IMG/VR virus record: IMGVR_UViG_3300005827_000042 | Location: 1-64,000 of that record | Direction: 5' to 3' (one strand) | Origin: a virus | Length of the DNA stretch: 64,000 nt | Position numbers and translations under genes: made by a program | Notes under the pieces: generated by a model | Seen by the model: only the letters and a program-made list of their open reading frames with translations | Database searches by the model: none | Told to the model about the DNA's origin: nothing | Part shown: in pieces, positions 1 through 64,000 of the stretch | How the letters are laid out: each line of letters begins with the position of its first letter | Numbering within the stretch: position 1 is the first letter of the stretch

Positions 1-2
1 AT

Positions 3-161
3 AACATGGATATTTGGATTATGATGCCGGATGGACGTGCGCATGCTCTTGTTCGTATCAGCACTGATGCGGAAGGAGTTATCCGGGTGATGTCGTCCAT
101 CCCCGTCTCTGTGTCCAAGCTTGATGAAAAGCCTCATCAAGTATTAATGAAATCTGGGTAG
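3..161 (+). CDS. hypothetical protein, possibly 5'-truncated at window edge
   Basis: Frame open from window start to TAG 159-161 (first ATG at 6). 51 codons, so below the ORF-track cutoff. Same strand and tight spacing as downstream genes. Confidence 0.3.
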   Translation, partial: NMDIWIMMPDGRAHALVRISTDAEGVIRVMSSIPVSVSKLDEKPHQVLMKSG

Positions 162-198
162 TGATACAGTAAAATATCCATAAGAATAGGAGATAAGA

Positions 199-594
199 AT
201 GAAAAAAGAATTGGTAAAAACATTTCCGGTGCTTGGCACCTTGTTCATTGGAAATTACAGTTACTACGCAATCGGTATGGTGAAAGTTGCAAATGCGGAC
301 GGTAGTCCTGTAAATCAGATTGGTTGGCTGGTTACTCCAACTATTCCGCTCAATCCTGATCCCAATAACCATACCAGTAACCGAGTACATGATGTACCCA
401 AGTTAGTGATTGGCGCTCCGTTTATGTCCAACGGTAGTGTTAAGCTGTTTATTGATGTTGTGAATCCAAATTGGAATGATGACGATGAAGAGGAGATTGT
501 GTATGAAACTGATGTAAATGTAGCTGTAGAACTCCCCATTACCAATGACGAGTGGAACCATATTCTTGAATACGTTGAAAAAATTGGAGAATAG
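199..594 (+). CDS. hypothetical protein
   Basis: 131-aa ORF with GGAG RBS (aataGGAGataagaATG). No recognisable motifs. Confidence 0.6.
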   Translation: MKKELVKTFPVLGTLFIGNYSYYAIGMVKVANADGSPVNQIGWLVTPTIPLNPDPNNHTSNRVHDVPKLVIGAPFMSNGSVKLFIDVVNPNWNDDDEEEIVYETDVNVAVELPITNDEWNHILEYVEKIGE

Positions 595-597
595 CAA

Positions 598-1479
598 ATG
601 AAACTGACGAAGCAGAAGTTTGAAAAGCCTGTGAACGGTGTGGGAACTGTGAAGCTTGGACGTAACTCTTGGAGCATTGAAGTCCTGCATCGCAATGATA
701 AGGGGAAGGAAGACACTACCCGGTTTTCGTTCAAACTGGACGATCTGCCGGAGAACCTGCCGGAAGAGTTCGCCCTGAAGAATGGTAAGGCGTACTTTGT
801 GAGTGTTCGGGCAGATGGTTCTGCCATCAACCAACTGCGCCCGGCCAAGGGCATGTTCAACATGAAGTGTTCTGGCCTTGCGAAAGACGATGATGGGAAC
901 ATTCTGGTGCTTGAACGTACGGGCCAATACGGTAAGTATTGGCAGTTCATTGCTGAAATGATCGTGACCAGTGGTGAGAACAAGGGCATTCTGTATCCGC
1001 TCTATCTGCCGCTCGGTGACGAAGGCAAAAACGGCCCGCGCTACCGGTTTGTGCCTGACGATGACGGTAACTTCACGGTTGTTGGAAACCCGGATAAGAG
1101 CAAGAATGTCGCTCAGTTGTTTGACTTCATCACTTGCACTGGCCTTGCTGACGTGGAAATCCCCTTCCCTGAAGGCGATCCGGAAGACCTGGATGTGCAG
1201 GAAGTTCTGGAAGTGATCGACAAGAATGTGCGGAAACTGAAGCGCACCTTCCAGATTATCGTTGAGAATGGCTACCCAACTAAGCTGGGGGACTTCAACG
1301 GTGATACCGAAGATGAAGACGAAGATGCTCCGGAAGAGGTGGACGAAACAGAGGAAGAAGAAACTCCTAAGACTCGCACTGCGAAAGCCAAAGCCACTGG
1401 CAAGAAAGCGGCAGAAGCTGACGAAGATGACGAGGAAGAAGTGAAGCCTCGCAAGCGTCCGAAGTTTGACGAAGACTAA
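598..1479 (+). CDS. putative ssDNA-binding protein (acidic C-terminal tail)
   Basis: GGAG RBS. 293 aa with a long acidic C-terminus (..EADEDDEEEVKPRKRPKFDED), as in phage SSBs. Sits at the head of the replication module. Function by analogy only. Confidence 0.4.
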   Translation: MKLTKQKFEKPVNGVGTVKLGRNSWSIEVLHRNDKGKEDTTRFSFKLDDLPENLPEEFALKNGKAYFVSVRADGSAINQLRPAKGMFNMKCSGLAKDDDGNILVLERTGQYGKYWQFIAEMIVTSGENKGILYPLYLPLGDEGKNGPRYRFVPDDDGNFTVVGNPDKSKNVAQLFDFITCTGLADVEIPFPEGDPEDLDVQEVLEVIDKNVRKLKRTFQIIVENGYPTKLGDFNGDTEDEDEDAPEEVDETEEEETPKTRTAKAKATGKKAAEADEDDEEEVKPRKRPKFDED

Positions 1480-1490
1480 GCACTACATGG

Positions 1491-1514
1491 GGGGAGGGGT
1501 TTCAACCCCTCCCC
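1491..1514 (+). terminator. GC-rich stem-loop downstream of the putative SSB gene (no U-tract)
   Basis: GGGGAGGGG-tttcaa-CCCCTCCCC, 9-bp perfect stem, 12 nt after the stop at 1479. Confidence 0.45.
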
Positions 1515-1521
1515 TAAACAT

Positions 1522-1872
1522 ATGCAGGATGGCCTATATCATCGAACGGTATACTTTCCAGTAGGCATCACAAAGAACATACCTCTGGAATATGCCAATA
1601 TTTATTACTCGAAACACGCAATGAGTATTGCTAAGGAAAGAGACATAAAACTTCCTAATACAATACTATGTGCTGAAGAGAGTATATTTGAAGTCAGGAT
1701 ACAGGATGGGTGCATAACTACGGCTTGTTTTCGTTTACCATACTCTACCGTATTTGAGCTATCGGTAGTGTTTAGGTATTATGAAGACAAGATAGTTGCG
1801 ATCACAGTATGGAAAAATGAATTAAACAAGCCACACCCAATACAAGAGTGTAGATATGTCCAAGCAAACTGA
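1522..1872 (+). CDS. hypothetical protein
   Basis: 116-aa ORF in an operon-like series; no motifs recognised. Confidence 0.5.
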   Translation: MQDGLYHRTVYFPVGITKNIPLEYANIYYSKHAMSIAKERDIKLPNTILCAEESIFEVRIQDGCITTACFRLPYSTVFELSVVFRYYEDKIVAITVWKNELNKPHPIQECRYVQAN

Positions 1873-2191
1873 CGTAAAAGTACCGCCTACGGATGGTCAG
1901 TTCTCTTGGCAACAATTTTGGCAGTATTTCAAATCAGATATTTGTGATAGTGAAATGCGTAAGTTCACCCTTCGACACTTGAATCTGGTGAACAGTATTC
2001 GTGGAGCTATGAGTTCTGTACAGGTAGAAATACTAGAGTATGCCCCACGTGAAATCATTACACACCCACTGATAGTTGCAGTCATGGAGGAAGATGCAAA
2101 AAGAATCTTGATGGTCGCTAATAACTCACCCCCTAGGATGCCATCTGAGGAGGACATTGAAAAATATCTAAAGAATAGGAAGCCGCCATGA
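1856..2191 (+). CDS. hypothetical protein
   Basis: 111-aa ORF; overlaps neighbours by 17 and 4 nt (translational coupling). Confidence 0.5.
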   Translation: MSKQTDVKVPPTDGQFSWQQFWQYFKSDICDSEMRKFTLRHLNLVNSIRGAMSSVQVEILEYAPREIITHPLIVAVMEEDAKRILMVANNSPPRMPSEEDIEKYLKNRKPP

Positions 2192-3078
2192 AAGTAATAC
2201 CTAAGCAGAACAAGGCACTACAAGAAACTGTGGCAAATAGGTTGAATGGCGTACAATGGCACGGGCACTACTTCACAAGTGTGTGCCCGTTCCATCATTC
2301 TATACCAGTAAGGGCGAGTATGTTTGTGTACCCTGACGGGTATAGGTGTGCCAGTTGTAGTGCTTATGGTACTCTGGACTATCTGAACAAAAGTCTAAAT
2401 GGTCTTCGGGTTTCTCACATCACTACAGAAGAAGTAGTAGACGAGAAGCCCGAATGGTCTAAGTATTTGAAAGAACACGGTTCGTATCGTGCTGCTGCTA
2501 CTCATGCCTACCGAATAATTCAAGAGTTTCCCGTACTTGGAAACTACTTTGCAGACCGTGGCCTTGGTAACATAATCAAGGCAGGCAAGGTTGGTTATAT
2601 TGATGGGTGGTATTCATTCCCTATCTTTGATGAAGACAATAACTTTGTAGACTGGGTATTGCGGGCATCTCAACACAAAACTACAACTACTAAATACGCT
2701 GTACGTCCTCGTCTGAATAAGCGGGACGTATTTAGTTTATATGCAGCGGATTGGGATTTGGTAAATTCTTCCAATGAGTTATATGTACCGTTCGGTATGC
2801 TGGATATGTGGACACTGCACCTGTGTGGATTTCCAGCAGCTACTGGATTACTTGGCAAGTCCCACAAGTCAGAGTGGTTTGATGGTATCCGTAAGCCTAT
2901 CTACCTGATACCCGACCTTGGAGAGGAAAGTGAAGCCTATAAATTTGCTAAACAACTTGGATGGAGGGGGAGAGTGCTTAGATTAGCATACCCGAAATAC
3001 TGTAAAGATCCTAATGACATTCTTAAGATGTACGGGAAAGATGAAGTTATACTCAAGATACAGGAGAGCAAGGAATGA
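2188..3078 (+). CDS. DNA primase (CHC2 zinc finger + Toprim-like)
   Basis: CPFHH..(x)..CASCSAYG zinc-finger pattern at the N-terminus. Toprim-like IYLIPDLGEESEAY acidic cluster near the C-terminus. ATGA overlap with the upstream gene. Confidence 0.7.
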   Translation: MKVIPKQNKALQETVANRLNGVQWHGHYFTSVCPFHHSIPVRASMFVYPDGYRCASCSAYGTLDYLNKSLNGLRVSHITTEEVVDEKPEWSKYLKEHGSYRAAATHAYRIIQEFPVLGNYFADRGLGNIIKAGKVGYIDGWYSFPIFDEDNNFVDWVLRASQHKTTTTKYAVRPRLNKRDVFSLYAADWDLVNSSNELYVPFGMLDMWTLHLCGFPAATGLLGKSHKSEWFDGIRKPIYLIPDLGEESEAYKFAKQLGWRGRVLRLAYPKYCKDPNDILKMYGKDEVILKIQESKE

Positions 3079-3293
3079 AAATAAAGTATGGCAATACTAC
3101 TCTGTCTATACACGGCGATCATGGTAACTTTGAAAATAAGATTGCGATTGTGTTTAGTATTGGAGACGAGAACGACCTATTTTCTCAATTCAGAGTTTGG
3201 TTAGACTATAGCTCTGCTATTGATCTGGCTAATTTGATTATTGATACCGTGAACGAATATAGAAATAAAGATGAGGATTGGGTGAGTAAATGA
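3075..3293 (+). CDS. hypothetical protein
   Basis: 72-aa ORF; ATGA-type overlaps at both ends. Confidence 0.5.
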   Translation: MKIKYGNTTLSIHGDHGNFENKIAIVFSIGDENDLFSQFRVWLDYSSAIDLANLIIDTVNEYRNKDEDWVSK

Positions 3294-3442
3294 TTGACCT
3301 ACTTACTAGCATATTAGTGGTTTTGCTTTTCCCCGCGCTATTAATTGTGTTGTTTTGGTGCGGATTCTCCGTATTGTTTGTATTATTTTATGTGGTGGAT
3401 TGGGTTGGAGACGCCCTCGGAAAGATGATGGATAAGCGATGA
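3290..3442 (+). CDS. small membrane protein (50 aa)
   Basis: Read by hand: MIDLLTSILVVLLFPALLIVLFWCGFSVLFVLFYVVDWVGDALGKMMDKR. ATGA overlaps with both flanking genes. Fills an otherwise unexplained 146-nt gap. Confidence 0.5.
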   Translation: MIDLLTSILVVLLFPALLIVLFWCGFSVLFVLFYVVDWVGDALGKMMDKR

Positions 3443-4953
3443 AACTCAATAATCTTGGTACTCCTAAGGCAGGAACGTTTGTCCCCAGCAAATATCAGCA
3501 GGCCCTGTTTGATTGGGCCGCTGATAATGCTGGAACCTCTAATGCCGCTGTAGTAAATGCAGTGGCTGGAAGTGGCAAGTCAAAGTCACTGAATGAATTG
3601 ACTGTACGGGTCGGGCATAAGTATGGTCGCATTGCCAGCCTCGCTTTCAACTCACACATCGCCAAAGAAACCAAACAGAAGACTACAGTACGCAATGTGG
3701 ACGTGCGTACTTACCATTCGCTCGGCCTTTCTGCTATCCGTAAAGTCTATCCGAAAGTAAAGATTGACGATAATGGCGGTAAGGTAGAAATGCTTGTGAA
3801 GAGTAAACTTATTGCCGGAAATCTGTTCTTCCTGATCCCGTCTATCAAGCGGCTGGTTTCTCTTTGTAAGGCATTTGCTATCAACAATCCAGGGGATGAG
3901 TTTCTATATGATACTGCGCTGAACTTCTCGATTGAATTGTTCGAGGATCGGAGTGCTGAAACTAAATATCGTATTTTTGACAGTGTTAGGTTTGCCCTTA
4001 TCCGTTCATTGGAGACTGCGGATCAGCTTATTGACTTCGATGATATGATCTTTGTACCAGTCGTGTTGGGATTTACTCCAGACACATACGACCTAATTCT
4101 GGCTGACGAATTTCAGGACACTAATCTGGCCCAGGCCATGCTGATTGAGATGGCAAAGGCTGGAGTCCTTGTTGGGGTTGGTGATCCTCAGCAGAGTATC
4201 TACGCCTTTCGTGGGGCAAATAGCTCAGCTATGGATAGTCTGGTTGAGAAGTTTGGGGCAGTGCAGCTTCCTCTCAGTATCTCCTATCGCTGCCCTATGG
4301 CAGTCGGGAATCTTGTGCGTGAACAGTTCCCCCATATCAAGTTTGAGTCCCCTGATTGGGCTATCGCGGGTAGTGTCTCTGATGGGGACATCTCCAAGTT
4401 ACTTGATAATATGCAGGATGGTGATATTGTAATATCTCGGGTAAACGCCAACCTGCCCAAGATCGCATTCAACCTGATTCGTAAAGGTAAAACTGCACGT
4501 ATTCTTGGTAGGGATATTGGTCGTTCACTCAAGGCTTTGATTGAGAAAATGAAAGCGGATAGTGTTGGCGACCTTTTTGTTAGGTTGAAGAAATATCAGG
4601 ATGCGCAAGTATCTAAAATGCTTCAACTTGGCAAGACCGGTATGGCTGGACAGGTGATAGATCAAGTAGAGACAATCACGGCACTTTCAGAAGGTGCCAA
4701 TAGCGTGTACGATATTATTACACGGTGTCAAACCATGTTCGATGATGAGCAAATCGGTATCAGTCTTGGAACTATTCATAAGCACAAGGGACGGGAGGCC
4801 AAGAATGTGTACGTATCACGCCCCGACCTTATCCCACTGGAATTCGTGATGAAGAAGGGGACACTTGAAGATAAGCAGCAGGAATTGAATATGAAATATG
4901 TGAGTTTCACAAGAAGTACAGAGAACTTAGTTTTTGCATATGGAGAACTATAA
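3439..4953 (+). CDS. UvrD/Rep/PcrA-like SF1 DNA helicase
   Basis: Motif I AGSGKSKS, motif II ILADEFQDTN, motif III VGDPQQSIYAFRGA, motif V-like TIHKHKGREAKNVYV. Confidence 0.85.
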   Translation: MKLNNLGTPKAGTFVPSKYQQALFDWAADNAGTSNAAVVNAVAGSGKSKSLNELTVRVGHKYGRIASLAFNSHIAKETKQKTTVRNVDVRTYHSLGLSAIRKVYPKVKIDDNGGKVEMLVKSKLIAGNLFFLIPSIKRLVSLCKAFAINNPGDEFLYDTALNFSIELFEDRSAETKYRIFDSVRFALIRSLETADQLIDFDDMIFVPVVLGFTPDTYDLILADEFQDTNLAQAMLIEMAKAGVLVGVGDPQQSIYAFRGANSSAMDSLVEKFGAVQLPLSISYRCPMAVGNLVREQFPHIKFESPDWAIAGSVSDGDISKLLDNMQDGDIVISRVNANLPKIAFNLIRKGKTARILGRDIGRSLKALIEKMKADSVGDLFVRLKKYQDAQVSKMLQLGKTGMAGQVIDQVETITALSEGANSVYDIITRCQTMFDDEQIGISLGTIHKHKGREAKNVYVSRPDLIPLEFVMKKGTLEDKQQELNMKYVSFTRSTENLVFAYGEL

Positions 4954-4955
4954 AT

Positions 4956-5231
4956 ATGAATAATAGTGTGGACACCGATCTTGTTTGTCAGATGCTAAGA
5001 CTGTGGTCATACCGTTTTGGAGATAGCGTAGCAGTAAAATTCTATCAAAATGGTTCTTGTGATTTAGTAGATTGGAAGAATGACCTAATTAGAACGGCTA
5101 AATCTTTCGATGATCTGATAAAAAGTTGCCCTCCCTGTATTCATCCTAAAGAAAAACAACGTAGAGGGATTCTTTGGGGTGAATATACCGGACATATTAT
5201 TTGCGATCTTTGTGGTGCTCAAATTAGTTAG
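4956..5231 (+). CDS. hypothetical Cys-containing protein
   Basis: 91-aa ORF with GGAG RBS. C-terminal CPPC...C..CG pattern suggests a zinc ribbon. Confidence 0.5.
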   Translation: MNNSVDTDLVCQMLRLWSYRFGDSVAVKFYQNGSCDLVDWKNDLIRTAKSFDDLIKSCPPCIHPKEKQRRGILWGEYTGHIICDLCGAQIS

Positions 5232-5239
5232 GAGATAAT

Positions 5240-6484
5240 ATGCCGAAAACAGTTACTGATTGGCGGTCCGTATCTGAAATTTGTATGGGCCTTATCCTTA
5301 CTGGTCGGGTTGATATGTCAAAATTCAACCCGACAATGTTCTGTGATGGGTTTGAAGAAGGATTTGAAGAGTGGTTCAAGTCGAAGAATAAGACGGCGGT
5401 AGCCCGCAAGCTGGGGGCTGATTACGAAGTCGCTATTCAAGCCGCTTCCACCGTATCCGATGACTCAGCAAATGAGGTTGAGTGGCATAAGATTCTGGCA
5501 CGTGCTGGCAACCTGTACCAACTTGGAGAGAAGACCGAGCGTATCTCGAAGAAGTTGAAGCAAGGCATTGATATCGACTCTCAGGATGCAATGCAAATTG
5601 CATCGTCATTCAAAGATGTGGCTAATCCTGAAAGTCTTGGGTTGACCGTATCGAATGAGATTGATGTTGACCAGTTTGAACCTACGGAATTGTCTGGATA
5701 CGCCCCCATCGATACCCACCTCGGAGGCATGGTTCAGTCTGGTAACATTCTGGTGATGGGTACTACAGGTGTAGGTAAGTCGCTATTTACTCAGCAGTTC
5801 TGGGGCCACTGGTTGGAACGATATCCCGACCGTAAGATTGGGATTTGGTCACTGGAAATGACCAATCAGCAGTACCTGTACCGTGGCTTGAAATTATTCC
5901 CCAAGTTCAAGAAAGCCCATGAAGAAGGCCGCATTCTGGTGAGCGACCGCACCACCACAATCCACGACATTGGTATTGAAGCGGCTGCCGCAGGGGTGGA
6001 CGCCATTGTGGTTGACTACGTGGACTACTTGGTGCATGGCGAACCAGGTGAAGGCAAGTTCGCTGAGATTTATATTGAACAGAATAACATTTCCAGAAAC
6101 TTGAAGATCCCATTCATGATGCTGTTACAGCCCAACCGTAATAGCTACACAGGTGGCGTTCCGCGTATGTACCACGCCAGATACTCAGGTATGGCTGAAA
6201 ACATCTCTGCACAGTTCTGGGTGGTCTGGAAGCCCAACAGTGAAGAAGATACCAACGGTGATTTTGTGTATGTGGAAGACTCCATGTACATTATTGCCTG
6301 GAAGCAGCGGTTTGGCTGGTTGACTTCTAAACGTGCTCAAGAACTTGGTGTAGGAAGCACAGGTAGGAAGGGGCCTGGGGCTATCGTACTACCTATGTGT
6401 CAGAATGTCTGGAGTGATGAACCTGGAGAATGGCTTGTACATGGAGAGGTGCCGCATGAAATTAAGAAACGAAAACGAGACTGA
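5240..6484 (+). CDS. DnaB-like replicative helicase (RecA-fold C-terminal domain)
   Basis: Walker A GTTGVGKS, Walker B-like AIVVDYVDYL. 414 aa, AGGAG RBS, adjacent to primase and polymerase genes. Confidence 0.75.
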   Translation: MPKTVTDWRSVSEICMGLILTGRVDMSKFNPTMFCDGFEEGFEEWFKSKNKTAVARKLGADYEVAIQAASTVSDDSANEVEWHKILARAGNLYQLGEKTERISKKLKQGIDIDSQDAMQIASSFKDVANPESLGLTVSNEIDVDQFEPTELSGYAPIDTHLGGMVQSGNILVMGTTGVGKSLFTQQFWGHWLERYPDRKIGIWSLEMTNQQYLYRGLKLFPKFKKAHEEGRILVSDRTTTIHDIGIEAAAAGVDAIVVDYVDYLVHGEPGEGKFAEIYIEQNNISRNLKIPFMMLLQPNRNSYTGGVPRMYHARYSGMAENISAQFWVVWKPNSEEDTNGDFVYVEDSMYIIAWKQRFGWLTSKRAQELGVGSTGRKGPGAIVLPMCQNVWSDEPGEWLVHGEVPHEIKKRKRD

Positions 6485-6641
6485 GTTCACACATACCACT
6501 CCTAGTGGTATCGCAGTGAAGATTATAAGCACCGATGCACGAGGTTACTCACTCATGTCAAATGGTGCAATCATCCCACCTGATATGGAGTTCAAGTGGA
6601 GGAACGACAAGGCTAATGCTACTCTTATTTTTTCTGGGTAG
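6456..6641 (+). CDS. hypothetical protein
   Basis: Start re-assigned to ATG 6456 (GGAGAGG RBS) inside track ORF 6405-6641. Overlaps the helicase 3' end by 29 nt. Confidence 0.4.
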   Translation: MKLRNENETEFTHTTPSGIAVKIISTDARGYSLMSNGAIIPPDMEFKWRNDKANATLIFSG

Positions 6642-6661
6642 TTAAGCAATATAATAATTAT

Positions 6662-6786
6662 AAGTGGGCGGCGGCATGGAAAGCTGACATGCTAGACTGA
6701 CGAGTCTGATATTGCGGGAGACATGGTGCGCTTGAGCCGGGGATCAAGCCCGCGATAAGTAGGAGTAGCGACCTACCCGCCCACTT
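6662..6786 (+). ncRNA. unclassified compact multi-helix element (closing stem plus four hairpin arms)
   Basis: 10-bp closing helix AAGTGGGCGG/CCGCCCACTT (6662-6671/6777-6786). It encloses GCATG/CATGC, TAGACT/AGTCTG, GCGGG/CCCGC with nested CTTGA/TCAAG, and GTAGG/CCTAC. Intergenic, no credible ORF. Confidence 0.4.
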
Positions 6787-6802
6787 CAAACTTGGAGATA
6801 AA

Positions 6803-7114
6803 ATGAAGATCATTAATACCGCACAGGAACGACCGAAGAAGAAGACAGAATCACCTAAGAAACGTGGTGGAATTCCTCCAATCACGAAAGAAGAATTAGA
6901 TGATGTGAATAAGTGGATGGACGAACACAAAGATCATGGTGGATTCAAAACATCTGCTTGGTTCGGACTTCAATGGATGAGTTGTCCGTCATATGTAAAT
7001 GTAACTTGCGGATGTGATGCTACTTACATACGTGAACGGTATACGGACAAACCTGTCCGGTCATCTGGAGCATTGCAGAAACTGGGAACGAAAAATTCCG
7101 GGGGCAGGAATTGA
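6803..7114 (+). CDS. hypothetical protein
   Basis: 103-aa ORF, GGAG RBS (cttGGAGataaaATG), basic N-terminus. Confidence 0.5.
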   Translation: MKIINTAQERPKKKTESPKKRGGIPPITKEELDDVNKWMDEHKDHGGFKTSAWFGLQWMSCPSYVNVTCGCDATYIRERYTDKPVRSSGALQKLGTKNSGGRN

Positions 7115-7614
7115 CCAGCAAAATTCATTTGCATGGTAAACGTGGTCGCAAGCTGGTGCTACTGATTGACGATGCAGATTACTTATTAATCTACAGGATG
7201 AGGCCCTACATGGGATCGGAAGGCTATCCGATGGTGTACCGGGAAGGTAGTGCAGTTCCTGTACATTTGGTGGTAATGAGAGTAACACCTGAATATTTGA
7301 AGGAGAATAAGCTACTGGTCGATCATATTGACCTGAACAGACTAAATGCACAAAGCGGAAACTTGCGATTGGTAACTGCATCACAGAACATGCAGAACAA
7401 GGCACCTAAAGGAAAGTATAAAGGAGTCACAAAAAGAGGAAACAAGTTTGTAGCCAGGATATATCACAACTTAGAAGAAGTTTATCTTGGAAGTTTTAAT
7501 ACTGAAGAACAGGCGGCAGATGCCTATAACACTGCGGCTATCGAATACTATGGAGATGGAGCGAGAATAAATGACACTCAGATTTCAGCCGGACGACATT
7601 CAGATTCACTTTGA
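7111..7614 (+). CDS. HNH homing endonuclease with AP2 DNA-binding domain
   Basis: HNH_3-like VDHIDLNRLNAQSGNLRLVTASQN followed by AP2-like YKGVTKRGNKFVARIYHNLEEVYLGSFNTEEQAADAYN. Probable TTG start. Confidence 0.8.
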   Translation: MTSKIHLHGKRGRKLVLLIDDADYLLIYRMRPYMGSEGYPMVYREGSAVPVHLVVMRVTPEYLKENKLLVDHIDLNRLNAQSGNLRLVTASQNMQNKAPKGKYKGVTKRGNKFVARIYHNLEEVYLGSFNTEEQAADAYNTAAIEYYGDGARINDTQISAGRHSDSL

Positions 7615-9307
7615 ACTTCCACCTCGATATACTGATCTTGAGTATGTAGCAATCGACTCCGAGTTCTTCGGGCAGACACTGGAAAGACTGCATCGTCCCC
7701 ACGGTCGTTTTGCTTGTGTAGGCTGTACATCCAATGGGGTGGATGTGTACATGATATTTGATCCCTCCCAGATTCAAGAGTTCTACAATCGTATCGATGA
7801 CGGTATGCACCTATACCACAATGCGCAATATGACATTCGTCAACTGCGACGGTTTGCTAACATTCCTGACCGTAAGAAGTTGTGGGATGCAATGCTGATT
7901 GAGCAGATTCGATATCGTGGATATTACGACAGCTTTGCTCTGAATGATCTGGTGCGACGCTATACGGGTATCTACATGCCTAAGGATGTTCGGGACGAGT
8001 TCTCTGATGATGACCAGACAGAGATGACCGACGACCAGATTTTCTATGCAGCGTGTGATATTGTCGGCACCTGGATGGTTGGAACCAAACAAATTAGCGA
8101 AGTTGATGAGGATGACACGAATGTGTGGAAGCACATCGAACTTCCCTTCCTGTGGACACTGCTGGACTCTAATGGACCATACTTTGATGTAGCCAAATGG
8201 GAAGCCAGATACACGGAAGATGCTCGTCAGGCAGCGATGCTGGATGAGTCTATCCCGTTCAATCCACGCTCACCCAAGCAGGTGAAAGAATACTTCAAAC
8301 AGAACTTCAAGGTTACTCTGGATGGTACATCAGAGGGGGTCTTGAATGAATACCTGCTGGACAAGTATGGGATAAAGGAACTTGCGGATACCGAGGAAGT
8401 TAGGGAACTGATCGCTGCCCACAAAGACGTGGCAATTATTGTGGACATTCTCACTGCTCGTGGTCTGTCCAAGGCATCCAAGACTTACGGATGTAAGTGG
8501 GTCGATGCAGTTGAATCTGATGGACGCATCTATCCGTCATGGAAACAGATTGGTGCAGAAACCGGCCGTATGTCATGCTCTGGTGATATTCCGATCCAGA
8601 CGATGCCGCACGATAAGAAGTATCGTGAGTGCATCATTGCAGCCCCTGACCATCAGTTGTGTATCTGTGACTATTCGTCCCAGGAACCTAGATTACTGGC
8701 CTACATTACCAATGACCCTACCCTCATCCGCATCTTCCAAGAGAAGAAGGATGTGTATATCGAGGTTGGGTATGTGATCTTTGGTGAGAGATTTGACAAG
8801 AAAGACCCACGCCGTCAGCAGATGAAAGCAATCATTCTTGGTATCTCCTATGGAATGTCCAAGTATGGGCTGGCTGGGCGATTGGGTGTCTCTGTGGATG
8901 AAGCAGAAGAACTGCTTGACCTGTTCTATCACCACTTCCCCACAGTAAAGAAGTGGGTTGATAGTTGCGCTAAGTGGAAGCCCTATACCACCACAATTCT
9001 TGGTCGCAAGTTCTGGGGCAACCCATACTCAAATGGGTGGGAACGTAACTACCAGAATTTCCCCATGCAGGGTTCGGCGGTTGATTGTACGAAGATCGCA
9101 GCAGCTAAACTTCGTAAGAAGTTAGGCTATAACCCCTGTGAAATTTACATGCACGATGAGTTGGTCTGTGAATTCTCTAATGATAACCTTGAGGAAGGAT
9201 CAAAATTGATGGAAGAAACTATGGTTGAGGTTCAGGAGTGGATGCACCCAGGAATTCCTGGTGGGGTCGAGAAGTTTATTGGTAATGACTGGAGTGCCAA
9301 GAAATGA
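7571..9307 (+). CDS. family A DNA polymerase with 3'-5' exonuclease domain
   Basis: Exo motifs AIDSEF, NAQYDIRQL, YAACD. Pol A motif A DYSSQEPRLLA, motif B RQQMKAIILGISYG, motif C YMHDELV. Confidence 0.9.
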   Translation: MTLRFQPDDIQIHFELPPRYTDLEYVAIDSEFFGQTLERLHRPHGRFACVGCTSNGVDVYMIFDPSQIQEFYNRIDDGMHLYHNAQYDIRQLRRFANIPDRKKLWDAMLIEQIRYRGYYDSFALNDLVRRYTGIYMPKDVRDEFSDDDQTEMTDDQIFYAACDIVGTWMVGTKQISEVDEDDTNVWKHIELPFLWTLLDSNGPYFDVAKWEARYTEDARQAAMLDESIPFNPRSPKQVKEYFKQNFKVTLDGTSEGVLNEYLLDKYGIKELADTEEVRELIAAHKDVAIIVDILTARGLSKASKTYGCKWVDAVESDGRIYPSWKQIGAETGRMSCSGDIPIQTMPHDKKYRECIIAAPDHQLCICDYSSQEPRLLAYITNDPTLIRIFQEKKDVYIEVGYVIFGERFDKKDPRRQQMKAIILGISYGMSKYGLAGRLGVSVDEAEELLDLFYHHFPTVKKWVDSCAKWKPYTTTILGRKFWGNPYSNGWERNYQNFPMQGSAVDCTKIAAAKLRKKLGYNPCEIYMHDELVCEFSNDNLEEGSKLMEETMVEVQEWMHPGIPGGVEKFIGNDWSAKK

Positions 9308-9528
9308 GCTTGATAGTGATTGCACTGGTCACGGCGATGTTTGCTGTATGCGTTTTCTGTCTTGGATATTTACTTGCTGATATTCGCCTTAGCAAGGAAA
9401 TGGACGAACTGATTCAACACACCGTTTCTTGTCATGAACTTATCCAGACAATGGATGAGGAAATCAAACTGCATAAGCGCAAACACGAAATCAACGATCA
9501 GATTATTTCACACCTGGAGAATAAATAA
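9304..9528 (+). CDS. small membrane protein
   Basis: 74 aa, N-terminal hydrophobic helix, ATGA overlap with the polymerase stop. Confidence 0.5.
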   Translation: MSLIVIALVTAMFAVCVFCLGYLLADIRLSKEMDELIQHTVSCHELIQTMDEEIKLHKRKHEINDQIISHLENK

Positions 9529-10034
9529 TGGGTAAACATTGTCCTGTTTGTAGTGATCCAGTTATTGTTCCTTTTGGAGATACCGACAGTGATATTCTCA
9601 TTGTAGGTTCTGTTCCCTCTGATGACGAGCTTGAGTCTGGTCGTGGGTTTAGTGACCCCGTATTCTCAATCCTCAAGAAAGACTTGTTCAAGGCCGCAGG
9701 TATTGATATGAATGCGGTGCGCAAGGGATATGTGTGGTTTCACGGCAAGCAATCAAGGAAGGGATGTTTGGAGGTTTCTTCATCTCTTGTTATTGAAGAA
9801 CTTAAGGGTAAGAAGGTTGTGGTTCTGGTGGGAGCAGATGCAGTATCATTCTTCTCTGATCTGTCTGTGGAAGATACAAATGGGCTGGATGTTACCGATG
9901 AAGTAGCATCCAGATTTGATATTGATGAAGGTGCGAGATTCTTTGCTCTATGTTCCCCCACCAACGTATACCGATACGTTGGTGAATATAGGTTCGGACT
10001 TTCAAAGTTAGGAGAGTGGATGAAGCATGGATGA
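9528..10034 (+). CDS. uracil-DNA glycosylase superfamily (family 4-like) protein
   Basis: N-terminal CPVC. SDILIVGSVPSDDELESGRGFSDPVFSILKKDL resembles the family-4 motif (..VGEAPG..ED..G.PF.G.AG.LL). Immediately follows the polymerase. Confidence 0.55.
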   Translation: MGKHCPVCSDPVIVPFGDTDSDILIVGSVPSDDELESGRGFSDPVFSILKKDLFKAAGIDMNAVRKGYVWFHGKQSRKGCLEVSSSLVIEELKGKKVVVLVGADAVSFFSDLSVEDTNGLDVTDEVASRFDIDEGARFFALCSPTNVYRYVGEYRFGLSKLGEWMKHG

Positions 10035-10272
10035 TATTGTGGTTGGTGACTATGTAGTATTCAGAGGGTACCCAATAGACCCTTCTGAGTCCTTGATCGA
10101 TGTAGAACTAGTAGAAAAGGTGGTTGGTGGTTGTGTTATTACTGATCTTGGAAGTTGTTATGCGATCAAGTATGTAATCAAAATACCGTCTCACTATAGA
10201 GATTACATCAAAGTAATTCCCAGGTATTACATACCTGCCACCACTATGAAAGAAATCTTAGGAGATAAATAA
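10027..10272 (+). CDS. hypothetical protein
   Basis: 81-aa ORF, overlapping start. Confidence 0.5.
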   Translation: MDDIVVGDYVVFRGYPIDPSESLIDVELVEKVVGGCVITDLGSCYAIKYVIKIPSHYRDYIKVIPRYYIPATTMKEILGDK

Positions 10273-10273
10273 C

Positions 10274-10939
10274 ATGGAACTTGATATTGCAATCGTAGAT
10301 CAGCAATTTTATGTGAACAATTTGCCGGTCACTGTCCGTGAATACCTGGACAGTGTTGACCATATTTTGAATCAGATTCAATCCACGGGAGACTTTGAGA
10401 TTGGGGCTAACACCGTCCGTTCAATGTCGTCCATCGGCCACGCCATTGGAATTAGTAAGGCAAAGCTATTGCACGGAATGTGGACACTGTGGAAAGAAAC
10501 TCAAGACCCGGATGGCAATTCTTTCTTTATCTATGCGGCTGAGTTCTGCAATATGCAGACTCTGGTAGTGCAACGCTATATCCAGGCATGGGAAGCCGTT
10601 TTGATTGCTCCCAAGGCACTGTATGATGACATGGTTGCACAACCCATGAAGAACTTGAATGCTCTTGGTGCAGCGGTAGCACAGGGATTTGAAATCTCTG
10701 ATGACACCTGGAAAACGATTGCCACAAGTTCTGACAATCAAACGGTCTTACGTGCTCTTCGTGATGTAAAGGGAAAGGAACCTCGATCAAATAGTATCAC
10801 TATCTATCTTGAAACGGACGGTAGCTTAGTTGCTTGGCAGAATGGGTTAGTAACACCTATCGGATATCTTGATCCGGACAGCAACCCAAAAGCCATCGAA
10901 CGTATTATCAAGAACTCTGGCATTGTACGCAGAGACTAA
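10274..10939 (+). CDS. hypothetical protein
   Basis: 221-aa ORF, AGGAG RBS. Confidence 0.55.
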   Translation: MELDIAIVDQQFYVNNLPVTVREYLDSVDHILNQIQSTGDFEIGANTVRSMSSIGHAIGISKAKLLHGMWTLWKETQDPDGNSFFIYAAEFCNMQTLVVQRYIQAWEAVLIAPKALYDDMVAQPMKNLNALGAAVAQGFEISDDTWKTIATSSDNQTVLRALRDVKGKEPRSNSITIYLETDGSLVAWQNGLVTPIGYLDPDSNPKAIERIIKNSGIVRRD

Positions 10940-10983
10940 TCGAACACTCATGTTCACCTATACAGTGAGGTAATAAAATAACT

Positions 10984-11160
10984 ATGAAACTTACAAAGTT
11001 AGTGAAGTTCGAGATTGAAGTAGGAGATGATTACGTACATACCGCTGAACACACGAATGAAATAAGAAAAAGATTACACCGTGTATTTGACCATCTGAAT
11101 GCCGTACTCAGAATGATTGACAAGAATATCAAAATTGTAGAAGGAGAATCAAATGGATAA
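10984..11160 (+). CDS. small hypothetical protein (58 aa)
   Basis: Hand-read ORF MKLTKLVKFEIEVGDDYVHTAEHTNEIRKRLHRVFDHLNAVLRMIDKNIKIVEGESNG. GAGG RBS. Overlaps the next start. Confidence 0.45.
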   Translation: MKLTKLVKFEIEVGDDYVHTAEHTNEIRKRLHRVFDHLNAVLRMIDKNIKIVEGESNG

Positions 11161-11425
11161 TACGGACGGATTGACCCAGGAAGATATCAAGATTGCGAAT
11201 CAGTGTATTGAGTTTTTGCAGCGTGACGAGTGCCGCGATGCCATTCGTACTACTATCCTACTCCTGTTATCAAAGGATGTCGAGCCAAGTTTGGACATTC
11301 TGATTGTCGGTATCCAGTCGGCATGTGCTACTGTTCTGTTCAACTACATCAAATACCAAGATGCTCCTCAGCCCGTTCAGCGTAAACCGGACGGCATGTG
11401 GGGCCACATTTTTGGGAAGAATTAA
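11153..11425 (+). CDS. hypothetical protein
   Basis: 90-aa ORF, GGAG RBS. Confidence 0.5.
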   Translation: MDNTDGLTQEDIKIANQCIEFLQRDECRDAIRTTILLLLSKDVEPSLDILIVGIQSACATVLFNYIKYQDAPQPVQRKPDGMWGHIFGKN

Positions 11426-11427
11426 TC

Positions 11428-12486
11428 ATGCCCATCAACTTTACCGGTAAGTATCCGACGCATGATCGAATTGAAACCGGCTGTCTCAGCTTTGACTGGG
11501 CGATAGCCGGTCAAGATTTCTCTCGTAAACAATTGCTGGGTCTGCCACTGCGCTGTGGATACCACATCTACAGTAAGAACACAGGTCTAGGCAAGACCGC
11601 CCTGTCTCTCGCTCTTCTTGGTATTGTGGCTTCCAAGATGAAGCAGGGTATTACCATTGCACCCATCGATACGTTTGACCAGGGAAACCTTGAAACCATT
11701 CTCACTGACATGGGGATGACCGATGAGGAAGTCAATATCGTTATGGGTGATGAGCATCCCAAGGTGCTGGCTGATCTGATTGAGGCATATCAACGCAAGG
11801 ATATCTGCGCTGCCCTTCTGGACAGTGTGTACTCCTGTATGTCTACGGCAGTTGCTCAGAGTGATCCGGGTGACAAAAACGTGGGCCAGGATGCGCAGAT
11901 GATGGCTGGGTTTGTGCGTCAGATGTACGGCATCACAAATAATGCCCGCCACAAGGATAAGATTTTCATTCTCACCAACATGCTGTTTCCTGCCATTGGT
12001 GGGGCACGTAAGGGATTCGGCCCTCCTCCTATGGCTACGGCTCGTGGGGTTACTCCTAACAGCCTTACGTCTATTCACATCAAACTTACCCAGCAGTACC
12101 GCAAGAACAGTGCGGTAAAGGGCGATGTTGGACGCCTGATACACGGTGTAATCGAGAAGAACAACTTCGGCCCCACTGGACGTGAGTTTGATGTGTACAT
12201 GGTTGGAGGTCATGGCATTCATGTTGGACTTACTGCTGTCTTTGACTGCCTGTCCTTTGGACTGGCTAAAGACAAGACTGGTGGTAAGGTGGACATTGAC
12301 GGGTACTCGGCCCGTCTGAATGCTATGATCGATCAGTGGGATACCTTTGACTTCACTCCGTTCACCAATGCAATCTCTGAGTACAAAGAACAGATTGTTG
12401 CTGGTAAGTCGGTCAAGGTTGTCAAGCCTGAAGCAGTGGAAGAAGACAGCGAAGAGCAGTTACCTGAAGACCTGTACGAAGGATAA
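11428..12486 (+). CDS. RecA-superfamily ATPase (putative recombinase, Sak4/UvsX-like)
   Basis: Start moved to ATG 11428, just after the upstream stop. P-loop NTGLGKTALS and Walker B-like AALLDSV. Followed by a resolvase gene. Confidence 0.5.
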   Translation: MPINFTGKYPTHDRIETGCLSFDWAIAGQDFSRKQLLGLPLRCGYHIYSKNTGLGKTALSLALLGIVASKMKQGITIAPIDTFDQGNLETILTDMGMTDEEVNIVMGDEHPKVLADLIEAYQRKDICAALLDSVYSCMSTAVAQSDPGDKNVGQDAQMMAGFVRQMYGITNNARHKDKIFILTNMLFPAIGGARKGFGPPPMATARGVTPNSLTSIHIKLTQQYRKNSAVKGDVGRLIHGVIEKNNFGPTGREFDVYMVGGHGIHVGLTAVFDCLSFGLAKDKTGGKVDIDGYSARLNAMIDQWDTFDFTPFTNAISEYKEQIVAGKSVKVVKPEAVEEDSEEQLPEDLYEG

Positions 12487-12487
12487 A

Positions 12488-12793
12488 ATGCCTACCCAGC
12501 AAACACTGAAGAAGTACGGCATCAATATGGAAGAGTGGCAAGCACTGTATGATAAGCATGGCGGTGCTTGCCACATCTGCCTAAAAGTTCCGTCAAGTGG
12601 TAGGTTGAACATTGACCACTTCCACGTACCAAAGTGGAGAACGATGCCACCAGAAGATAGGAAGAAGTTTATTCGAGGATTACTGTGCTATGTCTGTAAT
12701 AACAGAATCCTCACCAGAGGGGTAAGTGTGGAAAAGCTCAAACGAGCCGTAGAGTATTTGGAAGAGTGGGAAAACAAAAAGCCCCCCGTTTAG
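12488..12793 (+). CDS. endonuclease VII-family Holliday junction resolvase
   Basis: Start at ATG 12488. CHIC..(x)..LNIDHFH..RGLLCYVCNNRIL matches the T4 endo VII family pattern. Confidence 0.8.
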   Translation: MPTQQTLKKYGINMEEWQALYDKHGGACHICLKVPSSGRLNIDHFHVPKWRTMPPEDRKKFIRGLLCYVCNNRILTRGVSVEKLKRAVEYLEEWENKKPPV

Positions 12794-12799
12794 GGGGGC
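12781..12799. terminator. bidirectional stem-loop at the convergence of + and - transcription
   Basis: GCCCCCC-gttta-GGGGGGC with an A-run upstream (a T-run on the - strand). Overlaps both converging stop codons. Confidence 0.65.
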
Positions 12800-13203
12800 G
12801 ATTTATAACCCAATAATCCAAGTAACCAGGGTACGAAGTAGTCGTGAAAATTAATCATAATCAACACACTTACAAATACCACCCATGCAAGTTTTGGGTA
12901 CTTCTGAGTCCACAAAACTACTGAAGCATTTTCCACAACGGTGACTCTTTGAGAAACAAGTGTCACTTTATCCTTCAGCTTGGTGACCTCATCCTTTAGT
13001 TCCAGGTGTTCTTTATCCTGTAAAGCGGTCTTCTGTTTGTGCAGTAAGTTTTCTGTCTTTAGTTCAGAAATATCTTCTCCACGTGCTTTTACAAGCTCAA
13101 CAAGTTCATCAAGTATTCTGGTTTGACTGTCAAGTTTCTCATCAACTCGCACAAGCAAGTCATGGTCTTGTTCTTCCATTCTTCCTTTTTCAGTAGTTGG
13201 CAT
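12790..13203 (-). CDS. coiled-coil protein with C-terminal transmembrane anchor
   Basis: 137 aa. Heptad-rich charged N-terminal two thirds, hydrophobic WVVFVSVLIMINF segment near the C-terminus. Confidence 0.5.
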   Translation of the reverse strand: MPTTEKGRMEEQDHDLLVRVDEKLDSQTRILDELVELVKARGEDISELKTENLLHKQKTALQDKEHLELKDEVTKLKDKVTLVSQRVTVVENASVVLWTQKYPKLAWVVFVSVLIMINFHDYFVPWLLGLLGYKSPP

Positions 13204-13253
13204 GGGGCATAGTTCCTAGTTACTAGATTTTAGTAATCTTAACTTAGGTTAAA

Positions 13254-14174
13254 TCATTTTACTAGCCCTTTCATTTTGTCCTTATCCAACTCATTCTGTC
13301 TTCCAGTGCTCTCCGCTCCGCAACTTCTACAAACATACAGAGCATATCGAGCAGTGTTGGTGTAGTGTCCCTTATCCATCAAACGTTCCAGAGACGGAGA
13401 ACCACACACTCTGCATCTACCTTCTACCTTTTCATAATACGTCCCAACGTTCGGATGATTCTTCATCCACGGTCTAACTTGCAAATAATTGTCCTGAAGA
13501 ATCTTCACATCATTCTGGTTATACTTGAGCATGTTATCAAGTGCTTCTTGTTTACCGTTGAAGCAATCTACCCAGCATTGAAAGTCTGTGTGGGTTTTCT
13601 CTTCAATACCAAGACTTCTATTCACATAAGTCAGTGCATTACTGTCAAACCCAAACTGATTACGAATTGAGACGTATGGATCTATTGTCCGGTATTCCGT
13701 AGGCGGTTTCAGCTTATTCACAATGAAGCGGTAGTTCAATTTCTTGAAATCAAAACTCACTCCGTTGTAGGCAACAACCATATCAGCTTTACACAGAAGC
13801 GCATACATACTTGCACAAATTCTTGAGTCGTCGTGGGAAAGCGCTTCTTCAGGTGTGAGCACATCTCCAAAAATCTCATCCCCATTTAACCACTTAGCTG
13901 CCCAAGAGAGCAAGATCGTGGGGGTTACAATTTTGTCAGAACTGATGTAATCCACCTTACAACTAAATGTGTAGACTAACATTGGCAGAGTTTCCACATC
14001 CATGATGAGGATTCTCGGGCCGGATGCTGTATCTACACTGCGCACATACTGATGTGTAAATCGGTACCGACACGACTTACACATATAGCGCTGTTTTATT
14101 TCATTGAGCAGGTGTCTGGTTCCCTTACGAATAATAGATCCTGACCCACACTTTGGACATTCCATATTACCCAT
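13254..14174 (-). CDS. DEDD-type 3'-5' exonuclease flanked by zinc ribbons
   Basis: ExoI ILIMDVETLP, ExoII VVAYNGVSFD, ExoIII YNQNDVKIL. CPKC..C..C at the N-terminus and CRVC..CRSC at the C-terminus. Confidence 0.65.
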   Translation of the reverse strand: MGNMECPKCGSGSIIRKGTRHLLNEIKQRYMCKSCRYRFTHQYVRSVDTASGPRILIMDVETLPMLVYTFSCKVDYISSDKIVTPTILLSWAAKWLNGDEIFGDVLTPEEALSHDDSRICASMYALLCKADMVVAYNGVSFDFKKLNYRFIVNKLKPPTEYRTIDPYVSIRNQFGFDSNALTYVNRSLGIEEKTHTDFQCWVDCFNGKQEALDNMLKYNQNDVKILQDNYLQVRPWMKNHPNVGTYYEKVEGRCRVCGSPSLERLMDKGHYTNTARYALYVCRSCGAESTGRQNELDKDKMKGLVK

Positions 14175-14547
14175 TCAGTAGGTCGTAAATCTGAGTATAG
14201 ATAAGAATGGAGGAATACTTAGAGCAGTGATCCAAAATAATAGCCACATCCTCAATGGAAAGATCCAACACCCCAGCATCGAAGATGCGTTTTGCAAGAT
14301 GTCCATAGTGAAGCATCTTGGTCTTATCACGCTCATCTGAATTCAGAAGGACTCGACACACCTCCCTACCAACAGTAAGTTCTTCTTCAACTACCTCAAC
14401 AAAGAACTTGTTCTCAATTTCAAAGACTGGAGAACCTTCACCGTTTTTGCGAGTAACCCAGGCACGTAATGAAACCCCATTCAAGTCAGTAAGTGGAATC
14501 GTAAAGTCAATTTTCATATCGCTCCAATATTCGATTTTTAAATACAA
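14167..14547 (-). CDS. hypothetical protein
   Basis: 126-aa ORF overlapping the downstream gene by 8 nt. Confidence 0.5.
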   Translation of the reverse strand: MYLKIEYWSDMKIDFTIPLTDLNGVSLRAWVTRKNGEGSPVFEIENKFFVEVVEEELTVGREVCRVLLNSDERDKTKMLHYGHLAKRIFDAGVLDLSIEDVAIILDHCSKYSSILIYTQIYDLLNG

Positions 14548-14594
14548 ATATTTTAATTCACTATCTATTTTGAATTATGTGAATTAGATTAATG

Positions 14595-14897
14595 TTACAG
14601 TAGATCAATTGCTTCTGCGAATGGTGAGTCTCCATCCTTACACTTGCTATAAGCAATAGACAAGTCATTCACTCCAGGCTTATTCAGATCAACCAAATCA
14701 AATGGGTAATCATCTCCAATCCAATCAAACTCGTGGGTACAGGTTGGCTCATTTGGGTATGCTTCCCTATCTGCTTGGTTCTCCCAGCCGCCTAATACAC
14801 AATGGGCACGTCTGTACAGATCAGACTTATTTATCTCCAACCATCTCCAATATGAGACATCAAATTTTCCATGTTTTATTGCTAATTCAAGCGCCAT
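14595..14897 (-). CDS. hypothetical protein
   Basis: 100-aa ORF directly downstream of the fibre gene. Confidence 0.5.
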   Translation of the reverse strand: MALELAIKHGKFDVSYWRWLEINKSDLYRRAHCVLGGWENQADREAYPNEPTCTHEFDWIGDDYPFDLVDLNKPGVNDLSIAYSKCKDGDSPFAEAIDLL

Positions 14898-14905
14898 AGT
14901 TACTC

Positions 14906-17317
14906 CTATTTAGTGGCAACAGATCGACTACCAAGTGTATCGTTTTCAACGTGCACACCAAGCTGTGTAACGAATATGTGATTCGGGTATTCAGTGCCAC
15001 CGGTGGCGGCTATCCGCTTCAGTCGAATCTTCATTTGAGTACCGATCAAATTATTCGTCATGGCTAAGTCACCCATTGAAAGAAGTAAATGGGTCAGGTC
15101 TGCTGTGCCGTTGGGTATGGTGTATTCAGCGGTTAGGGAAGTCTCTGTCCACACCTCATTCACATCTGAGTATGCAATGTACACAGTAAACTGAACGTAT
15201 TGATTTCCTCCTGACGTGTTTGCACCGTCAAGGGCCAGATGAAGGTGGGGCTTTACGGCCGTTCCTTCCTTCCAAGAGTGGGGAAGTTCATTAGCACTAA
15301 GATCAATATAGTCACCTATATCAAATTTGTATTCCCCATTATTTGCAGTAAATGTACCATCCCAATCAGGAAAATTCGCAACACCAACCCTACCAGATGA
15401 AATACTGAACTGAATGTCTGCCCAAACAGTAGTGTCTAACACAAGAGTCTTAGCTGCACCACAAGTAACGTGTAGATCAGATGGGGCCACATCAGATGTT
15501 TTTATATATCCGGATGTCCCATCATAATACACAGACATATCATCACCAGCGCCGAAATAAATCTTACGGCTGTCAGCCTGTAAATAAGTAGTACCGCCAA
15601 GGTAAACTACGGAATTTAAGTATAGCGTTTGGGCTGCTGGGGTGGCTGCCATAATGCCATAGATGATAGCATTCGTAGCCTCCACAGCCGTGCTAGCTCT
15701 CTGCTGATTATCAATAATCAGAAGATTAGAATTTGTGGTTTGTCTGTATCCAGCATTATATCCAATGAATATATTGGATGCCCCGCTAGTTATAGCGTAA
15801 CCAGTATTCCTACCAACTGCGGTATTTTTCGCTCCAGAAGAGCCTGCTGACCCTCTACCAGACTCTGACCCAATAAATACGTTCTCACCTCCGGCTTGTC
15901 GATTACCAGCGTAGTATCCAATCATTACAGAATCTGAGTATATGTTTCCCAAAAACTCACCAGAGCTAATCCCAATTCCAACACTTCTCTGACCACCGGT
16001 TTTCAGAGACTCCGAACCTAGAGCAAATCCATAGTTAGTATTGCCACCCAAGAGCGCAAGAGCACCAATAGCCACATTACCAACACCAGCTATGGTAAAG
16101 TTCTTCATAGCCTGATAACCTATAGCTATACCTTCAGCACCGTTAGCACTTGAAAGAGCTTGGTACCCAATTGCTACAGCTTGATTAGTGGTAGTATTTG
16201 CTCCAAGAGCATCTTTACCTATGGCAACAGTAAAACGTGCTGTGGTGGATGCGTCTCCGGCACTATCACCTAAGAAGGTGTTACCATCTCCAGTCATTGC
16301 CGTGTTACCTGCGCCCTTACCAATAATCAAATTATCCGTACCTATATTGGTATAGTATGTACCCCTTCCTTGTATGGCACAGAGGACAGTACCTAAGCTA
16401 CTCTTTATATCAATTGAATTTGCAGTTTGTGTGGCATTATTGCTGACGGTAAGCTGCACCACATCGGCATTTCCAACAACTTGAAGTCTTGAGGTTGGAT
16501 TATCAATACCAATGCCAACATTACCGTTGAAGTAGTTCTTATCTGTAGCACCAGCCTGATAGATGCCCCACCTACTGGTGCCCGCTATCAAGTTCTCAAT
16601 ATATACCCCAACAAAACTACCCAAGGTGCCTACAACGGACCCACCTTCCACCCGAAGTCCGTCGTATTCAGTCATGGATGCTCCGGAAGCGACTAACGGA
16701 GCTTCAGCATTGTATACTGCCGCTTCTCCTATTAGTCCTGCCCCAGTTTGCCCCACAACCCTACCGGACAGTGCACTGGCCTTGCTCACCTGACCCGTAC
16801 CATAGTTGGTAGATGTATACCGATTTCGTAGTGCGCCACCACCAGACACTGATGTCAGGTTTCCAACACTGTCAGTGGTAGTGGCAGCAAAACCGTTTAC
16901 ACCGTGTATAAATATGGTATTTGAGTTGGTAGTGATCTTGCCTTGGGCATAACTTACCATACCAAGAACACTCTCGTCAGTCGCTTTACGAGAGATGAAT
17001 ACCACGTCCGTATCAACAGGGCCGGAGATGTCGTTTGGGCTGCCAAAGTAGGCAGTACCAGAAGAGTAGTTGAATTCTACTTCCCCATTTACCTCAAGGG
17101 CCACAGTGCCGGATACTGTAATAGTTAGGGGGCCAGTCATACTATCTCCGGTCTTTTTTACCCCACCCACCATCCATAATGCCTTACCGGTGCCAGGATC
17201 TTTGGTAAGTACATACTCGTTGGTAGCCAAAGCTACTTGAGTAAGATTATCCAGAGCGTCCTGAGCATTGTCGGCGTTTGTTCCACCTGCTTTGATTGGT
17301 TGCATCGATCTTGGCAT
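14906..17317 (-). CDS. tail fibre protein
   Basis: N-terminal KKTGDSMTGPLTI fibre signature. Central ~14-residue repeats (AVAIGYQAL / GIAIGYQAM / NVAIGALAL / NIFIGYNAG) typical of beta-helical fibres. Confidence 0.8.
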   Translation of the reverse strand: MPRSMQPIKAGGTNADNAQDALDNLTQVALATNEYVLTKDPGTGKALWMVGGVKKTGDSMTGPLTITVSGTVALEVNGEVEFNYSSGTAYFGSPNDISGPVDTDVVFISRKATDESVLGMVSYAQGKITTNSNTIFIHGVNGFAATTTDSVGNLTSVSGGGALRNRYTSTNYGTGQVSKASALSGRVVGQTGAGLIGEAAVYNAEAPLVASGASMTEYDGLRVEGGSVVGTLGSFVGVYIENLIAGTSRWGIYQAGATDKNYFNGNVGIGIDNPTSRLQVVGNADVVQLTVSNNATQTANSIDIKSSLGTVLCAIQGRGTYYTNIGTDNLIIGKGAGNTAMTGDGNTFLGDSAGDASTTARFTVAIGKDALGANTTTNQAVAIGYQALSSANGAEGIAIGYQAMKNFTIAGVGNVAIGALALLGGNTNYGFALGSESLKTGGQRSVGIGISSGEFLGNIYSDSVMIGYYAGNRQAGGENVFIGSESGRGSAGSSGAKNTAVGRNTGYAITSGASNIFIGYNAGYRQTTNSNLLIIDNQQRASTAVEATNAIIYGIMAATPAAQTLYLNSVVYLGGTTYLQADSRKIYFGAGDDMSVYYDGTSGYIKTSDVAPSDLHVTCGAAKTLVLDTTVWADIQFSISSGRVGVANFPDWDGTFTANNGEYKFDIGDYIDLSANELPHSWKEGTAVKPHLHLALDGANTSGGNQYVQFTVYIAYSDVNEVWTETSLTAEYTIPNGTADLTHLLLSMGDLAMTNNLIGTQMKIRLKRIAATGGTEYPNHIFVTQLGVHVENDTLGSRSVATK

Positions 17318-17320
17318 AGT

Positions 17321-18607
17321 TTAGAATCCTAGTATTACTACTCGACAATATATGTTGGTTGTAATTACTCCAGAATACCCACCAGAATTATTGCGTTTCA
17401 CGTATCCAGCGGTTCCCATAACTATGTCAACAGAATCATCGTTATTGTTTATCTGGACTGATGCACCATATATTGTGGCAGGTTCGGAGTAACTGTGGTG
17501 TAGCTGTCCAGTGGCACCGCCAGAATCGTTATCTAGATATACAGAAATGTTCAGTGCCTGTGTACCAAGATTATGATTCAGTGTTATTTTCTGGGAGGTA
17601 TTTATTGCAAACCACCCACTATCGTATTTCTTGATTGAACTATCTGGAGCCTCTACCATCTTCAGGACAGCAAGACTGTCTGTAATCAGCGGCGCAGATG
17701 TTAGATCAAATGAAGACGTTCCGGGGGTGAACACCACTATCTCTGGCTGTAGCACTCCTTCTATGAATACCCCAATACTACTTGCAGAACTATTCATTGT
17801 AAAATGCGTGCCAGTACCATCCACTTGAGATGTGAGATTCTCGATATCCCCAATAACTCCAGTTATATTCCCTCCGGACTTACTGAAGAATTGGCGCACA
17901 TCATAAATATCTCTCCACCCCACAGCCGCACCTGGGTTTGCTCTGATTGCAGCTAGTGGTATGTCCTTATTCGTTGCAGGGATTCCTGGTAAGTATGACA
18001 GTACACTGGATGTACCACTTACAGACGCAGGAAATACAGATCCAGTTATGGAGTAAAGACTACCATCAGCATCATTCAACATCAGCAAGTACAGGTTTGA
18101 TCCAGACACGTCCAGTGGAGTGATGCCTGAGAATCCAGTACCGCCGACACTCAGCCAGGAGTTTTCTGAGTTCTTGTACTGATATTGATTTATGTTTACA
18201 CTGTTTGATCCAGTGGTCGTGGGAGGGGTAACAAGCAATGGTAAAATCTGCTGGCTGTCCACCCAAACAATATCTGTACCTTCACTACCACGAATGGCTG
18301 AGTGCTGTCTACCGTGATTGGGTAAGAATGAGAAGTTGGTATTCCACTGAACATACCTATCAGTATCCACACCTATAATCTCGTATTTGATCCCATCAAA
18401 TTCCAGTATCACTGGAAGATCATATATCGGTGTGACCTTATAGTTATGTGCTCGAATTAGCTCACTTCGGTTCTCAAGTAATCGGACCCAAACAAATCCA
18501 GGACGACTGGAAACCTCAACCACAGTAGTTGAGATTCCCAGACTGCCTTTGAGTTGTCCTACGGCAGGGTTTATTAGCTGATTAAGTTCCGACTCTATGT
18601 GTGCCAT
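17321..18607 (-). CDS. tail/baseplate-associated structural protein
   Basis: 428 aa, Ser/Thr/Gly-rich, between the large tail protein and the fibre. Position-based call. Confidence 0.5.
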   Translation of the reverse strand: MAHIESELNQLINPAVGQLKGSLGISTTVVEVSSRPGFVWVRLLENRSELIRAHNYKVTPIYDLPVILEFDGIKYEIIGVDTDRYVQWNTNFSFLPNHGRQHSAIRGSEGTDIVWVDSQQILPLLVTPPTTTGSNSVNINQYQYKNSENSWLSVGGTGFSGITPLDVSGSNLYLLMLNDADGSLYSITGSVFPASVSGTSSVLSYLPGIPATNKDIPLAAIRANPGAAVGWRDIYDVRQFFSKSGGNITGVIGDIENLTSQVDGTGTHFTMNSSASSIGVFIEGVLQPEIVVFTPGTSSFDLTSAPLITDSLAVLKMVEAPDSSIKKYDSGWFAINTSQKITLNHNLGTQALNISVYLDNDSGGATGQLHHSYSEPATIYGASVQINNNDDSVDIVMGTAGYVKRNNSGGYSGVITTNIYCRVVILGF

Positions 18608-21546
18608 TATGCGTACTTTATCCCTATTGTGCCAGCATTATCAGGTACCCAATCAAGTAGATTTCCGGCCTTACTTACCCAAGTTACACCAAAGTCTGGA
18701 GTGTATTGTATTTCAATTGTGGATGACGGAGACTGATTGTATACACACGCCCACGTATTTGCATCCCCCATGTTTACAAACTTTATGGTATGGGAGACAA
18801 TGCTGTGAGGCATAGTTACAGGCGTAAAGCTAATCCCAAAGTCTGACGACTTCTGTACCCCGTCAATAGGATTATAAGTCATTACATACTGACCGGTAGG
18901 GTCGCAAGCTGAGGATTCATAGTGGCTTGTTCCAGCCGGATAGGTGCGAAGAATTGTCTCAGCATTATCACCAATAACAAGGGCGGGCAGTGTGGGGTGG
19001 CCTGCCGTGTATATCAAATCTGCGTTCAATGCCCTGGTATGGTATATAGGTCCACCGATATTAAGTGTTGACTCAACAGTCATCAAGTCATTTGAAATGC
19101 GGAATATGTGACCAGCCTGGAACAATCCAGCACCATGAGTCAGATACCAGTTAGTATTGTAGTGAGTAAAGTTTCCACCAATCTCATACATGCCAGGATT
19201 TAAAAGGCGCGGAGAGATTGCACTTGCAGATGCCAGGAAGAATCGCCCAACGCTATTAGGGTAGTTCTGACCAGCCAATACAGCACAATAATTATCAACC
19301 AGGAAGTCCACCCCAATAGCAGAGATTAGAGGGACGCCACCAAACGGGCCTGTTCCTATCTGGGACAGGAAGTAGTTTGTATCTGCGATTACATACTTAC
19401 TGTTTCCTTTACCAACCAGTTGACTGTACAGTACCGGTTCGTATGGGGCAGGAGTGCTGCTGGACAGGAATGCCCTACCATACCGGTTCATATCAAATCC
19501 AGTAATAGATTGCAGTTCTGCCAATGTCCACTCATCTGCGGTAGTTCCAGCGTACCAGAACGGAGAAGGAAGATCCAACTCACTGGTAAACCACAGACCG
19601 ATTCCATTAATGTACACCGCCAGAATACCCAGCGGGGTGTACGGCTCTTCCGGAGGAACGTAGGGAACAATAGGAGGAAAGGTAGGAATCTCGATTGGGG
19701 GGAAGGTGGGAGGATCAACCGGAATAAGTACCGTATCCCCTTCAAACCCCTCAGTAATTTCTCGAACAGTAATGGATGTTTTCAAATACTGCTGCTGGCG
19801 ATTGTAGGAGAAGTGCACACCAGTTATGAAGTATGGTGCGTTTATTGAAATGTTGCGTGACGTATCTTCTCTATCTATTACAATCTGCACAGCCTTTTGA
19901 GGTGCAATATCAAATACCTTATATGCACCGGCCAATTCAAAGTTTATCGTGGGGTGCTTGGCGTTACGGTAAGCATATACGTCCCCTACAAGCTGATTCA
20001 ACTGGTTCTGAGATACAAGAGCTAATCCGTTTGGGGATTCCGCTTTACCGTAGTATCCAGGGGCGGATCCAGGTGCAGCAGCTAACAAAGCCACACTAGC
20101 ATCCACAATAATCAGTGGGTTGTACTGAATACCTCCAAGCTCAATGTATGACACCGTGTCATATATTAACTCTTGTATTGCAGGCTCCCCCATCCAATCA
20201 TCTTTTACGATTGTGGTGATTGGGGGATAGGCGGTCTTCGCTAAGTGTGTGGCCTCCATGGATGTCTCTATCCACAACTTCCCTTGGAAGTCAGAAACGA
20301 CTTCAGCCATGAGCGCAGATTTCAAAATTGATGCGACACCATCGAAGATACTCTCACGATTGGTGTCATAGTATTGAATGTATCGATCCTCAGCCAGGAA
20401 CTGTATATCAGCTACAGACAGTACCGTACTGTGCCACCGTAGAAAGTGATACACAGACTTCTTTACGTTGTTGGACTTTATCTGGTACCACGTGGTCGGA
20501 GATGCTACTGAATTTTCAATGGATATGCCGAACCCAGTGGATGTACGCATAATCTCATCAATAGAACCAATCTGGAATTCTACAGATGATTTATCATAAG
20601 ACCACTTGATCGTGCCCTGTATAATGTAACCAACAAAATAAATGCTGCTGGAGTTCTCCGCGTTACCGCCTACGTTTATATGATTCCCATTGTAGTATTC
20701 ATCAGAATAGATCACCACAATGGCACCATCATAAATATCGTAGTCCCACGGATTACGCAGAGTTATAGTAGATGTGTACCCACTGGATGCACGCGATCCC
20801 TGCCCATCAGATATCTCCCAGTCTTCCCATTTCTGATTGTTGGGATAGATAGAAACATATCGATAAGAAGTATCAACAGAACCATTTACCCCAGTAACAA
20901 TCAGTTTGGTAGTGTAGTGTCCTGGGGTATTGTAAGTAATATACCCAGGGGTGCCTAAACTTGACCCGGTAGACGTTGCCCCGTCAAATACCCACTGATA
21001 GGATAGGCTATCCCCATTCACGTGTTGAGTGCCAGATGCAGAATACCAGAAGGATATTTCTCCATCGTCACCCAGCATCCCGGCACGGTGCGGACCCATA
21101 CACACAAAAGAACCAAGAATAGAATTCTGGTTGGTATAAACTATGTCGTAGTCTTTGTAGAAAATAACCTGTTCGGGATCAGACGGATTCTTTATAATCC
21201 TTGGAAATACCGATGTGATGTCGATGATATCCAGAACCGTCAGATACAAAAGATCCTGCCAATTGATATGAGAATTCTCTGCCACTGTGATACTTGTAAG
21301 CGTTATACTCCTTACCCGTACCTTGCCCAACTCCTGACCGCCTGGAGTTGTGCCTACCAGAAGGGTCATGCCAGCAAATACCTGGGTATAGTCCCCGACA
21401 GTTACAGAATCATAGGCAATTACTCTAGCGCCTTTAGTGATTGTAGGATTACTAACCTGACAAGCCAACATAGTGTTAGGCTTGTATATGGATAAGTGAA
21501 GATCAACGAACTGCGAGTGCAGCCTTGAGATATCTAAGTCAGTCAT
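18607..21546 (-). CDS. large tail tip protein with PKD-like domain and C-terminal Asp-box (BNR) repeats
   Basis: 979 aa. PKD-like YQWVFDGATS..TPGHYTTKLIVTGVNG. Asp-boxes SSDFGISF and TPDFGVTW within the last ~80 aa. Confidence 0.65.
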   Translation of the reverse strand: MTDLDISRLHSQFVDLHLSIYKPNTMLACQVSNPTITKGARVIAYDSVTVGDYTQVFAGMTLLVGTTPGGQELGKVRVRSITLTSITVAENSHINWQDLLYLTVLDIIDITSVFPRIIKNPSDPEQVIFYKDYDIVYTNQNSILGSFVCMGPHRAGMLGDDGEISFWYSASGTQHVNGDSLSYQWVFDGATSTGSSLGTPGYITYNTPGHYTTKLIVTGVNGSVDTSYRYVSIYPNNQKWEDWEISDGQGSRASSGYTSTITLRNPWDYDIYDGAIVVIYSDEYYNGNHINVGGNAENSSSIYFVGYIIQGTIKWSYDKSSVEFQIGSIDEIMRTSTGFGISIENSVASPTTWYQIKSNNVKKSVYHFLRWHSTVLSVADIQFLAEDRYIQYYDTNRESIFDGVASILKSALMAEVVSDFQGKLWIETSMEATHLAKTAYPPITTIVKDDWMGEPAIQELIYDTVSYIELGGIQYNPLIIVDASVALLAAAPGSAPGYYGKAESPNGLALVSQNQLNQLVGDVYAYRNAKHPTINFELAGAYKVFDIAPQKAVQIVIDREDTSRNISINAPYFITGVHFSYNRQQQYLKTSITVREITEGFEGDTVLIPVDPPTFPPIEIPTFPPIVPYVPPEEPYTPLGILAVYINGIGLWFTSELDLPSPFWYAGTTADEWTLAELQSITGFDMNRYGRAFLSSSTPAPYEPVLYSQLVGKGNSKYVIADTNYFLSQIGTGPFGGVPLISAIGVDFLVDNYCAVLAGQNYPNSVGRFFLASASAISPRLLNPGMYEIGGNFTHYNTNWYLTHGAGLFQAGHIFRISNDLMTVESTLNIGGPIYHTRALNADLIYTAGHPTLPALVIGDNAETILRTYPAGTSHYESSACDPTGQYVMTYNPIDGVQKSSDFGISFTPVTMPHSIVSHTIKFVNMGDANTWACVYNQSPSSTIEIQYTPDFGVTWVSKAGNLLDWVPDNAGTIGIKYA

Positions 21547-21911
21547 GACCTTACCTTGACGATTAGTAGTTTGACATCGCTAACGTGATCGAGAAAGAAC
21601 TTACCAGCGGTTGGCTCACGTAACTGGCAACCGCTGTAGGTATAAAATTGAAATGGGGCAGTAGCATACTTGGGAAGATCGACAGCTATTGATCCACTGT
21701 TCTGAATGCCGTCGAAGAAACCAACCAACTGAGAGAAGGCATCCATAGGCATAAGATCCCACTCTAATTGGTACTGTCTGAGAGACGAGTACACCGACCT
21801 GCCCTCACCCGTAGTTCCCACTAGCTCCCTATCTACCCACGAATGGGTAGTAGGGGGCAGCAGTAACTCAGTTCCGTTTATTGCGAATGTTCCTGTTACT
21901 CCCTGAGTCAT
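21543..21911 (-). CDS. minor tail protein (lambda gpM position analogue)
   Basis: 122 aa immediately after the tape measure, with ATGA-type overlaps. Confidence 0.45.
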   Translation of the reverse strand: MTQGVTGTFAINGTELLLPPTTHSWVDRELVGTTGEGRSVYSSLRQYQLEWDLMPMDAFSQLVGFFDGIQNSGSIAVDLPKYATAPFQFYTYSGCQLREPTAGKFFLDHVSDVKLLIVKVRS

Positions 21912-24900
21912 CGTTGGTTTCTCCGTACAGTCATAATGCTGTTTGCAACACTATCAGTGGATTTCTGTACAATCCTGGCTTCCAGATCGTTGGACAGAGT
22001 TACTAGAATTTCAGCGGAAGTCTTTGGTGTGTTTATATTCCCGAATAGTGACAGTGCCCCACCCTTTAATGCTGACAATGCGCCCACAGGTAAAGCACTG
22101 TCTTTGTTAGCAGCGGTTACCACACTTTCCCAATCATCCCCGCCTGCGTTCTGCATGTCTTTCGCAGTAGGAAGGCTTCCTGTGGTTGGCATACCAATGT
22201 TTGCAGTGGTCGCCTTATATAACTTCTCAATTTCTTTCAACTTCTTCGCCATGAGAGTTGTGTAGGTTATGACACGATCATAACCCATCTTGAGTATGGT
22301 TTCAATGGACCCCTTTGATCCAAAGTAATCAAGGTACAACTCTTGAATGGCCTTAGTGCCTTCATTTGTTAGGCCAAGCTGTTCGGCTAACGAAGTTGCA
22401 AGATTGCGCAGCCGGTCTTTGCGTTCTTCTTCCAGGCGCTGCATTTCGATCTTATGTTCTTCTTCCTCACGTTTACGCTTGAGACGGAAATCCTCTTCCA
22501 TCCGCTTCAGCTTCAGTGCGCGTTCAGCATCAAGCTCCTTCAGCCTGTCATCACGTTGGCGACGCATTTCCTCAATCTCTGCGGCGTGCTGGGCAGCCGC
22601 ACTAGACTGACTGAGATTGAATTCATTTATCATGTTCTGCTTATTCATGGCATAATCACGAATAAGCCGCAACACCTGACGAGCATCACGCTCGTGCAAG
22701 GCATCATCGAGATTCATCAAGAACTTCTCTCGAAGTTGCCGTAACTCTTCCTGGAACTTGGCCTCAGCGTCTATCTTCTTGCGGTTGTATTCCCGCTGCT
22801 TTGCCTCAATCGCCTTCTCACTATCATTGATAATCTTAAGGCGATCAATCTTCCAGTCCTCCATAAACCTTGATATATCAATATCAAAGTCTTCCTGTAA
22901 TTTCTGCATCGTGTTATGGAAGTCTTCTTCCATGTTAGCGGCACGATCAGCAAACTCATCCATAGCCTCAGCTAAGTCGTTCAGTGCCTTCTGAATCTTC
23001 TCAGAATTATCTTCAGACTCCCCCATAGGTGGGATAACTGGACCGGTTGGGGTATCTTGTTTGCTCAAGTTGGCAATAGACGGCTGCTCGGAAATCTTTT
23101 TTCCAGACACTTCCTCATACGCGGCAGCAGCTTGCTTCAGTGTAGCAATAACTGGCACAAATGCCTCTATTATTGCTGCACCAATTAGCCCAATTAGATT
23201 TAATATGTTTGTGAATCCCCATATCATAAACCCAAATATTGGGCTTGTCTGTCTCATGTGCTCATTAAACTTAGACGTGCCGTCAATCAGATCGTTCCAC
23301 ACTGATCTAATATATAGAATCTGTTCGATTACATATGCCACAAGGTAAATAAGGGCGTTCCAGTAGTCCACCAGCGGAGCGGCCTCGGTGGTCAAATTTT
23401 CCCATTCAGCGGATAGCTTATCACCGGCGTTAGCTAGGTTGTCCTGTAATTCAAGTGTTTCTTTTAGTGTCTTGTTGTTTTGCTCGATCAACACCCCTGC
23501 GCGGGCGTGCATCTTTTGTTCCTCAGTGAGCTTATCATTAATATCGTCAATCATTCCGATTTTCTTAGCATAAGCTTTCACATCGGAGTCAGCAACACTA
23601 AGACCACCGCCAAGGTTTCTTACGCCTTCCGGCTGACCAGACATGGCCGCAGCGGAAACCGTACCCATTATCTCTTCGAGAGACTTTTCTGGATTGCGAA
23701 TCCTGGCCGCATTTGCAACCTCCATAAGTCCCTTGAGTTCTTTTGGAGTGAATCCAGCACCAGCCAGACGCAGTGCCATGTCGCCAGTAGCGGCGAACAT
23801 ATCCACACTGGACACGTTACGAAACTCGGCATTCAATTCTTTTACAATACCAAGTAACTGCCCACCTGTTACTTCAACCCCAGACTTCGACATTACCTGT
23901 TCAGCGATGGATAATTTTCCAAGCGCATTGGATAAGTCTTTGGCTTGCTGTATGGTGTTTGTAAAGAATTTGGTCACCAGCATCTGAAGTTGGAATATGA
24001 CCATCGCCATGCCAACCCCAAAGGCGGTGTTCATAATTGATTTCAGATTGAACATCTCTCGAATGGTGTCCCCAATACCATTCTTCATGTCATGAATACC
24101 GTTCTTTGTATTCTCAATTACCTTATTGTCAATGCCATACATAGCCTGGACAAGCTTGAGCATGGCATCAGTTGATGCCCCAGTAGCGGTGTGTAACTCA
24201 TCCATTAGTGGGATGAGCATTTTGGTTTGTTCAAATGGAGTCTTACCGCTGAGAGTGGATAGTTTACCCTCAGCGGACGCAATAGCGCGCTGTGCCGTGA
24301 TCCTACGATCATCCAGCATTGCCATCTCACGAGCCTTGTCTACATCAACCACAAGTTCTTTTGTAAGCTCTTTTTGCAGGGCTACAACCTGCTGACGATT
24401 GGCAACCTCAGACTTCTGCATCTCCTGTATTTCTTTACGAGACTCAGCCTCAAGCTTCTTACCAACATCCTTATCTTTAGTTGGTGTCTTTAGTGCTTCC
24501 TTCTCAGCAGCGACTTGAGCACGTTCAGCCGCAATAGCTTGAGCCTCTTTCTGTTTAGTGATATCAATTTCGATATTCATCTGGGTGGTCTTGTCGGCTA
24601 TAAGTTCCTGATTAGCTTCCTTTTCCCTAGCCGCATTTTCACGTTCTATTCGTATCTGATCTATCTTAGCTGACTGAATTTGGGCAAGTTGAAGAGCAGG
24701 ATCGTCAAACTTCATCTCTCCAGAGAACCCACCCTGAGTAACCATGTTATTGAATGATTCAAATAAACTTGTCATTCTAGACATAGAGGTGCCAAACTTA
24801 ACAGATAGCACATCTGCATAGCTGATAATGGCAGCCATTTTCTTCTCCATCGTTTTGAGGGAGTTGATTACCTTTATGCTGTCACTGTCTTTTATGAGAA

Positions 24901-24931
24901 AGTTGAGAATTACACTATCAGTGGTTGCCAT
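21908..24931 (-). CDS. tape measure protein
   Basis: 1007 aa. Extended coiled-coil A/E/K/Q/R-rich segments plus central hydrophobic stretches. Follows the chaperone pair and the major tail gene. Confidence 0.85.
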   Translation of the reverse strand: MATTDSVILNFLIKDSDSIKVINSLKTMEKKMAAIISYADVLSVKFGTSMSRMTSLFESFNNMVTQGGFSGEMKFDDPALQLAQIQSAKIDQIRIERENAAREKEANQELIADKTTQMNIEIDITKQKEAQAIAAERAQVAAEKEALKTPTKDKDVGKKLEAESRKEIQEMQKSEVANRQQVVALQKELTKELVVDVDKAREMAMLDDRRITAQRAIASAEGKLSTLSGKTPFEQTKMLIPLMDELHTATGASTDAMLKLVQAMYGIDNKVIENTKNGIHDMKNGIGDTIREMFNLKSIMNTAFGVGMAMVIFQLQMLVTKFFTNTIQQAKDLSNALGKLSIAEQVMSKSGVEVTGGQLLGIVKELNAEFRNVSSVDMFAATGDMALRLAGAGFTPKELKGLMEVANAARIRNPEKSLEEIMGTVSAAAMSGQPEGVRNLGGGLSVADSDVKAYAKKIGMIDDINDKLTEEQKMHARAGVLIEQNNKTLKETLELQDNLANAGDKLSAEWENLTTEAAPLVDYWNALIYLVAYVIEQILYIRSVWNDLIDGTSKFNEHMRQTSPIFGFMIWGFTNILNLIGLIGAAIIEAFVPVIATLKQAAAAYEEVSGKKISEQPSIANLSKQDTPTGPVIPPMGESEDNSEKIQKALNDLAEAMDEFADRAANMEEDFHNTMQKLQEDFDIDISRFMEDWKIDRLKIINDSEKAIEAKQREYNRKKIDAEAKFQEELRQLREKFLMNLDDALHERDARQVLRLIRDYAMNKQNMINEFNLSQSSAAAQHAAEIEEMRRQRDDRLKELDAERALKLKRMEEDFRLKRKREEEEHKIEMQRLEEERKDRLRNLATSLAEQLGLTNEGTKAIQELYLDYFGSKGSIETILKMGYDRVITYTTLMAKKLKEIEKLYKATTANIGMPTTGSLPTAKDMQNAGGDDWESVVTAANKDSALPVGALSALKGGALSLFGNINTPKTSAEILVTLSNDLEARIVQKSTDSVANSIMTVRRNQR

Positions 24932-24932
24932 T

Positions 24933-25220
24933 TTATCTCACCCTTACCAGACTAACAAATTCATCAAAATTGTTTTTAGCTATACCAAGAGCTATACCGA
25001 ATACCAAAGAGTTAGGAAGCTTTTTCTTTTCTCCATAAAATATTCGGTATACCCTCTCTGCTTTCTGTGGCGCAACCCTACACATGAACTCAGCTATTGT
25101 ATAAGGCTCTATGTCATTCTGACAGTATGGTTTTATTACTTTCCATACTGTTACCATCTCCTCAAGATTAAGAAGCCTGGGCCGTTTCCTGAATAAATTT
25201 TTCCATACCGCCAGTATCAT
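24933..25220 (-). CDS. tail assembly chaperone-position ORF (downstream member of overlapping pair)
   Basis: 95 aa. Overlaps the upstream ORF by 53 nt in the +1 frame. Own AAGGA RBS 7 nt before the ATG. Confidence 0.45.
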   Translation of the reverse strand: MILAVWKNLFRKRPRLLNLEEMVTVWKVIKPYCQNDIEPYTIAEFMCRVAPQKAERVYRIFYGEKKKLPNSLVFGIALGIAKNNFDEFVSLVRVR

Positions 25221-25836
25221 GTATAATTCCTTGAGGCATCATAGATTTTGGTATCCGTACTCTTCGTATCTTTGGAGCATTCTCGTGCATGAAGTACGGG
25301 CGGGGGAGTGGGTTGAATTTAGACTGCTTAGTTGTAGAGTTATACGGGTAAGCAACCTCACTCATACCCCACAAAAACTCTCTATTCAACTGCTCGTCTG
25401 TAAGAACTTCTTGAATATGGGCAAGGGCAGTGTCTACACTTAGATTTCCTATATACTCCAAACTCCACCCATATTCTTTAGCCAGCAAGTGTGCCCAATA
25501 ATTCCAATTCCTACCTGAATACTCCCACCCAACTTCTTTGTCTTTCATCTTACTATTACCAGAGGTTAGAAGTGGGATCTTGGTTGGTGAGTTTAGCTCC
25601 CTGGCAATTGAGAAGAGAAATATTGTTACTTTCCATGGCAATCTCTGTAAGACGATATTAGAAATATGAAGGGCAGTCGATATGTACTGCATTACAAGTT
25701 TCGGGAACTCTGTAATGTTTCCACCATCGACTGCCCTGCTTATATTTGCTACTACGTCTTCCAGTACCGCCCACGAATAAAACTTTACTTTCTTAGGTCG
25801 TCTTATCCGTAAATAGGCACTAATAAGACTGAGCAA
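25168..25836 (-). CDS. tail assembly chaperone-position ORF
   Basis: 222 aa. TTG start preceded by an AGAGG RBS. Lies between the major tail protein and the tape measure. Confidence 0.5.
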   Translation of the reverse strand: MLSLISAYLRIRRPKKVKFYSWAVLEDVVANISRAVDGGNITEFPKLVMQYISTALHISNIVLQRLPWKVTIFLFSIARELNSPTKIPLLTSGNSKMKDKEVGWEYSGRNWNYWAHLLAKEYGWSLEYIGNLSVDTALAHIQEVLTDEQLNREFLWGMSEVAYPYNSTTKQSKFNPLPRPYFMHENAPKIRRVRIPKSMMPQGIIHDTGGMEKFIQETAQAS

Positions 25837-25847
25837 GGCTACCTCTT

Positions 25848-26477
25848 TTACGGAATGGCACCCAGATCAGAACGAATGAACACTCCGAACATCTGAGGAG
25901 ACGGTTTGGTGGTGTCAGCATATGCACGCACCTTCAAACCTGTAAGCTGCCACGGCTCACCGGACTTCATTTCCAGCGTCCAAGCATCAACGAACTTGGC
26001 CTTGTGCAGATGGATGACCAGATAGTCGCCAGTCTCTTCATCATACACCTTAGGCATATACACCATGAAGTGCTGAGTGTTGTTGATCGGGCCGATGCCA
26101 ACCTTCTCTTCACCAGAACCGACAGTGGGGGTAGACAGGTTCATCAGTTTAGCCGCCACAGCCAGCGGGAAGATACTGGAGATGGTAAGCCCCAGTTCCA
26201 CATAATCACGCCGCTGGATAGTGTCCTTGATACCGACAGTATCGCAACGCACGTCATTCATAGTCATGCCCTCAGTCAGCGACACGTCCAGAACACATCC
26301 AAGCAGATTGACCGGATACTGAGTCGTGCCAGTCATATTCCAGTAGTACCCGTCAGCATCAGGATTATAAAGCGGAGCCGCACGGTAATCCTGAATGTAA
26401 AGATAAGGAGCACCTTCGATATAAAGGTCTTCCTGAGAAACAATGTTACCAATAGCACTTCCAGTAACTAAGGACAT
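25848..26477 (-). CDS. major tail protein
   Basis: 209 aa. Position upstream of the chaperones and TMP, GGAGG-like RBS, no sheath gene present. Confidence 0.6.
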   Translation of the reverse strand: MSLVTGSAIGNIVSQEDLYIEGAPYLYIQDYRAAPLYNPDADGYYWNMTGTTQYPVNLLGCVLDVSLTEGMTMNDVRCDTVGIKDTIQRRDYVELGLTISSIFPLAVAAKLMNLSTPTVGSGEEKVGIGPINNTQHFMVYMPKVYDEETGDYLVIHLHKAKFVDAWTLEMKSGEPWQLTGLKVRAYADTTKPSPQMFGVFIRSDLGAIP

Positions 26478-26485
26478 AGTACCTC

Positions 26486-26779
26486 CTAACCGCGCTCAAA
26501 CAAAAAGTTTTCGATCTTACGGTTTCCGCAGCACGCAGTTTCACCAACATGCTTTGTCAACAGATCATCAATGTCTCTTACATCTACTTGCACTTTTGTT
26601 CCCGCGCCATCCCATTTGTAATGTTTACCGGAAACGGCTCCGACCATCCTAACGGTTGCAGGGAACTTGCACACTACCAATTCACTCTGTTCAACAGAAG
26701 TATAAGGCAACCCAGATCCAATATCAAGGTCGTCATCTTTTACTTCACTTGCATGGGAAATGACAGTTCGCCTCGCCAT
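26486..26779 (-). CDS. hypothetical structural-module protein
   Basis: 97-aa ORF between the tail-completion and major tail genes. Confidence 0.45.
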   Translation of the reverse strand: MARRTVISHASEVKDDDLDIGSGLPYTSVEQSELVVCKFPATVRMVGAVSGKHYKWDGAGTKVQVDVRDIDDLLTKHVGETACCGNRKIENFLFERG

Positions 26780-27147
26780 ACGCCGTCCTCCTGTACATAC
26801 ATGGCACCAAGCTGAAGTGCCTCAATTCTTGAAGTAGTCCTAATCCCTCCATTAGTAACATGGTTTCGATCAAACAGATCGAATAGCATTCCACAGATAG
26901 TATTCACAGACAGACTGGATGCCAGATCACCAAACACATAAATGTGAACATCAATATCGAAGATATCACAATCAGGGGTGTGTCGTTTGAAATTATCAAC
27001 TCGAACACGGATATTGGGATACACAAACTTGTCCCCTACCCATTCCAATTCTCGTACCTCATTTACACTACCCAACTTAGCTAGTATGGGTGCGTCTTGT
27101 TTGATCTTACTGATGATACTCGCCTGTATACTGATTAGTGATGTCAT
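26740..27147 (-). CDS. tail completion/terminator-like protein
   Basis: 135 aa. Position and size resemble the DUF3168-like tail completion family. Weak, position-based call. Confidence 0.45.
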   Translation of the reverse strand: MTSLISIQASIISKIKQDAPILAKLGSVNEVRELEWVGDKFVYPNIRVRVDNFKRHTPDCDIFDIDVHIYVFGDLASSLSVNTICGMLFDLFDRNHVTNGGIRTTSRIEALQLGAMYVQEDGVWRGELSFPMQVK

Positions 27148-27680
27148 TTATTCACACCTCCAGGGCGTGAGAATACCGCACGAATTTTTAGCTTCAAAGA
27201 CTTCTGTGCATCTTCAGATAGGTCTTCCTTGATCTTCGGAAGGGATTGGGCAAACGCCTCTCGTATGTAACCCTTACCACTATTGTATGCCCTAATACCT
27301 GGGTGCAAAACCTGAGGAAGGTATGCCTTTTTACCGAGCTTTTCCCAGTAAAATACTAACATTGTTTTAGGTGCTTTGGGAGTAATTCGTATAAATCCAT
27401 AACCAGTCTGACGCTTTGATTTGAAATTACGAGTAGCATGTAACCCAGACCCGTACTCTTGTGCACGTAAATCCTCGGATAAACCTTTACGTGGAATCAA
27501 ACGGGCCACAATAGATACCCCATTTGGGGATGAGGTGTCTACTGTGAAATTATCGCTCGTTATGAATGGGGCTAGATGTTGCGGAGCAAGTGCCTTCACC
27601 TTGTTATAAATCCGCAACCTGGCCCCTTCCAGAAACTCGTCTGATAATACTGACTTATCCGTACTGGTAGGCGTGGGCAT
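27144..27680 (-). CDS. neck protein (HK97 gp10-like position)
   Basis: 178 aa, in the connector series, overlapping junctions. Confidence 0.45.
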   Translation of the reverse strand: MPTPTSTDKSVLSDEFLEGARLRIYNKVKALAPQHLAPFITSDNFTVDTSSPNGVSIVARLIPRKGLSEDLRAQEYGSGLHATRNFKSKRQTGYGFIRITPKAPKTMLVFYWEKLGKKAYLPQVLHPGIRAYNSGKGYIREAFAQSLPKIKEDLSEDAQKSLKLKIRAVFSRPGGVNK

Positions 27681-28038
27681 CTTCGTACCTCTTCAGTACA
27701 AGCAGTGTCTGACTCCGTGGATCGTTGGGTCGAAGACTCGAATGCCTGACACTGATAATCCGGAACTTCTTATTGTAGTAGGGGCTGTCCAGAGGGTAAG
27801 TAACTACAATCTCATCGTTCTCATCTATGCCAACTGCTCTGGAACTTATCGTAGTCTCAAACAGTTTTGTGGTTTCAACCCCCTGCTCCAGCAGGGCAGT
27901 AGTGGGCGACAACGGCTCTATACGAACAAGCATTCCAGTATAGAGCACAGTTCCAGACGGCTGACTTCCACCAATCATGTCATCAGACGGGTAAGAGAAT
28001 CTAAATACACTTGCAATTTGATTGTGTCCAGCGGGCAT
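27655..28038 (-). CDS. head-tail adaptor/head closure protein
   Basis: 127 aa, in the connector series. Position-based call. Confidence 0.45.
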   Translation of the reverse strand: MPAGHNQIASVFRFSYPSDDMIGGSQPSGTVLYTGMLVRIEPLSPTTALLEQGVETTKLFETTISSRAVGIDENDEIVVTYPLDSPYYNKKFRIISVRHSSLRPNDPRSQTLLVLKRYEDAHAYQYG

Positions 28039-28040
28039 AA

Positions 28041-28733
28041 TTATCCTACCATCAATGACTTTCTGGCCTTTTTGATAGAGCCATCCAGAAGTTTTGCAAT
28101 CCAGGCGGATTTGGCTGAATTACCAAACACAGTATTCTTCCAAGACTTGCGCTTCTCTGAATATCGAAGATGAGTAAACTCAGTAACTCCAGCATCTCCG
28201 GTAGTTTCATTCGCAGGGGTTGGCTGAATCTCATTCAATATAAGCTGAGCAGCGTTTACCAGGGCCAGTGAGATTCCTGGCATAGCTGACGTTCCAGTAG
28301 ACAGGCCAGCCTCATACACGTATTCAATCGTGAATGGACGACCAGAAACAAGGTACACACATCCATAAGCTTTGGCAAAGTTCTCAAGGTACAGATATCC
28401 GTAGGTGTCGTTACGGATCATACCAATCGAATTGGAAATCTCTTCCAGAGTGTAGACAACAGTTCCTTCTTCGTCCAACATTCTCACTGCCAGGAGTTTG
28501 GTTACATACCCATAATCCGTTGGGATAATCTTACCAAGTTCCGGACTATAGTAAGCACTGCCTGTAACTATTGTGGGAATAAGCAACGTGCCAATATATG
28601 ACGACACCTGCTGCTCTGCCATTTGATAGCAAGCCTGACGAATCTGGGGAGTGGATTCATATACCACTCCCCCATAATCCACAAACATCTGGTCATTCAA
28701 AATCTGTGGCGCACTATACGGATACACTACCAT
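28041..28733 (-). CDS. head-tail connector/head completion protein
   Basis: 230 aa. First gene after the glycosylation island; position-based call. Confidence 0.4.
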   Translation of the reverse strand: MVVYPYSAPQILNDQMFVDYGGVVYESTPQIRQACYQMAEQQVSSYIGTLLIPTIVTGSAYYSPELGKIIPTDYGYVTKLLAVRMLDEEGTVVYTLEEISNSIGMIRNDTYGYLYLENFAKAYGCVYLVSGRPFTIEYVYEAGLSTGTSAMPGISLALVNAAQLILNEIQPTPANETTGDAGVTEFTHLRYSEKRKSWKNTVFGNSAKSAWIAKLLDGSIKKARKSLMVG

Positions 28734-28737
28734 GTGT

Positions 28738-29523
28738 TTACCTCATTATCCAATCAGTCCACACCAATCTACCACGATTATTGGACAAGAATATTTGTCG
28801 ATTGCGGTCTAACATCGGGGGTTGCTTTTTATGGGAGAACGTGGCCCCCACAAAATGGTATGCAATAGCATTACAGTCTACCCATATTTTATATCCTAGA
28901 CCAGTGATTTGCAATGCTAGCTCCACGTCCTCATAGTATCCAGCACCGTAGGCAGTGTTGAATCCACGCACCCGCTCGAACAAAGCACGTCGCACCATGA
29001 ACACAGCACCGGTAACTGAGAATACTTCCCTTGAAATGCAGCAACGTGGGTTGTTTGCTGACCAACCGATAAGTGGGTGAATTATGTTACCGTCCAAGTC
29101 CACAGCATGTCCAATATGCTGAACCTTACCTGCCGGACCACTAGTAGAGCCATCAGCAAAAAGCAACTTCAGCCCACACATCCCTATCTTCTTATCCTGC
29201 ATAGTAGATACGAGAGATTCTATAGCCCCATCTGTAAGAACTATGTCATCCGAAACAAAGAGAACCAGCGGTGACTTGCCCATACGAATGGCGGCATTAG
29301 CCCCGCCAGGAAATCCTGTGTTGTTACTCGATCTGCGGTGCCGCGTTATTATGGGGCGGCGGAATAAGTCAGCCGCAGCTTGACGATCATCGGATGGGCT
29401 ACCGTTATCAAAGACATACACATTACACGGTGTATTCTTTGTGACCTGTTCAACCGAATCCAAACACTTCTCCAGAAGGTCAAACCTACCAGCGGTGAGA
29501 ATGCAAATATCTATCTTATCCAT
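28738..29523 (-). CDS. family 2 (GT-A) glycosyltransferase
   Basis: ICILTAGRFDLLEKCLDSV..VYVFDNGSPSDD N-terminal GT2 signature. DDIV (DxD-like). 8-nt overlap with the upstream GT. Confidence 0.85.
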   Translation of the reverse strand: MDKIDICILTAGRFDLLEKCLDSVEQVTKNTPCNVYVFDNGSPSDDRQAAADLFRRPIITRHRRSSNNTGFPGGANAAIRMGKSPLVLFVSDDIVLTDGAIESLVSTMQDKKIGMCGLKLLFADGSTSGPAGKVQHIGHAVDLDGNIIHPLIGWSANNPRCCISREVFSVTGAVFMVRRALFERVRGFNTAYGAGYYEDVELALQITGLGYKIWVDCNAIAYHFVGATFSHKKQPPMLDRNRQIFLSNNRGRLVWTDWIMR

Positions 29524-30631
29524 GTGACAACTCCATCAGAGCATTATTGAACTGTTCGATACACACGCCCCAGTTCCTCGATGCGATGTACTCTCTGGTA
29601 TCATACGCAAGAGCACCAAACAACGCTTCTTCCAGTAAGGCTGCACCTTCTGACACCGAAATAAAGTCGCGCTTAGAATTACCCCAAACATCTATGTAGG
29701 AGTATTCCGGATTGACCAGCCACCCACGATTAGTGAGAAGTTCAGTAATGGCCCCAGTCTTTGTACCGACGCAAGGTACACCAACTGCCATTGCCTCAAG
29801 GAGTGGAATGCCCAGTCCTTCAGCCTTGCTCGGAAGTAGAAAGGCATCAGCGGCCACATAAAGATCCCGCAACTCTTCTGTACTCAGCCCACGCCCGAAC
29901 TCGATGTACTGATCCTGAATGCCCATCATCTTGGCAAGTTCCTGTAACTTCCATCCAGGCGGATTATTGGGACGAGTAACTACTACGTACTTGAAGCAGG
30001 TATCTGGATTATCTCTACACAGCTTAGCAACAATAGCCATACCTGCCCACAGATTCTTCCTCTCCTGGTTATCTGCAACGGTGAGCACTATCTTATCCGT
30101 TGAGGCGAATCCAAGACGTTTACGCTTCTCATCATGTTCTTTCTTATCTGTGCGTCGCCAAACGTTGGTGTCAATCCCAACCTGCAAGTGGCCCACGTTG
30201 GTCAGCCCAACCTTACGCGCCTCCTGTTCTCCCAATTCTGAGATGAAGAACACCTTATCATACTCAGCCAGAATCATAGCCCATGACATCATCAAGGGTC
30301 CATTTTCCATCGGGGTGATGGCAATGTATTTAGCGACTGGTTTTTTCATTGTGCCAAATATGCGATCCAGATTAGGAATATCCATAGCACACACAATGAA
30401 ATCTGGTTTCCACAGAATGCCGAGATTGTTAATTGCCGCTTGAGCATATGAAGCGTTTTCAACTGGAAGGATGGGGAACTTTTCCCAGTGCTCCTCTCCA
30501 CGATTGGAAAATGCTATCATGAATACTTCATGCCCAAGATCAACCAGCCCGTTGCACAGGGGCTTACAGATGGTAGCATAGCCAGACACGGCCCCAGCCG
30601 GATAGTCAGTAATTACCAAAATTCTACTCAT
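29516..30631 (-). CDS. GT4-type (GT-B) glycosyltransferase
   Basis: 371 aa. C-terminal PSKAEGLGIPLLEAMAVGVPCVGTKTGAITELL (EX7E motif). Confidence 0.85.
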   Translation of the reverse strand: MSRILVITDYPAGAVSGYATICKPLCNGLVDLGHEVFMIAFSNRGEEHWEKFPILPVENASYAQAAINNLGILWKPDFIVCAMDIPNLDRIFGTMKKPVAKYIAITPMENGPLMMSWAMILAEYDKVFFISELGEQEARKVGLTNVGHLQVGIDTNVWRRTDKKEHDEKRKRLGFASTDKIVLTVADNQERKNLWAGMAIVAKLCRDNPDTCFKYVVVTRPNNPPGWKLQELAKMMGIQDQYIEFGRGLSTEELRDLYVAADAFLLPSKAEGLGIPLLEAMAVGVPCVGTKTGAITELLTNRGWLVNPEYSYIDVWGNSKRDFISVSEGAALLEEALFGALAYDTREYIASRNWGVCIEQFNNALMELSHG

Positions 30632-31658
30632 GAATTACCTCGTCCCATTTCTGAATAGCTTTCCGAATACTGAATCGTTCTTTAGCCTGTTCCTGTACTG
30701 CACTTCCACATCCAAGACAGGTTTCCTGATTCTTCAAACAGTGGATTGTCTTGTCCACAAATTCTCGTATTTCTTTATCTCCAATAGGAAAACCAATCTT
30801 CGTTCCGAGGTTGGTCGTAGCAAGTGCCCCACAGGTTGACGTGATTGGATAAGCTCCCGCGTAACAACACTCAGCAGTAGAAATACAGAATAATTCCTCA
30901 TAAGTACATGGGTACAACTGAATGGCACTTTGAATCTGTAACTCTATCAGTTTAGGGCGTGGAACCAGAGCATGATAAGTCACATTCGGAAACGACGTGA
31001 ATTTTATCTTGTGTTTGAGACTAATATTTGCACTAAGTCCAGCATCCCACAGTCGATAGTCAGAAGTGATGTGCAACTTCGCTTCCGGAACTTCTTCAGT
31101 TACTGGACCCCAAATACGGGCAAGCTCATTGATCCCACGGTCAGGGACAGAACAGAACAACACCTGCATTGGGTCTTTCTCCACACTCACCCCAGCGTAA
31201 TCCCACTCGCGCACGGGAATGTCGATTACAACACTGTTTTCTATGTTGTACCGAGTGCGGAAATATTCCTGGTGAAATGGAGAAATTGTAACTACCTTAT
31301 CGACCCTACGAGCGAGTTCATAGAAGTTACCAACGGTAAATTGGTCACATGACCAAAAAATCTTTCTACCACACTTGGCAGCAACAGTGCGCGGATTCTC
31401 AGCCCTGAAAATAATCAACACATCACGCCACTCTTCTGGGTCAAATTCAGTTAGGTTCTTTTGTTCAAAACAACTTGCCCCACGCTCACGCGGGTTGTTA
31501 TAAAGAGTGACATCATGTCCAGCTTCTTTCCATGCACGACACATAGTCAGTAAGTACAACTCACTGCCACCAACCCCAAGCTGTACCCCATCTCCGTAAA
31601 TAGACTTCTCTGTAACCCCAAGCGGGCTTCCGTGATGTGCGACTATGTGCAGCTTCAT
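30624..31658 (-). CDS. GT-B fold glycosyltransferase
   Basis: N-terminal GVGGSELYLLTMCRAWKEAGHDVTLY. C-terminal YPCTYEELFCISTAECCYAGAYPITS (EX7E-like). Confidence 0.7.
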   Translation of the reverse strand: MKLHIVAHHGSPLGVTEKSIYGDGVQLGVGGSELYLLTMCRAWKEAGHDVTLYNNPRERGASCFEQKNLTEFDPEEWRDVLIIFRAENPRTVAAKCGRKIFWSCDQFTVGNFYELARRVDKVVTISPFHQEYFRTRYNIENSVVIDIPVREWDYAGVSVEKDPMQVLFCSVPDRGINELARIWGPVTEEVPEAKLHITSDYRLWDAGLSANISLKHKIKFTSFPNVTYHALVPRPKLIELQIQSAIQLYPCTYEELFCISTAECCYAGAYPITSTCGALATTNLGTKIGFPIGDKEIREFVDKTIHCLKNQETCLGCGSAVQEQAKERFSIRKAIQKWDEVIHE

Positions 31659-32968
31659 TTCTTCCTCTTGTATTCTGCAATGAAATCTGAAAAAACCGAA
31701 ACGGTGTAATCAATCATTTCATCAGTAATATTCTGATGACACCCAATCCAGAAAGTATCTGTGGTTACAACATCCGCGTTATACAGATGGGTAGCTTTAC
31801 GATGCGGGGTAGTTCGGAAGGCCGGTTGGCGTAAAAGATTCCCACCAAACAGCATTCGAGTACCTATCTTATGGTCCTCAAGGTATCGGACTAACGTATT
31901 CCGATCAAACGGCAGGGCCTTCTTCAGCGTGAGCGCAAATCCGAACCAGGACGGCTCTGACTTCTTTGTAGCCAGCGGTAGGACAAAGTAGTCCTCAAAC
32001 TGGCACAATCCTTCAAGCAGCCTTGCGTGATTATGTTTACGCCGAGCAACGAAATCAGGAAGGCGACTCAACTGACTAATACCAAGCGCTGCCTGTAGGT
32101 CAGTGATTTTCATGTTATACCCAAGGCGGGAATAGGTATACTTGTGGTCGTACCCTGCTGGCAAGCCAGCTATAGCCGACTGAGAGAATCTGCGGCCACA
32201 AGTATTATCCTTTCCAGTATCACACCAGCAAGCCCTACCCCAGCCACGAAGACTCTCCACAACCTTCGCAATCATCGGTGAGTCTGTGATAACTGCCCCA
32301 CCCTCCCCCATCGTGATCTGGTGGGCCGGATAAAATGACAGGGTGGACATGTCCTCATAGAATGCAGGGGACGACCCATCAAACAAAGATCCAAGAGCGT
32401 CGCAGGAATCTCCGATCAGGAACAGGTTGTTGTCGTCCGCCACCTTCTTCATACCATCTACGTCATATGGGTTGCCTAGAGTGTGAGGGATGAAAATGGC
32501 CTTTGTCTTGTCAGAAACCGCCGCGTCTACACTATCAGGCGAGACATTGTATGTGGGGAAATCCACGTCACAGAGTACGGGGATAAGCCCGTTTTGTATG
32601 ATTCCAGACAAAGTAGTAGGGAATCCAACTGCGGCTGTGATAACCTCATCTCCAGGCTTGAGCGCCCGACTACCAAATTCCGGCTGACATACGGCCGAAA
32701 TAGCCAGCAGATTAGCAGAGCTACCAGAATTGGCAGGAATAGCAAACCGAGCATTAGGAGTAAACGCCCTACGTAGGTCTTGAGAAAATGCGTTCGCATA
32801 TTTACCTTCCGTGAACCACCCATCTAATGCCGCACCAACTACAGATAAAATGTCATCCTCTGTAATTTCTGCACCGGAGACGGGGATATAGTTTTCACCG
32901 GCCACAAACTCCGGTTTCTTTGGCATACCTGAATTTATTCTGTCAAGTATCTCTGCTTTAGTTATCAT
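31655..32968 (-). CDS. PLP/PMP-dependent sugar 3-dehydrase, E1/RfbH/AscC-like (DegT/DnrJ/EryC1 fold)
   Basis: 437 aa. SFYPAHQITMGEGG has His216 where aminotransferases carry the PLP Lys. Cys189, 247, 249 and 257 give C-X57-C-X1-C-X7-C. Also RALKPGDEVIT, GYDHKYTYSRLGYN and PSWFGF blocks. Confidence 0.8.
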   Translation of the reverse strand: MITKAEILDRINSGMPKKPEFVAGENYIPVSGAEITEDDILSVVGAALDGWFTEGKYANAFSQDLRRAFTPNARFAIPANSGSSANLLAISAVCQPEFGSRALKPGDEVITAAVGFPTTLSGIIQNGLIPVLCDVDFPTYNVSPDSVDAAVSDKTKAIFIPHTLGNPYDVDGMKKVADDNNLFLIGDSCDALGSLFDGSSPAFYEDMSTLSFYPAHQITMGEGGAVITDSPMIAKVVESLRGWGRACWCDTGKDNTCGRRFSQSAIAGLPAGYDHKYTYSRLGYNMKITDLQAALGISQLSRLPDFVARRKHNHARLLEGLCQFEDYFVLPLATKKSEPSWFGFALTLKKALPFDRNTLVRYLEDHKIGTRMLFGGNLLRQPAFRTTPHRKATHLYNADVVTTDTFWIGCHQNITDEMIDYTVSVFSDFIAEYKRKK

Positions 32969-33815
32969 TTAAGAACTTCTCCAATGCCTCATGGTAGTTG
33001 TAGTTGGGTGGGATGCTAGGGGCAAGGCAGGAGTTCAGTGGGCGGTTTGCAATACCTCTAACGTTGTTTACCGTCTTGGTAGGAATAATACTATCTCCAC
33101 ATAATCCAAACTTCTCCGCAATATCCATAGCAAATTGATATTTAGACACACACTCACTGCCGGATAGGTGGATTACACCACGAAGTCCAGCATCCATAAT
33201 ATGAACGGACGAAATTGCCAGATCGTCAGAATAAATCGGACTTACAAGCTGATCCTGCGGGGACTCAATACGCTTCCCAAGGGCAAGCTTGTCAATAATC
33301 TGATACGCATAGTTCTTTCTGGCCCATTCCCTTCCAAACACTGCCACTGTACGAATTACAGTACCACCGGCAGTAAGAACCTCACGTTCAGCGTTCATCT
33401 TCTGGATACCGTAGGTGTTTACAGGCATCGGACGATCGTATATGGTATATGGAGTAGATGAGCTACCGTCAAATACATAAGACGTAGAGTAGAAGATCAC
33501 ATTGGAATGTAGGCCCTGGGCAAGGCGAACTATGACCTTCACTGCTTCCACGTTAGTGCGATACGATTCAGAATTTATCTCACAATCATTCACGTGAGCG
33601 TTACCGCCAGCCAGGAACACAACATTGGGGCGCACTCGATTCATCACATCGACTATGGACTTGATACTATTCAAATCCATATACTCATACTCCCTACCCA
33701 TTGCTTGTGAGTAATATGTACCAACAGCATTGATACCTATGTGGGAGTTGAGTTGGTTTAGGATCGCTGAACCAACCAACCCAGATGCACCAACTACAAG
33801 CACACGTTTATCCAT
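32958..33815 (-). CDS. RmlD-like NAD(P)H-dependent 4-ketoreductase (extended SDR)
   Basis: Start moved to ATG 33815 (ATGGATAA overlap with the upstream stop). VLVVGASGLVGSA Rossmann motif, STSYVFDG, YGIQKMNAE (YxxxK). Confidence 0.75.
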   Translation of the reverse strand: MDKRVLVVGASGLVGSAILNQLNSHIGINAVGTYYSQAMGREYEYMDLNSIKSIVDVMNRVRPNVVFLAGGNAHVNDCEINSESYRTNVEAVKVIVRLAQGLHSNVIFYSTSYVFDGSSSTPYTIYDRPMPVNTYGIQKMNAEREVLTAGGTVIRTVAVFGREWARKNYAYQIIDKLALGKRIESPQDQLVSPIYSDDLAISSVHIMDAGLRGVIHLSGSECVSKYQFAMDIAEKFGLCGDSIIPTKTVNNVRGIANRPLNSCLAPSIPPNYNYHEALEKFLNDN

Positions 33816-34236
33816 GCTGAATCTCCCAATCATATGGTACAGAATTGTAGGGTATGCGGTATATCTGTCCATAAGGCTCACTAGCCTGAACCAGTATCAT
33901 CGATTCCATGGACAATCCCTTGAATCCTGCATACACCCCAGGTGGGATATGAACACTCAACATATTCTTATCGCTAAGGTAGATTTCTTCTATAGTACCT
34001 GAGGTCTTACCAGGACGCGCATCCCATAGAACCAATTTCACCTTACCAGACACACAGGTGAAATGTATCTCCTTCGTCTCATACCCATGCCACGCTTTGA
34101 TAGCGCCGTAGGCTACCGTAGTCATGTACACGTCTTTTACATCAAAGATCGGGGTGGCGACCTTCAATACACACCCACGCTCATCGGGTATAACAGTGCA
34201 CAAACTAACAATTACTCCAGATATGTCAACGGTCAT
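33808..34236 (-). CDS. RmlC-like cupin sugar epimerase/isomerase
   Basis: Start at ATG 34236 (GAGGA RBS). DERG.., AWHGYETKEIHFTCVSGKVKLVLWDARPG.., HIPPGVYAGF match the RmlC-type pattern. Confidence 0.65.
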   Translation of the reverse strand: MTVDISGVIVSLCTVIPDERGCVLKVATPIFDVKDVYMTTVAYGAIKAWHGYETKEIHFTCVSGKVKLVLWDARPGKTSGTIEEIYLSDKNMLSVHIPPGVYAGFKGLSMESMILVQASEPYGQIYRIPYNSVPYDWEIQHG

Positions 34237-34414
34237 TTTTATCCTCATCCACAAACTCAACTATATGTATTGCTGTGTGGTGTGTGCTCTTCTCGCAGTA
34301 ATTGATTCTCTGGTACTCACAGCCACAATATGGACAAGTAGTATTCTGTGGCATCTCTCTATAGATAAGCCCACACTTGTCGCACACATAGGCAGTGGCA
34401 GTGAATGGGGCCAC
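34226..34414 (-). CDS. small Cys-rich protein with rubredoxin-like knuckles
   Basis: 62 aa. CDKCGLIY..(x12)..CPYCGC, 6 Cys in total. Coupled to the flanking genes. Confidence 0.5.
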   Translation of the reverse strand: MAPFTATAYVCDKCGLIYREMPQNTTCPYCGCEYQRINYCEKSTHHTAIHIVEFVDEDKNDR

Positions 34415-34753
34415 CTAACTACTCCCGTCCAGGTGTTGGTTATACCCAGCGTGGTGTAAGCATACAAGCAGTGCCCCCATATTTGCTGAAGAGTCCTTGG
34501 CATAGGCATCATAATTCACTACGCCAGCCGGAGAGCCGCAGGTACACCACAGAGTCCAACCACGACTATTGAACACGTGCTTGAACATAAAGTGGTTATC
34601 GTATGGGGCACAGTTCACCAATCCGATTTCCATGTTGACAAATATATTTTTACTGCGGTTTACTCTAGTACCATCTTCCTCAAGCAGGACGGTATTCAAG
34701 TCACCGTGATGGCGAACTACCTTAATCTGTTTGTTACCAAAAATATTATCCAT
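34415..34753 (-). CDS. hypothetical Cys/His-rich protein
   Basis: 112 aa. WCTCGS (C70, C72) ... VCLHHAGY (C98, H100/101). Arrangement is only loosely Rieske-like. Confidence 0.5.
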   Translation of the reverse strand: MDNIFGNKQIKVVRHHGDLNTVLLEEDGTRVNRSKNIFVNMEIGLVNCAPYDNHFMFKHVFNSRGWTLWCTCGSPAGVVNYDAYAKDSSANMGALLVCLHHAGYNQHLDGSS

Positions 34754-35771
34754 TCATTCCTACCATCTTGAGCAAATCACACACACGCTGATCGTATGAA
34801 TGTACAGGGTACCCATCACTGCTAATTTCCCACACACCATCTTTTGCCTGACGACCAATACTGGCAATTGCCTGAGGGGTCTTGAGAAGCATCTCTACCT
34901 TGTACACAGCGTCTTCCACAGTATCAAACCCAACATAATCCACACCATCAGTGAAGAACAGTCCCATATCTGGAACATTGTTCACTACCGGGCACATACC
35001 CATTGCCATCAGTTCAAACACACGAGCATTCAAATCAAGCTCAGACGAGTAATTGATACCAATGGATGCCTGATTTTGCAGTGTGCGGTACTCATCAAAC
35101 ACAGGACCGTTTTCGTAGATGACAGAGATTCCCTTGGCACGAAGAGCCTGAACCAGCTTGGTACGGTGTGGGTATGCCATCCCAATACATGCGCAATCAC
35201 TGGTTTTTTCTTCTTGCACTGGGTAGTGTACAGTCGGATCGAACGCATAGGGCAGGAAATAGTCCCCAGGCATCTTGTAGTGGTTGTGCATATTAATGAA
35301 CATATCTGAAATTGACCGAGCGTGTTGGTAGTGCTGATTCAGACAGTGGGCATCGGTACCGATGGTAATTACCGGGCAGCTAACCCCAGGACGGGAAACC
35401 CAGTTACACATGGCATCTACAGCAATAACTAAATCTGGCTTCCAATCCCCCAACTGGAAAGCCACAGATGCAAACGGCACCAACTTATTGCAAGCCTCAA
35501 AACCCCCAGTAACGATATCCGGAGATACCGCATACTTGCTCAGAAGATTCATTCCACCACCCCACGGAATAAATGTACCAGTATAGGGGCCGGCCGTCTT
35601 CAAATCAATGTCATCACGTCGAAGGAACGCCCTACGCCAATAGGACGCCATCGACAGCGGGTACCACATCGAAAGAAGTAAAACTCGCTTCTTACTCTTT
35701 GATCCCCCACTTTTCAGCGAAGAGTTGCTTGTTTCTGTGAGTACGTTCGAGCCGTTCTGCTGTGTATCCAT
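34746..35771 (-). CDS. CgeB-like (Glyco_trans_1_2-type) GT-B glycosyltransferase
   Basis: Start set to ATG 35771 (GGAGG RBS, 5-nt spacer). C-terminal NARVFELMAMGMCPVVNNVPDMGLFFTDGVDYVGF pattern. Confidence 0.6.
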   Translation of the reverse strand: MDTQQNGSNVLTETSNSSLKSGGSKSKKRVLLLSMWYPLSMASYWRRAFLRRDDIDLKTAGPYTGTFIPWGGGMNLLSKYAVSPDIVTGGFEACNKLVPFASVAFQLGDWKPDLVIAVDAMCNWVSRPGVSCPVITIGTDAHCLNQHYQHARSISDMFINMHNHYKMPGDYFLPYAFDPTVHYPVQEEKTSDCACIGMAYPHRTKLVQALRAKGISVIYENGPVFDEYRTLQNQASIGINYSSELDLNARVFELMAMGMCPVVNNVPDMGLFFTDGVDYVGFDTVEDAVYKVEMLLKTPQAIASIGRQAKDGVWEISSDGYPVHSYDQRVCDLLKMVGMNG

Positions 35772-36372
35772 ATGTTCCTCCACCTACGTGTGCAATTGTA
35801 TTTTCAGGTAATACAGATAGCCGGTATCCCTTCTTCAGGGCGGTTGTGCTTATATCCACATCTTCAAAATCAGACGGGCTGTATCTGGTATCAAACCCAC
35901 CGGATTCTTCCCAAAACTTATTCGTTGCAATCAAAATATGACCATTCATATATGGAAATATTGTGTTACCAAACCGGTTCCATCCCACATCATGAGAGTG
36001 GCACTGTGCACCAAGCAAGATATATTCATCTTCTTCAAATCTACCTACAACCAAATCTACAAATTTCGGGTTCAGAATTCTAATGTCATTTGTGAGTAGG
36101 GCCACAACATCTCCAGTACACTGAGAGATGGCAAAATTCATTCCACCAATAAACCCAGAATTTTCCTTTGTCTTTACAACTCTAACGGGTAAGGATTTGT
36201 CCGCCACAAATAAAGCAAGGCCACGAGAAACTTGAGGGTCGGTGCTGCAATTATCTACTAAAACAATTTCATGGACGTGAGAACAGTAAGCACTCACGTC
36301 CATGAGAAGTTTACTGGTGTATGACCAGCCATTGTAAACCAGTATCGCTATGGAAATCTTTGGGCTATTCAT
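35692..36372 (-). CDS. family 2 (GT-A) glycosyltransferase
   Basis: Start set to ATG 36372 (MNSPKISIAILVYNGW..). VLVDNCSTD and ENSGFIGGMN motifs. Confidence 0.8.
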   Translation of the reverse strand: MNSPKISIAILVYNGWSYTSKLLMDVSAYCSHVHEIVLVDNCSTDPQVSRGLALFVADKSLPVRVVKTKENSGFIGGMNFAISQCTGDVVALLTNDIRILNPKFVDLVVGRFEEDEYILLGAQCHSHDVGWNRFGNTIFPYMNGHILIATNKFWEESGGFDTRYSPSDFEDVDISTTALKKGYRLSVLPENTIAHVGGGTYGYTAERLERTHRNKQLFAEKWGIKE

Positions 36373-36383
36373 ACACCGTGTAA
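36371..36383. promoter_or_regulatory. 12/13 copy of the palindrome TTACAC[C/G]GTGTAA abutting the GT2 start codon
   Basis: Plus strand ATACACCGTGTAA. Lies between the stop at 36386 and the ATG at 36372. Confidence 0.5.
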
Positions 36384-36385
36384 TC

Positions 36386-36751
36386 CTACTTTGTAACCGG
36401 CTGTGCAGGGGTGACTGGGGTGGGAAGGTTCTTACCAGCGTTGAGCACGTCCTTGATGTAGGCATCCACAATCTCAGTCAGTTTATCCACATCATAGGAC
36501 AGGCCAAGGCGTTCACACTCGTGAAGCATTACCCCAAGAACGAAGGCAAGCTTCTCTTTGCCGCGCCCACTGCCGAGGTAGAGCGTTTCAGCGACTAGGC
36601 AAACTGAATGCACAATAGAAACCAAATACCCTTCCTTGTCTTTCGGAAGTGAGCCGGTACTGGTCAGCTTGTAGATCGCATACATAATACTGGAGCCAAC
36701 AAGAACTCCGATACCGAACACCGTAAAAATCTGACTATTGAGTTCCAACAC
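36386..36751 (-). CDS. membrane-anchored hypothetical protein
   Basis: 121 aa. GTG start with GGAG RBS. N-terminal TM helix IFTVFGIGVLVGSSIMYAIY. Confidence 0.5.
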   Translation of the reverse strand: MLELNSQIFTVFGIGVLVGSSIMYAIYKLTSTGSLPKDKEGYLVSIVHSVCLVAETLYLGSGRGKEKLAFVLGVMLHECERLGLSYDVDKLTEIVDAYIKDVLNAGKNLPTPVTPAQPVTK

Positions 36752-36752
36752 G

Positions 36753-36989
36753 CTAATCTCCTTTTGGGTGCTGTGACCCTGTTTCGTAAATAAGAATATC
36801 CAGTTCAGACGCCAGTCGATACTTCAATCTGGTTTGACCGCAGCAGATGTTGGCACGTAAGGCAAGAATTACAGGCAAGGAACTTTCTTCCACCCACCCA
36901 AGAGACACGTTATGCTTAGGGGACGTGTACTCACTGGGATTACTGTTCCAATGCCTGATAGCCACTAAACCAACACTATTTTTTACCAT
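36753..36989 (-). CDS. hypothetical protein
   Basis: 78 aa. AGGAG RBS. First gene after the capsid terminator. Confidence 0.5.
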   Translation of the reverse strand: MVKNSVGLVAIRHWNSNPSEYTSPKHNVSLGWVEESSLPVILALRANICCGQTRLKYRLASELDILIYETGSQHPKGD

Positions 36990-37050
36990 TATGTCACTCT
37001 CCTAACACGAGTAATATACTACAACCTTCCCAATCATAACATTAATGTAT

Positions 37051-37091
37051 GATTAAAATAAATAGCCCCGTAAGTATCTACGAGGCTATTT
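37051..37091 (-). terminator. rho-independent terminator after the major capsid gene
   Basis: AAATAGCC..CGTA-loop-TACG..GGCTATTT hairpin (37060-37091), followed on the - strand by ATTTTAAT. Confidence 0.65.
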
Positions 37092-37108
37092 ATTGGGCTT
37101 GTCAAGTT

Positions 37109-38275
37109 TTACACAATGCGAGCGCAGGTCGTGGAGAGAGAGATCGACGCACGCTTATTATACACCGACTGAGCGCACTTGGCCTTGATAACAAGAGCCG
37201 TCTTCGCCCAAATCTGGAAGCTAATAGCGGTGCAGCCGGGGGCCAGATCACGGAAAGCCAGGGGGATCTGAGTAATCTTGTAGACCAGCGGTTCACCATT
37301 GTGAGTCATGCGCAGCGGATACAGAGCAGACTGCACAGCGCCTCCACCAACGTTGGTGATCGGGAAGTTCGCATCGGCCACAACCATCAGGCGACCAACA
37401 CCCGTGTAAACCTCACCAGCGAAGTTGAAGCCGGGGATAATGCGATCCTGCTTGGTGGCGTTGATAACCTGACTACCCTGGAAACCGAGCTGGAAGTAAC
37501 TGGACAGCATGGCCTGGATCATCTGCGGGTGGCCGAAGATGTGGGTAGGTTTGGCACAACCTTCAGCGAGGAAGGCATCGAATTCATTGGCCGAGAACGT
37601 TCCACTAATGCCGGATACCGCATTAGCATGGGCACCATTGGCCGCAGTAACCTGGGTGACAATACCATCGAAGTGCAGGGCGTTCACGCTATCGTCGCCG
37701 TTGACCAGCAGGTTGTCCCAGCCGTTCATGACCAGAGTAGCGCCAAGCTGCATTTCCTTGGCCTTCAGATCAGCGATCATACCCAGATAACCGGCACCAG
37801 CATCAGAGCCACCGGGCATACCTTCACCAGCCACGAAACCGGGGGCCAGTTTGGTGATACCATACCCAGCGCTCATCGAAGCGACGCTGTGCATAATATC
37901 AGAGATGCCGAGGGATTTCTTCGCGCCAATGTTCTTCAAATCGACGTAGGAATTGTCCCCATCGTGGGTATACTCTTCCGGACAGCCGTAGTCGGCAAAG
38001 CCGATGTACGAGCCGCTGACGGTGAAGTTCAGTTCGTTCAGTTCACGCCAGGTGTAGGTTTTCAGCCCGGTCATGATTTCAGGAATGGCCCGCCAGGTGT
38101 TGAGTTCCTCGCACATCGTAACCAGTTCCGTGGTATCCAACGGATTCGGGAACTGAGCAGCGAAGTCAGCGGGGAGTCCAGCATTCGCAATAACGGGATC
38201 GGCGGCGCGGCTAACAAAAGCCTGCTCATTAGGGGCATCAGCGCCAAGGTTCAGTACAACTTCAGCATTAGGCAT
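37109..38275 (-). CDS. major capsid protein (HK97-fold type)
   Basis: 388 aa. Follows the protease/scaffold gene, has strong codon bias with higher GC, and is followed by a terminator. Assignment by composition and position. Confidence 0.8.
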   Translation of the reverse strand: MPNAEVVLNLGADAPNEQAFVSRAADPVIANAGLPADFAAQFPNPLDTTELVTMCEELNTWRAIPEIMTGLKTYTWRELNELNFTVSGSYIGFADYGCPEEYTHDGDNSYVDLKNIGAKKSLGISDIMHSVASMSAGYGITKLAPGFVAGEGMPGGSDAGAGYLGMIADLKAKEMQLGATLVMNGWDNLLVNGDDSVNALHFDGIVTQVTAANGAHANAVSGISGTFSANEFDAFLAEGCAKPTHIFGHPQMIQAMLSSYFQLGFQGSQVINATKQDRIIPGFNFAGEVYTGVGRLMVVADANFPITNVGGGAVQSALYPLRMTHNGEPLVYKITQIPLAFRDLAPGCTAISFQIWAKTALVIKAKCAQSVYNKRASISLSTTCARIV

Positions 38276-38334
38276 GGTATATCTCCTTGATTGATCTTCG
38301 CGCCGCCAATTGGCTTAACCGCTGTTTGAATGGT

Positions 38335-39648
38335 TTAGTGAACAGAGCGTGCAGCTAATTCCTTGATAGACATGGGTTTCTGCATACTAGACTGGGCGGT
38401 AGGGATTGTAGATCGCTCAACCTGGATACCACGGGGAGCAGGCACATCTTCGGAAGCTGTCTTCTTTCCAACCGTAGCGGCCTGGGATTTCAGAATGGTA
38501 ATTTCAGTGGAGATGCCCTCAACACGCGTCAGAAGATTCTCAATCGAGGTCTTCATGGCAACCACGGCCTTGTACATATCAGCCATCTCCGTTGAAGTAA
38601 CCGCATCCGATTTCTGGGCGGTGAATTCGTCCTGAACAGACTTGGCTACAAGTTCAAAGTCACTCTGCAACTCAGGCAGCGCCTGTTCAGCTGGGAGTGA
38701 TTTCAGTTCAAGAATGTGGGCGCGAAGTTTATCAATGGCAATATCGAAACTAGACTTTGCCACCTGCATCTCAGGTTCCTTTGCAGGAACGGCCGCAGAC
38801 TTCTCTTCTTCTTTCGCAGCACAAGCCTTACAGGTGCACCCATCCTTGCCGGTACATTCGTCTTCCTTGCTGGGGTCGGCCTTTTCAACGATCAAGTCGC
38901 TATTGCCAGCTTCAGGCAACTCAGTCTTATTCACTTCGAGTTCCTGAGCAAGAGCCTTCCCAACAATGGATTCCGCATCCTCTTCACGAGTGGTAATATC
39001 AGTGTCAGATTTCGCCATTAGTACCTCTGTGTTCGTTCTGGGGTTCATCGGTTTGCGTGTTAATGCAAAGTGAACCAATTGACCTTTTAGGTAAACTTTA
39101 TTGCCTACCTTATTCTCACACATAGGGCACCGTTTTTCAAGGGTAGTCCGCTCAAAAACATAGTCACCATGACTATGTGCTAAGTCAATAAACCCAATCG
39201 ATACCCGGATCTTTTCCTTGTACGGAGACGTGCCGTCTATGTCAGATTTCAGAGCCTGAAACACTGCCCTACCTAGTTCCGTATCTCTACATACAGCGGT
39301 GGCTTTCAGACAATTACCATCTACATAAACTTTCTCAGTGTCGGCGGGAATGTTCCTACCAGCAACCCCAGATTTGATATGAGAGATTGAGACATACGGC
39401 ATCCCACCATCCCACCCGGATTTCTCATGTAGGAATGATTTGAACTGAACAGGTACTTCCGCCTTATTCTCGATACGAGACATAAAATCATAGAACAACT
39501 CGAGGGACATGCTATCACTAGCCAAGTCGGGCTTAGTATCTGACCCTACCAACCTAAAACGCATGGTCCTGGTAGTGGGATCATAACTGGCCTTGGTAAT
39601 AGCCATTGATTGTTCTACGATAGCTTCAGGTACTGGTGACTGTCCCAT
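38335..39648 (-). CDS. prohead protease fused to scaffolding domain
   Basis: N-terminal half has S78-like landmarks (DSMSLELFYDF, VSISH, VSIGF). C-terminal half is a charged coiled coil typical of scaffolds. Between the portal and capsid genes. Confidence 0.55.
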   Translation of the reverse strand: MGQSPVPEAIVEQSMAITKASYDPTTRTMRFRLVGSDTKPDLASDSMSLELFYDFMSRIENKAEVPVQFKSFLHEKSGWDGGMPYVSISHIKSGVAGRNIPADTEKVYVDGNCLKATAVCRDTELGRAVFQALKSDIDGTSPYKEKIRVSIGFIDLAHSHGDYVFERTTLEKRCPMCENKVGNKVYLKGQLVHFALTRKPMNPRTNTEVLMAKSDTDITTREEDAESIVGKALAQELEVNKTELPEAGNSDLIVEKADPSKEDECTGKDGCTCKACAAKEEEKSAAVPAKEPEMQVAKSSFDIAIDKLRAHILELKSLPAEQALPELQSDFELVAKSVQDEFTAQKSDAVTSTEMADMYKAVVAMKTSIENLLTRVEGISTEITILKSQAATVGKKTASEDVPAPRGIQVERSTIPTAQSSMQKPMSIKELAARSVH

Positions 39649-39654
39649 ACTCTC

Positions 39655-39972
39655 CTACAAGTCAAAGTTTCCGTATTTCAGTTTTAGTCCCAAGAAAAAT
39701 ATGTGGGAGAAGAAGGAAAACATTGCCGCTACTGCGGCCTCACTTACCACAGGAACATAGATTACAAAGTTTGGTGTGGAAACCCCATAGAAACAGCAAA
39801 GGGCGAAATATACCCAACACCCCAAACACAGATCGCAAGCAACCAAACCACCAAAGTACCCAACCACATCTTCACGATCTTTTAGTTTGGACAGGCGTTG
39901 GGATGGCGGTAGAACCATAATCAAGTATGTTAGCAGACGCCCTACCGCCAATACCCACACCCACGTAATCAC
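39655..39972 (-). CDS. polytopic small membrane protein
   Basis: 105 aa with 3-4 hydrophobic helices, located between the portal and the protease. Confidence 0.45.
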   Translation of the reverse strand: MITWVWVLAVGRLLTYLIMVLPPSQRLSKLKDREDVVGYFGGLVACDLCLGCWVYFALCCFYGVSTPNFVIYVPVVSEAAVAAMFSFFSHIFFLGLKLKYGNFDL

Positions 39973-39975
39973 GGC

Positions 39976-40170
39976 CTACTTCACCAGGACGTGAACCACG
40001 AAGAAACCGGATTTGGTGATATCGCTAACGGTGGTACTGACAAGGGTATAACCCTGTTCCAGATACCCACTGACAACTCCCTCGGCCTCGGCAGGGGAAA
40101 GGCCACCCGTACCGGGGTCAACCGTAATAGGGAACTGGAGGTATTTGATCGCACTTTTAGTAGCAGGCAT
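39976..40170 (-). CDS. hypothetical protein
   Basis: 64 aa. ATG overlaps the portal stop. Confidence 0.45.
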   Translation of the reverse strand: MPATKSAIKYLQFPITVDPGTGGLSPAEAEGVVSGYLEQGYTLVSTTVSDITKSGFFVVHVLVK

Positions 40171-41903
40171 TAGACATTCTCCTTATTTGTTTCAATAGAT
40201 GTTTCCACAATTTCATCAAACAAGTTACGAACGTTGTCTGTAACTGTGGTCAGTAAAGTATCATACACAACAGCGTCACTAAAATCAACCCCAACGTTGT
40301 CGGCTAGCAGCGTATCTTTCAGAGTAAGGAGGATAATTTTCTCAATTACCTTCTCTGCAACCATAAGAGACTTTTCTTCCACGCCTTCCACCTGCAACCA
40401 CCCATCTGCTGTAACTTCTCCAGGGTTAAGATTCTCCTCGACTGCCTTTCGTGCATCATGAAGGTTGTCCTCACCATAGATACTGCGCAGAGCAATGAAG
40501 TCATCTATAGTTTCAGCTAAAATTTTGGAGACTACTGCCTTTACAACCTCGAAGTTGGTCCTATCAACAAAGGACTTACGAACTTCACCCTGCCCGCCCA
40601 TTGAAGGGGCTACTGGATGTCCAAGCACATTTCCAGTCTTTACTCCCGTGGATGTTTCTGGCGTAGCCTGTGTACCGTCGTCAGGTATATCCTCTGGCAT
40701 GGAGATAGTGAACATGCCATCAGCAATAAGCTGCTGACGCCCTTCCTTTGCAGTAATCATGCCAGTATCTTTATAAATCTTGAACGCAGTAGCATTAGCA
40801 AGGCGAGCACGGCCAAGAGCAATATTGACCTCATCGTCGTAATCGATCCAGTTGAACTGAAGCATGGGGGGTAGAATCTGCTCAAAGTAGAACTTGAGCT
40901 TTTTCTTCAGTCGAGCAAATCCAGTCTTACGAGTTTTGCGCTCACTACGGATTGTACCTGCCAACGTTTCCCCGCCATTCGATGTAGTAGAGATACCAAT
41001 GTCAGACAGGGACATACCATATGCAGCAGCCACCAAACCGGCGTACTTTAGGGTGATGCGGTCAAACATAATATCATTCGGAACCTTACCGAATGGAACA
41101 AACTTTATCTCATTCTGGTGCTCGTACAGAACGGGGATCTTAAAGCTGGCATTCCCACCATTGGCTAAAAGATCGCGGTAGGCATCCACCCACTCCAAGG
41201 CGCTGTCCTTCTCCATGTCACCCAGGTCAAGAATACCGGTGGTGGGAATATCCAGCAGCAGGTTGGCATAGTACACATCACCACGAGCCAGCATATTGAG
41301 GGCGAGGAAGATAGTTTCAGGAGGGGCAATACCCCACCCCTTATACTCTATACGCGGGCGCGGGCGCATATACACGCGAGAGATGGCGTGTTTCGGGAAA
41401 GCAATCTGCTGACCAAGGTAATACTGAACCACCGGAAATTCATGATTCAGTGTTGGGTAGAGAGTGCCAGCATCAAGCGGTTCGATCCACATAACACGCC
41501 CGTTTTCACTGTCACCCTTACGGCCAATCTCAGCCGCCCCACCAAATGGGGTATCAAGCAAATCACCGGCTATCCACTCAACGTGGGAGGTGTAGTCCAG
41601 TGCTGACCCGTAACCGGACCGCTCAAGCAGTCGGGTATAGTGATTGATTGTGCCAGCCAACTCATCCTGTAACTTGGAATCACGAACAGTTATCTTCCAA
41701 TCCAGAGAGAGGATGGAAGAAATCAATGTGTCCCTACAAGTCGTAGCCACGGGCTGTGCCCCAACAATGTTACGCCAAGCATTGGCATCCACATTGGGGG
41801 GCTGATTGAAGCCAGGGGTGAAACGAGCTAAATAGGCATCACTAATATCAAGGCTACGCTGCCCCGGATTTTTGGTACTAGAAATGTTTACGATTTCTGG
41901 CAT
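40170..41903 (-). CDS. portal protein
   Basis: 577 aa immediately downstream of the large terminase. Size and position based. Confidence 0.8.
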   Translation of the reverse strand: MPEIVNISSTKNPGQRSLDISDAYLARFTPGFNQPPNVDANAWRNIVGAQPVATTCRDTLISSILSLDWKITVRDSKLQDELAGTINHYTRLLERSGYGSALDYTSHVEWIAGDLLDTPFGGAAEIGRKGDSENGRVMWIEPLDAGTLYPTLNHEFPVVQYYLGQQIAFPKHAISRVYMRPRPRIEYKGWGIAPPETIFLALNMLARGDVYYANLLLDIPTTGILDLGDMEKDSALEWVDAYRDLLANGGNASFKIPVLYEHQNEIKFVPFGKVPNDIMFDRITLKYAGLVAAAYGMSLSDIGISTTSNGGETLAGTIRSERKTRKTGFARLKKKLKFYFEQILPPMLQFNWIDYDDEVNIALGRARLANATAFKIYKDTGMITAKEGRQQLIADGMFTISMPEDIPDDGTQATPETSTGVKTGNVLGHPVAPSMGGQGEVRKSFVDRTNFEVVKAVVSKILAETIDDFIALRSIYGEDNLHDARKAVEENLNPGEVTADGWLQVEGVEEKSLMVAEKVIEKIILLTLKDTLLADNVGVDFSDAVVYDTLLTTVTDNVRNLFDEIVETSIETNKENV

Positions 41904-41939
41904 GGCAACTCCTGTAAGTCATATAAGGAGTATTTTACA

Positions 41940-41954
41940 TTGACACAGTGTCAA
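41940..41954. promoter_or_regulatory. 15-bp perfect palindrome TTGACAC-A-GTGTCAA between terL and portal
   Basis: Read directly. Shares the ACAC-N-GTGT core with the TTACAC[C/G]GTGTAA family. Confidence 0.4.
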
Positions 41955-41973
41955 TATCTACCCCAGCACATTT

Positions 41974-43488
41974 TTATCTCGTCAGGGCTACAAACGGAAC
42001 CCTACTCCACCGCTTGAAGATGGGCGATAACCAGCGAATGGCCCCACTCGCTGAAGTCACTCTATCATCATGAAGCATGATTGTGAAATCGTCCACCTGT
42101 TCCGTAAACTGTTTATTCCAGAACTCATTCTCAATCATGTACATATTACCAGAATTGGCATAACCAAACCAAGTATATGCTTCCTGAACCCGATCCGTTG
42201 GTAGTTGTCGCTCAACCTTGTAATATTTCAACTCTGGATACTTGGGATTATCTCGGAAGAATAACTCGATTTCTGCACACTGATTCTTTCCACCAGACCC
42301 AGGCTCTTGTTCGATAACCACTGTAACGTTAGGACCATCCTTGACGGCAGTCTCAGCGATAATATCTTTCAGTTTGTCCCATGACCACCACCCTCCCACC
42401 TGATCCATAATGCAATACTTTGGATCGCGCTCGTCAGACACGAGAACCCGAGTACCTACCGCCTCGTCTGGATCATTCAACTTTCCATTCTTTTGTTTCT
42501 TCTCGGTACCAGCCATGTCCCAATACCTGCATTGCTTCCCCCACTTCCACCCTTCCGGGACATCAGTGACTTTCTGTATCTTGGAACTATCACCGATTCG
42601 CCCACCGTCCTCCACAAAGTTACCATTCAACTCACGCTCACGGAGTCCACCAGAATGGTAGGTAGCTAACAGGGTGGCGTAAAACATCGGATCAAGATTA
42701 TCCGAATTCTCCTGAGTGGAAAGATGGAAAGTCTGAACAAAGTCATCCACATCCTGACCCAGCAGGCCAAATGCGTCAATGGCATCCTGCGGAATTTCTT
42801 TTTCGATGAAGAATTTGTAAGACCAGTGGGATGGCGGTTTGGCGGTTTGGGTACACCATGCCTGGGGATTGTTTCCAATACGAATGGATGGAATGATGAG
42901 TTTCCAGGCCATGCCCGTCTCATCTCTACCACTCTCGTCATACCATACCCAGTTCAGGTTAGGGCCACGAGCGCTGTCCGGATCTTTCAACCCTTTGCAG
43001 TATACGCGGGCACCATTCAGAAACACCATAACAAACGGTTTAGTTGGTTGCCACGCCTCACTCTCACGATTACGTTGAGATGGAACTACCATCTCCCAAG
43101 GTATCCACTCTTTGAATTCCGGCCATGTAGAAAGACAGAAGTTTTCAAAGTCAGGATTGATGACCGCCCCATTCTGTCCTTGCCTGATTTTCTTTATAGC
43201 TTTTTGAGCGCCTGAACAACTTTTTCCGCTACCCCGACCCCCATAGAACATGGCAAATTTTGCTTCAGACTTTACGAATGCTTCCTGCTCAGGTTTGGGG
43301 TTGTATCTACGTCCCCTCCGAGAAAGAAAGTAGCCACGCTCATCAATGGGCCACTCAAGTGCCCGTTGTGCCATGGCTTCTTTTGGTATCTCAGGTATCT
43401 TGATACCTCGTGCTTGTAACTCTCCAGCTACAAGCACGAGCATTTTCTTTTCTTCAGCGCTAAGTGGTTTTATCGTCGCTAGGGGCAT
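41974..43488 (-). CDS. terminase large subunit
   Basis: Walker A YGGRGSGKS, Walker B-like WVWYDESG. 504 aa. Confidence 0.9.
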   Translation of the reverse strand: MPLATIKPLSAEEKKMLVLVAGELQARGIKIPEIPKEAMAQRALEWPIDERGYFLSRRGRRYNPKPEQEAFVKSEAKFAMFYGGRGSGKSCSGAQKAIKKIRQGQNGAVINPDFENFCLSTWPEFKEWIPWEMVVPSQRNRESEAWQPTKPFVMVFLNGARVYCKGLKDPDSARGPNLNWVWYDESGRDETGMAWKLIIPSIRIGNNPQAWCTQTAKPPSHWSYKFFIEKEIPQDAIDAFGLLGQDVDDFVQTFHLSTQENSDNLDPMFYATLLATYHSGGLRERELNGNFVEDGGRIGDSSKIQKVTDVPEGWKWGKQCRYWDMAGTEKKQKNGKLNDPDEAVGTRVLVSDERDPKYCIMDQVGGWWSWDKLKDIIAETAVKDGPNVTVVIEQEPGSGGKNQCAEIELFFRDNPKYPELKYYKVERQLPTDRVQEAYTWFGYANSGNMYMIENEFWNKQFTEQVDDFTIMLHDDRVTSASGAIRWLSPIFKRWSRVPFVALTR

Positions 43489-44026
43489 TATCCAACTCCT
43501 CAGATTCTGCCGTTACTATATCATCACCATCTTCAGGATTCAATCCTTTCGTGCGGGCCAGAAGTCTGTTCATAGTCTTTTGAAGGTCATCGTCTGACAT
43601 ACTAAATACTTGAGTCAGAGCAACCTCCATACCAGTGGATTTCTTTTCCTCTTCAAATGCCTTGAATGCAGCGGAGACGGCGGACGCAGAGCTATCAAAC
43701 CCAGTATCACGAAGATACTCAAATGCCATTTCACCAATCTGCTGGGCGCGTTCTGCATGACGTTTCATCATCTTCATGCGGATGTTTACAAGTTCACGAT
43801 CAGTCTTTTGCTGCACCTCAGCCTGGATAGCCAGGTCGCGTGATTCCCAAGCATATCGAGATTTCCATGCTGACAGTGTGCTCGGTTCTGGCTTATTGCC
43901 TTCCTCATCTGGATCGATCATCGTATACAGTACACCCATGTTTGGCTTGTTGTTCATCTGCCAAACTGCGAATACTGATTCTACGTACAGGGGGCTATAC
44001 TCGTTATTGAATCTAGACTTCGGCAT
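43460..44026 (-). CDS. terminase small subunit (putative)
   Basis: 188 aa directly upstream of and overlapping terL. Acidic C-terminus. Position-based call. Confidence 0.55.
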   Translation of the reverse strand: MPKSRFNNEYSPLYVESVFAVWQMNNKPNMGVLYTMIDPDEEGNKPEPSTLSAWKSRYAWESRDLAIQAEVQQKTDRELVNIRMKMMKRHAERAQQIGEMAFEYLRDTGFDSSASAVSAAFKAFEEEKKSTGMEVALTQVFSMSDDDLQKTMNRLLARTKGLNPEDGDDIVTAESEELDNAPSDDKTT

Positions 44027-44327
44027 CTTTACCCCAATTCAGATACTCTTCGTATCTACCAATGGATGTGAGGTATTTTTTGATTATCTCAGTCCATTCA
44101 GCGATATTCTTCTTTGATGCCCCCAGATTGTGATATTCAATATGACAGTAGTAGCAGATAGCAGTGCGGTTCTGCATACGTAGTGTGTGGGTTCCACGGC
44201 TACGAGGTTCTAACTCATGAACCGTGGAGTACCCACGACGACACTTTGGACACCGGCCGTTGAATATTTCTACAACTTCATCAACGGATGGATAACGCAT
44301 ACTGTTTTGCGATTCCTTCAAGATCAT
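44013..44327 (-). CDS. HNH endonuclease (terminase-associated)
   Basis: CPKC..VHELEPRSRG..CYYCHIEYHN (HNH with a Cys4 zinc site). Adjacent to the terminase genes. Confidence 0.75.
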   Translation of the reverse strand: MILKESQNSMRYPSVDEVVEIFNGRCPKCRRGYSTVHELEPRSRGTHTLRMQNRTAICYYCHIEYHNLGASKKNIAEWTEIIKKYLTSIGRYEEYLNWGKDAEV

Positions 44328-44664
44328 GTTGGCGAATCCATTTCAGATAACCAGCCGAGGTAAAGACTCGCATGGCATGGGCGATAAGTTCCAGATTCCA
44401 CATATCCCGGGTAAGAACCTCACCAGAGGCGGCACGGGATTTCCGCTCAAGTTCAAAGCTTTCCTCTGGATGGCGGCAGCACCAGCGCCATACGGCCATC
44501 GCAATAGCCGGGCGGCTAATCTCCCGCCCTGTACGTGGGCTACGAATACCCTCGGTGGTAAGTTTGGCCTGCACACGTGCAAGGGTTTTCAGTTCAAGCC
44601 ACAGACGGTTACAATACTCACCGTCCAGAACTCGTATATCACTGGGTAACTTTCCTTTGGTCAT
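44281..44664 (-). CDS. hypothetical protein (possible DNA-binding)
   Basis: 127-aa basic ORF. Confidence 0.45.
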   Translation of the reverse strand: MTKGKLPSDIRVLDGEYCNRLWLELKTLARVQAKLTTEGIRSPRTGREISRPAIAMAVWRWCCRHPEESFELERKSRAASGEVLTRDMWNLELIAHAMRVFTSAGYLKWIRQHDLEGIAKQYALSIR

Positions 44665-44666
44665 TC

Positions 44667-44873
44667 TTACTTCCTTTCCTCATCTTGAATAGCAATGTCG
44701 ATATAGTATTGAGCCTTTTTCAGATCCTCAAGTCTGGTGGATGTTGACTTATATCCAGCACGCCACACGTACTTGATTACATTTCCTAGAACGAAATCAA
44801 AGTGCTTTACAACTTCCATGCACTCAATTCCGAACCAGTTATAGTGGGTTGGGTGCTCTATGTTATTTCCCAT
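44667..44873 (-). CDS. DUF3310-family protein
   Basis: HPTHY...GNVIKYVWRAGYK...DLKKAQYY pattern, 68 aa. Confidence 0.6.
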   Translation of the reverse strand: MGNNIEHPTHYNWFGIECMEVVKHFDFVLGNVIKYVWRAGYKSTSTRLEDLKKAQYYIDIAIQDEERK

Positions 44874-45228
44874 CTTTCACGTCCACGCGATCAATACTGT
44901 CTTGCACGGTAAATCCATTCGGATACCTGGTCTGAAGTTTCGTGATATTTTCGACCATTACTTCCCCAAGATCAATACCACAAGCGGTACAAATACAAGC
45001 CAGATACCAACACACGTCACCAAGTTCCTTACGAAGAGGTGCAAGGTCGAAATTACCATCAAGATGGAAAATCCCCTTTTTCACAACCTCTGCCACCTCT
45101 CCCGCCTCACCACATAGCCCGATGGTACCAACAATCAGGGAGATTTCCTCGGGGGAGACGTCAAAATTTTCGTAACTACGCATGGTACGAGCGGCCATGG
45201 TTTGATAAAGTTCAGCGGTCATCGGCAT
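44863..45228 (-). CDS. MazG-like nucleotide pyrophosphohydrolase
   Basis: GLCGEAGEVAEVVKK, ELGDVCWY, NITKLQTRYPNGF motifs. Confidence 0.8.
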   Translation of the reverse strand: MPMTAELYQTMAARTMRSYENFDVSPEEISLIVGTIGLCGEAGEVAEVVKKGIFHLDGNFDLAPLRKELGDVCWYLACICTACGIDLGEVMVENITKLQTRYPNGFTVQDSIDRVDVKDGK

Positions 45229-45283
45229 AGCATTTCTCCTTATGTTGCTATTGTATCAAAGTGACAGAATTATGTCAAGTGAC

Positions 45284-45481
45284 TTAATGTGGTTTGCTGC
45301 TCCACACACTCATCTTCGAGCACATTTGACAGAACACCACCACATGAGGTGTGTTAGGTGAGTGGGTACAGAGATGCTCTGTTTCCTTACGACAGATTGG
45401 GCAATACTGTAAGCTGATCCAGTTATCCAGAAGTGTGCGCCTTCTCCCAGAATCCGCTGTACTCAAGTTCAAATTGTTCAT
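45284..45481 (-). CDS. hypothetical zinc-ribbon protein
   Basis: 65 aa. CPIC...CQMC. GGAG RBS with 7-nt spacer. Overlaps the upstream ORF by 59 nt. Confidence 0.4.
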   Translation of the reverse strand: MNNLNLSTADSGRRRTLLDNWISLQYCPICRKETEHLCTHSPNTPHVVVFCQMCSKMSVWSSKPH

Positions 45482-45653
45482 TGTCTAACTCCTCGTCACA
45501 CTCATTAAGTCTCACAAGTTGAGTACCAAAACCTTGGTGCCGCACTCTGGTACCGTATTTGGCACATACGTGGGGTTCATCACCTGCCTGCTCGTCTTCT
45601 TTCGGGTGCAGGAACTTGCAATACCGATTACAAAACTTCGGACTGTTCTTCAT
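45423..45653 (-). CDS. hypothetical protein (first gene of the leftward operon)
   Basis: Start set to ATG 45653 (GAGGA RBS) rather than the track's GTG at 45668. Confidence 0.45.
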   Translation of the reverse strand: MKNSPKFCNRYCKFLHPKEDEQAGDEPHVCAKYGTRVRHQGFGTQLVRLNECDEELDNEQFELEYSGFWEKAHTSG

Positions 45654-45746
45654 AGTTCGATCCTCCACACAAGAGTAATACTACATCCATAGTGGAATTC
45701 TACTATTAGAGTTAGATGAAAATAAGGTGTGCGCCAGTCGGCGCGT

Positions 45747-45759
45747 TTACACCGTGTAA
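45747..45759. promoter_or_regulatory. perfect copy of the palindrome TTACACCGTGTAA upstream of the leftward operon
   Basis: Read directly. Adjacent to the GCGCC-agtc-GGCGC hairpin (45731-45744). Confidence 0.55.
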
Positions 45760-45787
45760 ATTGTGTGTTCCAGGGGGGAAGAGCAGA

Positions 45788-45867
45788 AATACTTTTTTGT
45801 GCGCTTAATACTTAATTAACTATTAAATACTTAATATATCTATTAATACTTAAATTAACTACTTAAT
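45788..45867. repeat. AT-rich iteron array, AATACTT repeated with exact 19-bp phasing
   Basis: AATACTT starts at 45788, 45807, 45826 and 45845, plus TACTTAAT at 45860. Lies in the divergent intergenic region 45654-46013. Confidence 0.7.
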
Positions 45868-46013
45868 GTTAATTAATAGATAACTTCCTTTCGTTTTCAC
45901 GAACTCGATTTTATTTACAAATTCGATTTCTGCATAGGGTTAAAATCCCATTCTTAGAAAACACTAATGTGCTGATGTTTTTCTGTGGTAAGATTCTTGT
46001 AAGGAGAATTACT

Positions 46014-46451
46014 ATGTCACGGTCTTACGTTGAAGAAGGTAACGGAATTTACGTAGCCACACACAGAGTATCTAGGTACGAATTTGTAGTGGGCATGGAT
46101 ACTGATTTATATTGGGAGACTATAAAACGCAGGCTGAAAAGCACTGTAGGGGATGTAATTGTCAGTAAGGTGCTGGAATATTCACCTGTTACTGTGTTCT
46201 GTGAATACGTACAGTGGGATGACTATACTTCTGATAATCCAATTGGGGATATTTTTCTCCAACTCAGAGTAAGGCTCTACAAAGTTAATACTGTTGATAT
46301 TGTCATTCCTAAATTTGATGTTAGTTTTGAGATGCCATACGATGCTGAGAGAAAGCCACGTAAGCTGTGCACAGCTTGTGGTAATGTATGGATTCAGAGT
46401 TCTCGTGGCGGGTGCAACTCCTGTGGTGCTCCTGCAAGTTGGACATTCTAA
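46014..46451 (+). CDS. hypothetical protein with C-terminal zinc ribbon
   Basis: Start set to ATG 46014 (AAGGAG RBS). CTACG..(x)..CNSCG at the C-terminus. Confidence 0.55.
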   Translation: MSRSYVEEGNGIYVATHRVSRYEFVVGMDTDLYWETIKRRLKSTVGDVIVSKVLEYSPVTVFCEYVQWDDYTSDNPIGDIFLQLRVRLYKVNTVDIVIPKFDVSFEMPYDAERKPRKLCTACGNVWIQSSRGGCNSCGAPASWTF

Positions 46452-46522
46452 TCATTCTCTCATAAACTATGTCACTCTTAGGTACTATACTTGTGAAAAT
46501 AAAAAATTGTTAGGAGAGAGTT

Positions 46523-46720
46523 ATGGATAAGAATAGAAATCAATTAGTGATTCAGTTGTCTATGTGGATGTTGCGCCTGATTGTGTTAATGGCTGTGGCC
46601 CCATATGTGATACACGTTGGTGACGCGGTTGGGTTTTTTCTTGCAATAATTGACTTTATCGCGTGCTTGGTGTGCGCTTTATACATTTCCGCATACGCGT
46701 ATCTTTTGACTTCGAGGTGA
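46523..46720 (+). CDS. small two-TM membrane protein
   Basis: 65 aa with two hydrophobic helices. AGGAGAG RBS. Confidence 0.5.
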   Translation: MDKNRNQLVIQLSMWMLRLIVLMAVAPYVIHVGDAVGFFLAIIDFIACLVCALYISAYAYLLTSR

Positions 46721-46723
46721 TTT

Positions 46724-47467
46724 GTGAAAGAATCAAATATTTTCGACCAGATCAACTCCATTATTCGTAACGTTGAGGGCAGTATTGTAAACTTGCTCTC
46801 TGGTATTGTGCCGTGGTTTGCCCCCATTCCTGCGGCCTATATGAGCTATGTTCACATGACCAAGTTACTCGAATTTCCATCTCTGGTGGCTGGGCCTGTG
46901 GCCGCCGTGATCGAGGTACTTGGATTTGCTACGGTATCTACCATCCTGTCATTCTGGTCCTACAATAAGCGTTACTCGGATGAGAAGAAGCAGGCCCCTG
47001 TAGGGTTAGTTGTTTTCGCCTTTGTGTTCTACCTGGGCATTGTTCTGGTCATGAATGTGATTATCGAGGCCACGGTTGGTACTGAGATGTTTAAGGGAGC
47101 AGTTATTGTTGTACGTGCTCTTCTGACTCTCATGAGTATCCCTGCCGCTCTGGTGCTGGCTGTTCGTACCCAACATCAGGAAGTTCTGAATGATGGAGAA
47201 GAACAGAAGCGTGTCCGTGCTTTCAAAAAGCAGTATGGTGATCGATGGTTTGAGGTGATGTATGGCGCAAAACCTGAAAGTGGAAACTTTCCGAAACTTT
47301 CAGAAACTTTCAATTCTAGCTGGCGTACAGCCAGAAAATCAATGAGTGAGGAAGATGTACAGTTTATTGCAACTGCTCCAGTAGCAGATATTATGACTAA
47401 GTTCGGTATACGAGTTGAGCGTACTGCGTACAATTGGCAAGAGTATGCCAAGCGTGAACTCAGCTAA
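46724..47467 (+). CDS. membrane protein with soluble C-terminal domain (possible HTH)
   Basis: GTG start. About 4 TM helices in the first 150 aa. C-terminal VADIMTKFGIRVERTAYNWQEYAKR resembles a helix-turn-helix. Confidence 0.5.
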   Translation: MKESNIFDQINSIIRNVEGSIVNLLSGIVPWFAPIPAAYMSYVHMTKLLEFPSLVAGPVAAVIEVLGFATVSTILSFWSYNKRYSDEKKQAPVGLVVFAFVFYLGIVLVMNVIIEATVGTEMFKGAVIVVRALLTLMSIPAALVLAVRTQHQEVLNDGEEQKRVRAFKKQYGDRWFEVMYGAKPESGNFPKLSETFNSSWRTARKSMSEEDVQFIATAPVADIMTKFGIRVERTAYNWQEYAKRELS

Positions 47468-47480
47468 TTACACCGTGTAA
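47468..47480. promoter_or_regulatory. perfect copy of the palindrome TTACACCGTGTAA between stop codon and RBS
   Basis: TAA(47465-67)-TTACACCGTGTAA-GGAG-N4-ATG(47489). Confidence 0.55.
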
Positions 47481-47488
47481 GGAGAAAA

Positions 47489-48112
47489 ATGAGCAAGAAT
47501 CTGTTTAGTGAACTGGATTGGCCGAACGTTCTTCGCAGGGCTTCCCTTCTGGCTGCTCTGGCCCTTCTGGCAGTTTCATACTTTGGTTTCAACTCTGGTC
47601 TGGGATTCAAGGGAGGTCTGCTGGTTTCGTCTATGATTTGGTTTGGTTTCACTATCATCCAATTCATAGGCAACTACACCGAGAATCAGACTGACTGGGT
47701 TTTCTTCATGGTGTGGCTCTTCACCTATCTGGTCGGTATTGGTGCAGGTGCCTGGGCTGCATATGGTTGGATTGACGTAGAGAATGAGTGGATTCGTTGG
47801 GTGTGTGCTTTTGGTCTGGGTGGGGCGGCTGAACTTGTGCCGGAGCGTCTGTTCTCCATGTTTGTTACCAGCATGAAGCCGTCAGGGTATCGTGCTCCCC
47901 GTCCAGCTGTTACTCAGAGTAGCCAGCCCACCCGCACGTCAAGTCTTTTTGATGAGCACCAGTCGGCCCCTAAGCCGGTAAGCAAGGATATCCAGAATTC
48001 ACGCTCTGGTGGATTTACTCCTCGCCCTGAGCGTCCCACACCTCCCAAGGAAGGGAGTAGGGATACTTCCAGCGTTGCTCGTTCTGAAGAATACTTCCGG
48101 GGCCTTCACTAA
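47489..48112 (+). CDS. membrane protein with Pro/Ser-rich C-terminal tail
   Basis: 207 aa. About 4 TM helices followed by a low-complexity tail. Confidence 0.5.
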   Translation: MSKNLFSELDWPNVLRRASLLAALALLAVSYFGFNSGLGFKGGLLVSSMIWFGFTIIQFIGNYTENQTDWVFFMVWLFTYLVGIGAGAWAAYGWIDVENEWIRWVCAFGLGGAAELVPERLFSMFVTSMKPSGYRAPRPAVTQSSQPTRTSSLFDEHQSAPKPVSKDIQNSRSGGFTPRPERPTPPKEGSRDTSSVARSEEYFRGLH

Positions 48113-48702
48113 TGCCTAACGGGATACACCACGACAATGTTCATAAAGCAGGATGGGCTGTAATAGGCCCATCCTCTTTATTTGCCATACTGATAAACCC
48201 ATACATTGGATTTGGGATGATAGCGGGATATGCACTTGGCAGGTACTTAAATCCGGATGCTGACTTGGTTGGGATATCCTATGCTGAAGGGATGGCTCTG
48301 AGACACTTCAGTGTTCTTGGTTGGGTATGGGTAGGATACTGGACACCATATGGAGCGGCATTTAAAAGATTGCATCGGTCAGTATGGACTCACTTCCCAT
48401 TCTTATCCACTATCATACGGTACATCTATCTTCTGTGGTGGCTACCGTTGGTAGATATCAAGTGGACTGGGGAGTTTATGGCCTTCATCATCTCCATGTG
48501 GTTTGCGACATCTCTATCTGATATGGGTCATTACGTCTCTGACAAGTGGGAAAAGTTCTTTAGCAAAATATCTGGAACTTCTAACCAATCTATAAGTAAA
48601 TCCAGTAATAATCAGAGGGATAATAGGAAAAATACAGGAAGAAAAAGGAAAAATAATAATGAACGTAGAATGGGCAATAGAACCTCCTACCACAGATCCT
48701 AA
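48112..48702 (+). CDS. polytopic membrane protein (weak DUF2227-like His/Asp pattern)
   Basis: 196 aa. HHDNVH, NPDADL and HRSVWTHFP motifs. Basic C-terminal tail. Family assignment is from memory only. Confidence 0.45.
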   Translation: MPNGIHHDNVHKAGWAVIGPSSLFAILINPYIGFGMIAGYALGRYLNPDADLVGISYAEGMALRHFSVLGWVWVGYWTPYGAAFKRLHRSVWTHFPFLSTIIRYIYLLWWLPLVDIKWTGEFMAFIISMWFATSLSDMGHYVSDKWEKFFSKISGTSNQSISKSSNNQRDNRKNTGRKRKNNNERRMGNRTSYHRS

Positions 48703-48862
48703 CTCTGGAATGAGCAAACAGTGTATTGTGCTTACCAACAGAGGCTATTACAACACCGGATATTACTCATCCCGCTCTGGTATGTGGTATCTGGACGGCC
48801 CAACCATACGTGGAGAACGGGTAATACGCTGGATGAGTGGGGTATGTATAGATGGGAAATAG
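48659..48862 (+). CDS. hypothetical protein
   Basis: 67-aa ORF overlapping the upstream gene by 44 nt. Confidence 0.4.
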   Translation: MNVEWAIEPPTTDPNSGMSKQCIVLTNRGYYNTGYYSSRSGMWYLDGPTIRGERVIRWMSGVCIDGK

Positions 48863-49201
48863 TACGGATTTTGACCTGTAAGGGGGACATTCAAAGAACG
48901 GGGGAATGGTAAATGAAAATTTCTACCAACGGTCGAGTGTAAAAACTGGATTTGCTGCGTTCCCATATCCGCCCGACGTCCGCCGTGTGTGCTGTCTAGA
49001 GTACCCCTGTATGGCCACAGGAACGCCTGTAAGACGTCCAATACTGCGCATGGGTATAACGCTATGGTAGTGACGTAGTGACAATGGAGAAGTGGGGAAT
49101 GGGGGGAGCTGGTCTAGGTTTATGAACTGGTGAACGAATGTAGATCAGCGACAACCCGGGTAAACAGGTAAACGAGTTTTCAAAATTGCCTTGATTTACT
49201 C

Positions 49202-49230
49202 TTGACACATTGTCACTAAGTGACTAAACT
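49202..49230 (+). promoter_or_regulatory. sigma70-like promoter TTGACA-N17-TAAACT
   Basis: -35 TTGACA at 49202-49207, 17-nt spacer, -10 TAAACT at 49225-49230. The -35/spacer overlaps the inverted repeat TGACA-CAT-TGTCA (49203-49215). Confidence 0.5.
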
Positions 49231-49236
49231 CAGTCC

Positions 49237-49848
49237 CGTTCGACCAAGGCAGAGAATGTAGGCCAGCGAACAGATTGGAGATAGATCATAGAACGGTAAT
49301 TAGGGGGGAAAGGTGGTACGCCTAACACCAGAGTTAGGTGATTGACATTCCGCATGATTAGCAAAAAGTACATCCCAGTACAGGATTGTACGCAATGAGT
49401 AACCAATAACCCGTTAGGTATAATGTAAACTTTTATCCCTGATAATAAAAGCGATTGGGAACGGGTAGGGAATGAATGTAAGAGAATAGGCGCTACTATG
49501 CCGCGATAACATTCCCTGTAAGCAGTCTCAAAGTGTATGAGAACTGGTACGGCTGGAAACAACTAATCTGAAAATACTTAGTGTGCAGGGACATCCCTTA
49601 GTGAAGAAATCCTAAGCGGCTCTGAGTCCTACGTCTTTCATCCCTTGCAAGTGTTGACTTCCTTGCGTAAGGTGCGAGCCGCATAGCAAAGCGGCATCGG
49701 CTGAATACATCGCGCTAGTAATGACAGGTATCACTGGTAACTGTCAGGAACGCGCAGGGTAACGTGAGACAAATACTAAGTAATGCGGGCTATGGTGGCA
49801 AGTGAAATGTCTAGATCATGGTACGTTTGACATGATCTAGGCATTTTT
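49237..49848 (+). ncRNA. candidate ~600-nt non-coding transcript (unclassified)
   Basis: Bounded by the promoter above and the terminator at 49811-49848. By hand reading, no + strand ORF longer than ~15 codons. Multiple local helices. Confidence 0.3.
49811..49848 (+). terminator. rho-independent terminator
   Basis: CTAGATCATG-N10-CATGATCTAG (10-bp perfect stem) followed by GCATTTTTGG. Confidence 0.7.
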
Positions 49849-50178
49849 GGCACACTTGCAATGGCATAAGAAATACGCGCTTCCTGATAAGTAACGGCAG
49901 ATACGGTATGTCCCCCCATGCTAGTTATGGGTGGTTGTTATCTGTGCATAGTATGCATTCTTATGTCTGATTATCTCTTTTCTCTTGTCCAGTGGGTGGG
50001 GATGGGAGATAACACTATGGCAATGCAGATGACAGTACATGTGATCTTTTCATCTGTCACGCTACATCATTACACATGGCATGGGTGAATACTAGCTACA
50101 CCCCTGCCATTATAGCCAAGGGTGAATTGCGCCTATCGATCTTATCAACACTAAGTAACATACCTATAGGAATCAGCC

Positions 50179-50451
50179 ATGAAAACCGTCAAAGTAACGT
50201 ATAACCGCTTTTTGTACCTTGGGTTCTTCGTGTCAGTGTACCGGCACCAAGAGGATAACCGTGTCTGGTTTGAAACGTATGTCGAGGCTGTCAGCCTCAA
50301 CGATGACGGGAACTACGTCATTCAGCCCGTTACCCCGGAACCGGTGAACGTTACTGCGACTGTAAGCAGGCGCGACTCCAAGGCGCAGTGCGATCTGTCC
50401 ATGTGCTCTCTGGCTACCGGGATCACGTGGATTGACATGAACCTCAAGTAG
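50179..50451 (+). CDS. hypothetical protein
   Basis: 90-aa ORF with a weak AGGAA RBS, isolated within non-coding DNA. Confidence 0.45.
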   Translation: MKTVKVTYNRFLYLGFFVSVYRHQEDNRVWFETYVEAVSLNDDGNYVIQPVTPEPVNVTATVSRRDSKAQCDLSMCSLATGITWIDMNLK

Positions 50452-50632
50452 TCACCCTTGAAGCTAAGGTGCCCCATACCTACTTGAAATGGGTCTGGTC
50501 CTTGTATTACAATGCAGGCGCATACTACCCATTTGAGATGCGCTTGATGCTCTCCAGCCTCTAACAGGTTTCCGAGGGAGAGATGCGCCTGCTATATAGA
50601 TGGTTTGCCAGGGGCCATTTGTAACCCCTGGC

Positions 50633-50691
50633 AGGCTATCAAAAGGGTATAGGCTTTCCATACCATATAGCCTACACCCTTTTGATAGCCT
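50633..50691. repeat. long inverted repeat (16-bp perfect arms plus inner 6-bp helix)
   Basis: AGGCTATCAAAAGGGT (50633-50648) pairs with ACCCTTTTGATAGCCT (50676-50691). Preceded by the hairpin GCCAGGGG/CCCCTGGC (50607-50632). Confidence 0.65.
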
Positions 50692-50724
50692 TACGTTACC
50701 GGCTATAGAAGGAAGGAGATTATC

Positions 50725-50970
50725 ATGATTGCAGATTGCTTGACGAAAAAGACTCGTGCAAAATCCCTGTCAGTTAGAGGGCGCAAGTCGTTTGTTGATT
50801 GGGCGGCCCTGCCGCCCGGAGAGTTCCGTGATGATGAAGTGAAGAATGTTCCCCTCCCCAAAGCAACGCTGGCCGGACATGAGCGTCCCGCCCGCAGAAC
50901 AAAGTCATGGGGAAGCGGTTCCCGCTTTATTAAGCGGGATTTGGAGAAGGCCAAGTTCTATGCTGACTGA
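50725..50970 (+). CDS. hypothetical basic protein
   Basis: 81 aa. Strong RBS AAGGAGATTATCATG. Confidence 0.5.
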   Translation: MIADCLTKKTRAKSLSVRGRKSFVDWAALPPGEFRDDEVKNVPLPKATLAGHERPARRTKSWGSGSRFIKRDLEKAKFYAD

Positions 50971-51127
50971 TGTTGCAATCGCCATCATCACGGGCTTCGG
51001 CCCACTTGTGTTGTTCTACGCATTGTTCCGTTGGATGTTGGCTACTCAATCCCCCGAAGTGGGGGAAAAGGTGGCCGAACAAATCATCAATCGCTGGGTT
51101 GATAAAGCCCGCGAAGAGAGGAGATAA
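50960..51127 (+). CDS. small membrane protein (55 aa)
   Basis: Start re-assigned to ATG 50960 inside the track ORF. Sequence MLTDVAIAIITGFGPLVLFYALF.. forms a TM helix. Confidence 0.4.
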   Translation: MLTDVAIAIITGFGPLVLFYALFRWMLATQSPEVGEKVAEQIINRWVDKAREERR

Positions 51128-51128
51128 C

Positions 51129-51251
51129 ATGAAGTGGTTCATCGTTCTGGTCGCATTGGTTATTATCGTGGCGATCGTTATCGCCCTGTTCCCGCAGGGC
51201 AATACCGTCACGACGAATGGCGGTCTGGTCGAATTCTTGACCGGACGCTAG
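51129..51251 (+). CDS. small membrane peptide (40 aa)
   Basis: GGAGA RBS. MKWFIVLVALVIIVAIVIALF.. hydrophobic helix. Confidence 0.35.
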   Translation: MKWFIVLVALVIIVAIVIALFPQGNTVTTNGGLVEFLTGR

Positions 51252-51331
51252 GTCTAGCTCTATCCCACCCATCCTATCCTACCATCATAGTTGTTCAATC
51301 CACCCGCCAAGGGTGGATAAGGAGAAAAATC

Positions 51332-51661
51332 ATGAAAAACACCAAGATCGAAACGCTCAAGGCTCAGAAAGACGCCCTGGAGCAGAAGCTCGCCGCCATG
51401 AACGCCAAGATCGCCGCCGCTGAAACGGCTACCAAGAAGGTGGAAATCAAGGTCAGCGCCGATGTTCGCAAGAAGCTCGTCGGGCTGATTGAGGCCGACG
51501 CCAACCGCACTTCGGTGCGCGAAAATGGATACAAATGGCCATGCTTCATGGCCTCAAAGGTGTTCTACGCTGCCCGAAGCGCGGGCAAACCGATCGATCC
51601 GGCGGCCATGTCGGATGGCACCGCGCTGGCTCTGGCCAAGGCTTATGGCCTTATGAAGTAG
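51332..51661 (+). CDS. hypothetical protein
   Basis: Start at ATG 51332 (AAGGAG RBS), 109 aa. N-terminal coiled coil. GC-rich codon usage. Confidence 0.5.
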   Translation: MKNTKIETLKAQKDALEQKLAAMNAKIAAAETATKKVEIKVSADVRKKLVGLIEADANRTSVRENGYKWPCFMASKVFYAARSAGKPIDPAAMSDGTALALAKAYGLMK

Positions 51662-51673
51662 GTCGGAATTGTG

Positions 51674-51705
51674 ACGGCAGGGCAGGATAAAATGCCCCCT
51701 GCCGT
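51674..51705 (+). terminator. stem-loop after the 51332-51661 gene (no clear U-tract)
   Basis: ACGGCAGGG-N14-CCCTGCCGT, 9-bp perfect stem, 12 nt after the stop. Confidence 0.4.
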
Positions 51706-52057
51706 TAGCCCCGCACAGACCAGCCGCCAAGTGGCCGGGGTGGGTCGCGCTAATGGGTCTGTCTAGCAACAAAAGGAGGATATATGCGTTGATTAGCTTG
51801 TTCTGCCTTGCATGGGGCAGTGGAAACAATGCACAAGGCACGGGAATAGCCCTGGAAAATCCCAAATTTATAACCCGCGCTAGGGTCATAACTGCGCGGG
51901 ATTAGAAATGTAATCACGGGCAGTATTGGGAGTTCAAAAGCTCCACATTCCATTTCGAGGGTGGATACTGTCTCTAGGCAGTTGGTGTGGTCTACCTTAG
52001 ACCTTAAACCGTTGGGGGACGGCCCCATAAAAACAACGGCCAACCGTCTCTAATAAA

Positions 52058-52090
52058 CTACTCATGTTGATTGCACATCTACATGAGTAG
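52058..52090 (+). other. 9-bp perfect hairpin upstream of the 52117 gene
   Basis: CTACTCATG-N15-CATGAGTAG. Confidence 0.5.
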
Positions 52091-52116
52091 AATTGTACAT
52101 AATAAAGGAGATTATC

Positions 52117-52491
52117 ATGAATACTGACGTAGTAATCGTTACCCGCCACGAAACTTTGGTTAAGTGGCTTAATAATCATGGAATTTTTGGTCCTGTCTTC
52201 GCTCAGGTAACGGAGCAGGATATTCGTGGGAAAGATGTTTACGGCATCCTCCCTATGTGGTTGGCCGCACACGCCAACAGCGTAACCGAAGTTAGTATGC
52301 CTGGGCTTCCTCTTGAAGCCCGTGGGAGAGTGAATGGCGGTGATTACACCGTCGAGCAGATGGATGAATGGGGAGCAACCCTCAAAACATTTGCGATCTT
52401 CTCGAAAGATGAGCTTGACCGAGCAGTTCCGGGTGGAAATTGCCATCTGGAGCAGTCTAAATGGGGTGCCATTCGTGGAATTTTGTGGTAG
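52117..52491 (+). CDS. Csx16-like (VVA1548-family-like) small protein - tentative
   Basis: Start at ATG 52117 (AAGGAGATTATCATG). VVIVTRHETLVKWL..GKDVYGILPMWLAAHA..MPGLPLEARG resembles my memory of the Csx16 pattern (ITRH.GA..W....GD.V.G.LP..LAA....L.LP...RG). Confidence 0.35.
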   Translation: MNTDVVIVTRHETLVKWLNNHGIFGPVFAQVTEQDIRGKDVYGILPMWLAAHANSVTEVSMPGLPLEARGRVNGGDYTVEQMDEWGATLKTFAIFSKDELDRAVPGGNCHLEQSKWGAIRGILW

Positions 52492-52502
52492 GAGGAGTGA
52501 GT

Positions 52503-52808
52503 ATGTCAGACTACGACGAAGAAGATGCCAAAAAAAGAGCTAGTATTATTGTTCGTGCTTGCCAGCTTTGCAAGGGCAAGTGGCTGGAGGTCGGTGCGGC
52601 TGTTGGCACGAGCGATGACCCAACTACGTACGAACTCAACAACCTCACTGACAGCGAGGCATTACTGGAGTGGGGCGGTGTAAGAAGGGTGGTTGATCGT
52701 AATACGGTGTTTGATGTGAATATTGCGTGCAATATTGCAATGCTCTTATATCACACAGACTTCACGGAAGAGCAGGTGATAGATATGATATCTGCGCGAA
52801 CTGATTAA
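52503..52808 (+). CDS. hypothetical protein
   Basis: Start at ATG 52503 (GGAGG RBS), 101 aa. Confidence 0.5.
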   Translation: MSDYDEEDAKKRASIIVRACQLCKGKWLEVGAAVGTSDDPTTYELNNLTDSEALLEWGGVRRVVDRNTVFDVNIACNIAMLLYHTDFTEEQVIDMISARTD

Positions 52809-52852
52809 CTCCACTGATGTGGAGATATTATATTCAATAAGGAGAATTGAAA

Positions 52853-53074
52853 ATGTTGGTTGCCTTGATTGCCAAGATTGAAAAGAAAATGGCTGGAATG
52901 CTTCATACCCCGGCCAACTACGCCAAAGTGTTGGCGCAGTTATCGGTATCGGAGTTGGACACCATTTTGGTGGGGGTACCGGAGAACCCCACCTTAGTGG
53001 ACGATGGCCTGTTGACTGCCATCGAAGTCCTCACCCCTCTGTGGGAGAAGGGAGGTGTTTGGTCCACGTTCTAG
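52853..53074 (+). CDS. hypothetical protein
   Basis: Start at ATG 52853 (AAGGAG, 8-nt spacer), 73 aa. Confidence 0.5.
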   Translation: MLVALIAKIEKKMAGMLHTPANYAKVLAQLSVSELDTILVGVPENPTLVDDGLLTAIEVLTPLWEKGGVWSTF

Positions 53075-53176
53075 TGGGCTAATCAACTTCTAATATTTTA
53101 CAGTTGTGATCGGGTTATCATAGTGATGTAACTGGATACCGTCAGGACGAAGACGAGTACCAGAACAAGTAATAAA

Positions 53177-53206
53177 TTACACGGTGTAAGAGATTACACC
53201 GTGTAA
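53177..53206. promoter_or_regulatory. two perfect copies of the palindrome (TTACACGGTGTAA and TTACACCGTGTAA) 4 nt apart, immediately 5' of the tRNA
   Basis: Copies at 53177-53189 and 53194-53206. The tRNA starts at 53210. Confidence 0.6.
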
Positions 53207-53209
53207 CTC

Positions 53210-53282
53210 AGCCCTATAGCTCAATGGTTAGAGCGTCATCCTTATAAGGTGCGGGTTGTGGGTTCGACTCCCACTAGGGCTA
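53210..53282 (+). tRNA. tRNA, anticodon UAU (Ile, AUA codon)
   Basis: Hand-folded cloverleaf. Acceptor AGCCCTA/TAGGGCT, D arm GCTC-AATGGTTA-GAGC. Anticodon arm TCATC-CTTATAA-GGTGC with a 27:43 mismatch. T arm GTGGG-TTCGACT-CCCAC. Discriminator A, no encoded CCA. Confidence 0.8.
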
Positions 53283-53310
53283 CAAAGAACACATTATTGA
53301 AGGAGGTGAT

Positions 53311-53499
53311 ATGAAGTACCGATCAGTAATGAACCACACTGACAGTAGTGCTCAATACAAACGAGCACGGAAGAGAGTTCTTGAAGACGAAGGGCATATC
53401 AAGTGTGGCTTCTGTGCATATCACAGAGGTGATAACGGAATTCGTTTGCAAAGATCGTGGAAAAGGTACCGTAAAAATCGTTGGAGGAGTGTGAAATGA
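53311..53499 (+). CDS. small basic protein
   Basis: 62 aa, GGAGG RBS, Arg/Lys-rich. Confidence 0.5.
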   Translation: MKYRSVMNHTDSSAQYKRARKRVLEDEGHIKCGFCAYHRGDNGIRLQRSWKRYRKNRWRSVK

Positions 53500-53687
53500 A
53501 AATCAGACAGGCTCAATTGTTGTTGTTTATTATGCTTATGTTCCAAATTGGGATGTTGGTGAGGAATATCTGTGTTCTGATTTTGTATGCTCTTGGAATT
53601 GTGAGTGCAGATATGATAATGATAGTGTCTTCCATCAGTGTTGGGTCAGTTGCTATTGTCAGCATGGTTTATTACCTATCCAAGTAA
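53496..53687 (+). CDS. small two-TM membrane protein
   Basis: Start at ATG 53496 (GGAGG RBS), 63 aa hydrophobic. Confidence 0.45.
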   Translation: MKIRQAQLLLFIMLMFQIGMLVRNICVLILYALGIVSADMIMIVSSISVGSVAIVSMVYYLSK

Positions 53688-53713
53688 CATCATTCAAACA
53701 AAGGAGAGAAGAC

Positions 53714-55798
53714 ATGGATTTTATTGAGTTTCAAGGGTTGTTCTCCAAACAATCGGAGAAAGTGCTCCGTTTAGGGGCAGAGTTCGACAACCTGTATGTG
53801 CTGGACATTCAACCGGACCTGCTTTGGGAAACCTATTTGGAGAGCTTCCCCCCGCAGTTCAATCAGGTTTTCAGAGAGCGCCGTGCGCACGATTGCTCGA
53901 CCTGCCGTCATGTCGTCAAGGCAGTTGGCGCACTGGTAGCCATTGACGATATGTTCAACGTCGTCAGTGTGTGGGACTTCGACCCCGACGATGACGAGTA
54001 TCAGCCGGTGGTTTACGCTATGCGTAAACTGCTGGACAAGGAGATTGATCGGGTGTTCTTGTCGAAGGTAACAAACATCGGAACCCGTGCCAACATCGAG
54101 GAGTTGGATAACGGGGATTTGCTGGAGTGGAACCACTTGCACATTGACATCCCGCACAGGTATGTGACGCAGGATGTGGGCGCTGAGATGGAAAAGAAGC
54201 GCGCATTGAAACACGTATTCGGCCGGTCGCTCAGTGAGATTGGCCCGGAGGCAGTACAGACCACTCTCGACCTGATTGAAGAAGGCAACCTCATCCGGGG
54301 GGATGAGTGGAAGGGGCCGCTCACTCACTTCCAAACATTGCAGAATGAATACCTGCAACTGAGTGAACGGAAGAAGGGCCGCTTCGTGTGGCGTGTGTCG
54401 GCGTCAGTCGGCCCCGCCATTGCCAAGATTCGGAACCACTCAATCGGTACTCTCCTGACTGATCTGTCGGATGGGTTGGATGTTGAGCAGGCCATTCGCA
54501 AATGGGAATCAGTGATGGCCCCGGCCAATTACAAGAGGCCGAAGGCAGTATTCACTGCCCGCATGGTTGAGCAGGCCAAGCAGGTGGTGGCTGAGCTGGG
54601 TCTGGAGGATAGCCTGTATCGCAGGTTCGCTATCCTGTCCGATCTGACAATCAACAACGTGTTATGGGCGAACCGCAACGCCAATAAGGGCGGCGGCAGG
54701 CTGTCCATGTTCGATGAACTGAAGGATACTGTGCCGGTAAACATGGCACAGGTCGAACGTGCCCCTGCCATGGGCATTGACGAGTTCATGGAACGGTTGG
54801 ATGAAGTGAAGAGCCTTGAGCTTCTCTTCACATCTCAACACCAGGGCAGTCTGGTGTCGTTGATTGCACCGGAATATCCGGATGCTGCCCCCCTGTTCAA
54901 ATGGGGGAACAACTTCTCGTGGGCATATAACGGGAATATCACGGACTCGGACATTCGCCGCTCTGTGCAGGAACGCGGAGGTCGAGTAGATGGTGTGTTT
55001 CGTTTCTCCCATTCGTGGAACCACCCCGGTCGGCGTAACAGTTCACTGATGGACCTTCACGTATTCATGCCGTCAGCCACAGTGCGAGAAGGAAACGAAA
55101 TCAGTGACCACTATGGTCACGGGCGTCGCATTGGTTGGAATAGCAGGAATGACCCACTGTCCCAGGGTATCCAGGATGTGGACTATACAGATGAGGCTCC
55201 GGATGGTTATATCCCGGTGGAGAATATAACCTTCCCGTCGTTGGAACGTATGCCCGAAGGAACGTATGTGTGTAAGGTCCATAACTGGCGCTTCCGTGCC
55301 CCTACCACTGGAGGATTTCGTGCGGAGATTGAGTTCGGTGGTCAGGTATTTCAGTATGACTACCCCGAACCTCTGAAGGTTAAGGAATGGGTCACGGTTG
55401 CGACTGTGAAATTTGAGGACAACAAGTTCTCTATCAAACACTTTCTCCAGCCGTCCAATATGTCGAGTGTGAAGGTGTGGGGTATCAACACAAATCAATT
55501 CCATCCGGTGAGTACAGTGATGTACTCACCCAATCACTGGGATGGGCAGGGCGTTGGTAACCGGCACTACATCTTCAACCTGCTTGGGTGTATCAATGAT
55601 GGCCAGCCGAACGGATTCTTCAATGAGTTTCTTCGGGATGATTTCCTCCAGCATCGAAAGGTGTTTGAGGCGCTCGGCGGCAAGATGAAGGTGGCCCCGT
55701 CCACCGATCAAGTATCCGGCCTGGGTTTCAGTTCGACCCAGCGTAACAGTGTGATTGCACGGGTGAATGGAAAGTCACTCGTCAAGATCGTATTCTAA
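53714..55798 (+). CDS. large conserved-looking hypothetical protein (694 aa)
   Basis: GGAGAG RBS. N-terminal FRERRAHDCSTCRH Cys/His motif. C-terminal region has SLMDLHVFMP...VENITFP...GTYVCKV blocks. No family confidently recognised. Confidence 0.6.
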   Translation: MDFIEFQGLFSKQSEKVLRLGAEFDNLYVLDIQPDLLWETYLESFPPQFNQVFRERRAHDCSTCRHVVKAVGALVAIDDMFNVVSVWDFDPDDDEYQPVVYAMRKLLDKEIDRVFLSKVTNIGTRANIEELDNGDLLEWNHLHIDIPHRYVTQDVGAEMEKKRALKHVFGRSLSEIGPEAVQTTLDLIEEGNLIRGDEWKGPLTHFQTLQNEYLQLSERKKGRFVWRVSASVGPAIAKIRNHSIGTLLTDLSDGLDVEQAIRKWESVMAPANYKRPKAVFTARMVEQAKQVVAELGLEDSLYRRFAILSDLTINNVLWANRNANKGGGRLSMFDELKDTVPVNMAQVERAPAMGIDEFMERLDEVKSLELLFTSQHQGSLVSLIAPEYPDAAPLFKWGNNFSWAYNGNITDSDIRRSVQERGGRVDGVFRFSHSWNHPGRRNSSLMDLHVFMPSATVREGNEISDHYGHGRRIGWNSRNDPLSQGIQDVDYTDEAPDGYIPVENITFPSLERMPEGTYVCKVHNWRFRAPTTGGFRAEIEFGGQVFQYDYPEPLKVKEWVTVATVKFEDNKFSIKHFLQPSNMSSVKVWGINTNQFHPVSTVMYSPNHWDGQGVGNRHYIFNLLGCINDGQPNGFFNEFLRDDFLQHRKVFEALGGKMKVAPSTDQVSGLGFSSTQRNSVIARVNGKSLVKIVF

Positions 55799-55831
55799 TT
55801 CATTCAGAAAGACAGACAAAGGAGAAATAAA

Positions 55832-56209
55832 ATGAGCGACAATATCTTTGAAATGGCTACTCGTGGTAAGTTGCGCTTCCAGTACAAGGGGTTCGTTTCC
55901 ACGGAAGACCTGTGGGATCTGAACCCGCATCAGTTGAACGAGGTGTTCAAGAATATCCAGGCTGCTCAGGCGAAGTTGGCCGGGGCCAGCCTGCTGAATG
56001 ACCTGTCTCCGGAGCAGAAAGAGCTTGCTCTGATGGAAGAAATCGTTCGCCACATCTTCCAGGTGAAGATGGAAGAGAAGGAACGCCGCGAGCAGGAGGC
56101 TACGGAGCGCCAGCGCAAGGCGCGCATCAAGGAAATCCTTGCCCGTAAGGGTGAGGAAGCCCTGAATAATCTGTCGGAAGAAGAACTCCGGAAGATGCTG
56201 GAAGAATAA
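55832..56209 (+). CDS. coiled-coil hypothetical protein
   Basis: 125 aa, GGAG RBS, charged C-terminal helix. Confidence 0.55.
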   Translation: MSDNIFEMATRGKLRFQYKGFVSTEDLWDLNPHQLNEVFKNIQAAQAKLAGASLLNDLSPEQKELALMEEIVRHIFQVKMEEKERREQEATERQRKARIKEILARKGEEALNNLSEEELRKMLEE

Positions 56210-56217
56210 CGGGCAGT

Positions 56218-56283
56218 GGATGGGCATTAGTGATAATGCCCATCCAATATAAGTACACTATGAAACCATAGTGTACTTATATT
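56218..56283 (+). terminator. tandem perfect hairpins (11-bp and 16-bp stems)
   Basis: GGATGGGCATT-agtgat-AATGCCCATCC (56218-56245), then AATATAAGTACACTAT-gaaacc-ATAGTGTACTTATATT (56246-56283). Confidence 0.65.
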
Positions 56284-56315
56284 GGATGCAATCTAACCAA
56301 ACTAAGGAGAGTGAG

Positions 56316-56741
56316 ATGGAAACTATCTTATCTATTACGGGTGTAAGCCTTTCAGAAGACGCTGAGTATGGTGATGAGGGATATAAGGTCACCACTACCG
56401 ATGGAGAAATCAATCTTATGATTGATGCTCACCAAGAATGTTGTGAGGTTACTGGGTTCTTTTGGTGTAATGATGATCCGCAAGAGTTTATCGGGTCAAA
56501 CTTACTGGACATCCGACTTACTGACAAGGCATTGAACCCCGTTGTATATGATCGGAATTACCCGCCTACCCAGGCAGATTACTGGATTGAGGAGAACTAT
56601 GAGTGCGGAGATATTGTCTTCGTTGATCTGGTAACTGACATGGGCGTGCTGCAATTTGTGGCATATAACCGACACAACGGTTGTTACGGACATGACGTAA
56701 CAATCAGAAGTCGCCGGTTCAATTACAAGACTACGCTATAG
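56316..56741 (+). CDS. hypothetical protein
   Basis: Start at ATG 56316 (AAGGAG RBS), 141 aa. Confidence 0.5.
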   Translation: METILSITGVSLSEDAEYGDEGYKVTTTDGEINLMIDAHQECCEVTGFFWCNDDPQEFIGSNLLDIRLTDKALNPVVYDRNYPPTQADYWIEENYECGDIVFVDLVTDMGVLQFVAYNRHNGCYGHDVTIRSRRFNYKTTL

Positions 56742-56752
56742 GAGAGTGTAAT

Positions 56753-57256
56753 ATGCCTAACGAATTTTTGTTTCATGCCTATATGGACCCCGACAATGGT
56801 GACACTCTGATCTGCTATCCGATACATGAAATGCTTGCAAAGGAAATACGATATCGCTGTGTGGATGTGCAGTTTTCAAGTATGGAAGACCTGCTGAAAT
56901 GGTGGAAAGGCGTAGACAGTGGCGCTATTCGGTTTGGTGATGGTGATAAGAGTAGTGCCCTTATTCACCTGACCCTTGCGACTGAAGAGAAGCACAGATA
57001 TATCCTAACCTGTGAAGATGCTTCCCATCTTGGTGGGCCTATGGGTACTGAGTACACCACGCATGTATTCAGTAAAGGATTCGGTTCAATCAGTGATGCA
57101 CAGCAATATGCAACTGATTATCAAGGTAAACAGTATCGAAAGGATTATGAGGGGCAGAGGTGGCCCAAGTATGCGACGTGGAGAGATTGGAAAGACGGCC
57201 ACATTTCGTGTGACTCGGGGCTATATATCTGGACAATCAAAGAGGAGAAAGAATGA
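56753..57256 (+). CDS. hypothetical protein
   Basis: 167-aa ORF, GGAG RBS. Confidence 0.5.
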   Translation: MPNEFLFHAYMDPDNGDTLICYPIHEMLAKEIRYRCVDVQFSSMEDLLKWWKGVDSGAIRFGDGDKSSALIHLTLATEEKHRYILTCEDASHLGGPMGTEYTTHVFSKGFGSISDAQQYATDYQGKQYRKDYEGQRWPKYATWRDWKDGHISCDSGLYIWTIKEEKE

Positions 57257-57471
57257 TCGCACACTTAAACGTACAGATGGACAATGATTTCTACTTTGTT
57301 TGCTTCCCGATGAACGAAGAAGAATATAAAGAGAACAAAGGAAACCGGGAAGAGTTAGAGTTTGCATCTTGGAATGATTTCTTGGGTTGGTTGGATAGCA
57401 AGAGAGAAGAACTCTACGAACAAGACATATACGATTATTACGTTCGATGTAATATTCAGGTAGGAGGATAA
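57253..57471 (+). CDS. hypothetical protein
   Basis: 72-aa ORF, ATGA overlap. Confidence 0.5.
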   Translation: MIAHLNVQMDNDFYFVCFPMNEEEYKENKGNREELEFASWNDFLGWLDSKREELYEQDIYDYYVRCNIQVGG

Positions 57472-57472
57472 T

Positions 57473-57775
57473 ATGGATACGATTGAAAACGCACTTCAGT
57501 GTGCAATGAGGTGGGCCGGAGTGTTTGAAGAAATCCCCACTCTCCATACCATTGGAGATGTTGACCGGTGGGCAACGGAACACAATCTGAAGACTTGCTA
57601 TTATAGCAAGGGGTTTGTTACATCCAGTCCTGCTGTCGTGGCACTGGAAAAGAAAGGCACCGAGCGTGTAAGTTGGGTGTTTGTATCCAACCCTCTGGCC
57701 CTTGATAACGAAAAGATTATTGGTGCGATTATTGGGTGGGAGGAATATATGATGTGCAATAAGAGGTATGAATAA
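57473..57775 (+). CDS. hypothetical protein
   Basis: 100-aa ORF, GGAGG RBS. Confidence 0.5.
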   Translation: MDTIENALQCAMRWAGVFEEIPTLHTIGDVDRWATEHNLKTCYYSKGFVTSSPAVVALEKKGTERVSWVFVSNPLALDNEKIIGAIIGWEEYMMCNKRYE

Positions 57776-57977
57776 GATGGAAAAACCGATAGTAATTTCT
57801 CTTGGGAGTTATGCCGTGTGGATGGGGGTGCTTCAAGCACTTGTAGAGAAGGGGTATATGCTTACCTATATTTGTATCTATGTTCAATTATTTCCTGGTA
57901 CTACGGTTAGTGAAGCGGAAGAACAATACTTGAAAGACTCCGCTGAATATTTCGCCAAGAGTACCGTTATCAAATAA
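57768..57977 (+). CDS. hypothetical protein
   Basis: 69-aa ORF. Alternative start at ATG 57777. Confidence 0.45.
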   Translation: MNKMEKPIVISLGSYAVWMGVLQALVEKGYMLTYICIYVQLFPGTTVSEAEEQYLKDSAEYFAKSTVIK

Positions 57978-58025
57978 ATATCGTGGAAATTCTTCCACGT
58001 ATATATTCATAATAAGGAGAATAAG

Positions 58026-58583
58026 ATGAACAGTAATAAGGGCTTTGAAGGAATCTGGATTGTGCCGGTTGTGGTTGGTGTTCTTACTTTCATGATCTTG
58101 GCTATGGTAAACGGCGCGAAGAATCAGGCTATCTCTCTGGAAGAGTCCATGTCCGAGGCCAAGTCCACCATCATGGTGACTGAGAAGCGTGAGGTTGACC
58201 TCATCATGAAGCTGGTCCAGGTGGTTGAACAGGCCAGTAAGTATGAGCAGTCCACCATGCTTATGGTGATTGAGGCCCGTAAGCTGGCGTCGGCTGGCAA
58301 GGTGGAAGAAGCTCTCACTGCCATCAATGTGGTGGCTGAAGCGTACCCTCAACTGAAGGCCAACGAAACCTACGTCACATTGATGACGGAGCTTTCCGTG
58401 TCGGCCAATCTGAAGAATGGGGCGCGGCAGAACTACAACACCTATGTGGGGATGTATCGCAAGCATGTCCGCACCTGGCCGAACTCTGAATTCCTTAGCC
58501 TGTCTGGGTATGTGGTGAAAAATGTGGAGTACCTTGAATACTCCACTGAAAAAACCAAATTGCCCGATCAGTTGTTCAAGTAA
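58026..58583 (+). CDS. LemA-family membrane protein
   Basis: N-terminal TM. EKREVDLIMKLVQVVEQASKYEQ, AEAYPQLKANETY and ARQNYNTYVGMY match the LemA pattern. Confidence 0.7.
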   Translation: MNSNKGFEGIWIVPVVVGVLTFMILAMVNGAKNQAISLEESMSEAKSTIMVTEKREVDLIMKLVQVVEQASKYEQSTMLMVIEARKLASAGKVEEALTAINVVAEAYPQLKANETYVTLMTELSVSANLKNGARQNYNTYVGMYRKHVRTWPNSEFLSLSGYVVKNVEYLEYSTEKTKLPDQLFK

Positions 58584-58586
58584 GCC

Positions 58587-59402
58587 ATGGATAATTCGGA
58601 GATTACTCCCAAGGAGATTGCAATTGGGGCGGGGATTGTGCTCATCCTGATCGCTATTGCAATTCTTCTCAACCCTGCGGTGAAGGCTCCGATCCTTGCC
58701 CGTATCCATAAGTTAGAGACTGCATTGAAGGTTACTGATCCTGTAACCCTGGAATATTCCAGGGTTACAGAGGTCGGCAATGTGTTGGCTTATGGAAACC
58801 TCGAGGCAAGTGATCCTGTACAAATTCCTGATCTGACCAATAAGTATTCAATCATACGAAAGGAGCACGAACACTACACCAGACACACACGCTCGGTATG
58901 TGCAAGTACAGATAAGAAAGGTAACTGTACCAGTTATAGGGAGGAAGTGTATTATACGTGGGATAATGTTGGTGATGAGGAGTGGATGTCCACTACCTAT
59001 GTATTCTTAGGCCAGTCATTCTCAGCATCCAGTATTGCATTGCCCTCTGGTAATCGCTTGGATCTGACTGCTGACACGGTGTCAAGTCACCTTCTCTCAT
59101 ATGTTGGCGGCAACTATGTGTATGAAAGTGAGGGGTGGCTTGGCCCTGGTGGTGATGACCGCTGGTACTACCGAGTAGTGCCTACAAGTTATGCCATCAC
59201 CATGTTCCTCGTATGTAAGGACAAAGTAATTCGATCCGAAGATGGCAACCGCATTCCTACATATGTTGGAACCACTCCCGAACAATTGATTCAAGGAGAA
59301 AAAGATTATTATGAGTCTGTGGATATTTGGTATTACCTCATTGTTGGGTTCTTTGGATTGTTTATAGCCGTCTGGTTTGCTAGTAGTTTTGACATTCAAT
59401 AA
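58587..59402 (+). CDS. bitopic membrane protein (LemA partner position)
   Basis: 271 aa with TM helices at both termini. Follows the LemA gene by 3 nt. Confidence 0.5.
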   Translation: MDNSEITPKEIAIGAGIVLILIAIAILLNPAVKAPILARIHKLETALKVTDPVTLEYSRVTEVGNVLAYGNLEASDPVQIPDLTNKYSIIRKEHEHYTRHTRSVCASTDKKGNCTSYREEVYYTWDNVGDEEWMSTTYVFLGQSFSASSIALPSGNRLDLTADTVSSHLLSYVGGNYVYESEGWLGPGGDDRWYYRVVPTSYAITMFLVCKDKVIRSEDGNRIPTYVGTTPEQLIQGEKDYYESVDIWYYLIVGFFGLFIAVWFASSFDIQ

Positions 59403-59413
59403 GGAGAATTGAG

Positions 59414-59599
59414 ATGCCGTCCTTTATTCCGAAAGAAGATGAGTATGCTTATGCACGTAAACAGGCGTGGAACGCCTTCTTCAATGGTGGTCAAGTCATC
59501 GGCCAGTTCGTTTTGTTTTGGCTGACCTTGCTTCCCAAAAGTATGGCCGCCGCTGTTCGGTTCATGATGGAAAATGGAAAGGCAGACGATGAAGACTGA
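59414..59599 (+). CDS. hypothetical protein
   Basis: 61 aa. Conserved junction cassette and RBS upstream. Confidence 0.45.
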   Translation: MPSFIPKEDEYAYARKQAWNAFFNGGQVIGQFVLFWLTLLPKSMAAAVRFMMENGKADDED

Positions 59600-59795
59600 G
59601 TGGGTCACAGGGTACCTGTATACCATTTATCATACAACCACACTCAAATATGGCGATTTGGTATTGAAGGTGTGGGTAGATGGGATTGAGCCTATCTATA
59701 TTACTGGTATGGAAGACAGTAGTCTTATTGGTGGTCCGAAGATACTTACAGAGCCTGAGTTTTTAGATTTATACAGCCTTACTTGTCTTCCCTAA
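59574..59795 (+). CDS. hypothetical protein
   Basis: 73-aa ORF. Alternative start at ATG 59589 with a GGAAAGG RBS. Confidence 0.45.
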   Translation: MERQTMKTEWVTGYLYTIYHTTTLKYGDLVLKVWVDGIEPIYITGMEDSSLIGGPKILTEPEFLDLYSLTCLP

Positions 59796-59812
59796 TGGAA
59801 TCACTAATCTAA

Positions 59813-59855
59813 ATCTAATGCAGTTTACTAAGAGACATAGTAAACTGCATTAGAT
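59813..59855 (+). terminator. 18-bp perfect hairpin terminator
   Basis: ATCTAATGCAGTTTACTA-agagaca-TAGTAAACTGCATTAGAT followed by ATTTAAT. Confidence 0.7.
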
Positions 59856-59876
59856 ATTTAATAAGGAGACGTGTAT

Positions 59877-59957
59877 ATGAACAAGTGGCAATTGGCTGAC
59901 TGTTTGCTTATTATCGCCGGTATCTTTCTCATCTGTGCTGCCATGTGTATTCGATAA
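59877..59957 (+). CDS. 26-aa hydrophobic peptide (tentative)
   Basis: AAGGAG RBS. Sequence MNKWQLADCLLIIAGIFLICAAMCIR, read by hand. Confidence 0.3.
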   Translation: MNKWQLADCLLIIAGIFLICAAMCIR

Positions 59958-60025
59958 TGTAAGAAAGACCTGTCAGGTCATTTGGGCGGTGTGCAAAACT
60001 GGAAACGGAAAATTTCCAGGGAAAG

Positions 60026-61522
60026 GTGGAGAGAATGGAGAATATTCAGGGAAAGATTTTCAGTAACGTAGGGGGTGCACTCTACCAGATGGGTACTGAT
60101 CTGGTGGAAGTATGCCCCAATACTATCCACGGTGAGAATCAGAACGGGATTGAGTACGTTTCTCCCGCTTTCTATGATAATTTCTACACCAACATCCTTT
60201 ACGGCATGGTACGTGAGCGGTGGGATGCTTTCACTGTGGGGTGGTTCACGCATGTGAAAGAAAAATACAACGAAATGTACCGGCGCATGGGTATGAGCCT
60301 TGAAAATTATGTACGCACTAGGGACGATGGTCAGCTTTCCAGCTTATATGACCTGGACTTCAATCCAGAACAGTATGTGCTTCGCCTGTACTTTCGGGAT
60401 GCAATCAGAACCCTTGAATGTAATGTGAATGAGGTGGTGAATAGCTTCGCTTACTTATCAATGATTTCCTATGGGCGATTGCTACTAGATCAGGGGGACT
60501 GGCTATCACCGGCCTACTGGATGAGTATGGCTACAAGCCTGGAATCTGACATGAATGATATTGGTACTGATCCGGTTACTCGTGACGGTCGCTTCTCAAA
60601 ACGGGTCAGTGCCTATTACTGGAAAAAATACGGATACCGCATGAGCAAGGAACAAATTACTGCCATCGGTAATCTGTATAACCAATTCAGCAACACCAGT
60701 AAGACGTTCAAGTTGAAGATAACGAACAACTTCAACTGGAGTGATGGGGAGTTTGGTAAAGGTGACTCGTGTTGGTGGGGCTGTTATGGGGACAGTCGTG
60801 CCACCTTATGGAATTCAGGTGGGTATGCGGCGCTGTTCTATGATGACTCCATGAACGGTATCGGCAGGTTCTGGATTCTCCCGATCAATGATGATCTGGT
60901 GATTGGATTCAATCCTTACGGAGTTCAACCGAAGGATGCGGCTGCATGTGTGGCGCGGTTGATGGAAACGATAACGAACAAGCGGTGGGTGTATGGGAAG
61001 CGGGATTTCAGGAATGTGGCACGCAATAATTCCTATTACCCGTATATCAACGGTTCAAATGGACGTAACAACGATGATGGGTCAATTGTTTATGCTATCT
61101 ATACTGAGGGAAACCCGCCGAGTAATCCCATTGAGGTCTGGATTGATCGCCACACAGGGGTCTTCGAGCACGAGAATGGTGCAGTATGCCCGCACTGCAA
61201 TATCATATTTGATGCCCACCACATTATTACTGCGCTGGATGGAGACGGCGCTACGATATTTCAGGGGTGTAGTGAGTGTGCTCATAGTGTAGTAGATAGG
61301 TATTGCAGGTGCGCACCCTGTGGACGCTACTTCACAGAGGAACAAACCCATACCCATATCAACGGCTTTCGAGTATGTACGAGATGTTACAACTCCAGAC
61401 TGGAAAACTACGGCCCTGATTCTGTGCAAACTTGTGGAATTTGCGGTTGTGTGACCTACGATGCCTGGAATTCTGGGTATATCACCATAGACGGTGTAAA
61501 CCACTGCCCTCAGTGCTACTGA
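60026..61522 (+). CDS. paralogue A of a tandem protein family; Cys-rich C-terminal extension
   Basis: 498 aa (GTG 60026 or ATG 60035). Shares the block ..ITNNF.W.DG.[FY]GK.DSCWWG.Y..SR.TL[WY]NSGGY..LFY..GIGR.W..P.. with 62539-63768. Multiple CxxC pairs at the C-terminus. Confidence 0.6.
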   Translation: MERMENIQGKIFSNVGGALYQMGTDLVEVCPNTIHGENQNGIEYVSPAFYDNFYTNILYGMVRERWDAFTVGWFTHVKEKYNEMYRRMGMSLENYVRTRDDGQLSSLYDLDFNPEQYVLRLYFRDAIRTLECNVNEVVNSFAYLSMISYGRLLLDQGDWLSPAYWMSMATSLESDMNDIGTDPVTRDGRFSKRVSAYYWKKYGYRMSKEQITAIGNLYNQFSNTSKTFKLKITNNFNWSDGEFGKGDSCWWGCYGDSRATLWNSGGYAALFYDDSMNGIGRFWILPINDDLVIGFNPYGVQPKDAAACVARLMETITNKRWVYGKRDFRNVARNNSYYPYINGSNGRNNDDGSIVYAIYTEGNPPSNPIEVWIDRHTGVFEHENGAVCPHCNIIFDAHHIITALDGDGATIFQGCSECAHSVVDRYCRCAPCGRYFTEEQTHTHINGFRVCTRCYNSRLENYGPDSVQTCGICGCVTYDAWNSGYITIDGVNHCPQCY

Positions 61523-61533
61523 TAAAAGGAGAA

Positions 61534-62526
61534 ATGATGAATAAGAGATACGATCTTTCAAAACTGAAATACTTCCTTGATGCCACCACGGATGAATTGG
61601 TGAGTCTGTTCACGTTTGGGCCGCAAGAATACGGATTTATTGACAACGATAGTTCCGTGTTAGGGGTAGTGCATCTGGACACGGTTGCCATGGGGAAGCC
61701 CAAAACATCAATCAAAAAGACGATCAGCGGGGATACAGTCATAAATAGTATCAACCTGGACGACCGGTTAGGGCTGTGGATACTTCTCGATGTGCTGCCC
61801 AAAATGGGGGTTGTGGTTGATGTCCTTCTCACAGATCATGAGGAAGAGGGACGATCGACATCTATGTTCTTTGACCCTAAGAAGAAGAAATACAATTGGA
61901 TGTTTCAGTTCGACCGTAGGGCGCACGCCTGTGCGGTTCTCTATCAGTATGAGTCCAAAGAGATTCGTGAAATTCTTGAGGAATATGGATTTGATGTACA
62001 GCGTGGTACGTTCTCTGACATCTCCTATCTGGATGGGTTGGGATGTGTAGGTATTAACTTTGGTTGCGGATATGTTGATGAACACACCTCTCGTTGTATG
62101 GCACGCTTATCCTGGGTGGATGTGGCAGTGAAGATGTTCGTGGAGTTTTTCAATGACTTCAAGGACATCAAGATGCCGTATGTGTTCAAACTCGCCCCGG
62201 CATATCACCAACGCCTTCCTTTAGTCGGAGGCGCATCTGGGCTAAAGGTCACTACCAACCAAGTCTCAAGTAATATCTGTCCCTGGTGTAGTGTAGAGAT
62301 GACATATGATGAAATGCTTCGGTTTGGTGTATGTGAAGATTGCTATATGTGGGAACAGCACCACCCGATTGGTAGGGTCGAGCCGAAGTCAGACACCTGT
62401 ATTTCTTGTGGTGTTCTTACTGAGGATGATGATTTGGTAGAAGGATACTGTATCAACTGTTTGGAAGTGTTACGCAGCATTATCAACAAAGAGAATCCGG
62501 AATATTCTGATGACGACGAAGAATAA
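61534..62526 (+). CDS. clan MH (M42/M28/M20-like) metallopeptidase with C-terminal zinc ribbons
   Basis: Ordered metal-ligand motifs VVHLDTV, NLDDRLG, TDHEEEG, FQFDRR and YVDEHT. C-terminal CPWC..CEDC and CISC..CINC. Acidic tail YSDDDEE. Confidence 0.6.
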   Translation: MMNKRYDLSKLKYFLDATTDELVSLFTFGPQEYGFIDNDSSVLGVVHLDTVAMGKPKTSIKKTISGDTVINSINLDDRLGLWILLDVLPKMGVVVDVLLTDHEEEGRSTSMFFDPKKKKYNWMFQFDRRAHACAVLYQYESKEIREILEEYGFDVQRGTFSDISYLDGLGCVGINFGCGYVDEHTSRCMARLSWVDVAVKMFVEFFNDFKDIKMPYVFKLAPAYHQRLPLVGGASGLKVTTNQVSSNICPWCSVEMTYDEMLRFGVCEDCYMWEQHHPIGRVEPKSDTCISCGVLTEDDDLVEGYCINCLEVLRSIINKENPEYSDDDEE

Positions 62527-62538
62527 ATAACAAGGGAG

Positions 62539-63768
62539 ATGGCTATGCAGACTGGATTGGAGTATCGAGGATATTATGACATCGGTAAAATTCTGTTTTT
62601 CAATATGGGGGAAGTTATTCGGGTTACTACAAATCCTAACAATGAGACTGGTGAAGGTGTTCCGTTCTGTATTGATGAGTTTGTTCAGAAAACCTATTAC
62701 ACGGTTTCCAGTCAGGGGGAAGTTTCCAGTGATGGATTGAAACTGTTTATTGCGACCTGGGTACACGGGCTACTTGGGAAGGTTATGTATGACGGTAAGG
62801 TAATAACAAGTGAGATTCTGAATGCTGTTATAGCAGACTTTGAGAATATGTTTGCGCAAATGAATATGAATCTCGGTGGAATTAGGTGTGGATACGTGGA
62901 TGCTGATACGTTTATCCAGAGGGCAGAAACCACCATTCGCAGACTGATGAACAATGACACTGCTTGGTGGTACACGTCCTACTATCGTGACATTGATACC
63001 AGCTTTCAACAGTATATTTACGGTAGCCAATATCATTGGCTGGGCATGAGTATGACTGAAAATGTTCTCAACACTGTAAAAGTAATTGGGGTAGATGGTA
63101 CCAACAAACAGGGTCGGTTTACCAAAAGATTTCAGGCTGAGATGTATAAGAGGGGGATCAAGCTGAATCCTTCGGCCATGTCATCTATTGGAAACGCCTT
63201 CAATGAGTGTATGGTACGCACCCGCACCTACTACATTGAGATTACAAATAACTTTAGTTGGAGAGACGGTAGATATGGGAAGGAAGATTCTTGCTGGTGG
63301 GGGACGTATTCAGCTAGCAGGGACACCCTATACAACTCGGGTGGATATGGAATCCTATTCTATCCGGACTCAGACCGCACGAGTGTTTTTGATGGTATCG
63401 GTAGGGTGTGGGTATTCCCCAATTCTGATGAATCTTTGGTAGTGTTCAATGCTTATGGAGTTGGGGATAAGGAATCTGCCGGAGTTGTGTGTCAATTGAT
63501 GCACGATATGACTGGCAGGGTTTGGAGTTACGCTAAACGAGACATCTTTACTAATGTGAATGGTCCGGTCCCCTACATCAATGGATGTTCTGGGTATATT
63601 GTCTATCCTAAAGATGATCCGATGGCATCGGAAAATACGCTATGTGATTTCGATATTGTAAATGGCATATTCACTATGTCCCCCATATGCCCCAATTGTG
63701 GAGTCACGGTGAATCATGAAGGCAACTATTGTGGTGACTGTGGTGGTGAAGACTATGATGAAGAATAA
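62539..63768 (+). CDS. paralogue B of the tandem family
   Basis: 409 aa, GGGAG RBS, homologous core to 60026-61522. C-terminal CPNC..CGDC and acidic tail EDYDEE. Confidence 0.6.
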   Translation: MAMQTGLEYRGYYDIGKILFFNMGEVIRVTTNPNNETGEGVPFCIDEFVQKTYYTVSSQGEVSSDGLKLFIATWVHGLLGKVMYDGKVITSEILNAVIADFENMFAQMNMNLGGIRCGYVDADTFIQRAETTIRRLMNNDTAWWYTSYYRDIDTSFQQYIYGSQYHWLGMSMTENVLNTVKVIGVDGTNKQGRFTKRFQAEMYKRGIKLNPSAMSSIGNAFNECMVRTRTYYIEITNNFSWRDGRYGKEDSCWWGTYSASRDTLYNSGGYGILFYPDSDRTSVFDGIGRVWVFPNSDESLVVFNAYGVGDKESAGVVCQLMHDMTGRVWSYAKRDIFTNVNGPVPYINGCSGYIVYPKDDPMASENTLCDFDIVNGIFTMSPICPNCGVTVNHEGNYCGDCGGEDYDEE

Positions 63769-63779
63769 GGAGAATTGAC

Positions 63780-64000
63780 ATGAACAGAAACATGAGTATG
63801 CGTGCGGATACTGAGATTGGAAAGGTTTTGTACGGTATGGGTGGGTGTGTGCATACTGTTTGCACGAATGAGGACACGTCAGCGGATGAAGGTACTTGTC
63901 CGCTCTGTATCGATGAGTTTGTGATAGATGTATCAAGGCTCATTGATATTGATGCGCGTGCTGAGATAGTGTATAACCTGTGCAGGAAATGGTTATGTAG
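63780..64000 (+). CDS. paralogue C of the tandem family (3'-truncated by window end)
   Basis: AAGGAG RBS. The N-terminus (..GKVLYGMGGCVHTVCTNEDTSADEGTCPLCIDEFV..) aligns with paralogue B's N-terminus (..GKILFFNMGEVIRVTTNPNNETGEGVPFCIDEFV..). Confidence 0.55.
   Translation, partial: MNRNMSMRADTEIGKVLYGMGGCVHTVCTNEDTSADEGTCPLCIDEFVIDVSRLIDIDARAEIVYNLCRKWLC

Follow-up and report, generated by a model that had tools for sequence, protein, structure and literature searches.

A clade-wide glycosylation module in the late structural operon of an uncultivated tailed phage

The analysed stretch of DNA, here called the window, comprises 64,000 nucleotides of the IMG/VR virus record IMGVR_UViG_3300005827_000042 and harbours at positions 28738 to 36751 eleven closely spaced minus-strand genes, as derived from the list of open reading frames and recomputed junctions. 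This 8-kb block is the phage's own version of a clade-wide glycosylation module fixed in the late structural operon, and not a foreign island. Pfam, NCBIfam and PHROG profiles assign five of the gene products to glycosyltransferases (two GT2, one CgeB-like and two GT4), while the others are an E1/RfbH enzyme, an RmlC-like cupin, an RmlD-like reductase, a holin-like protein with one transmembrane segment and two small cysteine-rich proteins. The major capsid gene borders the module on one side and neck/tail genes on the other. The best reading of this arrangement, to which we would give about an even chance of being correct, is that a virion protein is glycosylated late and in the cytoplasm, the glycan containing a 3,6-dideoxyhexose. 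The sequences show the gene content, the enzyme families, the signature residues of E1, the packing, the terminator-like hairpin and the conservation and co-divergence across the clade, whereas we infer when the genes are expressed, which sugar is made and, more than anything else, what accepts it.

Position, packing and conservation of the module

The open reading frames and coordinates proposed in an earlier note on this DNA, made from the letters alone, are borne out, and so are the tight packing on one strand and the location between capsid and neck/tail genes upon recomputation of the junctions. With the most plausible starts, every junction from the gene p78 (36753-36989, minus strand) to the tape-measure gene lies between -80 and +13 nt on a single strand. 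The largest overlap, 80 nt at 35692-35771 shared by the genes for the CgeB-like transferase and GT2a, holds provided that translation starts at the ATG at 35771, which is preceded at a distance of 5 nt by a GGAGG ribosome-binding site. A scan found no significant excess of promoter- or terminator-like sites inside the module.

The upstream boundary is the gene for the 388-aa major capsid protein (37109-38275, minus strand). This assignment, already made in the earlier note, is supported by the place of the gene in the order, behind those for TerL, portal and a 437-aa protein, and by phrog_212 ('major head protein'), which matches the window protein with E 8.5e-4 and 13 of 20 members of the capsid family with a best E of 4.4e-8. 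The protein has 1537 metagenomic homologues; a PDB profile search gave nothing and the AF2 model reaches a pLDDT of only 35. Directly after the capsid stop codon stands a terminator-like hairpin (37057-37094, minus strand; 17-bp stem, ATAC loop, U-rich 3' side), which was not caught by a simple terminator scan but detected by folding: region 36980-37120 of the minus strand folds with -42.5 kcal/mol (z -4.78), with none of 200 shuffles as stable. Most relatives have a comparable hairpin behind the capsid gene. Of the co-transcription with the structural genes proposed previously, the contiguity with the neck/tail genes thus holds, while the hairpin breaks simple continuity with the capsid gene. 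Given this strong hairpin, the module would be transcribed with the neck/tail genes, probably at a reduced level.

On the downstream side, six small minus-strand genes (25848-28733; 230, 127, 178, 135, 97 and 209 aa) are taken, by synteny, as head-tail connector/neck proteins and tail tube. Their order is shared with the related loci L048 and L053, and a homologue of the 230-aa connector c230 follows the last transferase gene in L022, L032, L043, L048 and L102. The connector genes proposed below 28733 are thus assigned by synteny only; Pfam and PHROG searches gave no match for them. Chaperone-like open reading frames and then the 1007-aa tape measure follow with tight junctions.

The block had been described as an inserted island, with the question of whether the capsid-to-connector junction is normally uninterrupted in related phages. 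Among the informative contigs of relatives, with a capsid identity of 50-83%, approximately 41 of 42 have the same module at this junction. They comprise 32 loci that continue for at least 6 kb beyond the capsid gene, of which 31 are positive, and 10 contigs found via the portal. The conserved backbone reads MCP-p78-GT2-CgeB-C112-...-GT4-GT4-GT2-connector, with five to eight transferases per module. Median identities to the window are 34% for GT2a, 41% for the CgeB-like transferase, 42% for GT4a, 41% for GT4b and 30% for GT2b, compared with 44% for TerL, 47% for portal and 29% for c230. Owing to this similar divergence the transferases behave as vertically inherited core genes and not as recent acquisitions from a host; together with the shared slot, it marks the module as an ancestral component of the operon throughout the clade. 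As the GC content of the module (0.46-0.47) also matches the flanks, the description as an inserted island is not upheld.

In relatives, the slot also takes up other genes between the capsid gene and the module, namely for endonucleases (HNH and GIY-YIG), a GH25 endolysin, holin-like proteins and an Acb2/Tad1-like protein. Because such accessory genes are accommodated there, the position is suggestive, not decisive, for a virion target, and the positional argument of the earlier note is weaker than assumed.

Enzymes and small proteins of the module

The five transferase assignments of the earlier note, two GT2, two GT-B and one CgeB-like, are upheld by Pfam and PHROG profile searches. GT2a (35692-36372, minus strand) is a GT-A family-2 enzyme of the conserved core (Glycos_transf_2, E 1.3e-16) with a homologue in 24 of the 31 loci; it has no transmembrane segment, and DVD at residue 171 fits the D-x-D pattern. 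The CgeB-like transferase (Glyco_trans_1_2; 34746-35771, minus strand; PF13524, E 1.5e-13), equally part of the core, is found in 27 of the 31 loci and has zero matches among 50,697 GenBank phage records. The core GT-B enzyme GT4a (30624-31658, minus strand) is assigned more weakly, with Glyco_transf_4 at E 3.5e-7 and 30.9 bits against a cutoff of 28.5 and an additional weak Glycos_transf_1 match, although it also matches phrog_2170 and displays EX7E at residue 255; its homologue is present in 17 of the 31 loci, many of which end before this position. GT4b (29516-30631, minus strand), the second GT-B enzyme of the core, matches Glycos_transf_1 (E 4.6e-19), phrog_2170 (E 3.7e-26) and the Pfam model GT4-conflict (34.4 bits). 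The last module gene encodes GT2b (28738-29523, minus strand), another GT-A family-2 enzyme (Glycos_transf_2, E 1.3e-13); like all enzymes of the module, it has no transmembrane segment.

The dideoxysugar branch proposed earlier is upheld and strengthened by its E1/RfbH (31655-32968, minus strand), a member of the DegT family in Pfam that scores 569.8 bits against the NCBIfam RfbH cutoff of 423 and matches PDB 3bcx/3bb8 with E 1e-139. The protein retains in the alignment the His of 'AHH' and Cys residues aligned to C193, C251, C253 and C261. It shares 50-55% identity with RfbH proteins of bacteria, and the E1 proteins of the clade form their own group with 56-66% identity. Judged by its sequence, it is predicted to be a genuine PMP- and [2Fe-2S]-dependent CDP-6-deoxy-4-hexulose 3-dehydrase catalysing the committed step to 3,6-dideoxyhexoses. 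Its partners are an RmlD-like short-chain, nucleotide-4-keto-sugar reductase (32958-33815, minus strand, the start at 33815 being a revision that is most likely correct; RmlD_sub_bind E 2.2e-41; TIGR01214 at 152 bits, under the cutoff of 224) and an RmlC-like cupin, a nucleotide-sugar epimerase or ketoisomerase (33808-34236, minus strand; dTDP_sugar_isom E 1.5e-8, FdtA E 2.9e-7 and phrog_8784, with no NCBIfam equivalog). The branch is incomplete, as cytidylyltransferase, dehydratase and E3 reductase were not found in the window. In close relatives there is a glucose-1-phosphate cytidylyltransferase, matching PDB 1tzf with E 3e-48, as well as an enzyme resembling SDR dehydratases, and the closest relative of the window carries the cytidylyltransferase and dehydratase that the window is without (compare L052). 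This nucleotide-sugar sub-block is the sole part of the module that varies among relatives and behaves like a swappable cassette.

Both small cysteine-rich genes and the gene for a membrane protein noticed earlier are present, although for the second of the former 34226-34414 is a better reading than the 83-aa open reading frame 34261-34512. The product of this gene, Zn62 (minus strand, 62 aa), is zinc-ribbon-like with CxxC...CxxC, has no family match and no homologue in related loci, and is thus unique to the phage of the window; its gene abuts C112 with a 0-nt gap, overlaps the next gene by 11 nt and stands where the closest relative has the cytidylyltransferase and dehydratase. C112 (34415-34753, minus strand; 112 aa) is beta-rich, clade-specific and always located after the CgeB-like transferase, with a homologue in 25 of the 31 loci. 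Its conserved CxCG...C...H...H pattern suggests that it probably binds metal; Foldseek found nothing similar to its AF2 model (pLDDT 81.6) in PDB or BFVD, and Pfam, PHROG and NCBIfam gave no match. To the earlier layout is to be added the conserved p78, encoded between the capsid gene and the block described there; this protein of 78 aa has an invariant CCG motif and no Pfam or PHROG match. Throughout the clade its gene stands next to that of the capsid, in each of the 31 loci that extend for 6 kb or more past the latter. Both p78 and C112 are orphans, conserved within the module and found nowhere else. TM121 (36386-36751, minus strand; 121 aa), with one N-terminal transmembrane segment at residues 7-25 (Kyte-Doolittle), is holin-like or a membrane anchor; its holin matches are weak (Phage_holin_6_1 E 6.8e-4, under the cutoff; phrog_6918 E 4e-4; Holin_LLH), and its position in relatives is taken by small proteins with one to three transmembrane segments.

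Candidate acceptors of the glycan

Under glycosylation of the virion, read-through of the leaky post-capsid terminator late in infection would lead to expression of the module with the neck and tail genes. The RmlC-like, RmlD-like and E1 enzymes would then turn CDP-4-keto-6-deoxyhexose into an activated ascarylose-type 3,6-dideoxyhexose. As the cytidylyltransferase and 4,6-dehydratase of close relatives are absent, the starting sugar would have to be supplied by the host, and as no E3 is encoded, the E1 electrons would come from a generic host reductase. The five soluble transferases (in the order GT2, CgeB-like, GT4, GT4, GT2), possibly assisted by p78 and C112, would assemble the oligosaccharide in the cytoplasm directly on a structural protein, most likely the capsid, giving particles with a glycan coat of a composition that varies between relatives. 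Counting against the capsid, its conserved, Cys-containing C-terminus presents no obvious flexible glycosylation tail as reported for mycobacteriophages. The gaps in the sugar branch and the dissimilarity in sequence between the module's transferases and those of Corndog also weigh against this reading.

Transfer of the sugars to hydroxymethylated bases before or during packaging is very improbable. Phage transferase clusters that place mono- to trisaccharides on 5hmC do exist, some near structural genes (bioRxiv 10.1101/2023.12.21.572611), and GT4b matches the GT4-conflict model. No thymidylate-synthase-like hydroxymethylase, 5mYOX/TET or C5 DNA methyltransferase gene was found among the window's open reading frames of at least 150 aa, covering 64 kb of the 67.9-kb contig, which argues against DNA as acceptor, and the methyltransferases in the modules of relatives are small-molecule types (Methyltransf_11/23/25). 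We know of no precedent for an E1-dependent dideoxysugar branch in DNA modification.

Remodelling of the host envelope is the main alternative, though still unlikely. The transferases and dideoxysugar enzymes would act on undecaprenyl-linked or other envelope precursors, with host flippase and ligase used to change O-antigen, capsule or teichoic acid, which could block superinfection or keep progeny from re-adsorbing to debris. O-antigens are the classic home of 3,6-dideoxyhexoses, and the resemblance of E1 to bacterial RfbH, the membrane protein TM121 at the head of the module and the polytopic membrane proteins without family assignment inside the modules of L024, L028 and L040 fit such a role. 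Soluble GT2 and GT4 enzymes also make lipid-linked O-antigen units at the inner membrane face, so that the absence of transmembrane segments is compatible with an envelope target. Transferase and sugar clusters adjacent to tail-fibre genes in T4-like cyanophages and pelagiphages are usually read in this way (PMC7029224; S-H68). However, the transferase core is universal and syntenic and diverges with the structural genes, unlike patchy host-derived auxiliary genes. A Pfam and transmembrane scan of the window found no initiating phosphoglycosyltransferase, flippase, polymerase or exporter, and neither a ligase nor a Gtr-type membrane transferase is present there; no integrase or lysogeny genes occur among the open reading frames scanned, and late expression in a lytic cycle would leave little time for surface conversion to count.

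Improbable, too, although less so than DNA modification, is glycosylation of another late non-virion product, be it a small molecule, a factor for lysis or assembly, or p78 or C112 as soluble glyco-carriers. Such a product would agree with the conservation of these two orphans inside the module, with the neighbourhood of a holin-like protein and, in relatives, an endolysin, and with the very broad acceptor range of GT2 and GT4 enzymes; it leaves five to eight transferases in every clade member hard to explain, and biosynthetic genes for a small-molecule aglycone were not found.

Comparison with known glycosylation systems

In the Bacillus spore crust and exosporium (CgeB, SpsA-L), a protein shell formed by self-assembly receives its sugars inside the mother-cell cytoplasm from a CgeB-family transferase, GT2 enzymes and a deoxysugar branch; this is a cellular differentiation system linked to the window only by membership in Pfam family PF13524. 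Giant viruses glycosylate structural proteins of their own within the cytoplasm and without recourse to the host secretory machinery, as for the major capsid protein of chlorovirus PBCV-1 and the mimivirus fibrils, with virus-encoded transferases and nucleotide-sugar enzymes (rhamnose, viosamine and similar). Both enzyme classes are virus-encoded in the window module as well, whereas the hosts of giant viruses are eukaryotic, their capsid architecture is unrelated and the genes lie dispersed or belong to other clusters.

The CDP-3,6-dideoxyhexose pathway of Yersinia and Salmonella (Asc/Ddh/Rfb) proceeds through Ep, Eod, E1 and E3 to an epimerase/reductase. The window E1 is an RfbH of full length that scores above the cutoff and has the characteristic His and Fe-S cysteines, and its RmlC-like and RmlD-like partners correspond to AscE and AscF; E3 and the first two enzymes are lacking, and the setting is a phage structural operon instead of an O-antigen locus with Wzx/Wzy. 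Cyanophages and pelagiphages (S-H68; PMC7029224) similarly carry a multi-transferase cluster adjoining tail-fibre/baseplate genes, in S-H68 with cytidylyltransferase, 4,6-dehydratase, 3,5-epimerase, reductases and an E1/ColD-like 3-dehydratase. The E1-like protein of S-H68 is just 34% identical to that of the window, and these T4-like phages are myoviruses with genomes of 80-200 kb, the region of which is hypervariable, patchy and usually read as modifying host O-chains, in contrast to the conserved syntenic core described here.

The closest precedent is provided by mycobacteriophages. Virion glycosylation is attributed to Che8, Corndog and Myrna in papers citing Freeman et al. 2023, Cell Host Microbe (PMC11600133, PMC11256854, PMC12619734), and in cluster O phages a methyltransferase gene is followed by three tandem glycosyltransferase genes, with capsid and tail tube modified (PMC11600133, citing Freeman 2023). 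Corndog gp35-38, described there as an O-methyltransferase and three tandem glycosyltransferases (PMC11600133), sit in the head-gene operon between portal and protease; in Pfam, gp35 matches TylF, gp36 nothing, and gp37 and gp38 match transferases weakly. In line with the earlier note, which knew of no such cassette, none was found in any cultured or GenBank phage, yet the Corndog precedent is closer than the one named there. Shared are phage-encoded transferases, lying in the structural operon in Corndog as here, which in these mycobacteriophages are interpreted as decorating capsid and tail-tube subunits in the cytoplasm and may do likewise in the window phage, and methyltransferases, which also occur in modules of the window's relatives. 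Distinct are the location, before the protease in Corndog and after the capsid gene here, and the transferases themselves, for which no similarity in sequence to the enzymes of Corndog could be detected. Moreover, two or three transferases in mycobacteriophages stand against five to eight in the present clade, where the module is universal across a large uncultivated group and, in the window, includes its own nucleotide-sugar branch with E1 and the orphans p78 and C112. If glycosylation of the virion is the correct reading, a large uncultivated clade of tailed phages coats its own particles with sugar, which has so far been shown only for a few mycobacterial phages.

A glycosylation module within the late operon

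The window holds most of a 67.9-kb metagenomic phage contig (JGI) whose late operon runs on the minus strand from ~45 kb down to 13 kb in the HK97-type order, with terminase large subunit (TerL), portal, major capsid protein (MCP), neck, tail tube, chaperones and tape measure on one strand. TerL (41974-43488, minus) is recognized by Pfam Terminase_6N and Terminase_3 and the portal (40170-41903, minus) by phrog_11117 (E 2e-7), while a 437-aa protein is encoded between portal and MCP on the same strand. The MCP (37109-38275, minus) matches phrog_212 with E 8.5e-4, as do 13 of the 20 members of its family (best E 4.4e-8); a profile search against PDB sequences gave no match, and an AF2 model built from a 20-sequence alignment reached a pLDDT of 35. 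Six MCP cysteines (C55, C98, C240, C348, C367 and C384) are invariant among the 20 aligned clade members, and cysteine-rich structural proteins of this kind may provide disulfide or metal cross-links in the virion. A 413-aa ORF on the plus strand (37049-38290) lies antisense to the entire capsid gene, with the local GC raised to 0.52 across both. Below the module follow six small minus-strand genes that match no family, then a pair of chaperone-like ORFs and, where the tape-measure gene is expected, a 1007-aa ORF, all minus; the neck and tail-tube identities of the genes below the module are assigned by synteny only. The 222-aa and 95-aa ORFs ahead of the tape-measure gene (24933-25836) overlap by 53 nt, which fits the usual tail-assembly-chaperone pair with a programmed frameshift. 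The plus-strand arms carry the replication genes, for UvrD-like and DnaB-like helicases, PolA, UDG-like and RecA-like proteins, and one of these arms bears a single AUA-decoding tRNA-Ile(TAT) (53210-53283).

The eleven genes that the earlier note had listed between capsid and connector genes are real, and its enzyme assignments are upheld by Pfam, NCBIfam and PHROG. All on the minus strand, they encode TM121 (36386-36751), a 121-aa protein with one transmembrane (TM) segment and weak holin-family matches, the GT2 glycosyltransferase GT2a (35692-36372), a CgeB-like transferase of the Glyco_trans_1_2 family (34746-35771), the Cys-rich protein C112 (34415-34753), the 62-aa CxxC...CxxC ORF Zn62 (34226-34414), an RmlC/FdtA-type cupin (33808-34236), an RmlD-type reductase (32958-33815), a 437-aa DegT-family protein (31655-32968), the GT4 transferases GT4a (30624-31658) and GT4b (29516-30631), and the second GT2 enzyme GT2b (28738-29523). 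Both of the small Cys-rich genes proposed earlier are present, but the second is better read as the 62-aa ORF than as the overlapping 83-aa ORF. No TM segment is predicted in any module enzyme, TM121 alone having one; as no endolysin was identified in the window, this holin-like protein stands without an obvious partner nearby.

All junctions lie between -80 and +13 nt, beginning with the 78-aa gene next to the capsid gene and continuing to the tape measure, and the 80-nt overlap to which attention had been drawn is backed by a GGAGG ribosome-binding site preceding the ATG at 35771. The transferase genes are embedded within the virion structure and assembly operon. Directly past the capsid stop codon lies a hairpin (37057-37094) with a 17-bp stem and a U-rich 3' side; the 141-nt stretch containing it folds with -42.5 kcal/mol (z -4.78), and most relatives possess a hairpin of -15 to -30 kcal/mol of different sequence at the same place. 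T7-like phages have a leaky terminator after the capsid gene, and by analogy the hairpin suggests high capsid expression with attenuated read-through to the module and the neck and tail genes. A simple promoter/terminator scan, which overlooked this hairpin, showed no significant excess and no convincing internal sites. As internal promoters and terminators were not found and essential neck and tail genes follow gaplessly, we infer that the module almost certainly belongs to the late structural transcript.

Conservation and variation across an uncultivated clade

Among GenBank phages neither an 18-kb megablast nor tblastn with the MCP recovered any relative; the best TerL match is only 24% identical and the CgeB-like transferase has no match. 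A look-up of the exact MCP sequence gave no record either, although a cluster representative identical to it is found on a 67,942-bp JGI contig. The 1537 capsid homologues are all metagenomic, and a scan of GTDB genomes yielded just two MAG contigs, both short, with the labels Anaerolineae and Woesearchaeota. These labels, a Hodarchaeales label on one capsid homologue and the scattered closest cellular relatives of the DegT-family protein (Ilumatobacteraceae, Methanoregula) were considered as host clues and treated as binning noise. Endolysin and holin-like genes in relatives suggest that the host is a bacterium.

Gene contexts of relatives were drawn from IMG/VR, Logan, ENA and GTDB MAGs and annotated with HMMs built from the window proteins and Pfam-typed relatives. 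The earlier description of the module as an inserted island is not borne out by this comparison, as its GC content (0.46-0.47) equals that of the flanks and it occupies the same slot across relatives. Transferase or sugar genes follow the capsid gene in 31 of the 32 loci that extend at least 6 kb beyond it, the sole exception, L049, being a composite carrying a second phage head module, and 10 further independent contigs found via the portal display the same layout. The backbone consists of MCP, an occasional DUF5659 protein, the clade-specific small protein p78 (36753-36989 in the window), optionally a small TM protein and/or an RmlD-like protein, GT2a, the CgeB-like transferase and C112, followed by a variable block and then by GT4a, GT4b, GT2b, four small genes named by aa length (c230, c127, c178 and c135) and the tail tube. 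The CCG motif of p78 is invariant, and C112 shows a CxCG...C...H pattern. The minimal module (L043/L102) spans 5.7 kb and has no sugar-nucleotide genes, and that of L053, with its seven or eight transferases, extends over ~13 kb.

Median identities to the window proteins amount to 34% for GT2a, 41% for the CgeB-like transferase, 33% for C112, 42% for GT4a, 41% for GT4b and 30% for GT2b, compared with 44% for TerL, 47% for the portal, 57% for the MCP and 29% for c230 among the structural genes; the core transferases have thus diverged at much the same pace as the structural genes. What makes up the variable block are the nucleotide-sugar genes, found in different combinations between relatives and drawn from a cytidylyltransferase, an SDR dehydratase, an RmlC-like cupin, RmlD-like reductases, RfbH-type 3-dehydrases or DegT aminotransferases of the ordinary kind, SAM methyltransferases and additional GT2s.

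The space between capsid gene and module is an accessory hot-spot in relatives, with homing endonucleases, a GH25 endolysin, holin-like proteins and an Acb2/Tad1-like protein. The latter, at L007 12786-13028, is a Pfam Acb2_Tad1_hairpin match (an anti-CBASS/anti-Thoeris sponge family) between capsid gene and module. Even between close relatives the GH25 endolysin changes its site, following the capsid gene directly in L003 (11477-12838) but lying upstream of the terminases in L052 (1235-2677). In L037/L038 and L035, the capsid gene is separated from p78 by ~8 kb that hold large uncharacterized ORFs of up to 1572 aa. Six portal-anchored loci (L096, L101, L108, L112, L115 and L124) show no capsid gene within ~9 kb downstream of the portal, which implies large portal-capsid insertions on contigs of ~100 kb. 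Proteins with 5-7 TM segments and no Pfam match occur inside the module at L024 7356-8234, L028 14437-15255 and L040 4722-5441, and the module of L039, the locus that diverges most, encodes an ABC-transporter permease (BPD_transp_1, 19550-21134); such polytopic proteins in a few relatives may point to a membrane-linked step in certain lineages. L049/L031, considered as island-less relatives, proved uninformative: from 11333 onward a glycosyl hydrolase follows the capsid gene and then a second, unrelated terminase/SPP1-type portal/MuF/capsid set, which makes them assembly chimeras or else a composite element.

A predicted 3,6-dideoxyhexose branch

The earlier guess of a dideoxysugar branch was right, because the DegT-family protein (31655-32968) is a true E1/RfbH, the 3-dehydrase of the CDP-3,6-dideoxyhexose pathway. 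It scores 569.8 bits against NCBIfam RfbH (cutoff 423) and matches the Yersinia E1 structures 3bcx and 3bb8 with E 1e-139. In the alignment to 3bcx, 'AHQ' stands opposite 'AHH', the active-site His replacing the PLP lysine, and cysteines are kept opposite C193, C251, C253 and C261, following the residue numbering and the C-X57-C-X1-C-X7-C [2Fe-2S] motif reported for E1 (Agnihotri et al. 2004). The module E1 is thus the enzyme that commits the pathway to 3,6-dideoxyhexoses. Within the clade, the contigs' E1 proteins group among themselves with 56-66% identity, bacterial RfbH proteins being lower at ~50-55%.

An E3-type reductase, the flavin/[2Fe-2S], ferredoxin-reductase-type partner of E1, was not found in the module or among window ORFs of at least 150 aa, nor in the module of any relative examined. 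SpnQ is reported to work with a generic host reductase, and a reductase of this sort would have to serve the phage E1 in place of E3. Three candidate partners were considered and set aside. C112 as a Rieske- or ferredoxin-like electron donor accompanies the transferase core even where E1 is missing (L043, L048), and its confident AF2 model (pLDDT 81.6) has no match in PDB or BFVD; a rubredoxin-like role for Zn62, an ORF unique to the window phage, is pure speculation; and the 813-aa 'E1' of L013 (17251-19692), a potential E1-E3 fusion, is really an E1 split by a PI-PkoII-like homing-endonuclease intein near residue 247, beside the Fe-S cysteines. An intein in a sugar-pathway enzyme is unusual; an Intein_splicing match (Pfam) is also found in the 812-aa TerL of L003 (3723-6161) and L004 (1472-3910).

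Glucose-1-phosphate cytidylyltransferase and CDP-glucose 4,6-dehydratase are absent from the window and present in L052, L003 and L053. The L052 cytidylyltransferase matches 1tzf with E 3e-48, and the SDR protein of the relatives matches generic dehydratases/epimerases, among them the CDP-glucose 4,6-dehydratase 1wvg (E 9e-25); an RmlC-like cupin and an RmlD-like reductase are present in the window, both scoring under the equivalog cutoffs, as candidates for the terminal epimerase and 4-reductase (AscE/AscF, RfbS, Abe and similar) by which the final sugar is fixed. With the first two enzymes, the set in relatives would equal the CDP-ascarylose pathway (Ep, Eod, E1, 5-epimerase and 4-reductase) minus E3. 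In L052, the closest long relative (capsid 78% identical), the order is C112, cytidylyltransferase, dehydratase, RmlC, RmlD, E1, methyltransferase, GT4a, GT4b and GT2b; the window has the same order without cytidylyltransferase, dehydratase and methyltransferase, and the zinc-ribbon ORF Zn62 occupies the place of the missing genes. The host of the window phage must supply CDP-4-keto-6-deoxyhexose and electrons; otherwise its sugar branch is decaying.

Possible targets and comparison with known systems

The universality and fixed synteny of the module, the co-divergence of its transferases with structural genes, its exclusively soluble enzymes and the clade-specific orphans p78 and C112 within it favour a virion-intrinsic function. 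So does the missing lipid-carrier, flippase, polymerase or Gtr-type component, which at the same time speaks against remodelling of the host envelope. On the other hand, soluble GT2 and GT4 enzymes serve lipid-linked O-antigen assembly too; this, the accessory hot-spot between capsid and module, the unclassified polytopic membrane proteins in some relatives and the reading of analogous cyanophage clusters as host-surface modification weaken the case. Weighing these arguments, we regard glycosylation of the virion by the module as about evenly balanced between true and false. Host-envelope remodelling appears rather unlikely, and glycosylation of another late acceptor improbable.

Compared with Wzx/Wzy- or ABC-dependent O-antigen and capsule loci, the window module lacks, by Pfam, the initiating phosphoglycosyltransferase, flippase/exporter, polymerase and ligase, and none of its proteins has more than one TM segment. 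Neither does it match a Gtr serotype cassette, with GtrA flippase, membrane-anchored GtrB and GtrC beside integrase/attP: the module GT2 proteins have no TM segments and show a weak match to the GtrB-like phrog_841 (E 6.8e-4), and no integrase is present among the scanned window ORFs. Glycosylation of DNA is very improbable. Glycan hypermodification of DNA is recognized by a co-encoded 5hmC/5hmU-generating enzyme (bioRxiv 10.1101/2023.12.21.572611), and no ThyS-like hydroxymethylase, 5mYOX or C5-methyltransferase was found among window ORFs of at least 150 aa (Pfam E<=1e-3), several of which match nothing at all.

Combining virion glycosylation with the pattern of inheritance gives a picture that is possible, if on the whole doubtful, of a clade-wide O-antigen-like virion coat. 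All members of a large and widespread siphovirus-like clade, none of them cultivated (>1,500 capsid homologues in metagenomes), would be glycan-coated; five to eight vertically inherited transferases, aided by the two clade-specific orphan proteins, would assemble the glycan in the cytoplasm, and 'phage serotypes' would arise as nucleotide-sugar cassettes (dideoxyhexose, aminosugar, rhamnose-type, methylation) are exchanged.

Phage-encoded glycosylation machinery tied to structural genes is already known. New are the architecture, in which five conserved transferases and two orphan proteins separate the capsid gene from the connector genes, the E1-dependent dideoxysugar branch in a phage structural operon, the place of the module in the vertically inherited core of a large clade without cultured representative, and a sugar chemistry that varies modularly between relatives. 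Glycosylated phage particles have, to our knowledge, been demonstrated in a few actinobacteriophages only. If virion glycosylation holds true, it would be a core, ancient structural trait of a major environmental lineage, beyond a mycobacteriophage curiosity, with a glycan chemistry varying by strain. It would then bear on particle resistance to proteases, grazers, immune recognition and aggregation, on phage engineering such as glycan shielding, and on the annotation of 'auxiliary metabolic' sugar genes in viromes, usually labelled host LPS modification. For enzymology, the module would offer a compact, soluble, self-contained toolkit of transferases and E1 dehydrase, apparently without dedicated E3. 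Even with a host-envelope target, a transferase set co-diverging with structural genes would be an unusual evolutionary pattern.

In T4-like cyanophages, analogous clusters, including an E1-like enzyme 34% identical, adjoin tail-fibre genes and have been interpreted as host-surface modification (PMC7029224). With mycobacteriophage-type virion glycosylation the module shares phage-encoded transferases, five in the window by Pfam. Cluster O phages modify capsid and tail tube with an O-methyltransferase gene and three tandem glycosyltransferase genes (PMC11600133), and cluster F1 phages have their glycosylation genes near the right genome end (PMC11256854). No match to the module proteins was found by phmmer for Corndog gp35-38 at E<=10; by Pfam, gp35 is a TylF methyltransferase, gp36 has no assignment, and gp37 and gp38 are weak Glyco_tranf_2_2 and Glyco_transf_25 matches, respectively. 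In Corndog, portal gp34 and protease gp39 flank gp35-38, and the window transferases are likewise situated inside the structural operon. Mycobacteriophage virion glycosylation is the closest demonstrated analogue of the module.

Follow-up and report, generated by a model that had tools for sequence, protein, structure and literature searches.

As judged from their sequences, three overlapping genes of an uncultured tailed phage specify the late part of a pathway to CDP-linked 3,6-dideoxyhexoses, and this trio is a swappable plug-in module of a larger ten-gene operon with five soluble glycosyltransferases (GTs). The window analyzed here comprises 64,000 nt of a 67,942-bp source contig, and all absences reported for the window refer to these 64 kb. 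It carries the phage hallmarks TerL, portal, a putative major capsid protein (MCP), and a tailspike-like protein. Its TerL shares at most 24% identity with that of any isolated phage, and its MCP has no match among isolated phages. The genes discussed below are listed in Table 1.

Table 1. Cassette genes and the two genes on its capsid side, ordered by position in the window.
Feature	Position	Strand	Evidence
GT2-family GT, 261 aa, last cassette gene, conserved in relatives	28738..29523	(-)	PF00535 1.3e-13
GT4 GT, 371 aa, conserved in relatives	29516..30631	(-)	PF00534 4.6e-19
GT4-like GT, 344 aa	30624..31658	(-)	PF13439 3.5e-7, PF00534 2e-4
E1/RfbH/DdhC-type PMP- and [2Fe-2S]-dependent CDP-4-keto-6-deoxy-D-glucose 3-dehydrase, 437 aa	31655..32968	(-)	NF011936, 3BCX
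RmlD-like extended SDR, predicted NAD(P)H-dependent 4-ketoreductase, 285 aa from ATG 33815	32958..33815	(-)	RmlD_sub_bind (PF04321) 2.2e-41
Short RmlC-fold cupin, 142 aa, predicted NDP-4-ketosugar epimerase (putative 5-epimerase)	33808..34236	(-)	PF00908, Foldseek
62-aa ORF with CDKCG...CPYCG knuckles (zinc-ribbon or rubredoxin-like)	34226..34414	(-)	Sequence reading
112-aa Cys/His orphan, conserved cassette core member	34415..34753	(-)	24-homologue alignment
GT, Glyco_trans_1_2-like, start codon uncertain	34746..35783	(-)	PF13524 1.5e-13
GT2-family GT	35692..36372	(-)	PF00535 1.3e-16
Holin-like small membrane protein, between capsid gene and cassette	36386..36751	(-)	PHROG 6918 holin 4e-4
Putative MCP	37109..38275	(-)	Weak matches: PHROG 212 major head protein 8.5e-4, NCBIfam MCP 0.008

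As the earlier note had proposed, the 437-aa protein is by sequence a true E1/RfbH-type 3-dehydrase, with a DegT fold, a histidine replacing the PLP-binding lysine, and a four-cysteine [2Fe-2S] motif. It scores 569.8 bits against the curated NCBIfam RfbH equivalog (cutoff 423), matches Pfam DegT_DnrJ_EryC1 at 3.7e-79, and aligns with Yersinia pseudotuberculosis E1 (PDB 3BCX) at 1e-139 (phmmer), without gaps in the relevant segments; the assignment rests on homology at a level that excludes chance. Since SFYPAHQITMGEGG begins at residue 211, the histidine is residue 216, and it aligns on Yersinia E1 His220, the residue changed in 3BB8 (H220K). Cys189, Cys247, Cys249, and Cys257, which give the exact C-X57-C-X1-C-X7-C spacing, align on Yersinia Cys193, Cys251, Cys253, and Cys261 (further cysteines are at 94, 133, 322, and 410). 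The His and the four Cys columns are unchanged throughout an alignment of 89 E1s (8 from phages, 80 from cells, and 1 from a cyanophage), so the residues singled out in the earlier note do fall in catalytic and cluster positions, and the protein does not group with ordinary aminotransferases. It thus resembles the Yersinia and Salmonella E1 enzymes (AscC/DdhC/RfbH) in fold, 437-aa length, sequence (~50-55% identity), histidine, and cluster motif, but differs in being phage-encoded, with no adjacent ddhD/ascD (E3), ddhA, or ddhB in this phage. The eight phage E1s are monophyletic and share no more than 54% identity with any cellular sequence found, GC content shows no anomaly, and synteny is kept among the phages at 35-77% amino-acid identity; these features suggest that the phage E1 gene is old and vertically inherited.

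The other two genes of the trio lie upstream of the E1 gene, in the order cupin, reductase, E1. The cupin stop overlaps the reductase ATG by 8 nt (33808-33815) and the reductase stop overlaps the E1 ATG by 11 nt (32958-32968), in agreement with the coupling claimed for the trio. The reductase, whose ORF continues upstream to a GTG at 33881, is an RmlD-family SDR, as had been noted: its best PDB match is RmlD 2GGS (2e-29), and its catalytic triad is intact, with GASGLVGS (GxxGxxG) at residue 9, STSYVFDG (including the S/T) at 110, and Y135-x3-K139, counted from the ATG at 33815.

The cupin, starting at ATG 34236, likewise proved to have the RmlC fold ascribed to it, although it belongs to a short subfamily. 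It scores 35 bits against PF00908 (cutoff 27) and 30.8 bits against PF05523. Its AF2 model (pLDDT 94.5) matches 3EJK, RmlC, ChmJ, NovW, EvaD, and WbcA in Foldseek at TM 0.86-0.90, and ketoisomerases at 0.70-0.74, which places the predicted fold with NDP-4-ketosugar epimerases rather than ketoisomerases. The catalytic His50 is invariant. Characterized RmlC-type epimerases also conserve a Tyr acid and a Lys (PMC9095892), positions that are occupied by V116 and I57 in the phage protein, and its subfamily lacks both. Because the Tyr acid is absent, epimerase activity is unproven. In addition, the closest cellular homologues of the cupin (~40% identity) adjoin a 334-aa SDR and a UDP-glucose dehydrogenase rather than E1, which counts against an epimerase acting in an E1 branch. 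A role as 5-epimerase, and hence the analogy to ascarylose synthesis, is plausible but unproven. Compared with RmlC and RmlD of the dTDP-L-rhamnose pathway, the pair shares the RmlC fold (TM 0.86-0.88), the catalytic His, RmlD_sub_bind, and the SDR triad, but both fall far below the equivalog cutoffs (cupin, 18 vs. 156 bits; reductase, 152 vs. 224 bits for TIGR01214), and the cupin is ~40 aa shorter than RmlC. The phage sugar nucleotide is probably CDP-linked, not dTDP-linked.

The trio had been described as missing its usual partners. The absence itself stands: neither Pfam searches of ~40 ORFs nor tblastn with phage and Aeromonas DdhA, DdhB, and DdhD as queries found a cytidylyltransferase, a 4,6-dehydratase, or an E3-type reductase in the window. 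Its oddity, though, was overstated. No E3 match was found in any phage locus surveyed, and of the 80 cellular E1 loci, just 2 encode a clear E3 within 8 kb (it is unlinked in the other 78, as counted with one tblastn query that divergent reductases may escape), so that an unlinked E3 is normal. The early genes, for their part, are kept by the closest phage relatives, where genes resembling those for glucose-1-phosphate cytidylyltransferase and CDP-glucose 4,6-dehydratase sit immediately upstream of the cupin; the order cytidylyltransferase, dehydratase, cupin, reductase, E1 is found in five phage loci (L001, L005, L006, L091, and L092). The transferases of these relatives score 185-223 bits with TIGR02623, no other family exceeding 86 bits, and their dehydratases match TIGR02622 best, which points to CDP-type sugar chemistry. 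The same five genes occur in the same order in a Candidatus Omnitrophota MAG (L056), cupin and reductase genes neighbor each other in the E1 loci L045 and L078, and a cupin lies between ddhA and ddhB in L054 and L057. This recurring order marks the five genes as a unit. Like the phage loci, L056 has no E3 within 8 kb; it differs in being an LPS-type locus whose proteins are 30-50% identical to those of the phages, and in having the first two module genes that the window phage lacks. Truncated modules are common in these phages: L003 has only E1 and the reductase, L099 has the orphan, an SDR, E1, and a methyltransferase but no transferase of the cytidylyl type, L095 has the dehydratase without this transferase, and only 3 of the 12 E1-bearing loci found via the orphan have a transferase match.

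The trio is embedded in a cassette of ten tightly overlapping genes, in the order GT2, GT1-like, 112-aa orphan, 62-aa ORF, cupin, reductase, E1, GT4-like, GT4, and GT2. The cassette is flanked on one side by the putative MCP gene, just downstream of which it lies, and on the other by the tail genes, all in the same orientation; more than 20 contigs from uncultured phages carry it. The first GT2 probably starts at ATG 36372, as read from its translation (its ORF reaches TTG 36471; relatives have 221-232 aa). The PF13524 GT is kept in all related cassettes at 33-51% identity and is always followed by the orphan, even in cassettes without E1. The orphan family has 194 representatives, with C70, C72, C98, and H107 invariant in 24 homologues; it has no Pfam match, and its AF2 model (pLDDT 81.6) has no PDB fold match. 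The 62-aa ORF overlaps the cupin start by 11 nt and fills the slot held in relatives by the cytidylyltransferase and 4,6-dehydratase; it has no Pfam match and no homologue in eight related phage loci. The GT4-like gene, which overlaps the E1 stop by 4 nt (ATGA), is 37-55% identical in relatives. The MCP is 48-63% identical in related IMG/VR contigs; that its gene comes after those for the portal and a scaffold-like protein is consistent with a capsid role. Between it and the cassette is the holin-like gene, whose relatives have weak Phage_holin_6_1 matches; L091 has a lysozyme gene at this place. Because such genes intervene, the site may accommodate late accessory genes in general and have no particular link to the capsid.

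In the established chemistry, E1 forms a PMP Schiff base, the 3-OH is lost, and two electrons arrive via the enzyme's own cluster (PMC8987622). By analogy, the phage E1 would form a PMP Schiff base with CDP-4-keto-6-deoxy-D-glucose, which we assume to be supplied by a CDP-sugar-making host, expel the 3-OH, and, after two electrons have passed through its cluster, release CDP-4-keto-3,6-dideoxyglucose. As suggested by fold and gene order, the cupin may then epimerize the 4-keto intermediate, at C5 because this is the sole epimerizable center remaining, and the SDR would reduce C4. Such a route would end in a CDP-linked 3,6-dideoxy-L-hexose, for instance ascarylose or the epimer of ascarylose at C4; should the cupin have some function other than epimerization, the route would lead to a D-series sugar, for instance abequose or paratose. 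A similar arrangement is found in Y. pseudotuberculosis O:5a, where genes for an epimerase (AscE, 5-epimerase) and a 4-ketoreductase (AscF) adjoin the E1 gene (PMC5399914), a comparison made by step order; the phage differs in its order of cupin, reductase, E1, and in the cupin's missing Tyr acid.

The host may provide the electrons as well, through an E3 of its own or through ferredoxin or flavodoxin and the matching reductases. The latter is the case for SpnQ, the Fe-S- and PMP-dependent TDP-4-keto-2,6-dideoxyglucose 3-dehydrase of Saccharopolyspora spinosa, which has no dedicated E3 and receives its electrons from general-purpose pairs of ferredoxin or flavodoxin and reductase (PMC8987622). 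We take SpnQ as a working model for electron supply, although its substrate is a TDP-2,6-dideoxy sugar and its pathway makes an antibiotic, whereas the phage protein groups with RfbH, and CDP-type enzymes stand beside it in relatives.

Late in infection, the phage-encoded GTs would then consume the dideoxy sugar, most likely in assembling a short glycan attached to a protein of the virion, namely a capsid or decoration protein. Comparable cases are the C-terminal glycans of mycobacteriophage capsid and tail-tube subunits, attributed to phage-encoded GTs in the account of Freeman et al. (2023) given in PMC12619734, which also describes virion glycosylation by capsid-adjacent phage GTs. Taken as a whole, we consider a late dideoxyhexose branch that draws precursor and electrons from the host and serves a virion-protein glycan the best explanation, and a reasonably probable one on the genomic evidence.

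A much less probable explanation is that the target is the host surface, whose O-antigen, capsule, or S-layer glycan the cassette would remodel during infection, possibly to prevent superinfection or adsorption of progeny to debris, in which case the sugar would end on a host glycoconjugate instead of the virion. The classical place of 3,6-dideoxyhexoses is in the side branches of O-antigens (PMC5399914), cellular E1 loci lie within LPS-type clusters (L056 with O-antigen ligase and heptosyltransferase), and serotype-altering phage GTs are known (PMC12619734). However, no Wzx, Wzy, or initiating transferase domain (Pfam, NCBIfam) and no Gtr-type protein occurs in the cassette, none of its proteins has a transmembrane-like segment (within the block, a hydrophobic segment is found only in the holin-like protein), no integrase was found among ~50 window ORFs scanned (Pfam, NCBIfam, or PHROGs), and the genes sit in a late structural operon. 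A phage-owned acceptor fits better because the five soluble GTs are conserved along with the capsid gene across many phages.

It is somewhat more doubtful that the trio is a decaying remnant, no longer used here because the pathway was broken when the cytidylyltransferase and dehydratase were lost. The unique 62-aa ORF does replace both early genes of the closest relatives, and a degenerate 321-aa DegT remnant in L093 indicates that decay occurs in this phage group. Against this, all three ORFs are intact, with catalytic and cluster residues and coupling overlaps preserved, and independent lineages (L003, L099, L094, L100, and L103) retain E1 without the transferase, which speaks for a stable, functional truncated module.

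We regard it as quite unlikely that the GTs hypermodify phage DNA on hydroxymethylated bases and that the dideoxy sugar ends up on this DNA. Widespread phage GT clusters put diverse glycans on 5hmC, some with sugar epimerases, and the L094 cassette includes Mom-like and nucleoside deoxyribosyltransferase-like genes. Those clusters, however, are defined by neighboring C5-methyltransferase, 5mYOX, or thymidylate-synthase genes (bioRxiv 10.1101/2023.12.21.572611, for both statements), none of which was detected in the window by Pfam, and the cassette lies among structural, not replication, genes. Least likely is that the protein, lacking E3, acts as a SpnQ-like 4-aminotransferase or by other chemistry to give an amino sugar: SpnQ transaminates without a reductase when given PLP and glutamate, but wild-type E1 does not under similar conditions (PMC8987622), the phage protein shares 50-55% identity with genuine E1 enzymes and retains the His and the cluster, and a linked E3 is missing from most cellular E1 loci as well.

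A phage-borne E1 gene is also found in cyanomyovirus S-H68 (MK016663), where an annotated ‘CDP-4-dehydro-6-deoxy-D-glucose 3-dehydratase’ has the His and four Cys and is neighbored by cytidylyltransferase, dehydratase, RmlC-like, and GT genes; it belongs to an unrelated phage lineage and is only 34% identical. Unlike the mycobacteriophage and S-H68 clusters, the present cassette combines a fixed five-GT core and the orphan with an exchangeable sugar module. This context, which the earlier note missed, is the main biological interest of the trio: a swappable module beside the capsid gene.

E1-type 3-dehydrases (RfbH/DdhC/AscC) are among the mechanistically oddest of the sugar enzymes, using PMP together with a [2Fe-2S] cluster and proceeding through radical intermediates; the four-Cys [2Fe-2S] motif is absent in ColD. 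The earlier note placed a 437-aa minus-strand product in this family, and all of its coordinates and motifs proved right when re-read from the sequence: SFYPAHQITMGEGG starts at residue 211, placing the histidine at residue 216, and Cys189, 247, 249 and 257 give the spacing C-X57-C-X1-C-X7-C. The protein matches Pfam DegT_DnrJ_EryC1 (PF01041) at 3.7e-79 over residues 35-424, i.e., a full-length DegT/AAT-type fold, and scores 569.8 bits against the NCBIfam RfbH equivalog NF011936 (cutoff 423), with PseC as the runner-up family (179.7 bits). In a phmmer search of all PDB sequences, the top match was Yersinia pseudotuberculosis 3BCX (1e-139, residues 13-430), while ColD was far behind (7e-47). 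The phmmer alignment with 3BCX has no gaps through the critical segments, with ‘sfypaHqi’ over ‘sfypaHhi’ around the histidine, and ‘gdsCdalg’ over ‘edcCdalg’ and ‘graCwCdtgkdntCgrrf’ over ‘grdCyCapgcdntCkkrf’ around the cysteines. H216 corresponds to His220 of 3BCX, a column occupied by K220 in the H220K mutant entry 3BB8, and C189/C247/C249/C257 correspond to C193/C251/C253/C261. The His and four Cys columns, which do fall where the earlier note had put them, are invariant across an alignment of 89 E1s (8 from phages, 80 cellular, and 1 from a cyanophage), and these are the features that set E1 and SpnQ apart from aminotransferases and ColD (review PMC8987622). Each sequence-level comparison bearing on RfbH/DdhC/AscC membership thus gave the same answer, and on that basis we regard the protein as a bona fide E1.

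The E1 gene is the last of an overlapping, coupled trio, in which the cupin stop and the reductase ATG overlap by 8 nt and the reductase stop and the E1 ATG by 11 nt; the E1 stop overlaps the next gene in an ATGA. The reductase was correctly recognized as an RmlD-like SDR: it matches PF04321 (RmlD_sub_bind; 142 bits, 2.2e-41), has Sulfolobus RmlD 2GGS as its best PDB match (2e-29), and retains GASGLVGS (GxxGxxG) at residue 9 and the S/T-Y-K triad (STS 110-112, Y135xxxK139). At 152.3 bits it falls below the TIGR01214 RmlD equivalog cutoff of 224, and we classify it from its sequence as an RmlD-family extended SDR that is RmlD-like, not RmlD at the equivalog level.

The description of the cupin as RmlC-like stands for its fold and catalytic histidine, but not for the Tyr and Lys residues or the equivalog score. 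This 142-aa protein matches PF00908 at 35 bits (cutoff 27), and its structure model (pLDDT 94.5) is most similar in Foldseek to the uncharacterised 3EJK, followed by RmlC, ChmJ, NovW, EvaD, and WbcA (TM 0.86-0.90). H50, the catalytic His base, corresponds to H62 of M. tuberculosis RmlC and is invariant in 24 subfamily members. RmlC Y132 and K72, however, correspond to V116 and I57 in the cupin, nowhere in the 24-member alignment of the short cupin subfamily is a Tyr or Lys conserved at these columns, and the score against TIGR01221 is 18 bits (cutoff 156). In characterised enzymes the Tyr acid (His+70) and the Lys (His+10) are both highly conserved (PMC9095892). An FdtA/QdtA-type 3,4-ketoisomerase was considered and rejected as the poorer match, both by fold (TM 0.70-0.74 in Foldseek, lower than against epimerases) and by Pfam score (PF05523, 30.8 bits, weaker than PF00908). 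The modelled cupin has an RmlC-type epimerase fold but fails one defining catalytic feature, and we infer from the model that it may act as an epimerase; since C5 is the sole epimerisable centre left after E1 action, such epimerisation would be at C5. The cupin and reductase are likened to AscE and AscF of the ascarylose route by pathway logic. A widespread bacterial subfamily of ~150-aa RmlC-fold cupins, including 3EJK, lacks the RmlC Tyr acid; in cellular genomes, the genes of its closest members sit in polysaccharide loci (L007-L009), where their partners encode UDP-glucose dehydrogenase and an SDR of 334 aa.

The trio belongs to a single unbroken minus-strand gene run (28.7-38.3 kb), in which five glycosyltransferases (GTs) lie between a putative major capsid protein (MCP) gene and tail genes (see table), an arrangement conserved, along with the MCP, across more than 20 contigs. 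The window is of phage origin, with a large terminase, a portal, weak MCP matches, and a tailspike-like protein on the minus strand, and PolA, a UvrD-like helicase, a DnaB-like helicase, and a RecA-like protein on the plus strand. Its TerL is at most 24% identical to those of known phages, the MCP protein has no match, and the 9.6-kb block has no megablast match among 50,697 phage records. The GC content of the region shows no anomaly, a scan of the cassette block for promoters and terminators gave near-chance levels, and a tRNA-Ile (anticodon TAT) was the only RNA gene detected in the window by Rfam and tRNA scans. An HNH-AP2 gene lies just upstream of PolA and a UDG-superfamily gene shortly downstream, and a DUF2227 metal-binding protein is encoded in the early region. 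Antisense to the whole putative MCP gene is a low-complexity, G/R/S-rich 413-aa ORF, which is most likely spurious, though picked by a simple longest-ORF gene call.

Features of the window and of related or compared loci, with gene order counted 3' of the putative MCP gene.
Locus	Feature	Order	Coordinates	Strand	Remark
Window	HNH-AP2 gene		7111-7614	+	
Window	PolA		7571-9307	+	
Window	UDG-superfamily protein		9528-10034	+	
Window	78-aa protein	1		-	
Window	Holin-like protein	2		-	
Window	GT2	3		-	
Window	PF13524 GT	4		-	
Window	112-aa orphan	5	34415-34753	-	
Window	62-aa Cys-knuckle ORF	6	34226-34414	-	Knuckles CDKCG and CPYCG, zinc-ribbon/rubredoxin type, short 12-residue spacer
Window	Cupin	7		-	
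Window	Reductase	8		-	
Window	E1	9	31655-32968	-	
Window	GT4-like	10		-	
Window	GT4	11		-	
Window	GT2	12		-	
Window	Conserved small structural-module genes and large tail proteins	13		-	
Window	413-aa ORF		37049-38290	+	
Window	DUF2227 protein		48112-48702	+	
Window	tRNA-Ile		53210-53283	+	
L001	HNH homing endonuclease		1828-2475		
L092	HNH homing endonuclease		1778-2293		
L099	HNH homing endonuclease		8518-9012		
L099	Region of variable module		12337-23023		
L093	321-aa DegT-family protein		10345-11310		
L094	Mom-like and nucleoside-deoxyribosyltransferase-like genes		6073-7118		
L095	Module with sulfotransferase		13390-15395		
L007-L009	Cellular cupin members		8001-8456		
L046	Aeromonas lusitana ddh cluster		3510-12000		

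E1 relatives with 54-66% identity are encoded on metagenomic phage contigs that share this synteny and measure 12-64 kb, and the structural genes neighbouring these cassettes are 35-77% identical to those of the window. When IMG/VR was scanned with a peptide pattern from the single E1, no match was returned; a profile scan of IMG/VR with the 112-aa Cys/His protein of the cassette (the orphan) returned 15 more contigs of 20-112 kb, to which look-ups of orphan homologues added two, giving 17 orphan-selected loci. The MCP was found in 14 of these (48-63% identity) and E1 in 12, and their core order is GT2, PF13524 GT, orphan, a variable sugar module, GT4-like, GT4, and GT2. In L093, a DegT-family protein beside the orphan has lost the His/Lys position and all cluster cysteines, and its sequence has the look of a decayed E1; no GTs could be recognised in that cassette. 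The E1 gene is a long-standing resident of this phage lineage: the eight E1s of the group form a single clade with no cellular sequence inside in a neighbour-joining tree without support values, and the best cellular match is 54% identical, with top matches spanning many phyla, Bacteroidota first. A 50.7% match to ‘Salmonella phage S.Kent 1-2-1’ was not counted as a phage precedent, as this unannotated 2.5-kb record is suspected to be a fragment of a host-type rfbH gene.

The variable modules carry further genes in several loci, including a SAM methyltransferase 3' of E1 in five (L004, L006, L092, L095, and L099), a sulfotransferase in L095, and Mom-like and nucleoside-deoxyribosyltransferase-like genes in L094. 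Such decorations point to sugars that are methylated, sulfated or acylated. Genes for HNH homing endonucleases occur here and there in the phage group, and those in L092 and L099 sit inside the cassette, between the GT2 and PF13524 GT genes.

The earlier note regarded the trio as a late 3,6-dideoxyhexose branch missing its usual partners. As it reported, the window has no nucleotidyltransferase or 4,6-dehydratase: tblastn with phage and Aeromonas versions of ddhA (cytidylyltransferase) and ddhB (CDP-glucose 4,6-dehydratase) found no homologue, the window absences covering 64 kb of a 67,942-bp source contig, with 3.9 kb outside. A JGI contig of this length, 67,942 bp, carries the identical E1 protein. 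In five related cassettes (L001, L005, L006, L091, and L092), including the closest relatives L091 and L092 (E1 identity 65%), a nucleotidyltransferase and then an SDR gene immediately precede the cupin. The former (243-250 aa) scores 185-223 bits against glucose-1-phosphate cytidylyltransferase TIGR02623 and at most 86 against other families, and the latter (320-328 aa) has CDP-glucose 4,6-dehydratase TIGR02622 as its best NCBIfam match. As both score below the respective equivalog cutoffs, CDP specificity of these early enzymes is likely without being proven. A Candidatus Omnitrophota genome (L056) carries this five-gene set in identical order, and four other cellular loci (L045, L078, L054, and L057) have partial versions of it; the module is therefore of cellular type and was probably acquired whole. 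Shorter forms are frequent among the phages: the module of L003 consists of reductase and E1 only, L099 has orphan, SDR, E1, and methyltransferase, L095 has the dehydratase and no transferase, and a transferase match was found in only 3 of the 12 E1-bearing orphan-selected loci.

A linked E3 (DdhD/AscD reductase) is typical of enterobacterial clusters, and is not strictly defining for the E1 family. With DdhD of Aeromonas lusitana as the query (L046; Fer2, FAD_binding_6, and NAD_binding_1 domains, encoded beside ddhA, ddhB, ddhC, and a YerE-like enzyme), tblastn gave no E3 match in the window or any phage locus, and scans of about 40 window ORFs revealed no domain of ferredoxin, flavodoxin, or FNR type. 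In the cellular E1 loci, surveyed by tblastn with single queries over flanks of 8-10 kb and with sensitivity limited accordingly, ddhA was found in 58 of 80 and ddhB in 64 of 80, but E3 gave clear matches in only two, both gammaproteobacterial, and five weak partial ones. The Omnitrophota locus has no reductase or ferredoxin within 8 kb. An unlinked E3 thus appears from these surveys to be the rule outside enterobacteria, not a phage peculiarity; its absence from the window stands as the earlier note stated, but not as an oddity, and the supposed anomaly of the missing partners is well explained. E1 requires E3, a flavin and [2Fe-2S] reductase, and SpnQ runs on general ferredoxin/flavodoxin reductase pairs (PMC8987622). 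The A. lusitana query locus itself is a textbook ddhD-ddhA-ddhB-ddhC cluster, after which come YerE/YerF-like genes for a ThDP enzyme and an SDR; this arrangement suggests a yersiniose-type branched sugar in this species.

Two small Cys-rich ORFs precede the trio. The orphan has invariant C70, C72 (CTCGSPA), C98, and H107 and near-invariant H54 and H101, belongs to no Pfam family, and gave no PDB fold match with its AF2 model (pLDDT 81.6). Its family has 194 representatives in a library of 1.84 billion proteins, nearly all stand-alone and about 100-140 aa long. Two members are interrupted by Hint/LAGLIDADG inteins near the CTC motif, a position that may hint at a functionally important site. 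We considered the orphan as the missing electron donor of E1 (Rieske/ferredoxin-like) and rejected this as the main reading: besides lacking a fold match, it always follows the PF13524 GT in phage cassettes, E1 present or not, occurring in four E1-less loci (L101, L104, L106, and L107) and missing from the E1-bearing L003. The GTG start codon of the 62-aa ORF comes immediately behind the orphan's TAG stop, in the same frame, and the ORF overlaps the cupin start. It is unique to the window phage and occupies the slot of the relatives' cytidylyltransferase and dehydratase; a remnant of these was rejected, as tblastn found no similarity. Judging from its sequence, it could be a genuine gene, an extension made by read-through, or a small protein with a redox or zinc function.

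The analysis establishes family-level enzyme identities and the structure of the operon and cassette. In the pathway we propose, E1 would convert host-derived CDP-4-keto-6-deoxy-D-glucose to CDP-4-keto-3,6-dideoxyglucose, with electrons from host carriers as in the SpnQ precedent; the cupin would then epimerise C5 and the reductase would reduce C4. The product would be an ascarylose-type CDP-3,6-dideoxy-L-hexose; with an inactive cupin, it would be a D-series sugar instead. The five phage GTs would use this sugar. No membrane-spanning or hydrophobic segment was predicted in any cassette protein, no Wzx/Wzy, initiating transferase, or Gtr-type domain was found in them (Pfam, NCBIfam), and the cassette is fixed to the capsid-tail operon throughout a large group of phages; the most economical reading is therefore a phage-owned, soluble glycan acceptor. 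A virion protein would be the best fit, which we put at slightly short of an even chance, by analogy with mycobacteriophages, in which glycans on capsid and tail-tube subunits are reported (Freeman et al. 2023, as cited in PMC12619734).

The same lack of hydrophobic segments and of Wzx/Wzy, initiating transferase, or Gtr-type proteins makes remodelling of the host surface or O-antigen by the cassette unlikely. That the pathway is decaying in the window phage, which lacks the early genes, is less probable still, as the catalytic residues are intact and truncated modules recur; their frequency argues for the late-branch-only module as a stable working state, one that relies on CDP-sugar intermediates of the host, rather than a recent lesion. 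Glycosylation of DNA by the cassette GTs is very doubtful: DNA sugar-hypermodification clusters are defined by GTs beside C5-MT, 5mYOX/TET, or ThyS-type genes (bioRxiv 10.1101/2023.12.21.572611), but the Pfam scan detected no C5-MT, 5mYOX/TET, or thymidylate-synthase-type domain in the window ORFs scanned. Aminotransferase-like chemistry of the E1-type protein is highly improbable given the histidine and four cysteines.

Building on virion glycosylation, we tentatively suggest, as a possible though rather doubtful wider picture, a phage group that is widespread, uncultured, and apparently of freshwater origin, its genomes measuring about 55-110 kb, whose capsid-adjacent cassette has a fixed core of the orphan and five soluble GTs into which sugar modules are swapped, and whose virions would be coated with strain-variable oligosaccharides carrying rare dideoxy sugars. 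The modules would be E1-based for 3,6-dideoxyhexose (with or without cupin, methyltransferase, or sulfotransferase), amino-sugar-like, or absent, and would range from glucose-1-phosphate self-sufficiency to full dependence on host CDP-sugars and electron carriers.

Phage-borne E1-type genes are not unprecedented, since the cyanomyovirus S-H68 (MK016663) has a gene already annotated as ‘CDP-4-dehydro-6-deoxy-D-glucose 3-dehydratase’, 34% identical to the window E1 with the His and four Cys kept, and clustered with genes for a cytidylyltransferase, a dehydratase, an RmlC-like protein, and GTs. Our literature search found no paper analysing a phage E1-type gene. The context is new, namely a five-GT cassette beside the capsid gene, with a Cys/His orphan and exchangeable sugar modules, in a phage group not studied before.

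The 3,6-dideoxyhexoses are rare and strongly antigenic, and to our knowledge they have hardly been seen outside bacterial O-antigens and nematode ascarosides. Should the target be host LPS or DNA, the cassette would still be a useful catalogue entry, but an ordinary one. If virion glycosylation holds, what is known from mycobacteriophages would apply as well to an abundant group of environmental phages, and glycoengineering would gain compact, E3-independent dideoxy-sugar modules; a virion coat of this kind would be the first case in which phages decorate virions by means of a 3,6-dideoxyhexose and a radical Fe-S/PMP sugar dehydrase. The gradation from full through partial to minimal modules amounts to a natural experiment on how far a virus can outsource a pathway to its host, and the conserved, vertically inherited phage E1 clade suggests that phages build unusual glycans, beyond merely adding glucose.

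Follow-up and report, generated by a model that had tools for sequence, protein, structure and literature searches.

A gene-free stretch in an uncultured lytic-type phage as a candidate regulated promoter, long untranslated leader and terminator ahead of an accessory cassette

The largest non-coding stretch in the sequence window of this uncultured lytic-type phage (~68 kb), positions 48863-50178, is gene-free on both strands. The window, the whole 64-kb stretch of DNA that was analysed, is otherwise ~94% coding and holds ~6% non-coding DNA. The region sits in a rightward early/accessory block that runs from 45969 to the window end and then across the contig ends to ~12.8 kb. A first-pass annotation had proposed a promoter-to-terminator unit here for a structured non-coding RNA of ~600 nt. 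A rightward unit of ~610 nt is plausible from the quality and placement of its motifs, and its RNA is best read as an extended leader, or an early transcript subject to attenuation, rather than a compactly folded, ornate RNA. The region and the predicted transcript are as follows.

48863..50178, no strand assigned: ORF-free non-coding stretch, from stop counts, codon-usage LLR, no SD-led ORF and protein searches
49237..49848, + strand: inferred untranslated transcript or leader of ~610 nt, from the promoter and terminator positions

The region has no open frame with the codon usage of the genome, a ribosome-binding site and homologues, and the initial judgement that neither strand holds a credible ORF stands. 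Each + frame contains 32-36 stops and each - frame 20-23, and codon-usage log-odds over 48870-50130 are negative in six of six frames and positive in the flanking genes. ORFs of at least 8 codons are preceded by SD matches of at most 4-5 nt, while nearly all neighbouring genes carry an AAGGAG-type SD 6-7-mer. Small ORFs do exist: those on the + strand reach 54 aa (48906-49070), 56 aa (49918-50088) and 42 aa, longer than the ~15 codons first given for the longest + strand frame and none of them coding-like, and those on the - strand reach 92 and 110 aa, both with TTG starts. These ORFs, and the frequency of tiny orphans among phage early genes, would favour missed genes, whether for small proteins, with atypical start codons or with a stop codon that is recoded. 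This is barely conceivable against the codon-usage scores, the stop density and the weak SDs; Pfam and PHROG are empty for both - strand ORFs, and the 110-aa ORF found 0 matches among 1.84 billion protein representatives. No protein-level similarity of the region to 105 related loci was found either. Stop-codon recoding was considered as a candidate in its own right and rejected, each of the three stop codons being common in every frame. ARAGORN detected no tRNA or tmRNA in the region, and the closest tRNA lies 3.3 kb away.

Transcription would start from a predicted sigma-70-type promoter accompanied by two operator-like elements.

49202..49230, + strand: sigma-70-type promoter TTGACA-17-TAAACT, matching at 10/12 positions, with an A/T-rich stretch upstream
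49212..49224, no strand assigned: perfect 5-3-5 palindrome GTCAC-TAA-GTGAC in the promoter spacer, the sole perfect match in the window
49068..49082, + strand: tandem half-sites TAGTGAC-G-TAGTGAC, ~130 nt upstream of the promoter

The near-consensus promoter is present as first described, and its hexamers, its spacer within 16-18 nt, its position in non-coding DNA and its orientation with the genes are those of a sigma-70-type site. A perfect -35 hexamer with a 17-nt spacer occurs at two sites in 64 kb, the other (45278-45250) pointing leftward in a divergent intergenic region. Of the ten matches of at least 10/12 in the window, three are on the gene strand within its ~6% non-coding DNA; around 49202-49230, promoter-like sites are no more numerous than in shuffles. 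The consensus score is informative only if the host uses sigma-70-type promoters, and the strong AAGGAG ribosome-binding sites are compatible with such a host without proving it. The spacer palindrome looks like an operator, and inverted repeat I2 pairs it with 49068-49086. Within 49068-49218 lie three of the window's seven TAGTGAC sites, and the tandem is a possible auxiliary operator. An exact-pattern scan of IMG/VR with the promoter-operator sequence gave no match. The strand composition of the region (G>C, A>T) agrees with that of co-directional genes and, like the unique palindrome and the TAGTGAC tandem, speaks for a leader.

The unit is closed by a predicted intrinsic terminator.

49805..49848, + strand: intrinsic-terminator-like hairpin and T5, with 16-nt arms and a 10-nt loop (I4, 94% complementary)

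This hairpin is real and stronger than the 10-bp stem with T5 originally claimed. Its arms (49805-49820 and 49831-49846) form a hairpin of dG -31 kcal/mol (z -6.95) directly before the U tract, and the first three T of the T5 (49844-49848) are able to pair in the extended arm. The stem is only moderately G+C-rich. An outer helix, CAAGTG/CACTTG, may lengthen it, and no compact hairpin with a T-run ranks above this element on the + strand within the rightward gene block. It was not listed by the automated promoter/terminator scan, which has a loop limit of 8 nt. The strength of the terminator would suffice for a stand-alone RNA gene, a point against a leader.

The terminator is separated by 330 nt, with two copies of a clade motif, from the next gene, a 90-aa orphan ORF (ATG 50179) with a weak ribosome-binding site and a weak codon signal; that a leader should serve such an ORF is a further point against it. 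No + strand promoter-like site of at least 9/12 lies between terminator and ATG, so the ORF would depend on read-through. From 50179 to 53074 extends a cassette of small accessory genes that includes a Csx16-like protein, and part of this neighbouring cassette has a G+C content of 50-54% versus 45%. A second unit of the same design is found here, with a 10/12 promoter (50484-50513) leading to a hairpin and T-run (~50640-50690) and a gene at 50725; the presence of this second promoter-hairpin-gene unit (50484-50725) is in keeping with a leader.

The size of ~600 nt, the phage context and the framing by promoter and terminator would fit a large ornate RNA of the GOLLD, ROOL, HEARO or OLE kind or a self-splicing intron, and the 615-nt fold that includes the terminator has a z of about -2.9 (20 shuffles). 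The z is equal on the opposite strand, however, and the fold signal arises entirely from the terminator hairpin. Without it, the z of the RNA body (49237-49800) is -0.84 on either strand, where the genome background averages -1.26 and -1.55; this is weaker than the average 564-nt piece of the same genome and no better than shuffles. Windows of 150 nt over the region have a mean z of -0.51 on both strands (genome background -0.66 and -0.57), and the only outlying one is the terminator window. The MFE and centroid structures of the 615-nt fold differ widely, and 49237-49800 shows neither stability nor a well-defined fold beyond what its composition gives. The small helices that had been picked out by eye are all in the sequence, but they are no more than chance, the 150-nt windows being close to background.

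Rfam 15 cmscan at gathering thresholds over the whole window returned only a tRNA, and a search of 48600-50500 with all 4227 families, permissive filters and E<=10 gave two chance matches only, a Plasmodium snoRNA (E 7) and CRISPR-DR (E 9.5). No covariance model of GOLLD, ROOL, HEARO, OLE or raiA was matched, nor were the group I/II intron models (RF00028, RF00029 and related), and no split exons are present at the locus because the flanking 67-aa gene is intact relative to its homologues. The ORF-poor stretches of two relatives, L033 and L036, likewise contain no known Rfam family. Since no homologue of the core was found in the collections searched, its helices have no covariation support, and the tRNA expected beside a GOLLD/ROOL-class RNA is not adjacent. 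That class, which the first-pass annotation had brought up, is thus unsupported, and an ornate RNA or intron is very improbable; promoter, terminator and hand-spotted helices together are no evidence for one, and the main value of the check is negative. No riboswitch, leader peptide beside the terminator or antiterminator was detected, and no convincing alternative pairing. A length of 570 nt is long for a leader in which none of these is detectable.

We compared the region with 105 related phage loci (L001-L105, ~1.3 Mb). With TerL as anchor, 120 homologues were listed and six looked up, and a profile scan gave 67 IMG/VR loci and, outside the compared set, 5 GTDB loci (L107-L111), of which only L111 (TerL 29%) extends far enough upstream of TerL. 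The contigs of the closest relatives (TerL 81-83%) end short of the region. Anchoring on the 694-aa phrog_1735 protein yielded 28 loci with no similarity to the region, the DUF2227 protein yielded one relative (58% identity) on contigs of at most 1.6 kb that do not include it, and the 90-aa ORF, as an orphan, yielded no homologue. The homologue search proposed at the outset found no counterpart of the 600-nt core in INPHARED or PLSDB (blastn, distant mode) and nothing significant for the region in L001-L105 by nhmmer, blastn or tblastx (best tblastx E 2.2).

Homology to relatives stops at 48865. Compared with its homologue of 70 aa in L029-L031, the upstream 67-aa gene is full-length, and similarity does not extend past its stop codon. 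L029 lacks ~4.3 kb between this homologue and the tRNA, and just one relative has a contig that crosses the junction, where it lacks the accessory cassette 50179-53074. The region forms the left border of the segment absent from L029, which accords with a leader. Two relatives, L036 (TerL 63%) and L033 (TerL 65%), have ORF-poor stretches at the equivalent place that are unrelated in sequence to the region, full-length alignments being not above dinucleotide shuffles. In L036, a left-edge block shared with the region precedes a TG-extended promoter (10/12, gene strand), and no genes are called over 1258 nt, an arrangement that likewise accords with a leader, and an Acb2/Tad1-family protein is encoded in this neighbourhood. 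The ORF-poor stretches of L033 have no sigma-70-like site on the gene strand, so the promoter architecture is not uniformly conserved, which weighs against a leader.

Only the edges of the region are common with relatives. The edge elements, together with two kinds of small repeat, are listed here.

48891..48942, + strand: left-edge block TCAAAGAA..GGAA..AAATGAAAA with a 9-codon mini-ORF, similar to L036
50080-50091 and 50117-50128, + strand: clade motif CAWGGGTGRATA, CAWGGGTGRAT(A), in two copies 50-100 nt upstream of ATG 50179
48875, 49026 and 49515 (span 48875..49522), + strand: CCTGTAAG in three copies; six in the window versus 1.8 expected, three of the six here
49945..49957, no strand assigned: 6-1-6 palindrome TGCATA-G-TATGCA, as initially reported; the surrounding 150-nt fold windows are unremarkable

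Of the whole region, the left-edge block alone can be aligned to a relative, with 71% identity over 52 ungapped nt to L036 2691-2640 (- strand; pairwise E 1.9e-5). Its mini-ORF (ATG 48913 to TAA 48940-48942) reads MKISTNGRV, and that of L036, equal in length, reads MKNFIIRLV. Since most of the differences affect second codon positions, the block is probably conserved at the nucleotide level. An exact-pattern scan of IMG/VR for it gave one chance match, an ordinary ribosome-binding site in a Firmicutes-type prophage. The clade motif occurs five times in the window versus 1.75 expected and four times in L033 versus 0.44 expected, and is absent from all other loci; its gene-strand copies all lie in non-coding DNA in one orientation. 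In L033 a tandem is likewise positioned upstream of a gene (1278, 1230). The sequence CACCC (50100-50104) lies between the two copies here, and two gene-strand GGGTGRATA copies form hairpins directly upstream of a ribosome-binding site. The tandem GGGTGRATA module had no match in an exact-pattern scan of IMG/VR.

The position of the region, exactly at the homology break and at the edge of a variable cassette of 4.3 kb, raises the possibility that it is functionless filler left by decay or recombination, in which pieces of early genes, deleted or turned into pseudogenes, persist at a mosaic junction together with a leftover promoter and terminator. The orphan core, its random-like stop density and folding, the unrelated stretches of the relatives and the deviating G+C content of part of the neighbouring cassette are consistent with filler. 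It is nevertheless unlikely: tblastx against the related loci revealed no frame-shifted protein remnants, the rest of the window is almost fully coding, and neither the terminator nor the promoter with its palindrome looks eroded, both being of high quality. Useless DNA is normally purged from phage genomes.

The same promoter and terminator could instead define a stand-alone functional early RNA of ~610 nt that evolves fast and is not compactly folded, for example a decoy, sponge or anti-defence RNA. ICP1 and phage K transcripts provide a precedent (PMC7567579, PMC9241854), two relatives have ORF-poor stretches at the equivalent place, and the neighbours are of counter-defence type (Csx16-like here, Acb2/Tad1-family in L036). 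Such an RNA is possible but not likely, as the core is unconserved even among phages with common flanking genes and has no fold signal. The longest complementarity of 49237-49848 to the rest of the window is 12 nt, at chance level, leaving no longer antisense target in 64 kb. A broader form of the idea, rather doubtful, is that in a clade of ~60-70-kb phages the early operon always has, behind a DUF2227 module, a locus for a non-coding RNA driven by its own promoter, with its edges (the mini-ORF block of 52 nt and the GGGTGRATA motif) kept and its body of 0.3-0.6 kb replaced between lineages. Complete turnover of the body between kept edges would be expected of an RNA engaged in an arms race, for instance one that serves as a decoy or acts against host defences, in the company of counter-defence genes such as those for the Csx16-like and Acb2/Tad1-like proteins.

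ORF-free DNA with a strong predicted promoter could also act at the DNA level, for instance as a transcription-activated origin in which a G-run transcript forms an R-loop or primer, as in ColE1 RNA II or T4/T7. Four of the window's 41 runs of G>=5 lie on the + strand within 48882-49308, and TATYCACCC, the reverse complement of GGGTGRATA, resembles a DnaA box. Yet we observe neither iterons nor tandem repeats, apart from a single 8-nt repeat in two copies, and an AT-rich unwinding element is absent, with G+C of 40-52% in most 60-nt windows and 33-37% in only three. The replication genes, which are part of the rightward block, lie ~18 kb downstream along the genome, and a better candidate exists in the AT-rich ATACTTAA array of 19-bp period at 45787-45867, in a divergent intergenic region where cumulative GC skew is lowest. 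An origin at 48863-50178 is therefore quite improbable. A G-quadruplex or R-loop was considered separately and set aside: although G runs are in excess here, only one of the four G5+ runs is not upstream of the promoter, the other three falling outside the transcript.

We favour, tentatively and at a little short of even confidence, a lineage-specific regulatory spacer made up of a regulated promoter, a lengthy leader that is not translated (or an early transcript cut short by attenuation) and a terminator before the accessory cassette. The host-type (sigma-70) promoter at 49202-49230, with the operator-like palindrome in its spacer, would fire rightward to yield an untranslated RNA of ~610 nt, and most transcripts are predicted to end at the stable hairpin and T5 of 49805-49848. 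Read-through, perhaps regulated, would cross the 330 nt with the two GGGTGRATA copies and enter the small accessory genes of 50179-53074, the Csx16-like gene included.

Known systems resemble this arrangement to different degrees. GOLLD (RF01998) and ROOL (RF03087) share the size (~600-800 nt), the phage or prophage context and a tRNA in the vicinity, but the RNA predicted here has no covariance-model match, no excess stability and no conserved family, and its tRNA is 3.3 kb off. ColE1 RNA II and the T4/T7 origins share a promoter-driven non-coding transcript (~550-600 nt, inferred here) in ORF-free DNA with G runs nearby, but here the G runs are mostly on the upstream side of the promoter, an AT-rich unwinding element is lacking and the better origin candidate is at 45.8 kb, with its 19-bp-period repeats. 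In lambda tL1/tR1 (N-nut) and HK022 put, as here, a host-type early promoter leads through an untranslated stretch to an intrinsic terminator before accessory or delayed-early genes, and an operator, putative in the present case, is embedded in the promoter. The leader proposed here greatly exceeds those in length, nothing resembling nut (boxA/boxB) or put was recognised, and the window yielded no gene for an N- or Q-like antiterminator. The most abundant transcript of ICP1, of ~800 nt and unknown function, comes from an ORF-less space of ~1 kb (PMC7567579), and phage K (Kayvirus) also has lncRNAs (PMC9241854). Like the candidate, these come from ~1 kb without genes in a lytic phage, are of similar size and belong to no Rfam family (PMC7567579, PMC9241854), but they were defined by RNA-seq abundance, while the candidate is known from sequence, and INPHARED blastn gives no match and hence no sequence relationship. 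The ICP1 RNA lies between gp139 and gp140, beside the lysis cluster, whereas the region here is in the early/accessory block. If the 610-nt RNA is made and important, it would join this small, unexplained set of lncRNAs from gene-free spaces of lytic phages and add to it an uncultured lineage in which the non-coding RNA adjoins candidate counter-defence genes.

The window makes up nearly all of a ~67.9-kb phage contig from a JGI metagenome. Its genes are arranged as two divergent arms starting at ~45.2–46.0 kb. The leftward arm carries MazG, TerL (41974–43488), the portal, a sugar-modification cluster and the structural genes, and the rightward arm carries small early or accessory genes and, across the contig ends, runs on into a replication module (3.4–12.8 kb) encoding UvrD-like and DnaB-like helicases, a family A DNA polymerase, UDG, a RecA-like protein and endonuclease VII. 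There is no close cultured phage, the portal's sole INPHARED match being to a Thermus phage at 29% identity. Within the structural arm, a DegT/DnrJ aminotransferase and a glycosyltransferase (31655–35783, −) occupy a place where relatives (L032) carry dTDP-sugar pathway genes, which suggests that the phage encodes glycan modification. Two opposite-strand ORFs at 37049–38290 (+, 413 aa, no Pfam match) and 37109–38275 (−, 388 aa) overlap almost completely at 51–53% G+C, above their surroundings, and just one can be a true gene. At 7111–7614 (+), an HNH-AP2 homing-endonuclease-like gene lies directly upstream of the family A DNA polymerase gene and overlaps its start. The ORF-free region lies 2.9 kb inside the rightward arm, where the following features are found.

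Features of the region and the adjoining cassette
48863–50178: ORF-free region
49202–49230, rightward: predicted sigma-70-type promoter, TTGACA-17-TAAACT
49237–49800, rightward: body of the predicted RNA
49805–49848, rightward: terminator hairpin
50179–50451 (+): 90-aa ORF with a weak RBS (AGGA)
50452–50724: second non-coding stretch, with a 10/12 promoter at 50484–50513 and then a bidirectional hairpin and T-run at ~50640–50690
50725, rightward: 81-aa gene with a good RBS, directly after that stretch
51662–52116: 455 nt without credible ORFs upstream of the Csx16-like gene, G+C above the genome average, with several hairpins and one GGGTGGATA motif copy
52117–52491 (+): Csx16/Cas_VVA1548-like protein (Pfam PF09652, 2e-13; PADLOC Csx16, 3e-13) in the early/accessory cassette
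53173–53210: 17-bp perfect hairpin directly before the tRNA
53210–53283: tRNA-Ile, anticodon TAT

Over 48700–50300, stop codons number 32–36 in each + frame and 20–23 in each − frame, and TAA, TAG and TGA are all in use at roughly the frequency that base composition predicts, so a recoded gene is excluded. When codon usage was scored by log-odds, with 31 long ORFs of the window as the training set, the flanking genes came out positive in their correct frame and 48870–50130 came out negative in every one of the six frames. The best Shine-Dalgarno match for any ORF in the region is 4–5 nt, with AAGGAG-type 6–7-mers at nearly all neighbouring genes. Neither of the − strand ORFs (92 and 110 aa, both beginning with TTG) matches a Pfam or PHROG family, and the 110-aa ORF has no relatives among 1.84 billion protein representatives. 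These results uphold the first-pass annotation of the region as ORF-free; its estimate of ~15 codons for the longest + frame was too low (+ strand ORFs of 54 and 56 aa are present), which leaves the non-coding conclusion unaltered, and there is only the slightest chance of missed protein coding. Comparison with ~1.3 Mb of related phage DNA by tblastx gave a best E of 2.2, and the lack of detectable pseudogene remnants argues against the region being filler, a reading we consider distinctly unlikely. At the right boundary, the 90-aa ORF has no homologue besides itself in 5.8 billion clusters and a positive codon score over its first third only, and its status as a gene is doubtful; were it non-coding too, the gene-free DNA would extend to 50724, ~1.86 kb in all.

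The near-consensus promoter and strong intrinsic terminator described at first pass are both present as sequence features. The promoter scores 10/12 against a consensus that may not be the host's, and the density of promoter-like sites around it shows no excess over shuffles. Ten sites reach at least 10/12 in the whole window, and three of these fall in the ~6% of the window that is non-coding and point with the genes (45278, leftward; 49202 and 50484, rightward); a perfect −35 together with a 17-nt spacer is found at just two of the ten, 45278 and 49202. The spacer of the 49202 promoter holds a perfect GTCAC-N3-GTGAC palindrome, the sole one in the window, and a tandem pair of TAGTGAC sequences is found 130 nt upstream, a layout typical of an operator-controlled promoter. 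The terminator exceeds the 10-bp stem and T5 first described, having 16-nt arms, a 10-nt loop and then T5 (ΔG −31 kcal/mol, z −6.95), and it ranks best among compact hairpin-plus-T-run sites on the + strand of the rightward arm.

Folding of the predicted RNA was compared with the genome background. The 615-nt unit of body and terminator hairpin has a z of about −2.9, with the same value on the opposite strand; with the hairpin removed, the body has a z of −0.84 on both strands, against means of −1.26 (+) and −1.55 (−) for 29 background pieces of 564 nt taken from this genome. Windows of 150 nt over 48700–50300 have a mean z of −0.51 on both strands against backgrounds of −0.66 and −0.57, the terminator window being the sole outlier, and the MFE and centroid structures of the 615-nt unit lie 32 kcal/mol apart. 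The local helices listed at first pass all exist, but they are no more than any 600-nt sequence of such composition offers. Rfam 15 gave no match to the region at gathering thresholds and two chance matches only with permissive filters (E ≤ 10), and GOLLD, ROOL, HEARO, OLE, raiA and group I and group II introns are therefore ruled out. The large structured RNA suggested at first pass, with GOLLD/ROOL as the comparison, thus finds neither a family nor a body folded beyond the genome background; a new large structured RNA is without support here, and the evidence is against the predicted RNA being structured. We regard an ornate structured RNA as highly improbable. An antisense regulator was also rejected, since no complement to other parts of the window exceeds 12 nt, which is chance level.

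A DNA-level element such as a replication origin is very unlikely, since iterons and an AT-rich block are both missing from the region, and an AT-rich ATACTTAA repeat array lies elsewhere, at the cumulative GC skew minimum (45787–45867). This array, with four to five ATACTTAA(T) repeats at a 19-bp period inside the divergent intergenic region 45229–45968, looks like iterons or an origin, or else a regulatory array. Runs of at least five G show local enrichment in the region (four of the 41 fall inside 430 nt), but all except one of these four are upstream of the promoter.

The ~600-nt core between promoter and terminator is an orphan: the homologue search proposed at first pass found nothing by blastn in INPHARED or PLSDB, nor did nhmmer and blastn of the region among related loci L001–L105. 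For the DUF2227 protein encoded upstream, a single relative was found, 58% identical; on its short contigs, L029–L031, the DUF2227 gene and a 67/70-aa gene are syntenic with the window. DNA homology ends at window position 48865, the exact left edge of the region, and beyond the break these contigs carry ~420 nt of small ORFs and then a tRNA 75% identical to the window tRNA-Ile(TAT); therefore ~4.3 kb of the window (48863–53200) is absent from this relative, the only one whose contig spans the junction from 67-aa gene to tRNA. The segment, opposite L029 1148–1632, comprises the region and ~8 small genes between the 67-aa gene and the tRNA, and part of it is richer in G+C (50–54%) than the genome as a whole (45%). 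Scanning with a TerL profile brought in a further 67 IMG/VR loci and five GTDB loci (L107–L111). The TerL relatives form a graded series in which the closest (81–83% identical) have contigs that end short of the region, and those that reach it are L033/L034 (65%), L036 (63%) and L037 (65%). Two of them have, at the corresponding position of the early operon, ORF-poor stretches of their own.

ORF-poor stretches of TerL relatives
L033 3143–2497 and 1927–1174
L036 2788–1531, 1258 nt without a called gene

Aligned over their full length with the window, these stretches score no better than shuffles. The L036 stretch has a TG-extended promoter on the gene strand (10/12), and such a promoter is absent from the L033 stretches. 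A few genes upstream, the early region of L036 codes for a member of the Acb2/Tad1 hairpin family (4141–4416, −), a family of anti-CBASS/anti-Thoeris sponges.

Two pieces are common to the region and the relatives' stretches. Window 48891–48942 aligns without gaps to L036 2691–2640 (71% identity, pairwise E 1.9e-5), and both copies hold an SD-like purine run and a 9-codon ORF ending at the identical position; because most of the substitutions between them are at second codon positions, it is probably the nucleic acid that is constrained. The second piece is a motif, CAWGGGTGRAT(A) or CAWGGGTGRATA, above shuffles in the window and L033 and absent from all other loci.

Copies of the motif
Window 50080, 50117 and 51308, and 51956 with one mismatch; + (gene strand)
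L033 1278, 1230 and 247, and 2739 with one mismatch; − (gene strand)

These gene-strand copies share one orientation and all lie in non-coding DNA upstream of genes, with a tandem pair ~40–100 nt upstream of a start codon in both phages. In two cases (51298–51316; L033 ~237–262) the motif makes up the 3′ side of a perfect hairpin that closely precedes a ribosome-binding site. CAWGGGTGRATA could be a translational or transcriptional operator; its reverse complement is DnaA-box-like.

We tentatively prefer, at a little short of an even chance, to read the region as a leader or attenuated transcript. The region would be a spacer with a regulatory role, bordering a variable accessory cassette on its left side. 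In it an operator-bearing host-type promoter would produce an untranslated RNA of ~610 nt ending at the strong terminator, and transcripts reading through would run past the GGGTGRATA motifs and on into the 90-aa ORF and what follows it. A stand-alone, early functional lncRNA is a serious rival, if an unlikely one, with published precedent in ICP1 and phage K (PMC7567579, PMC9241854). The leader or attenuator is favoured over it because there is no other promoter-like site between the terminator and 50179, and because the next unit repeats the design of promoter, hairpin with T-run and gene (50484–50725). Further along the cassette, the Csx16-like gene could be a counter-defence gene, Csx16 being a type III CRISPR-associated accessory protein. 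The ORF-free unit holds up as real, and it is an orphan; its kind is already known from the early promoters, leaders and terminators of phages and from their ORF-less transcripts.
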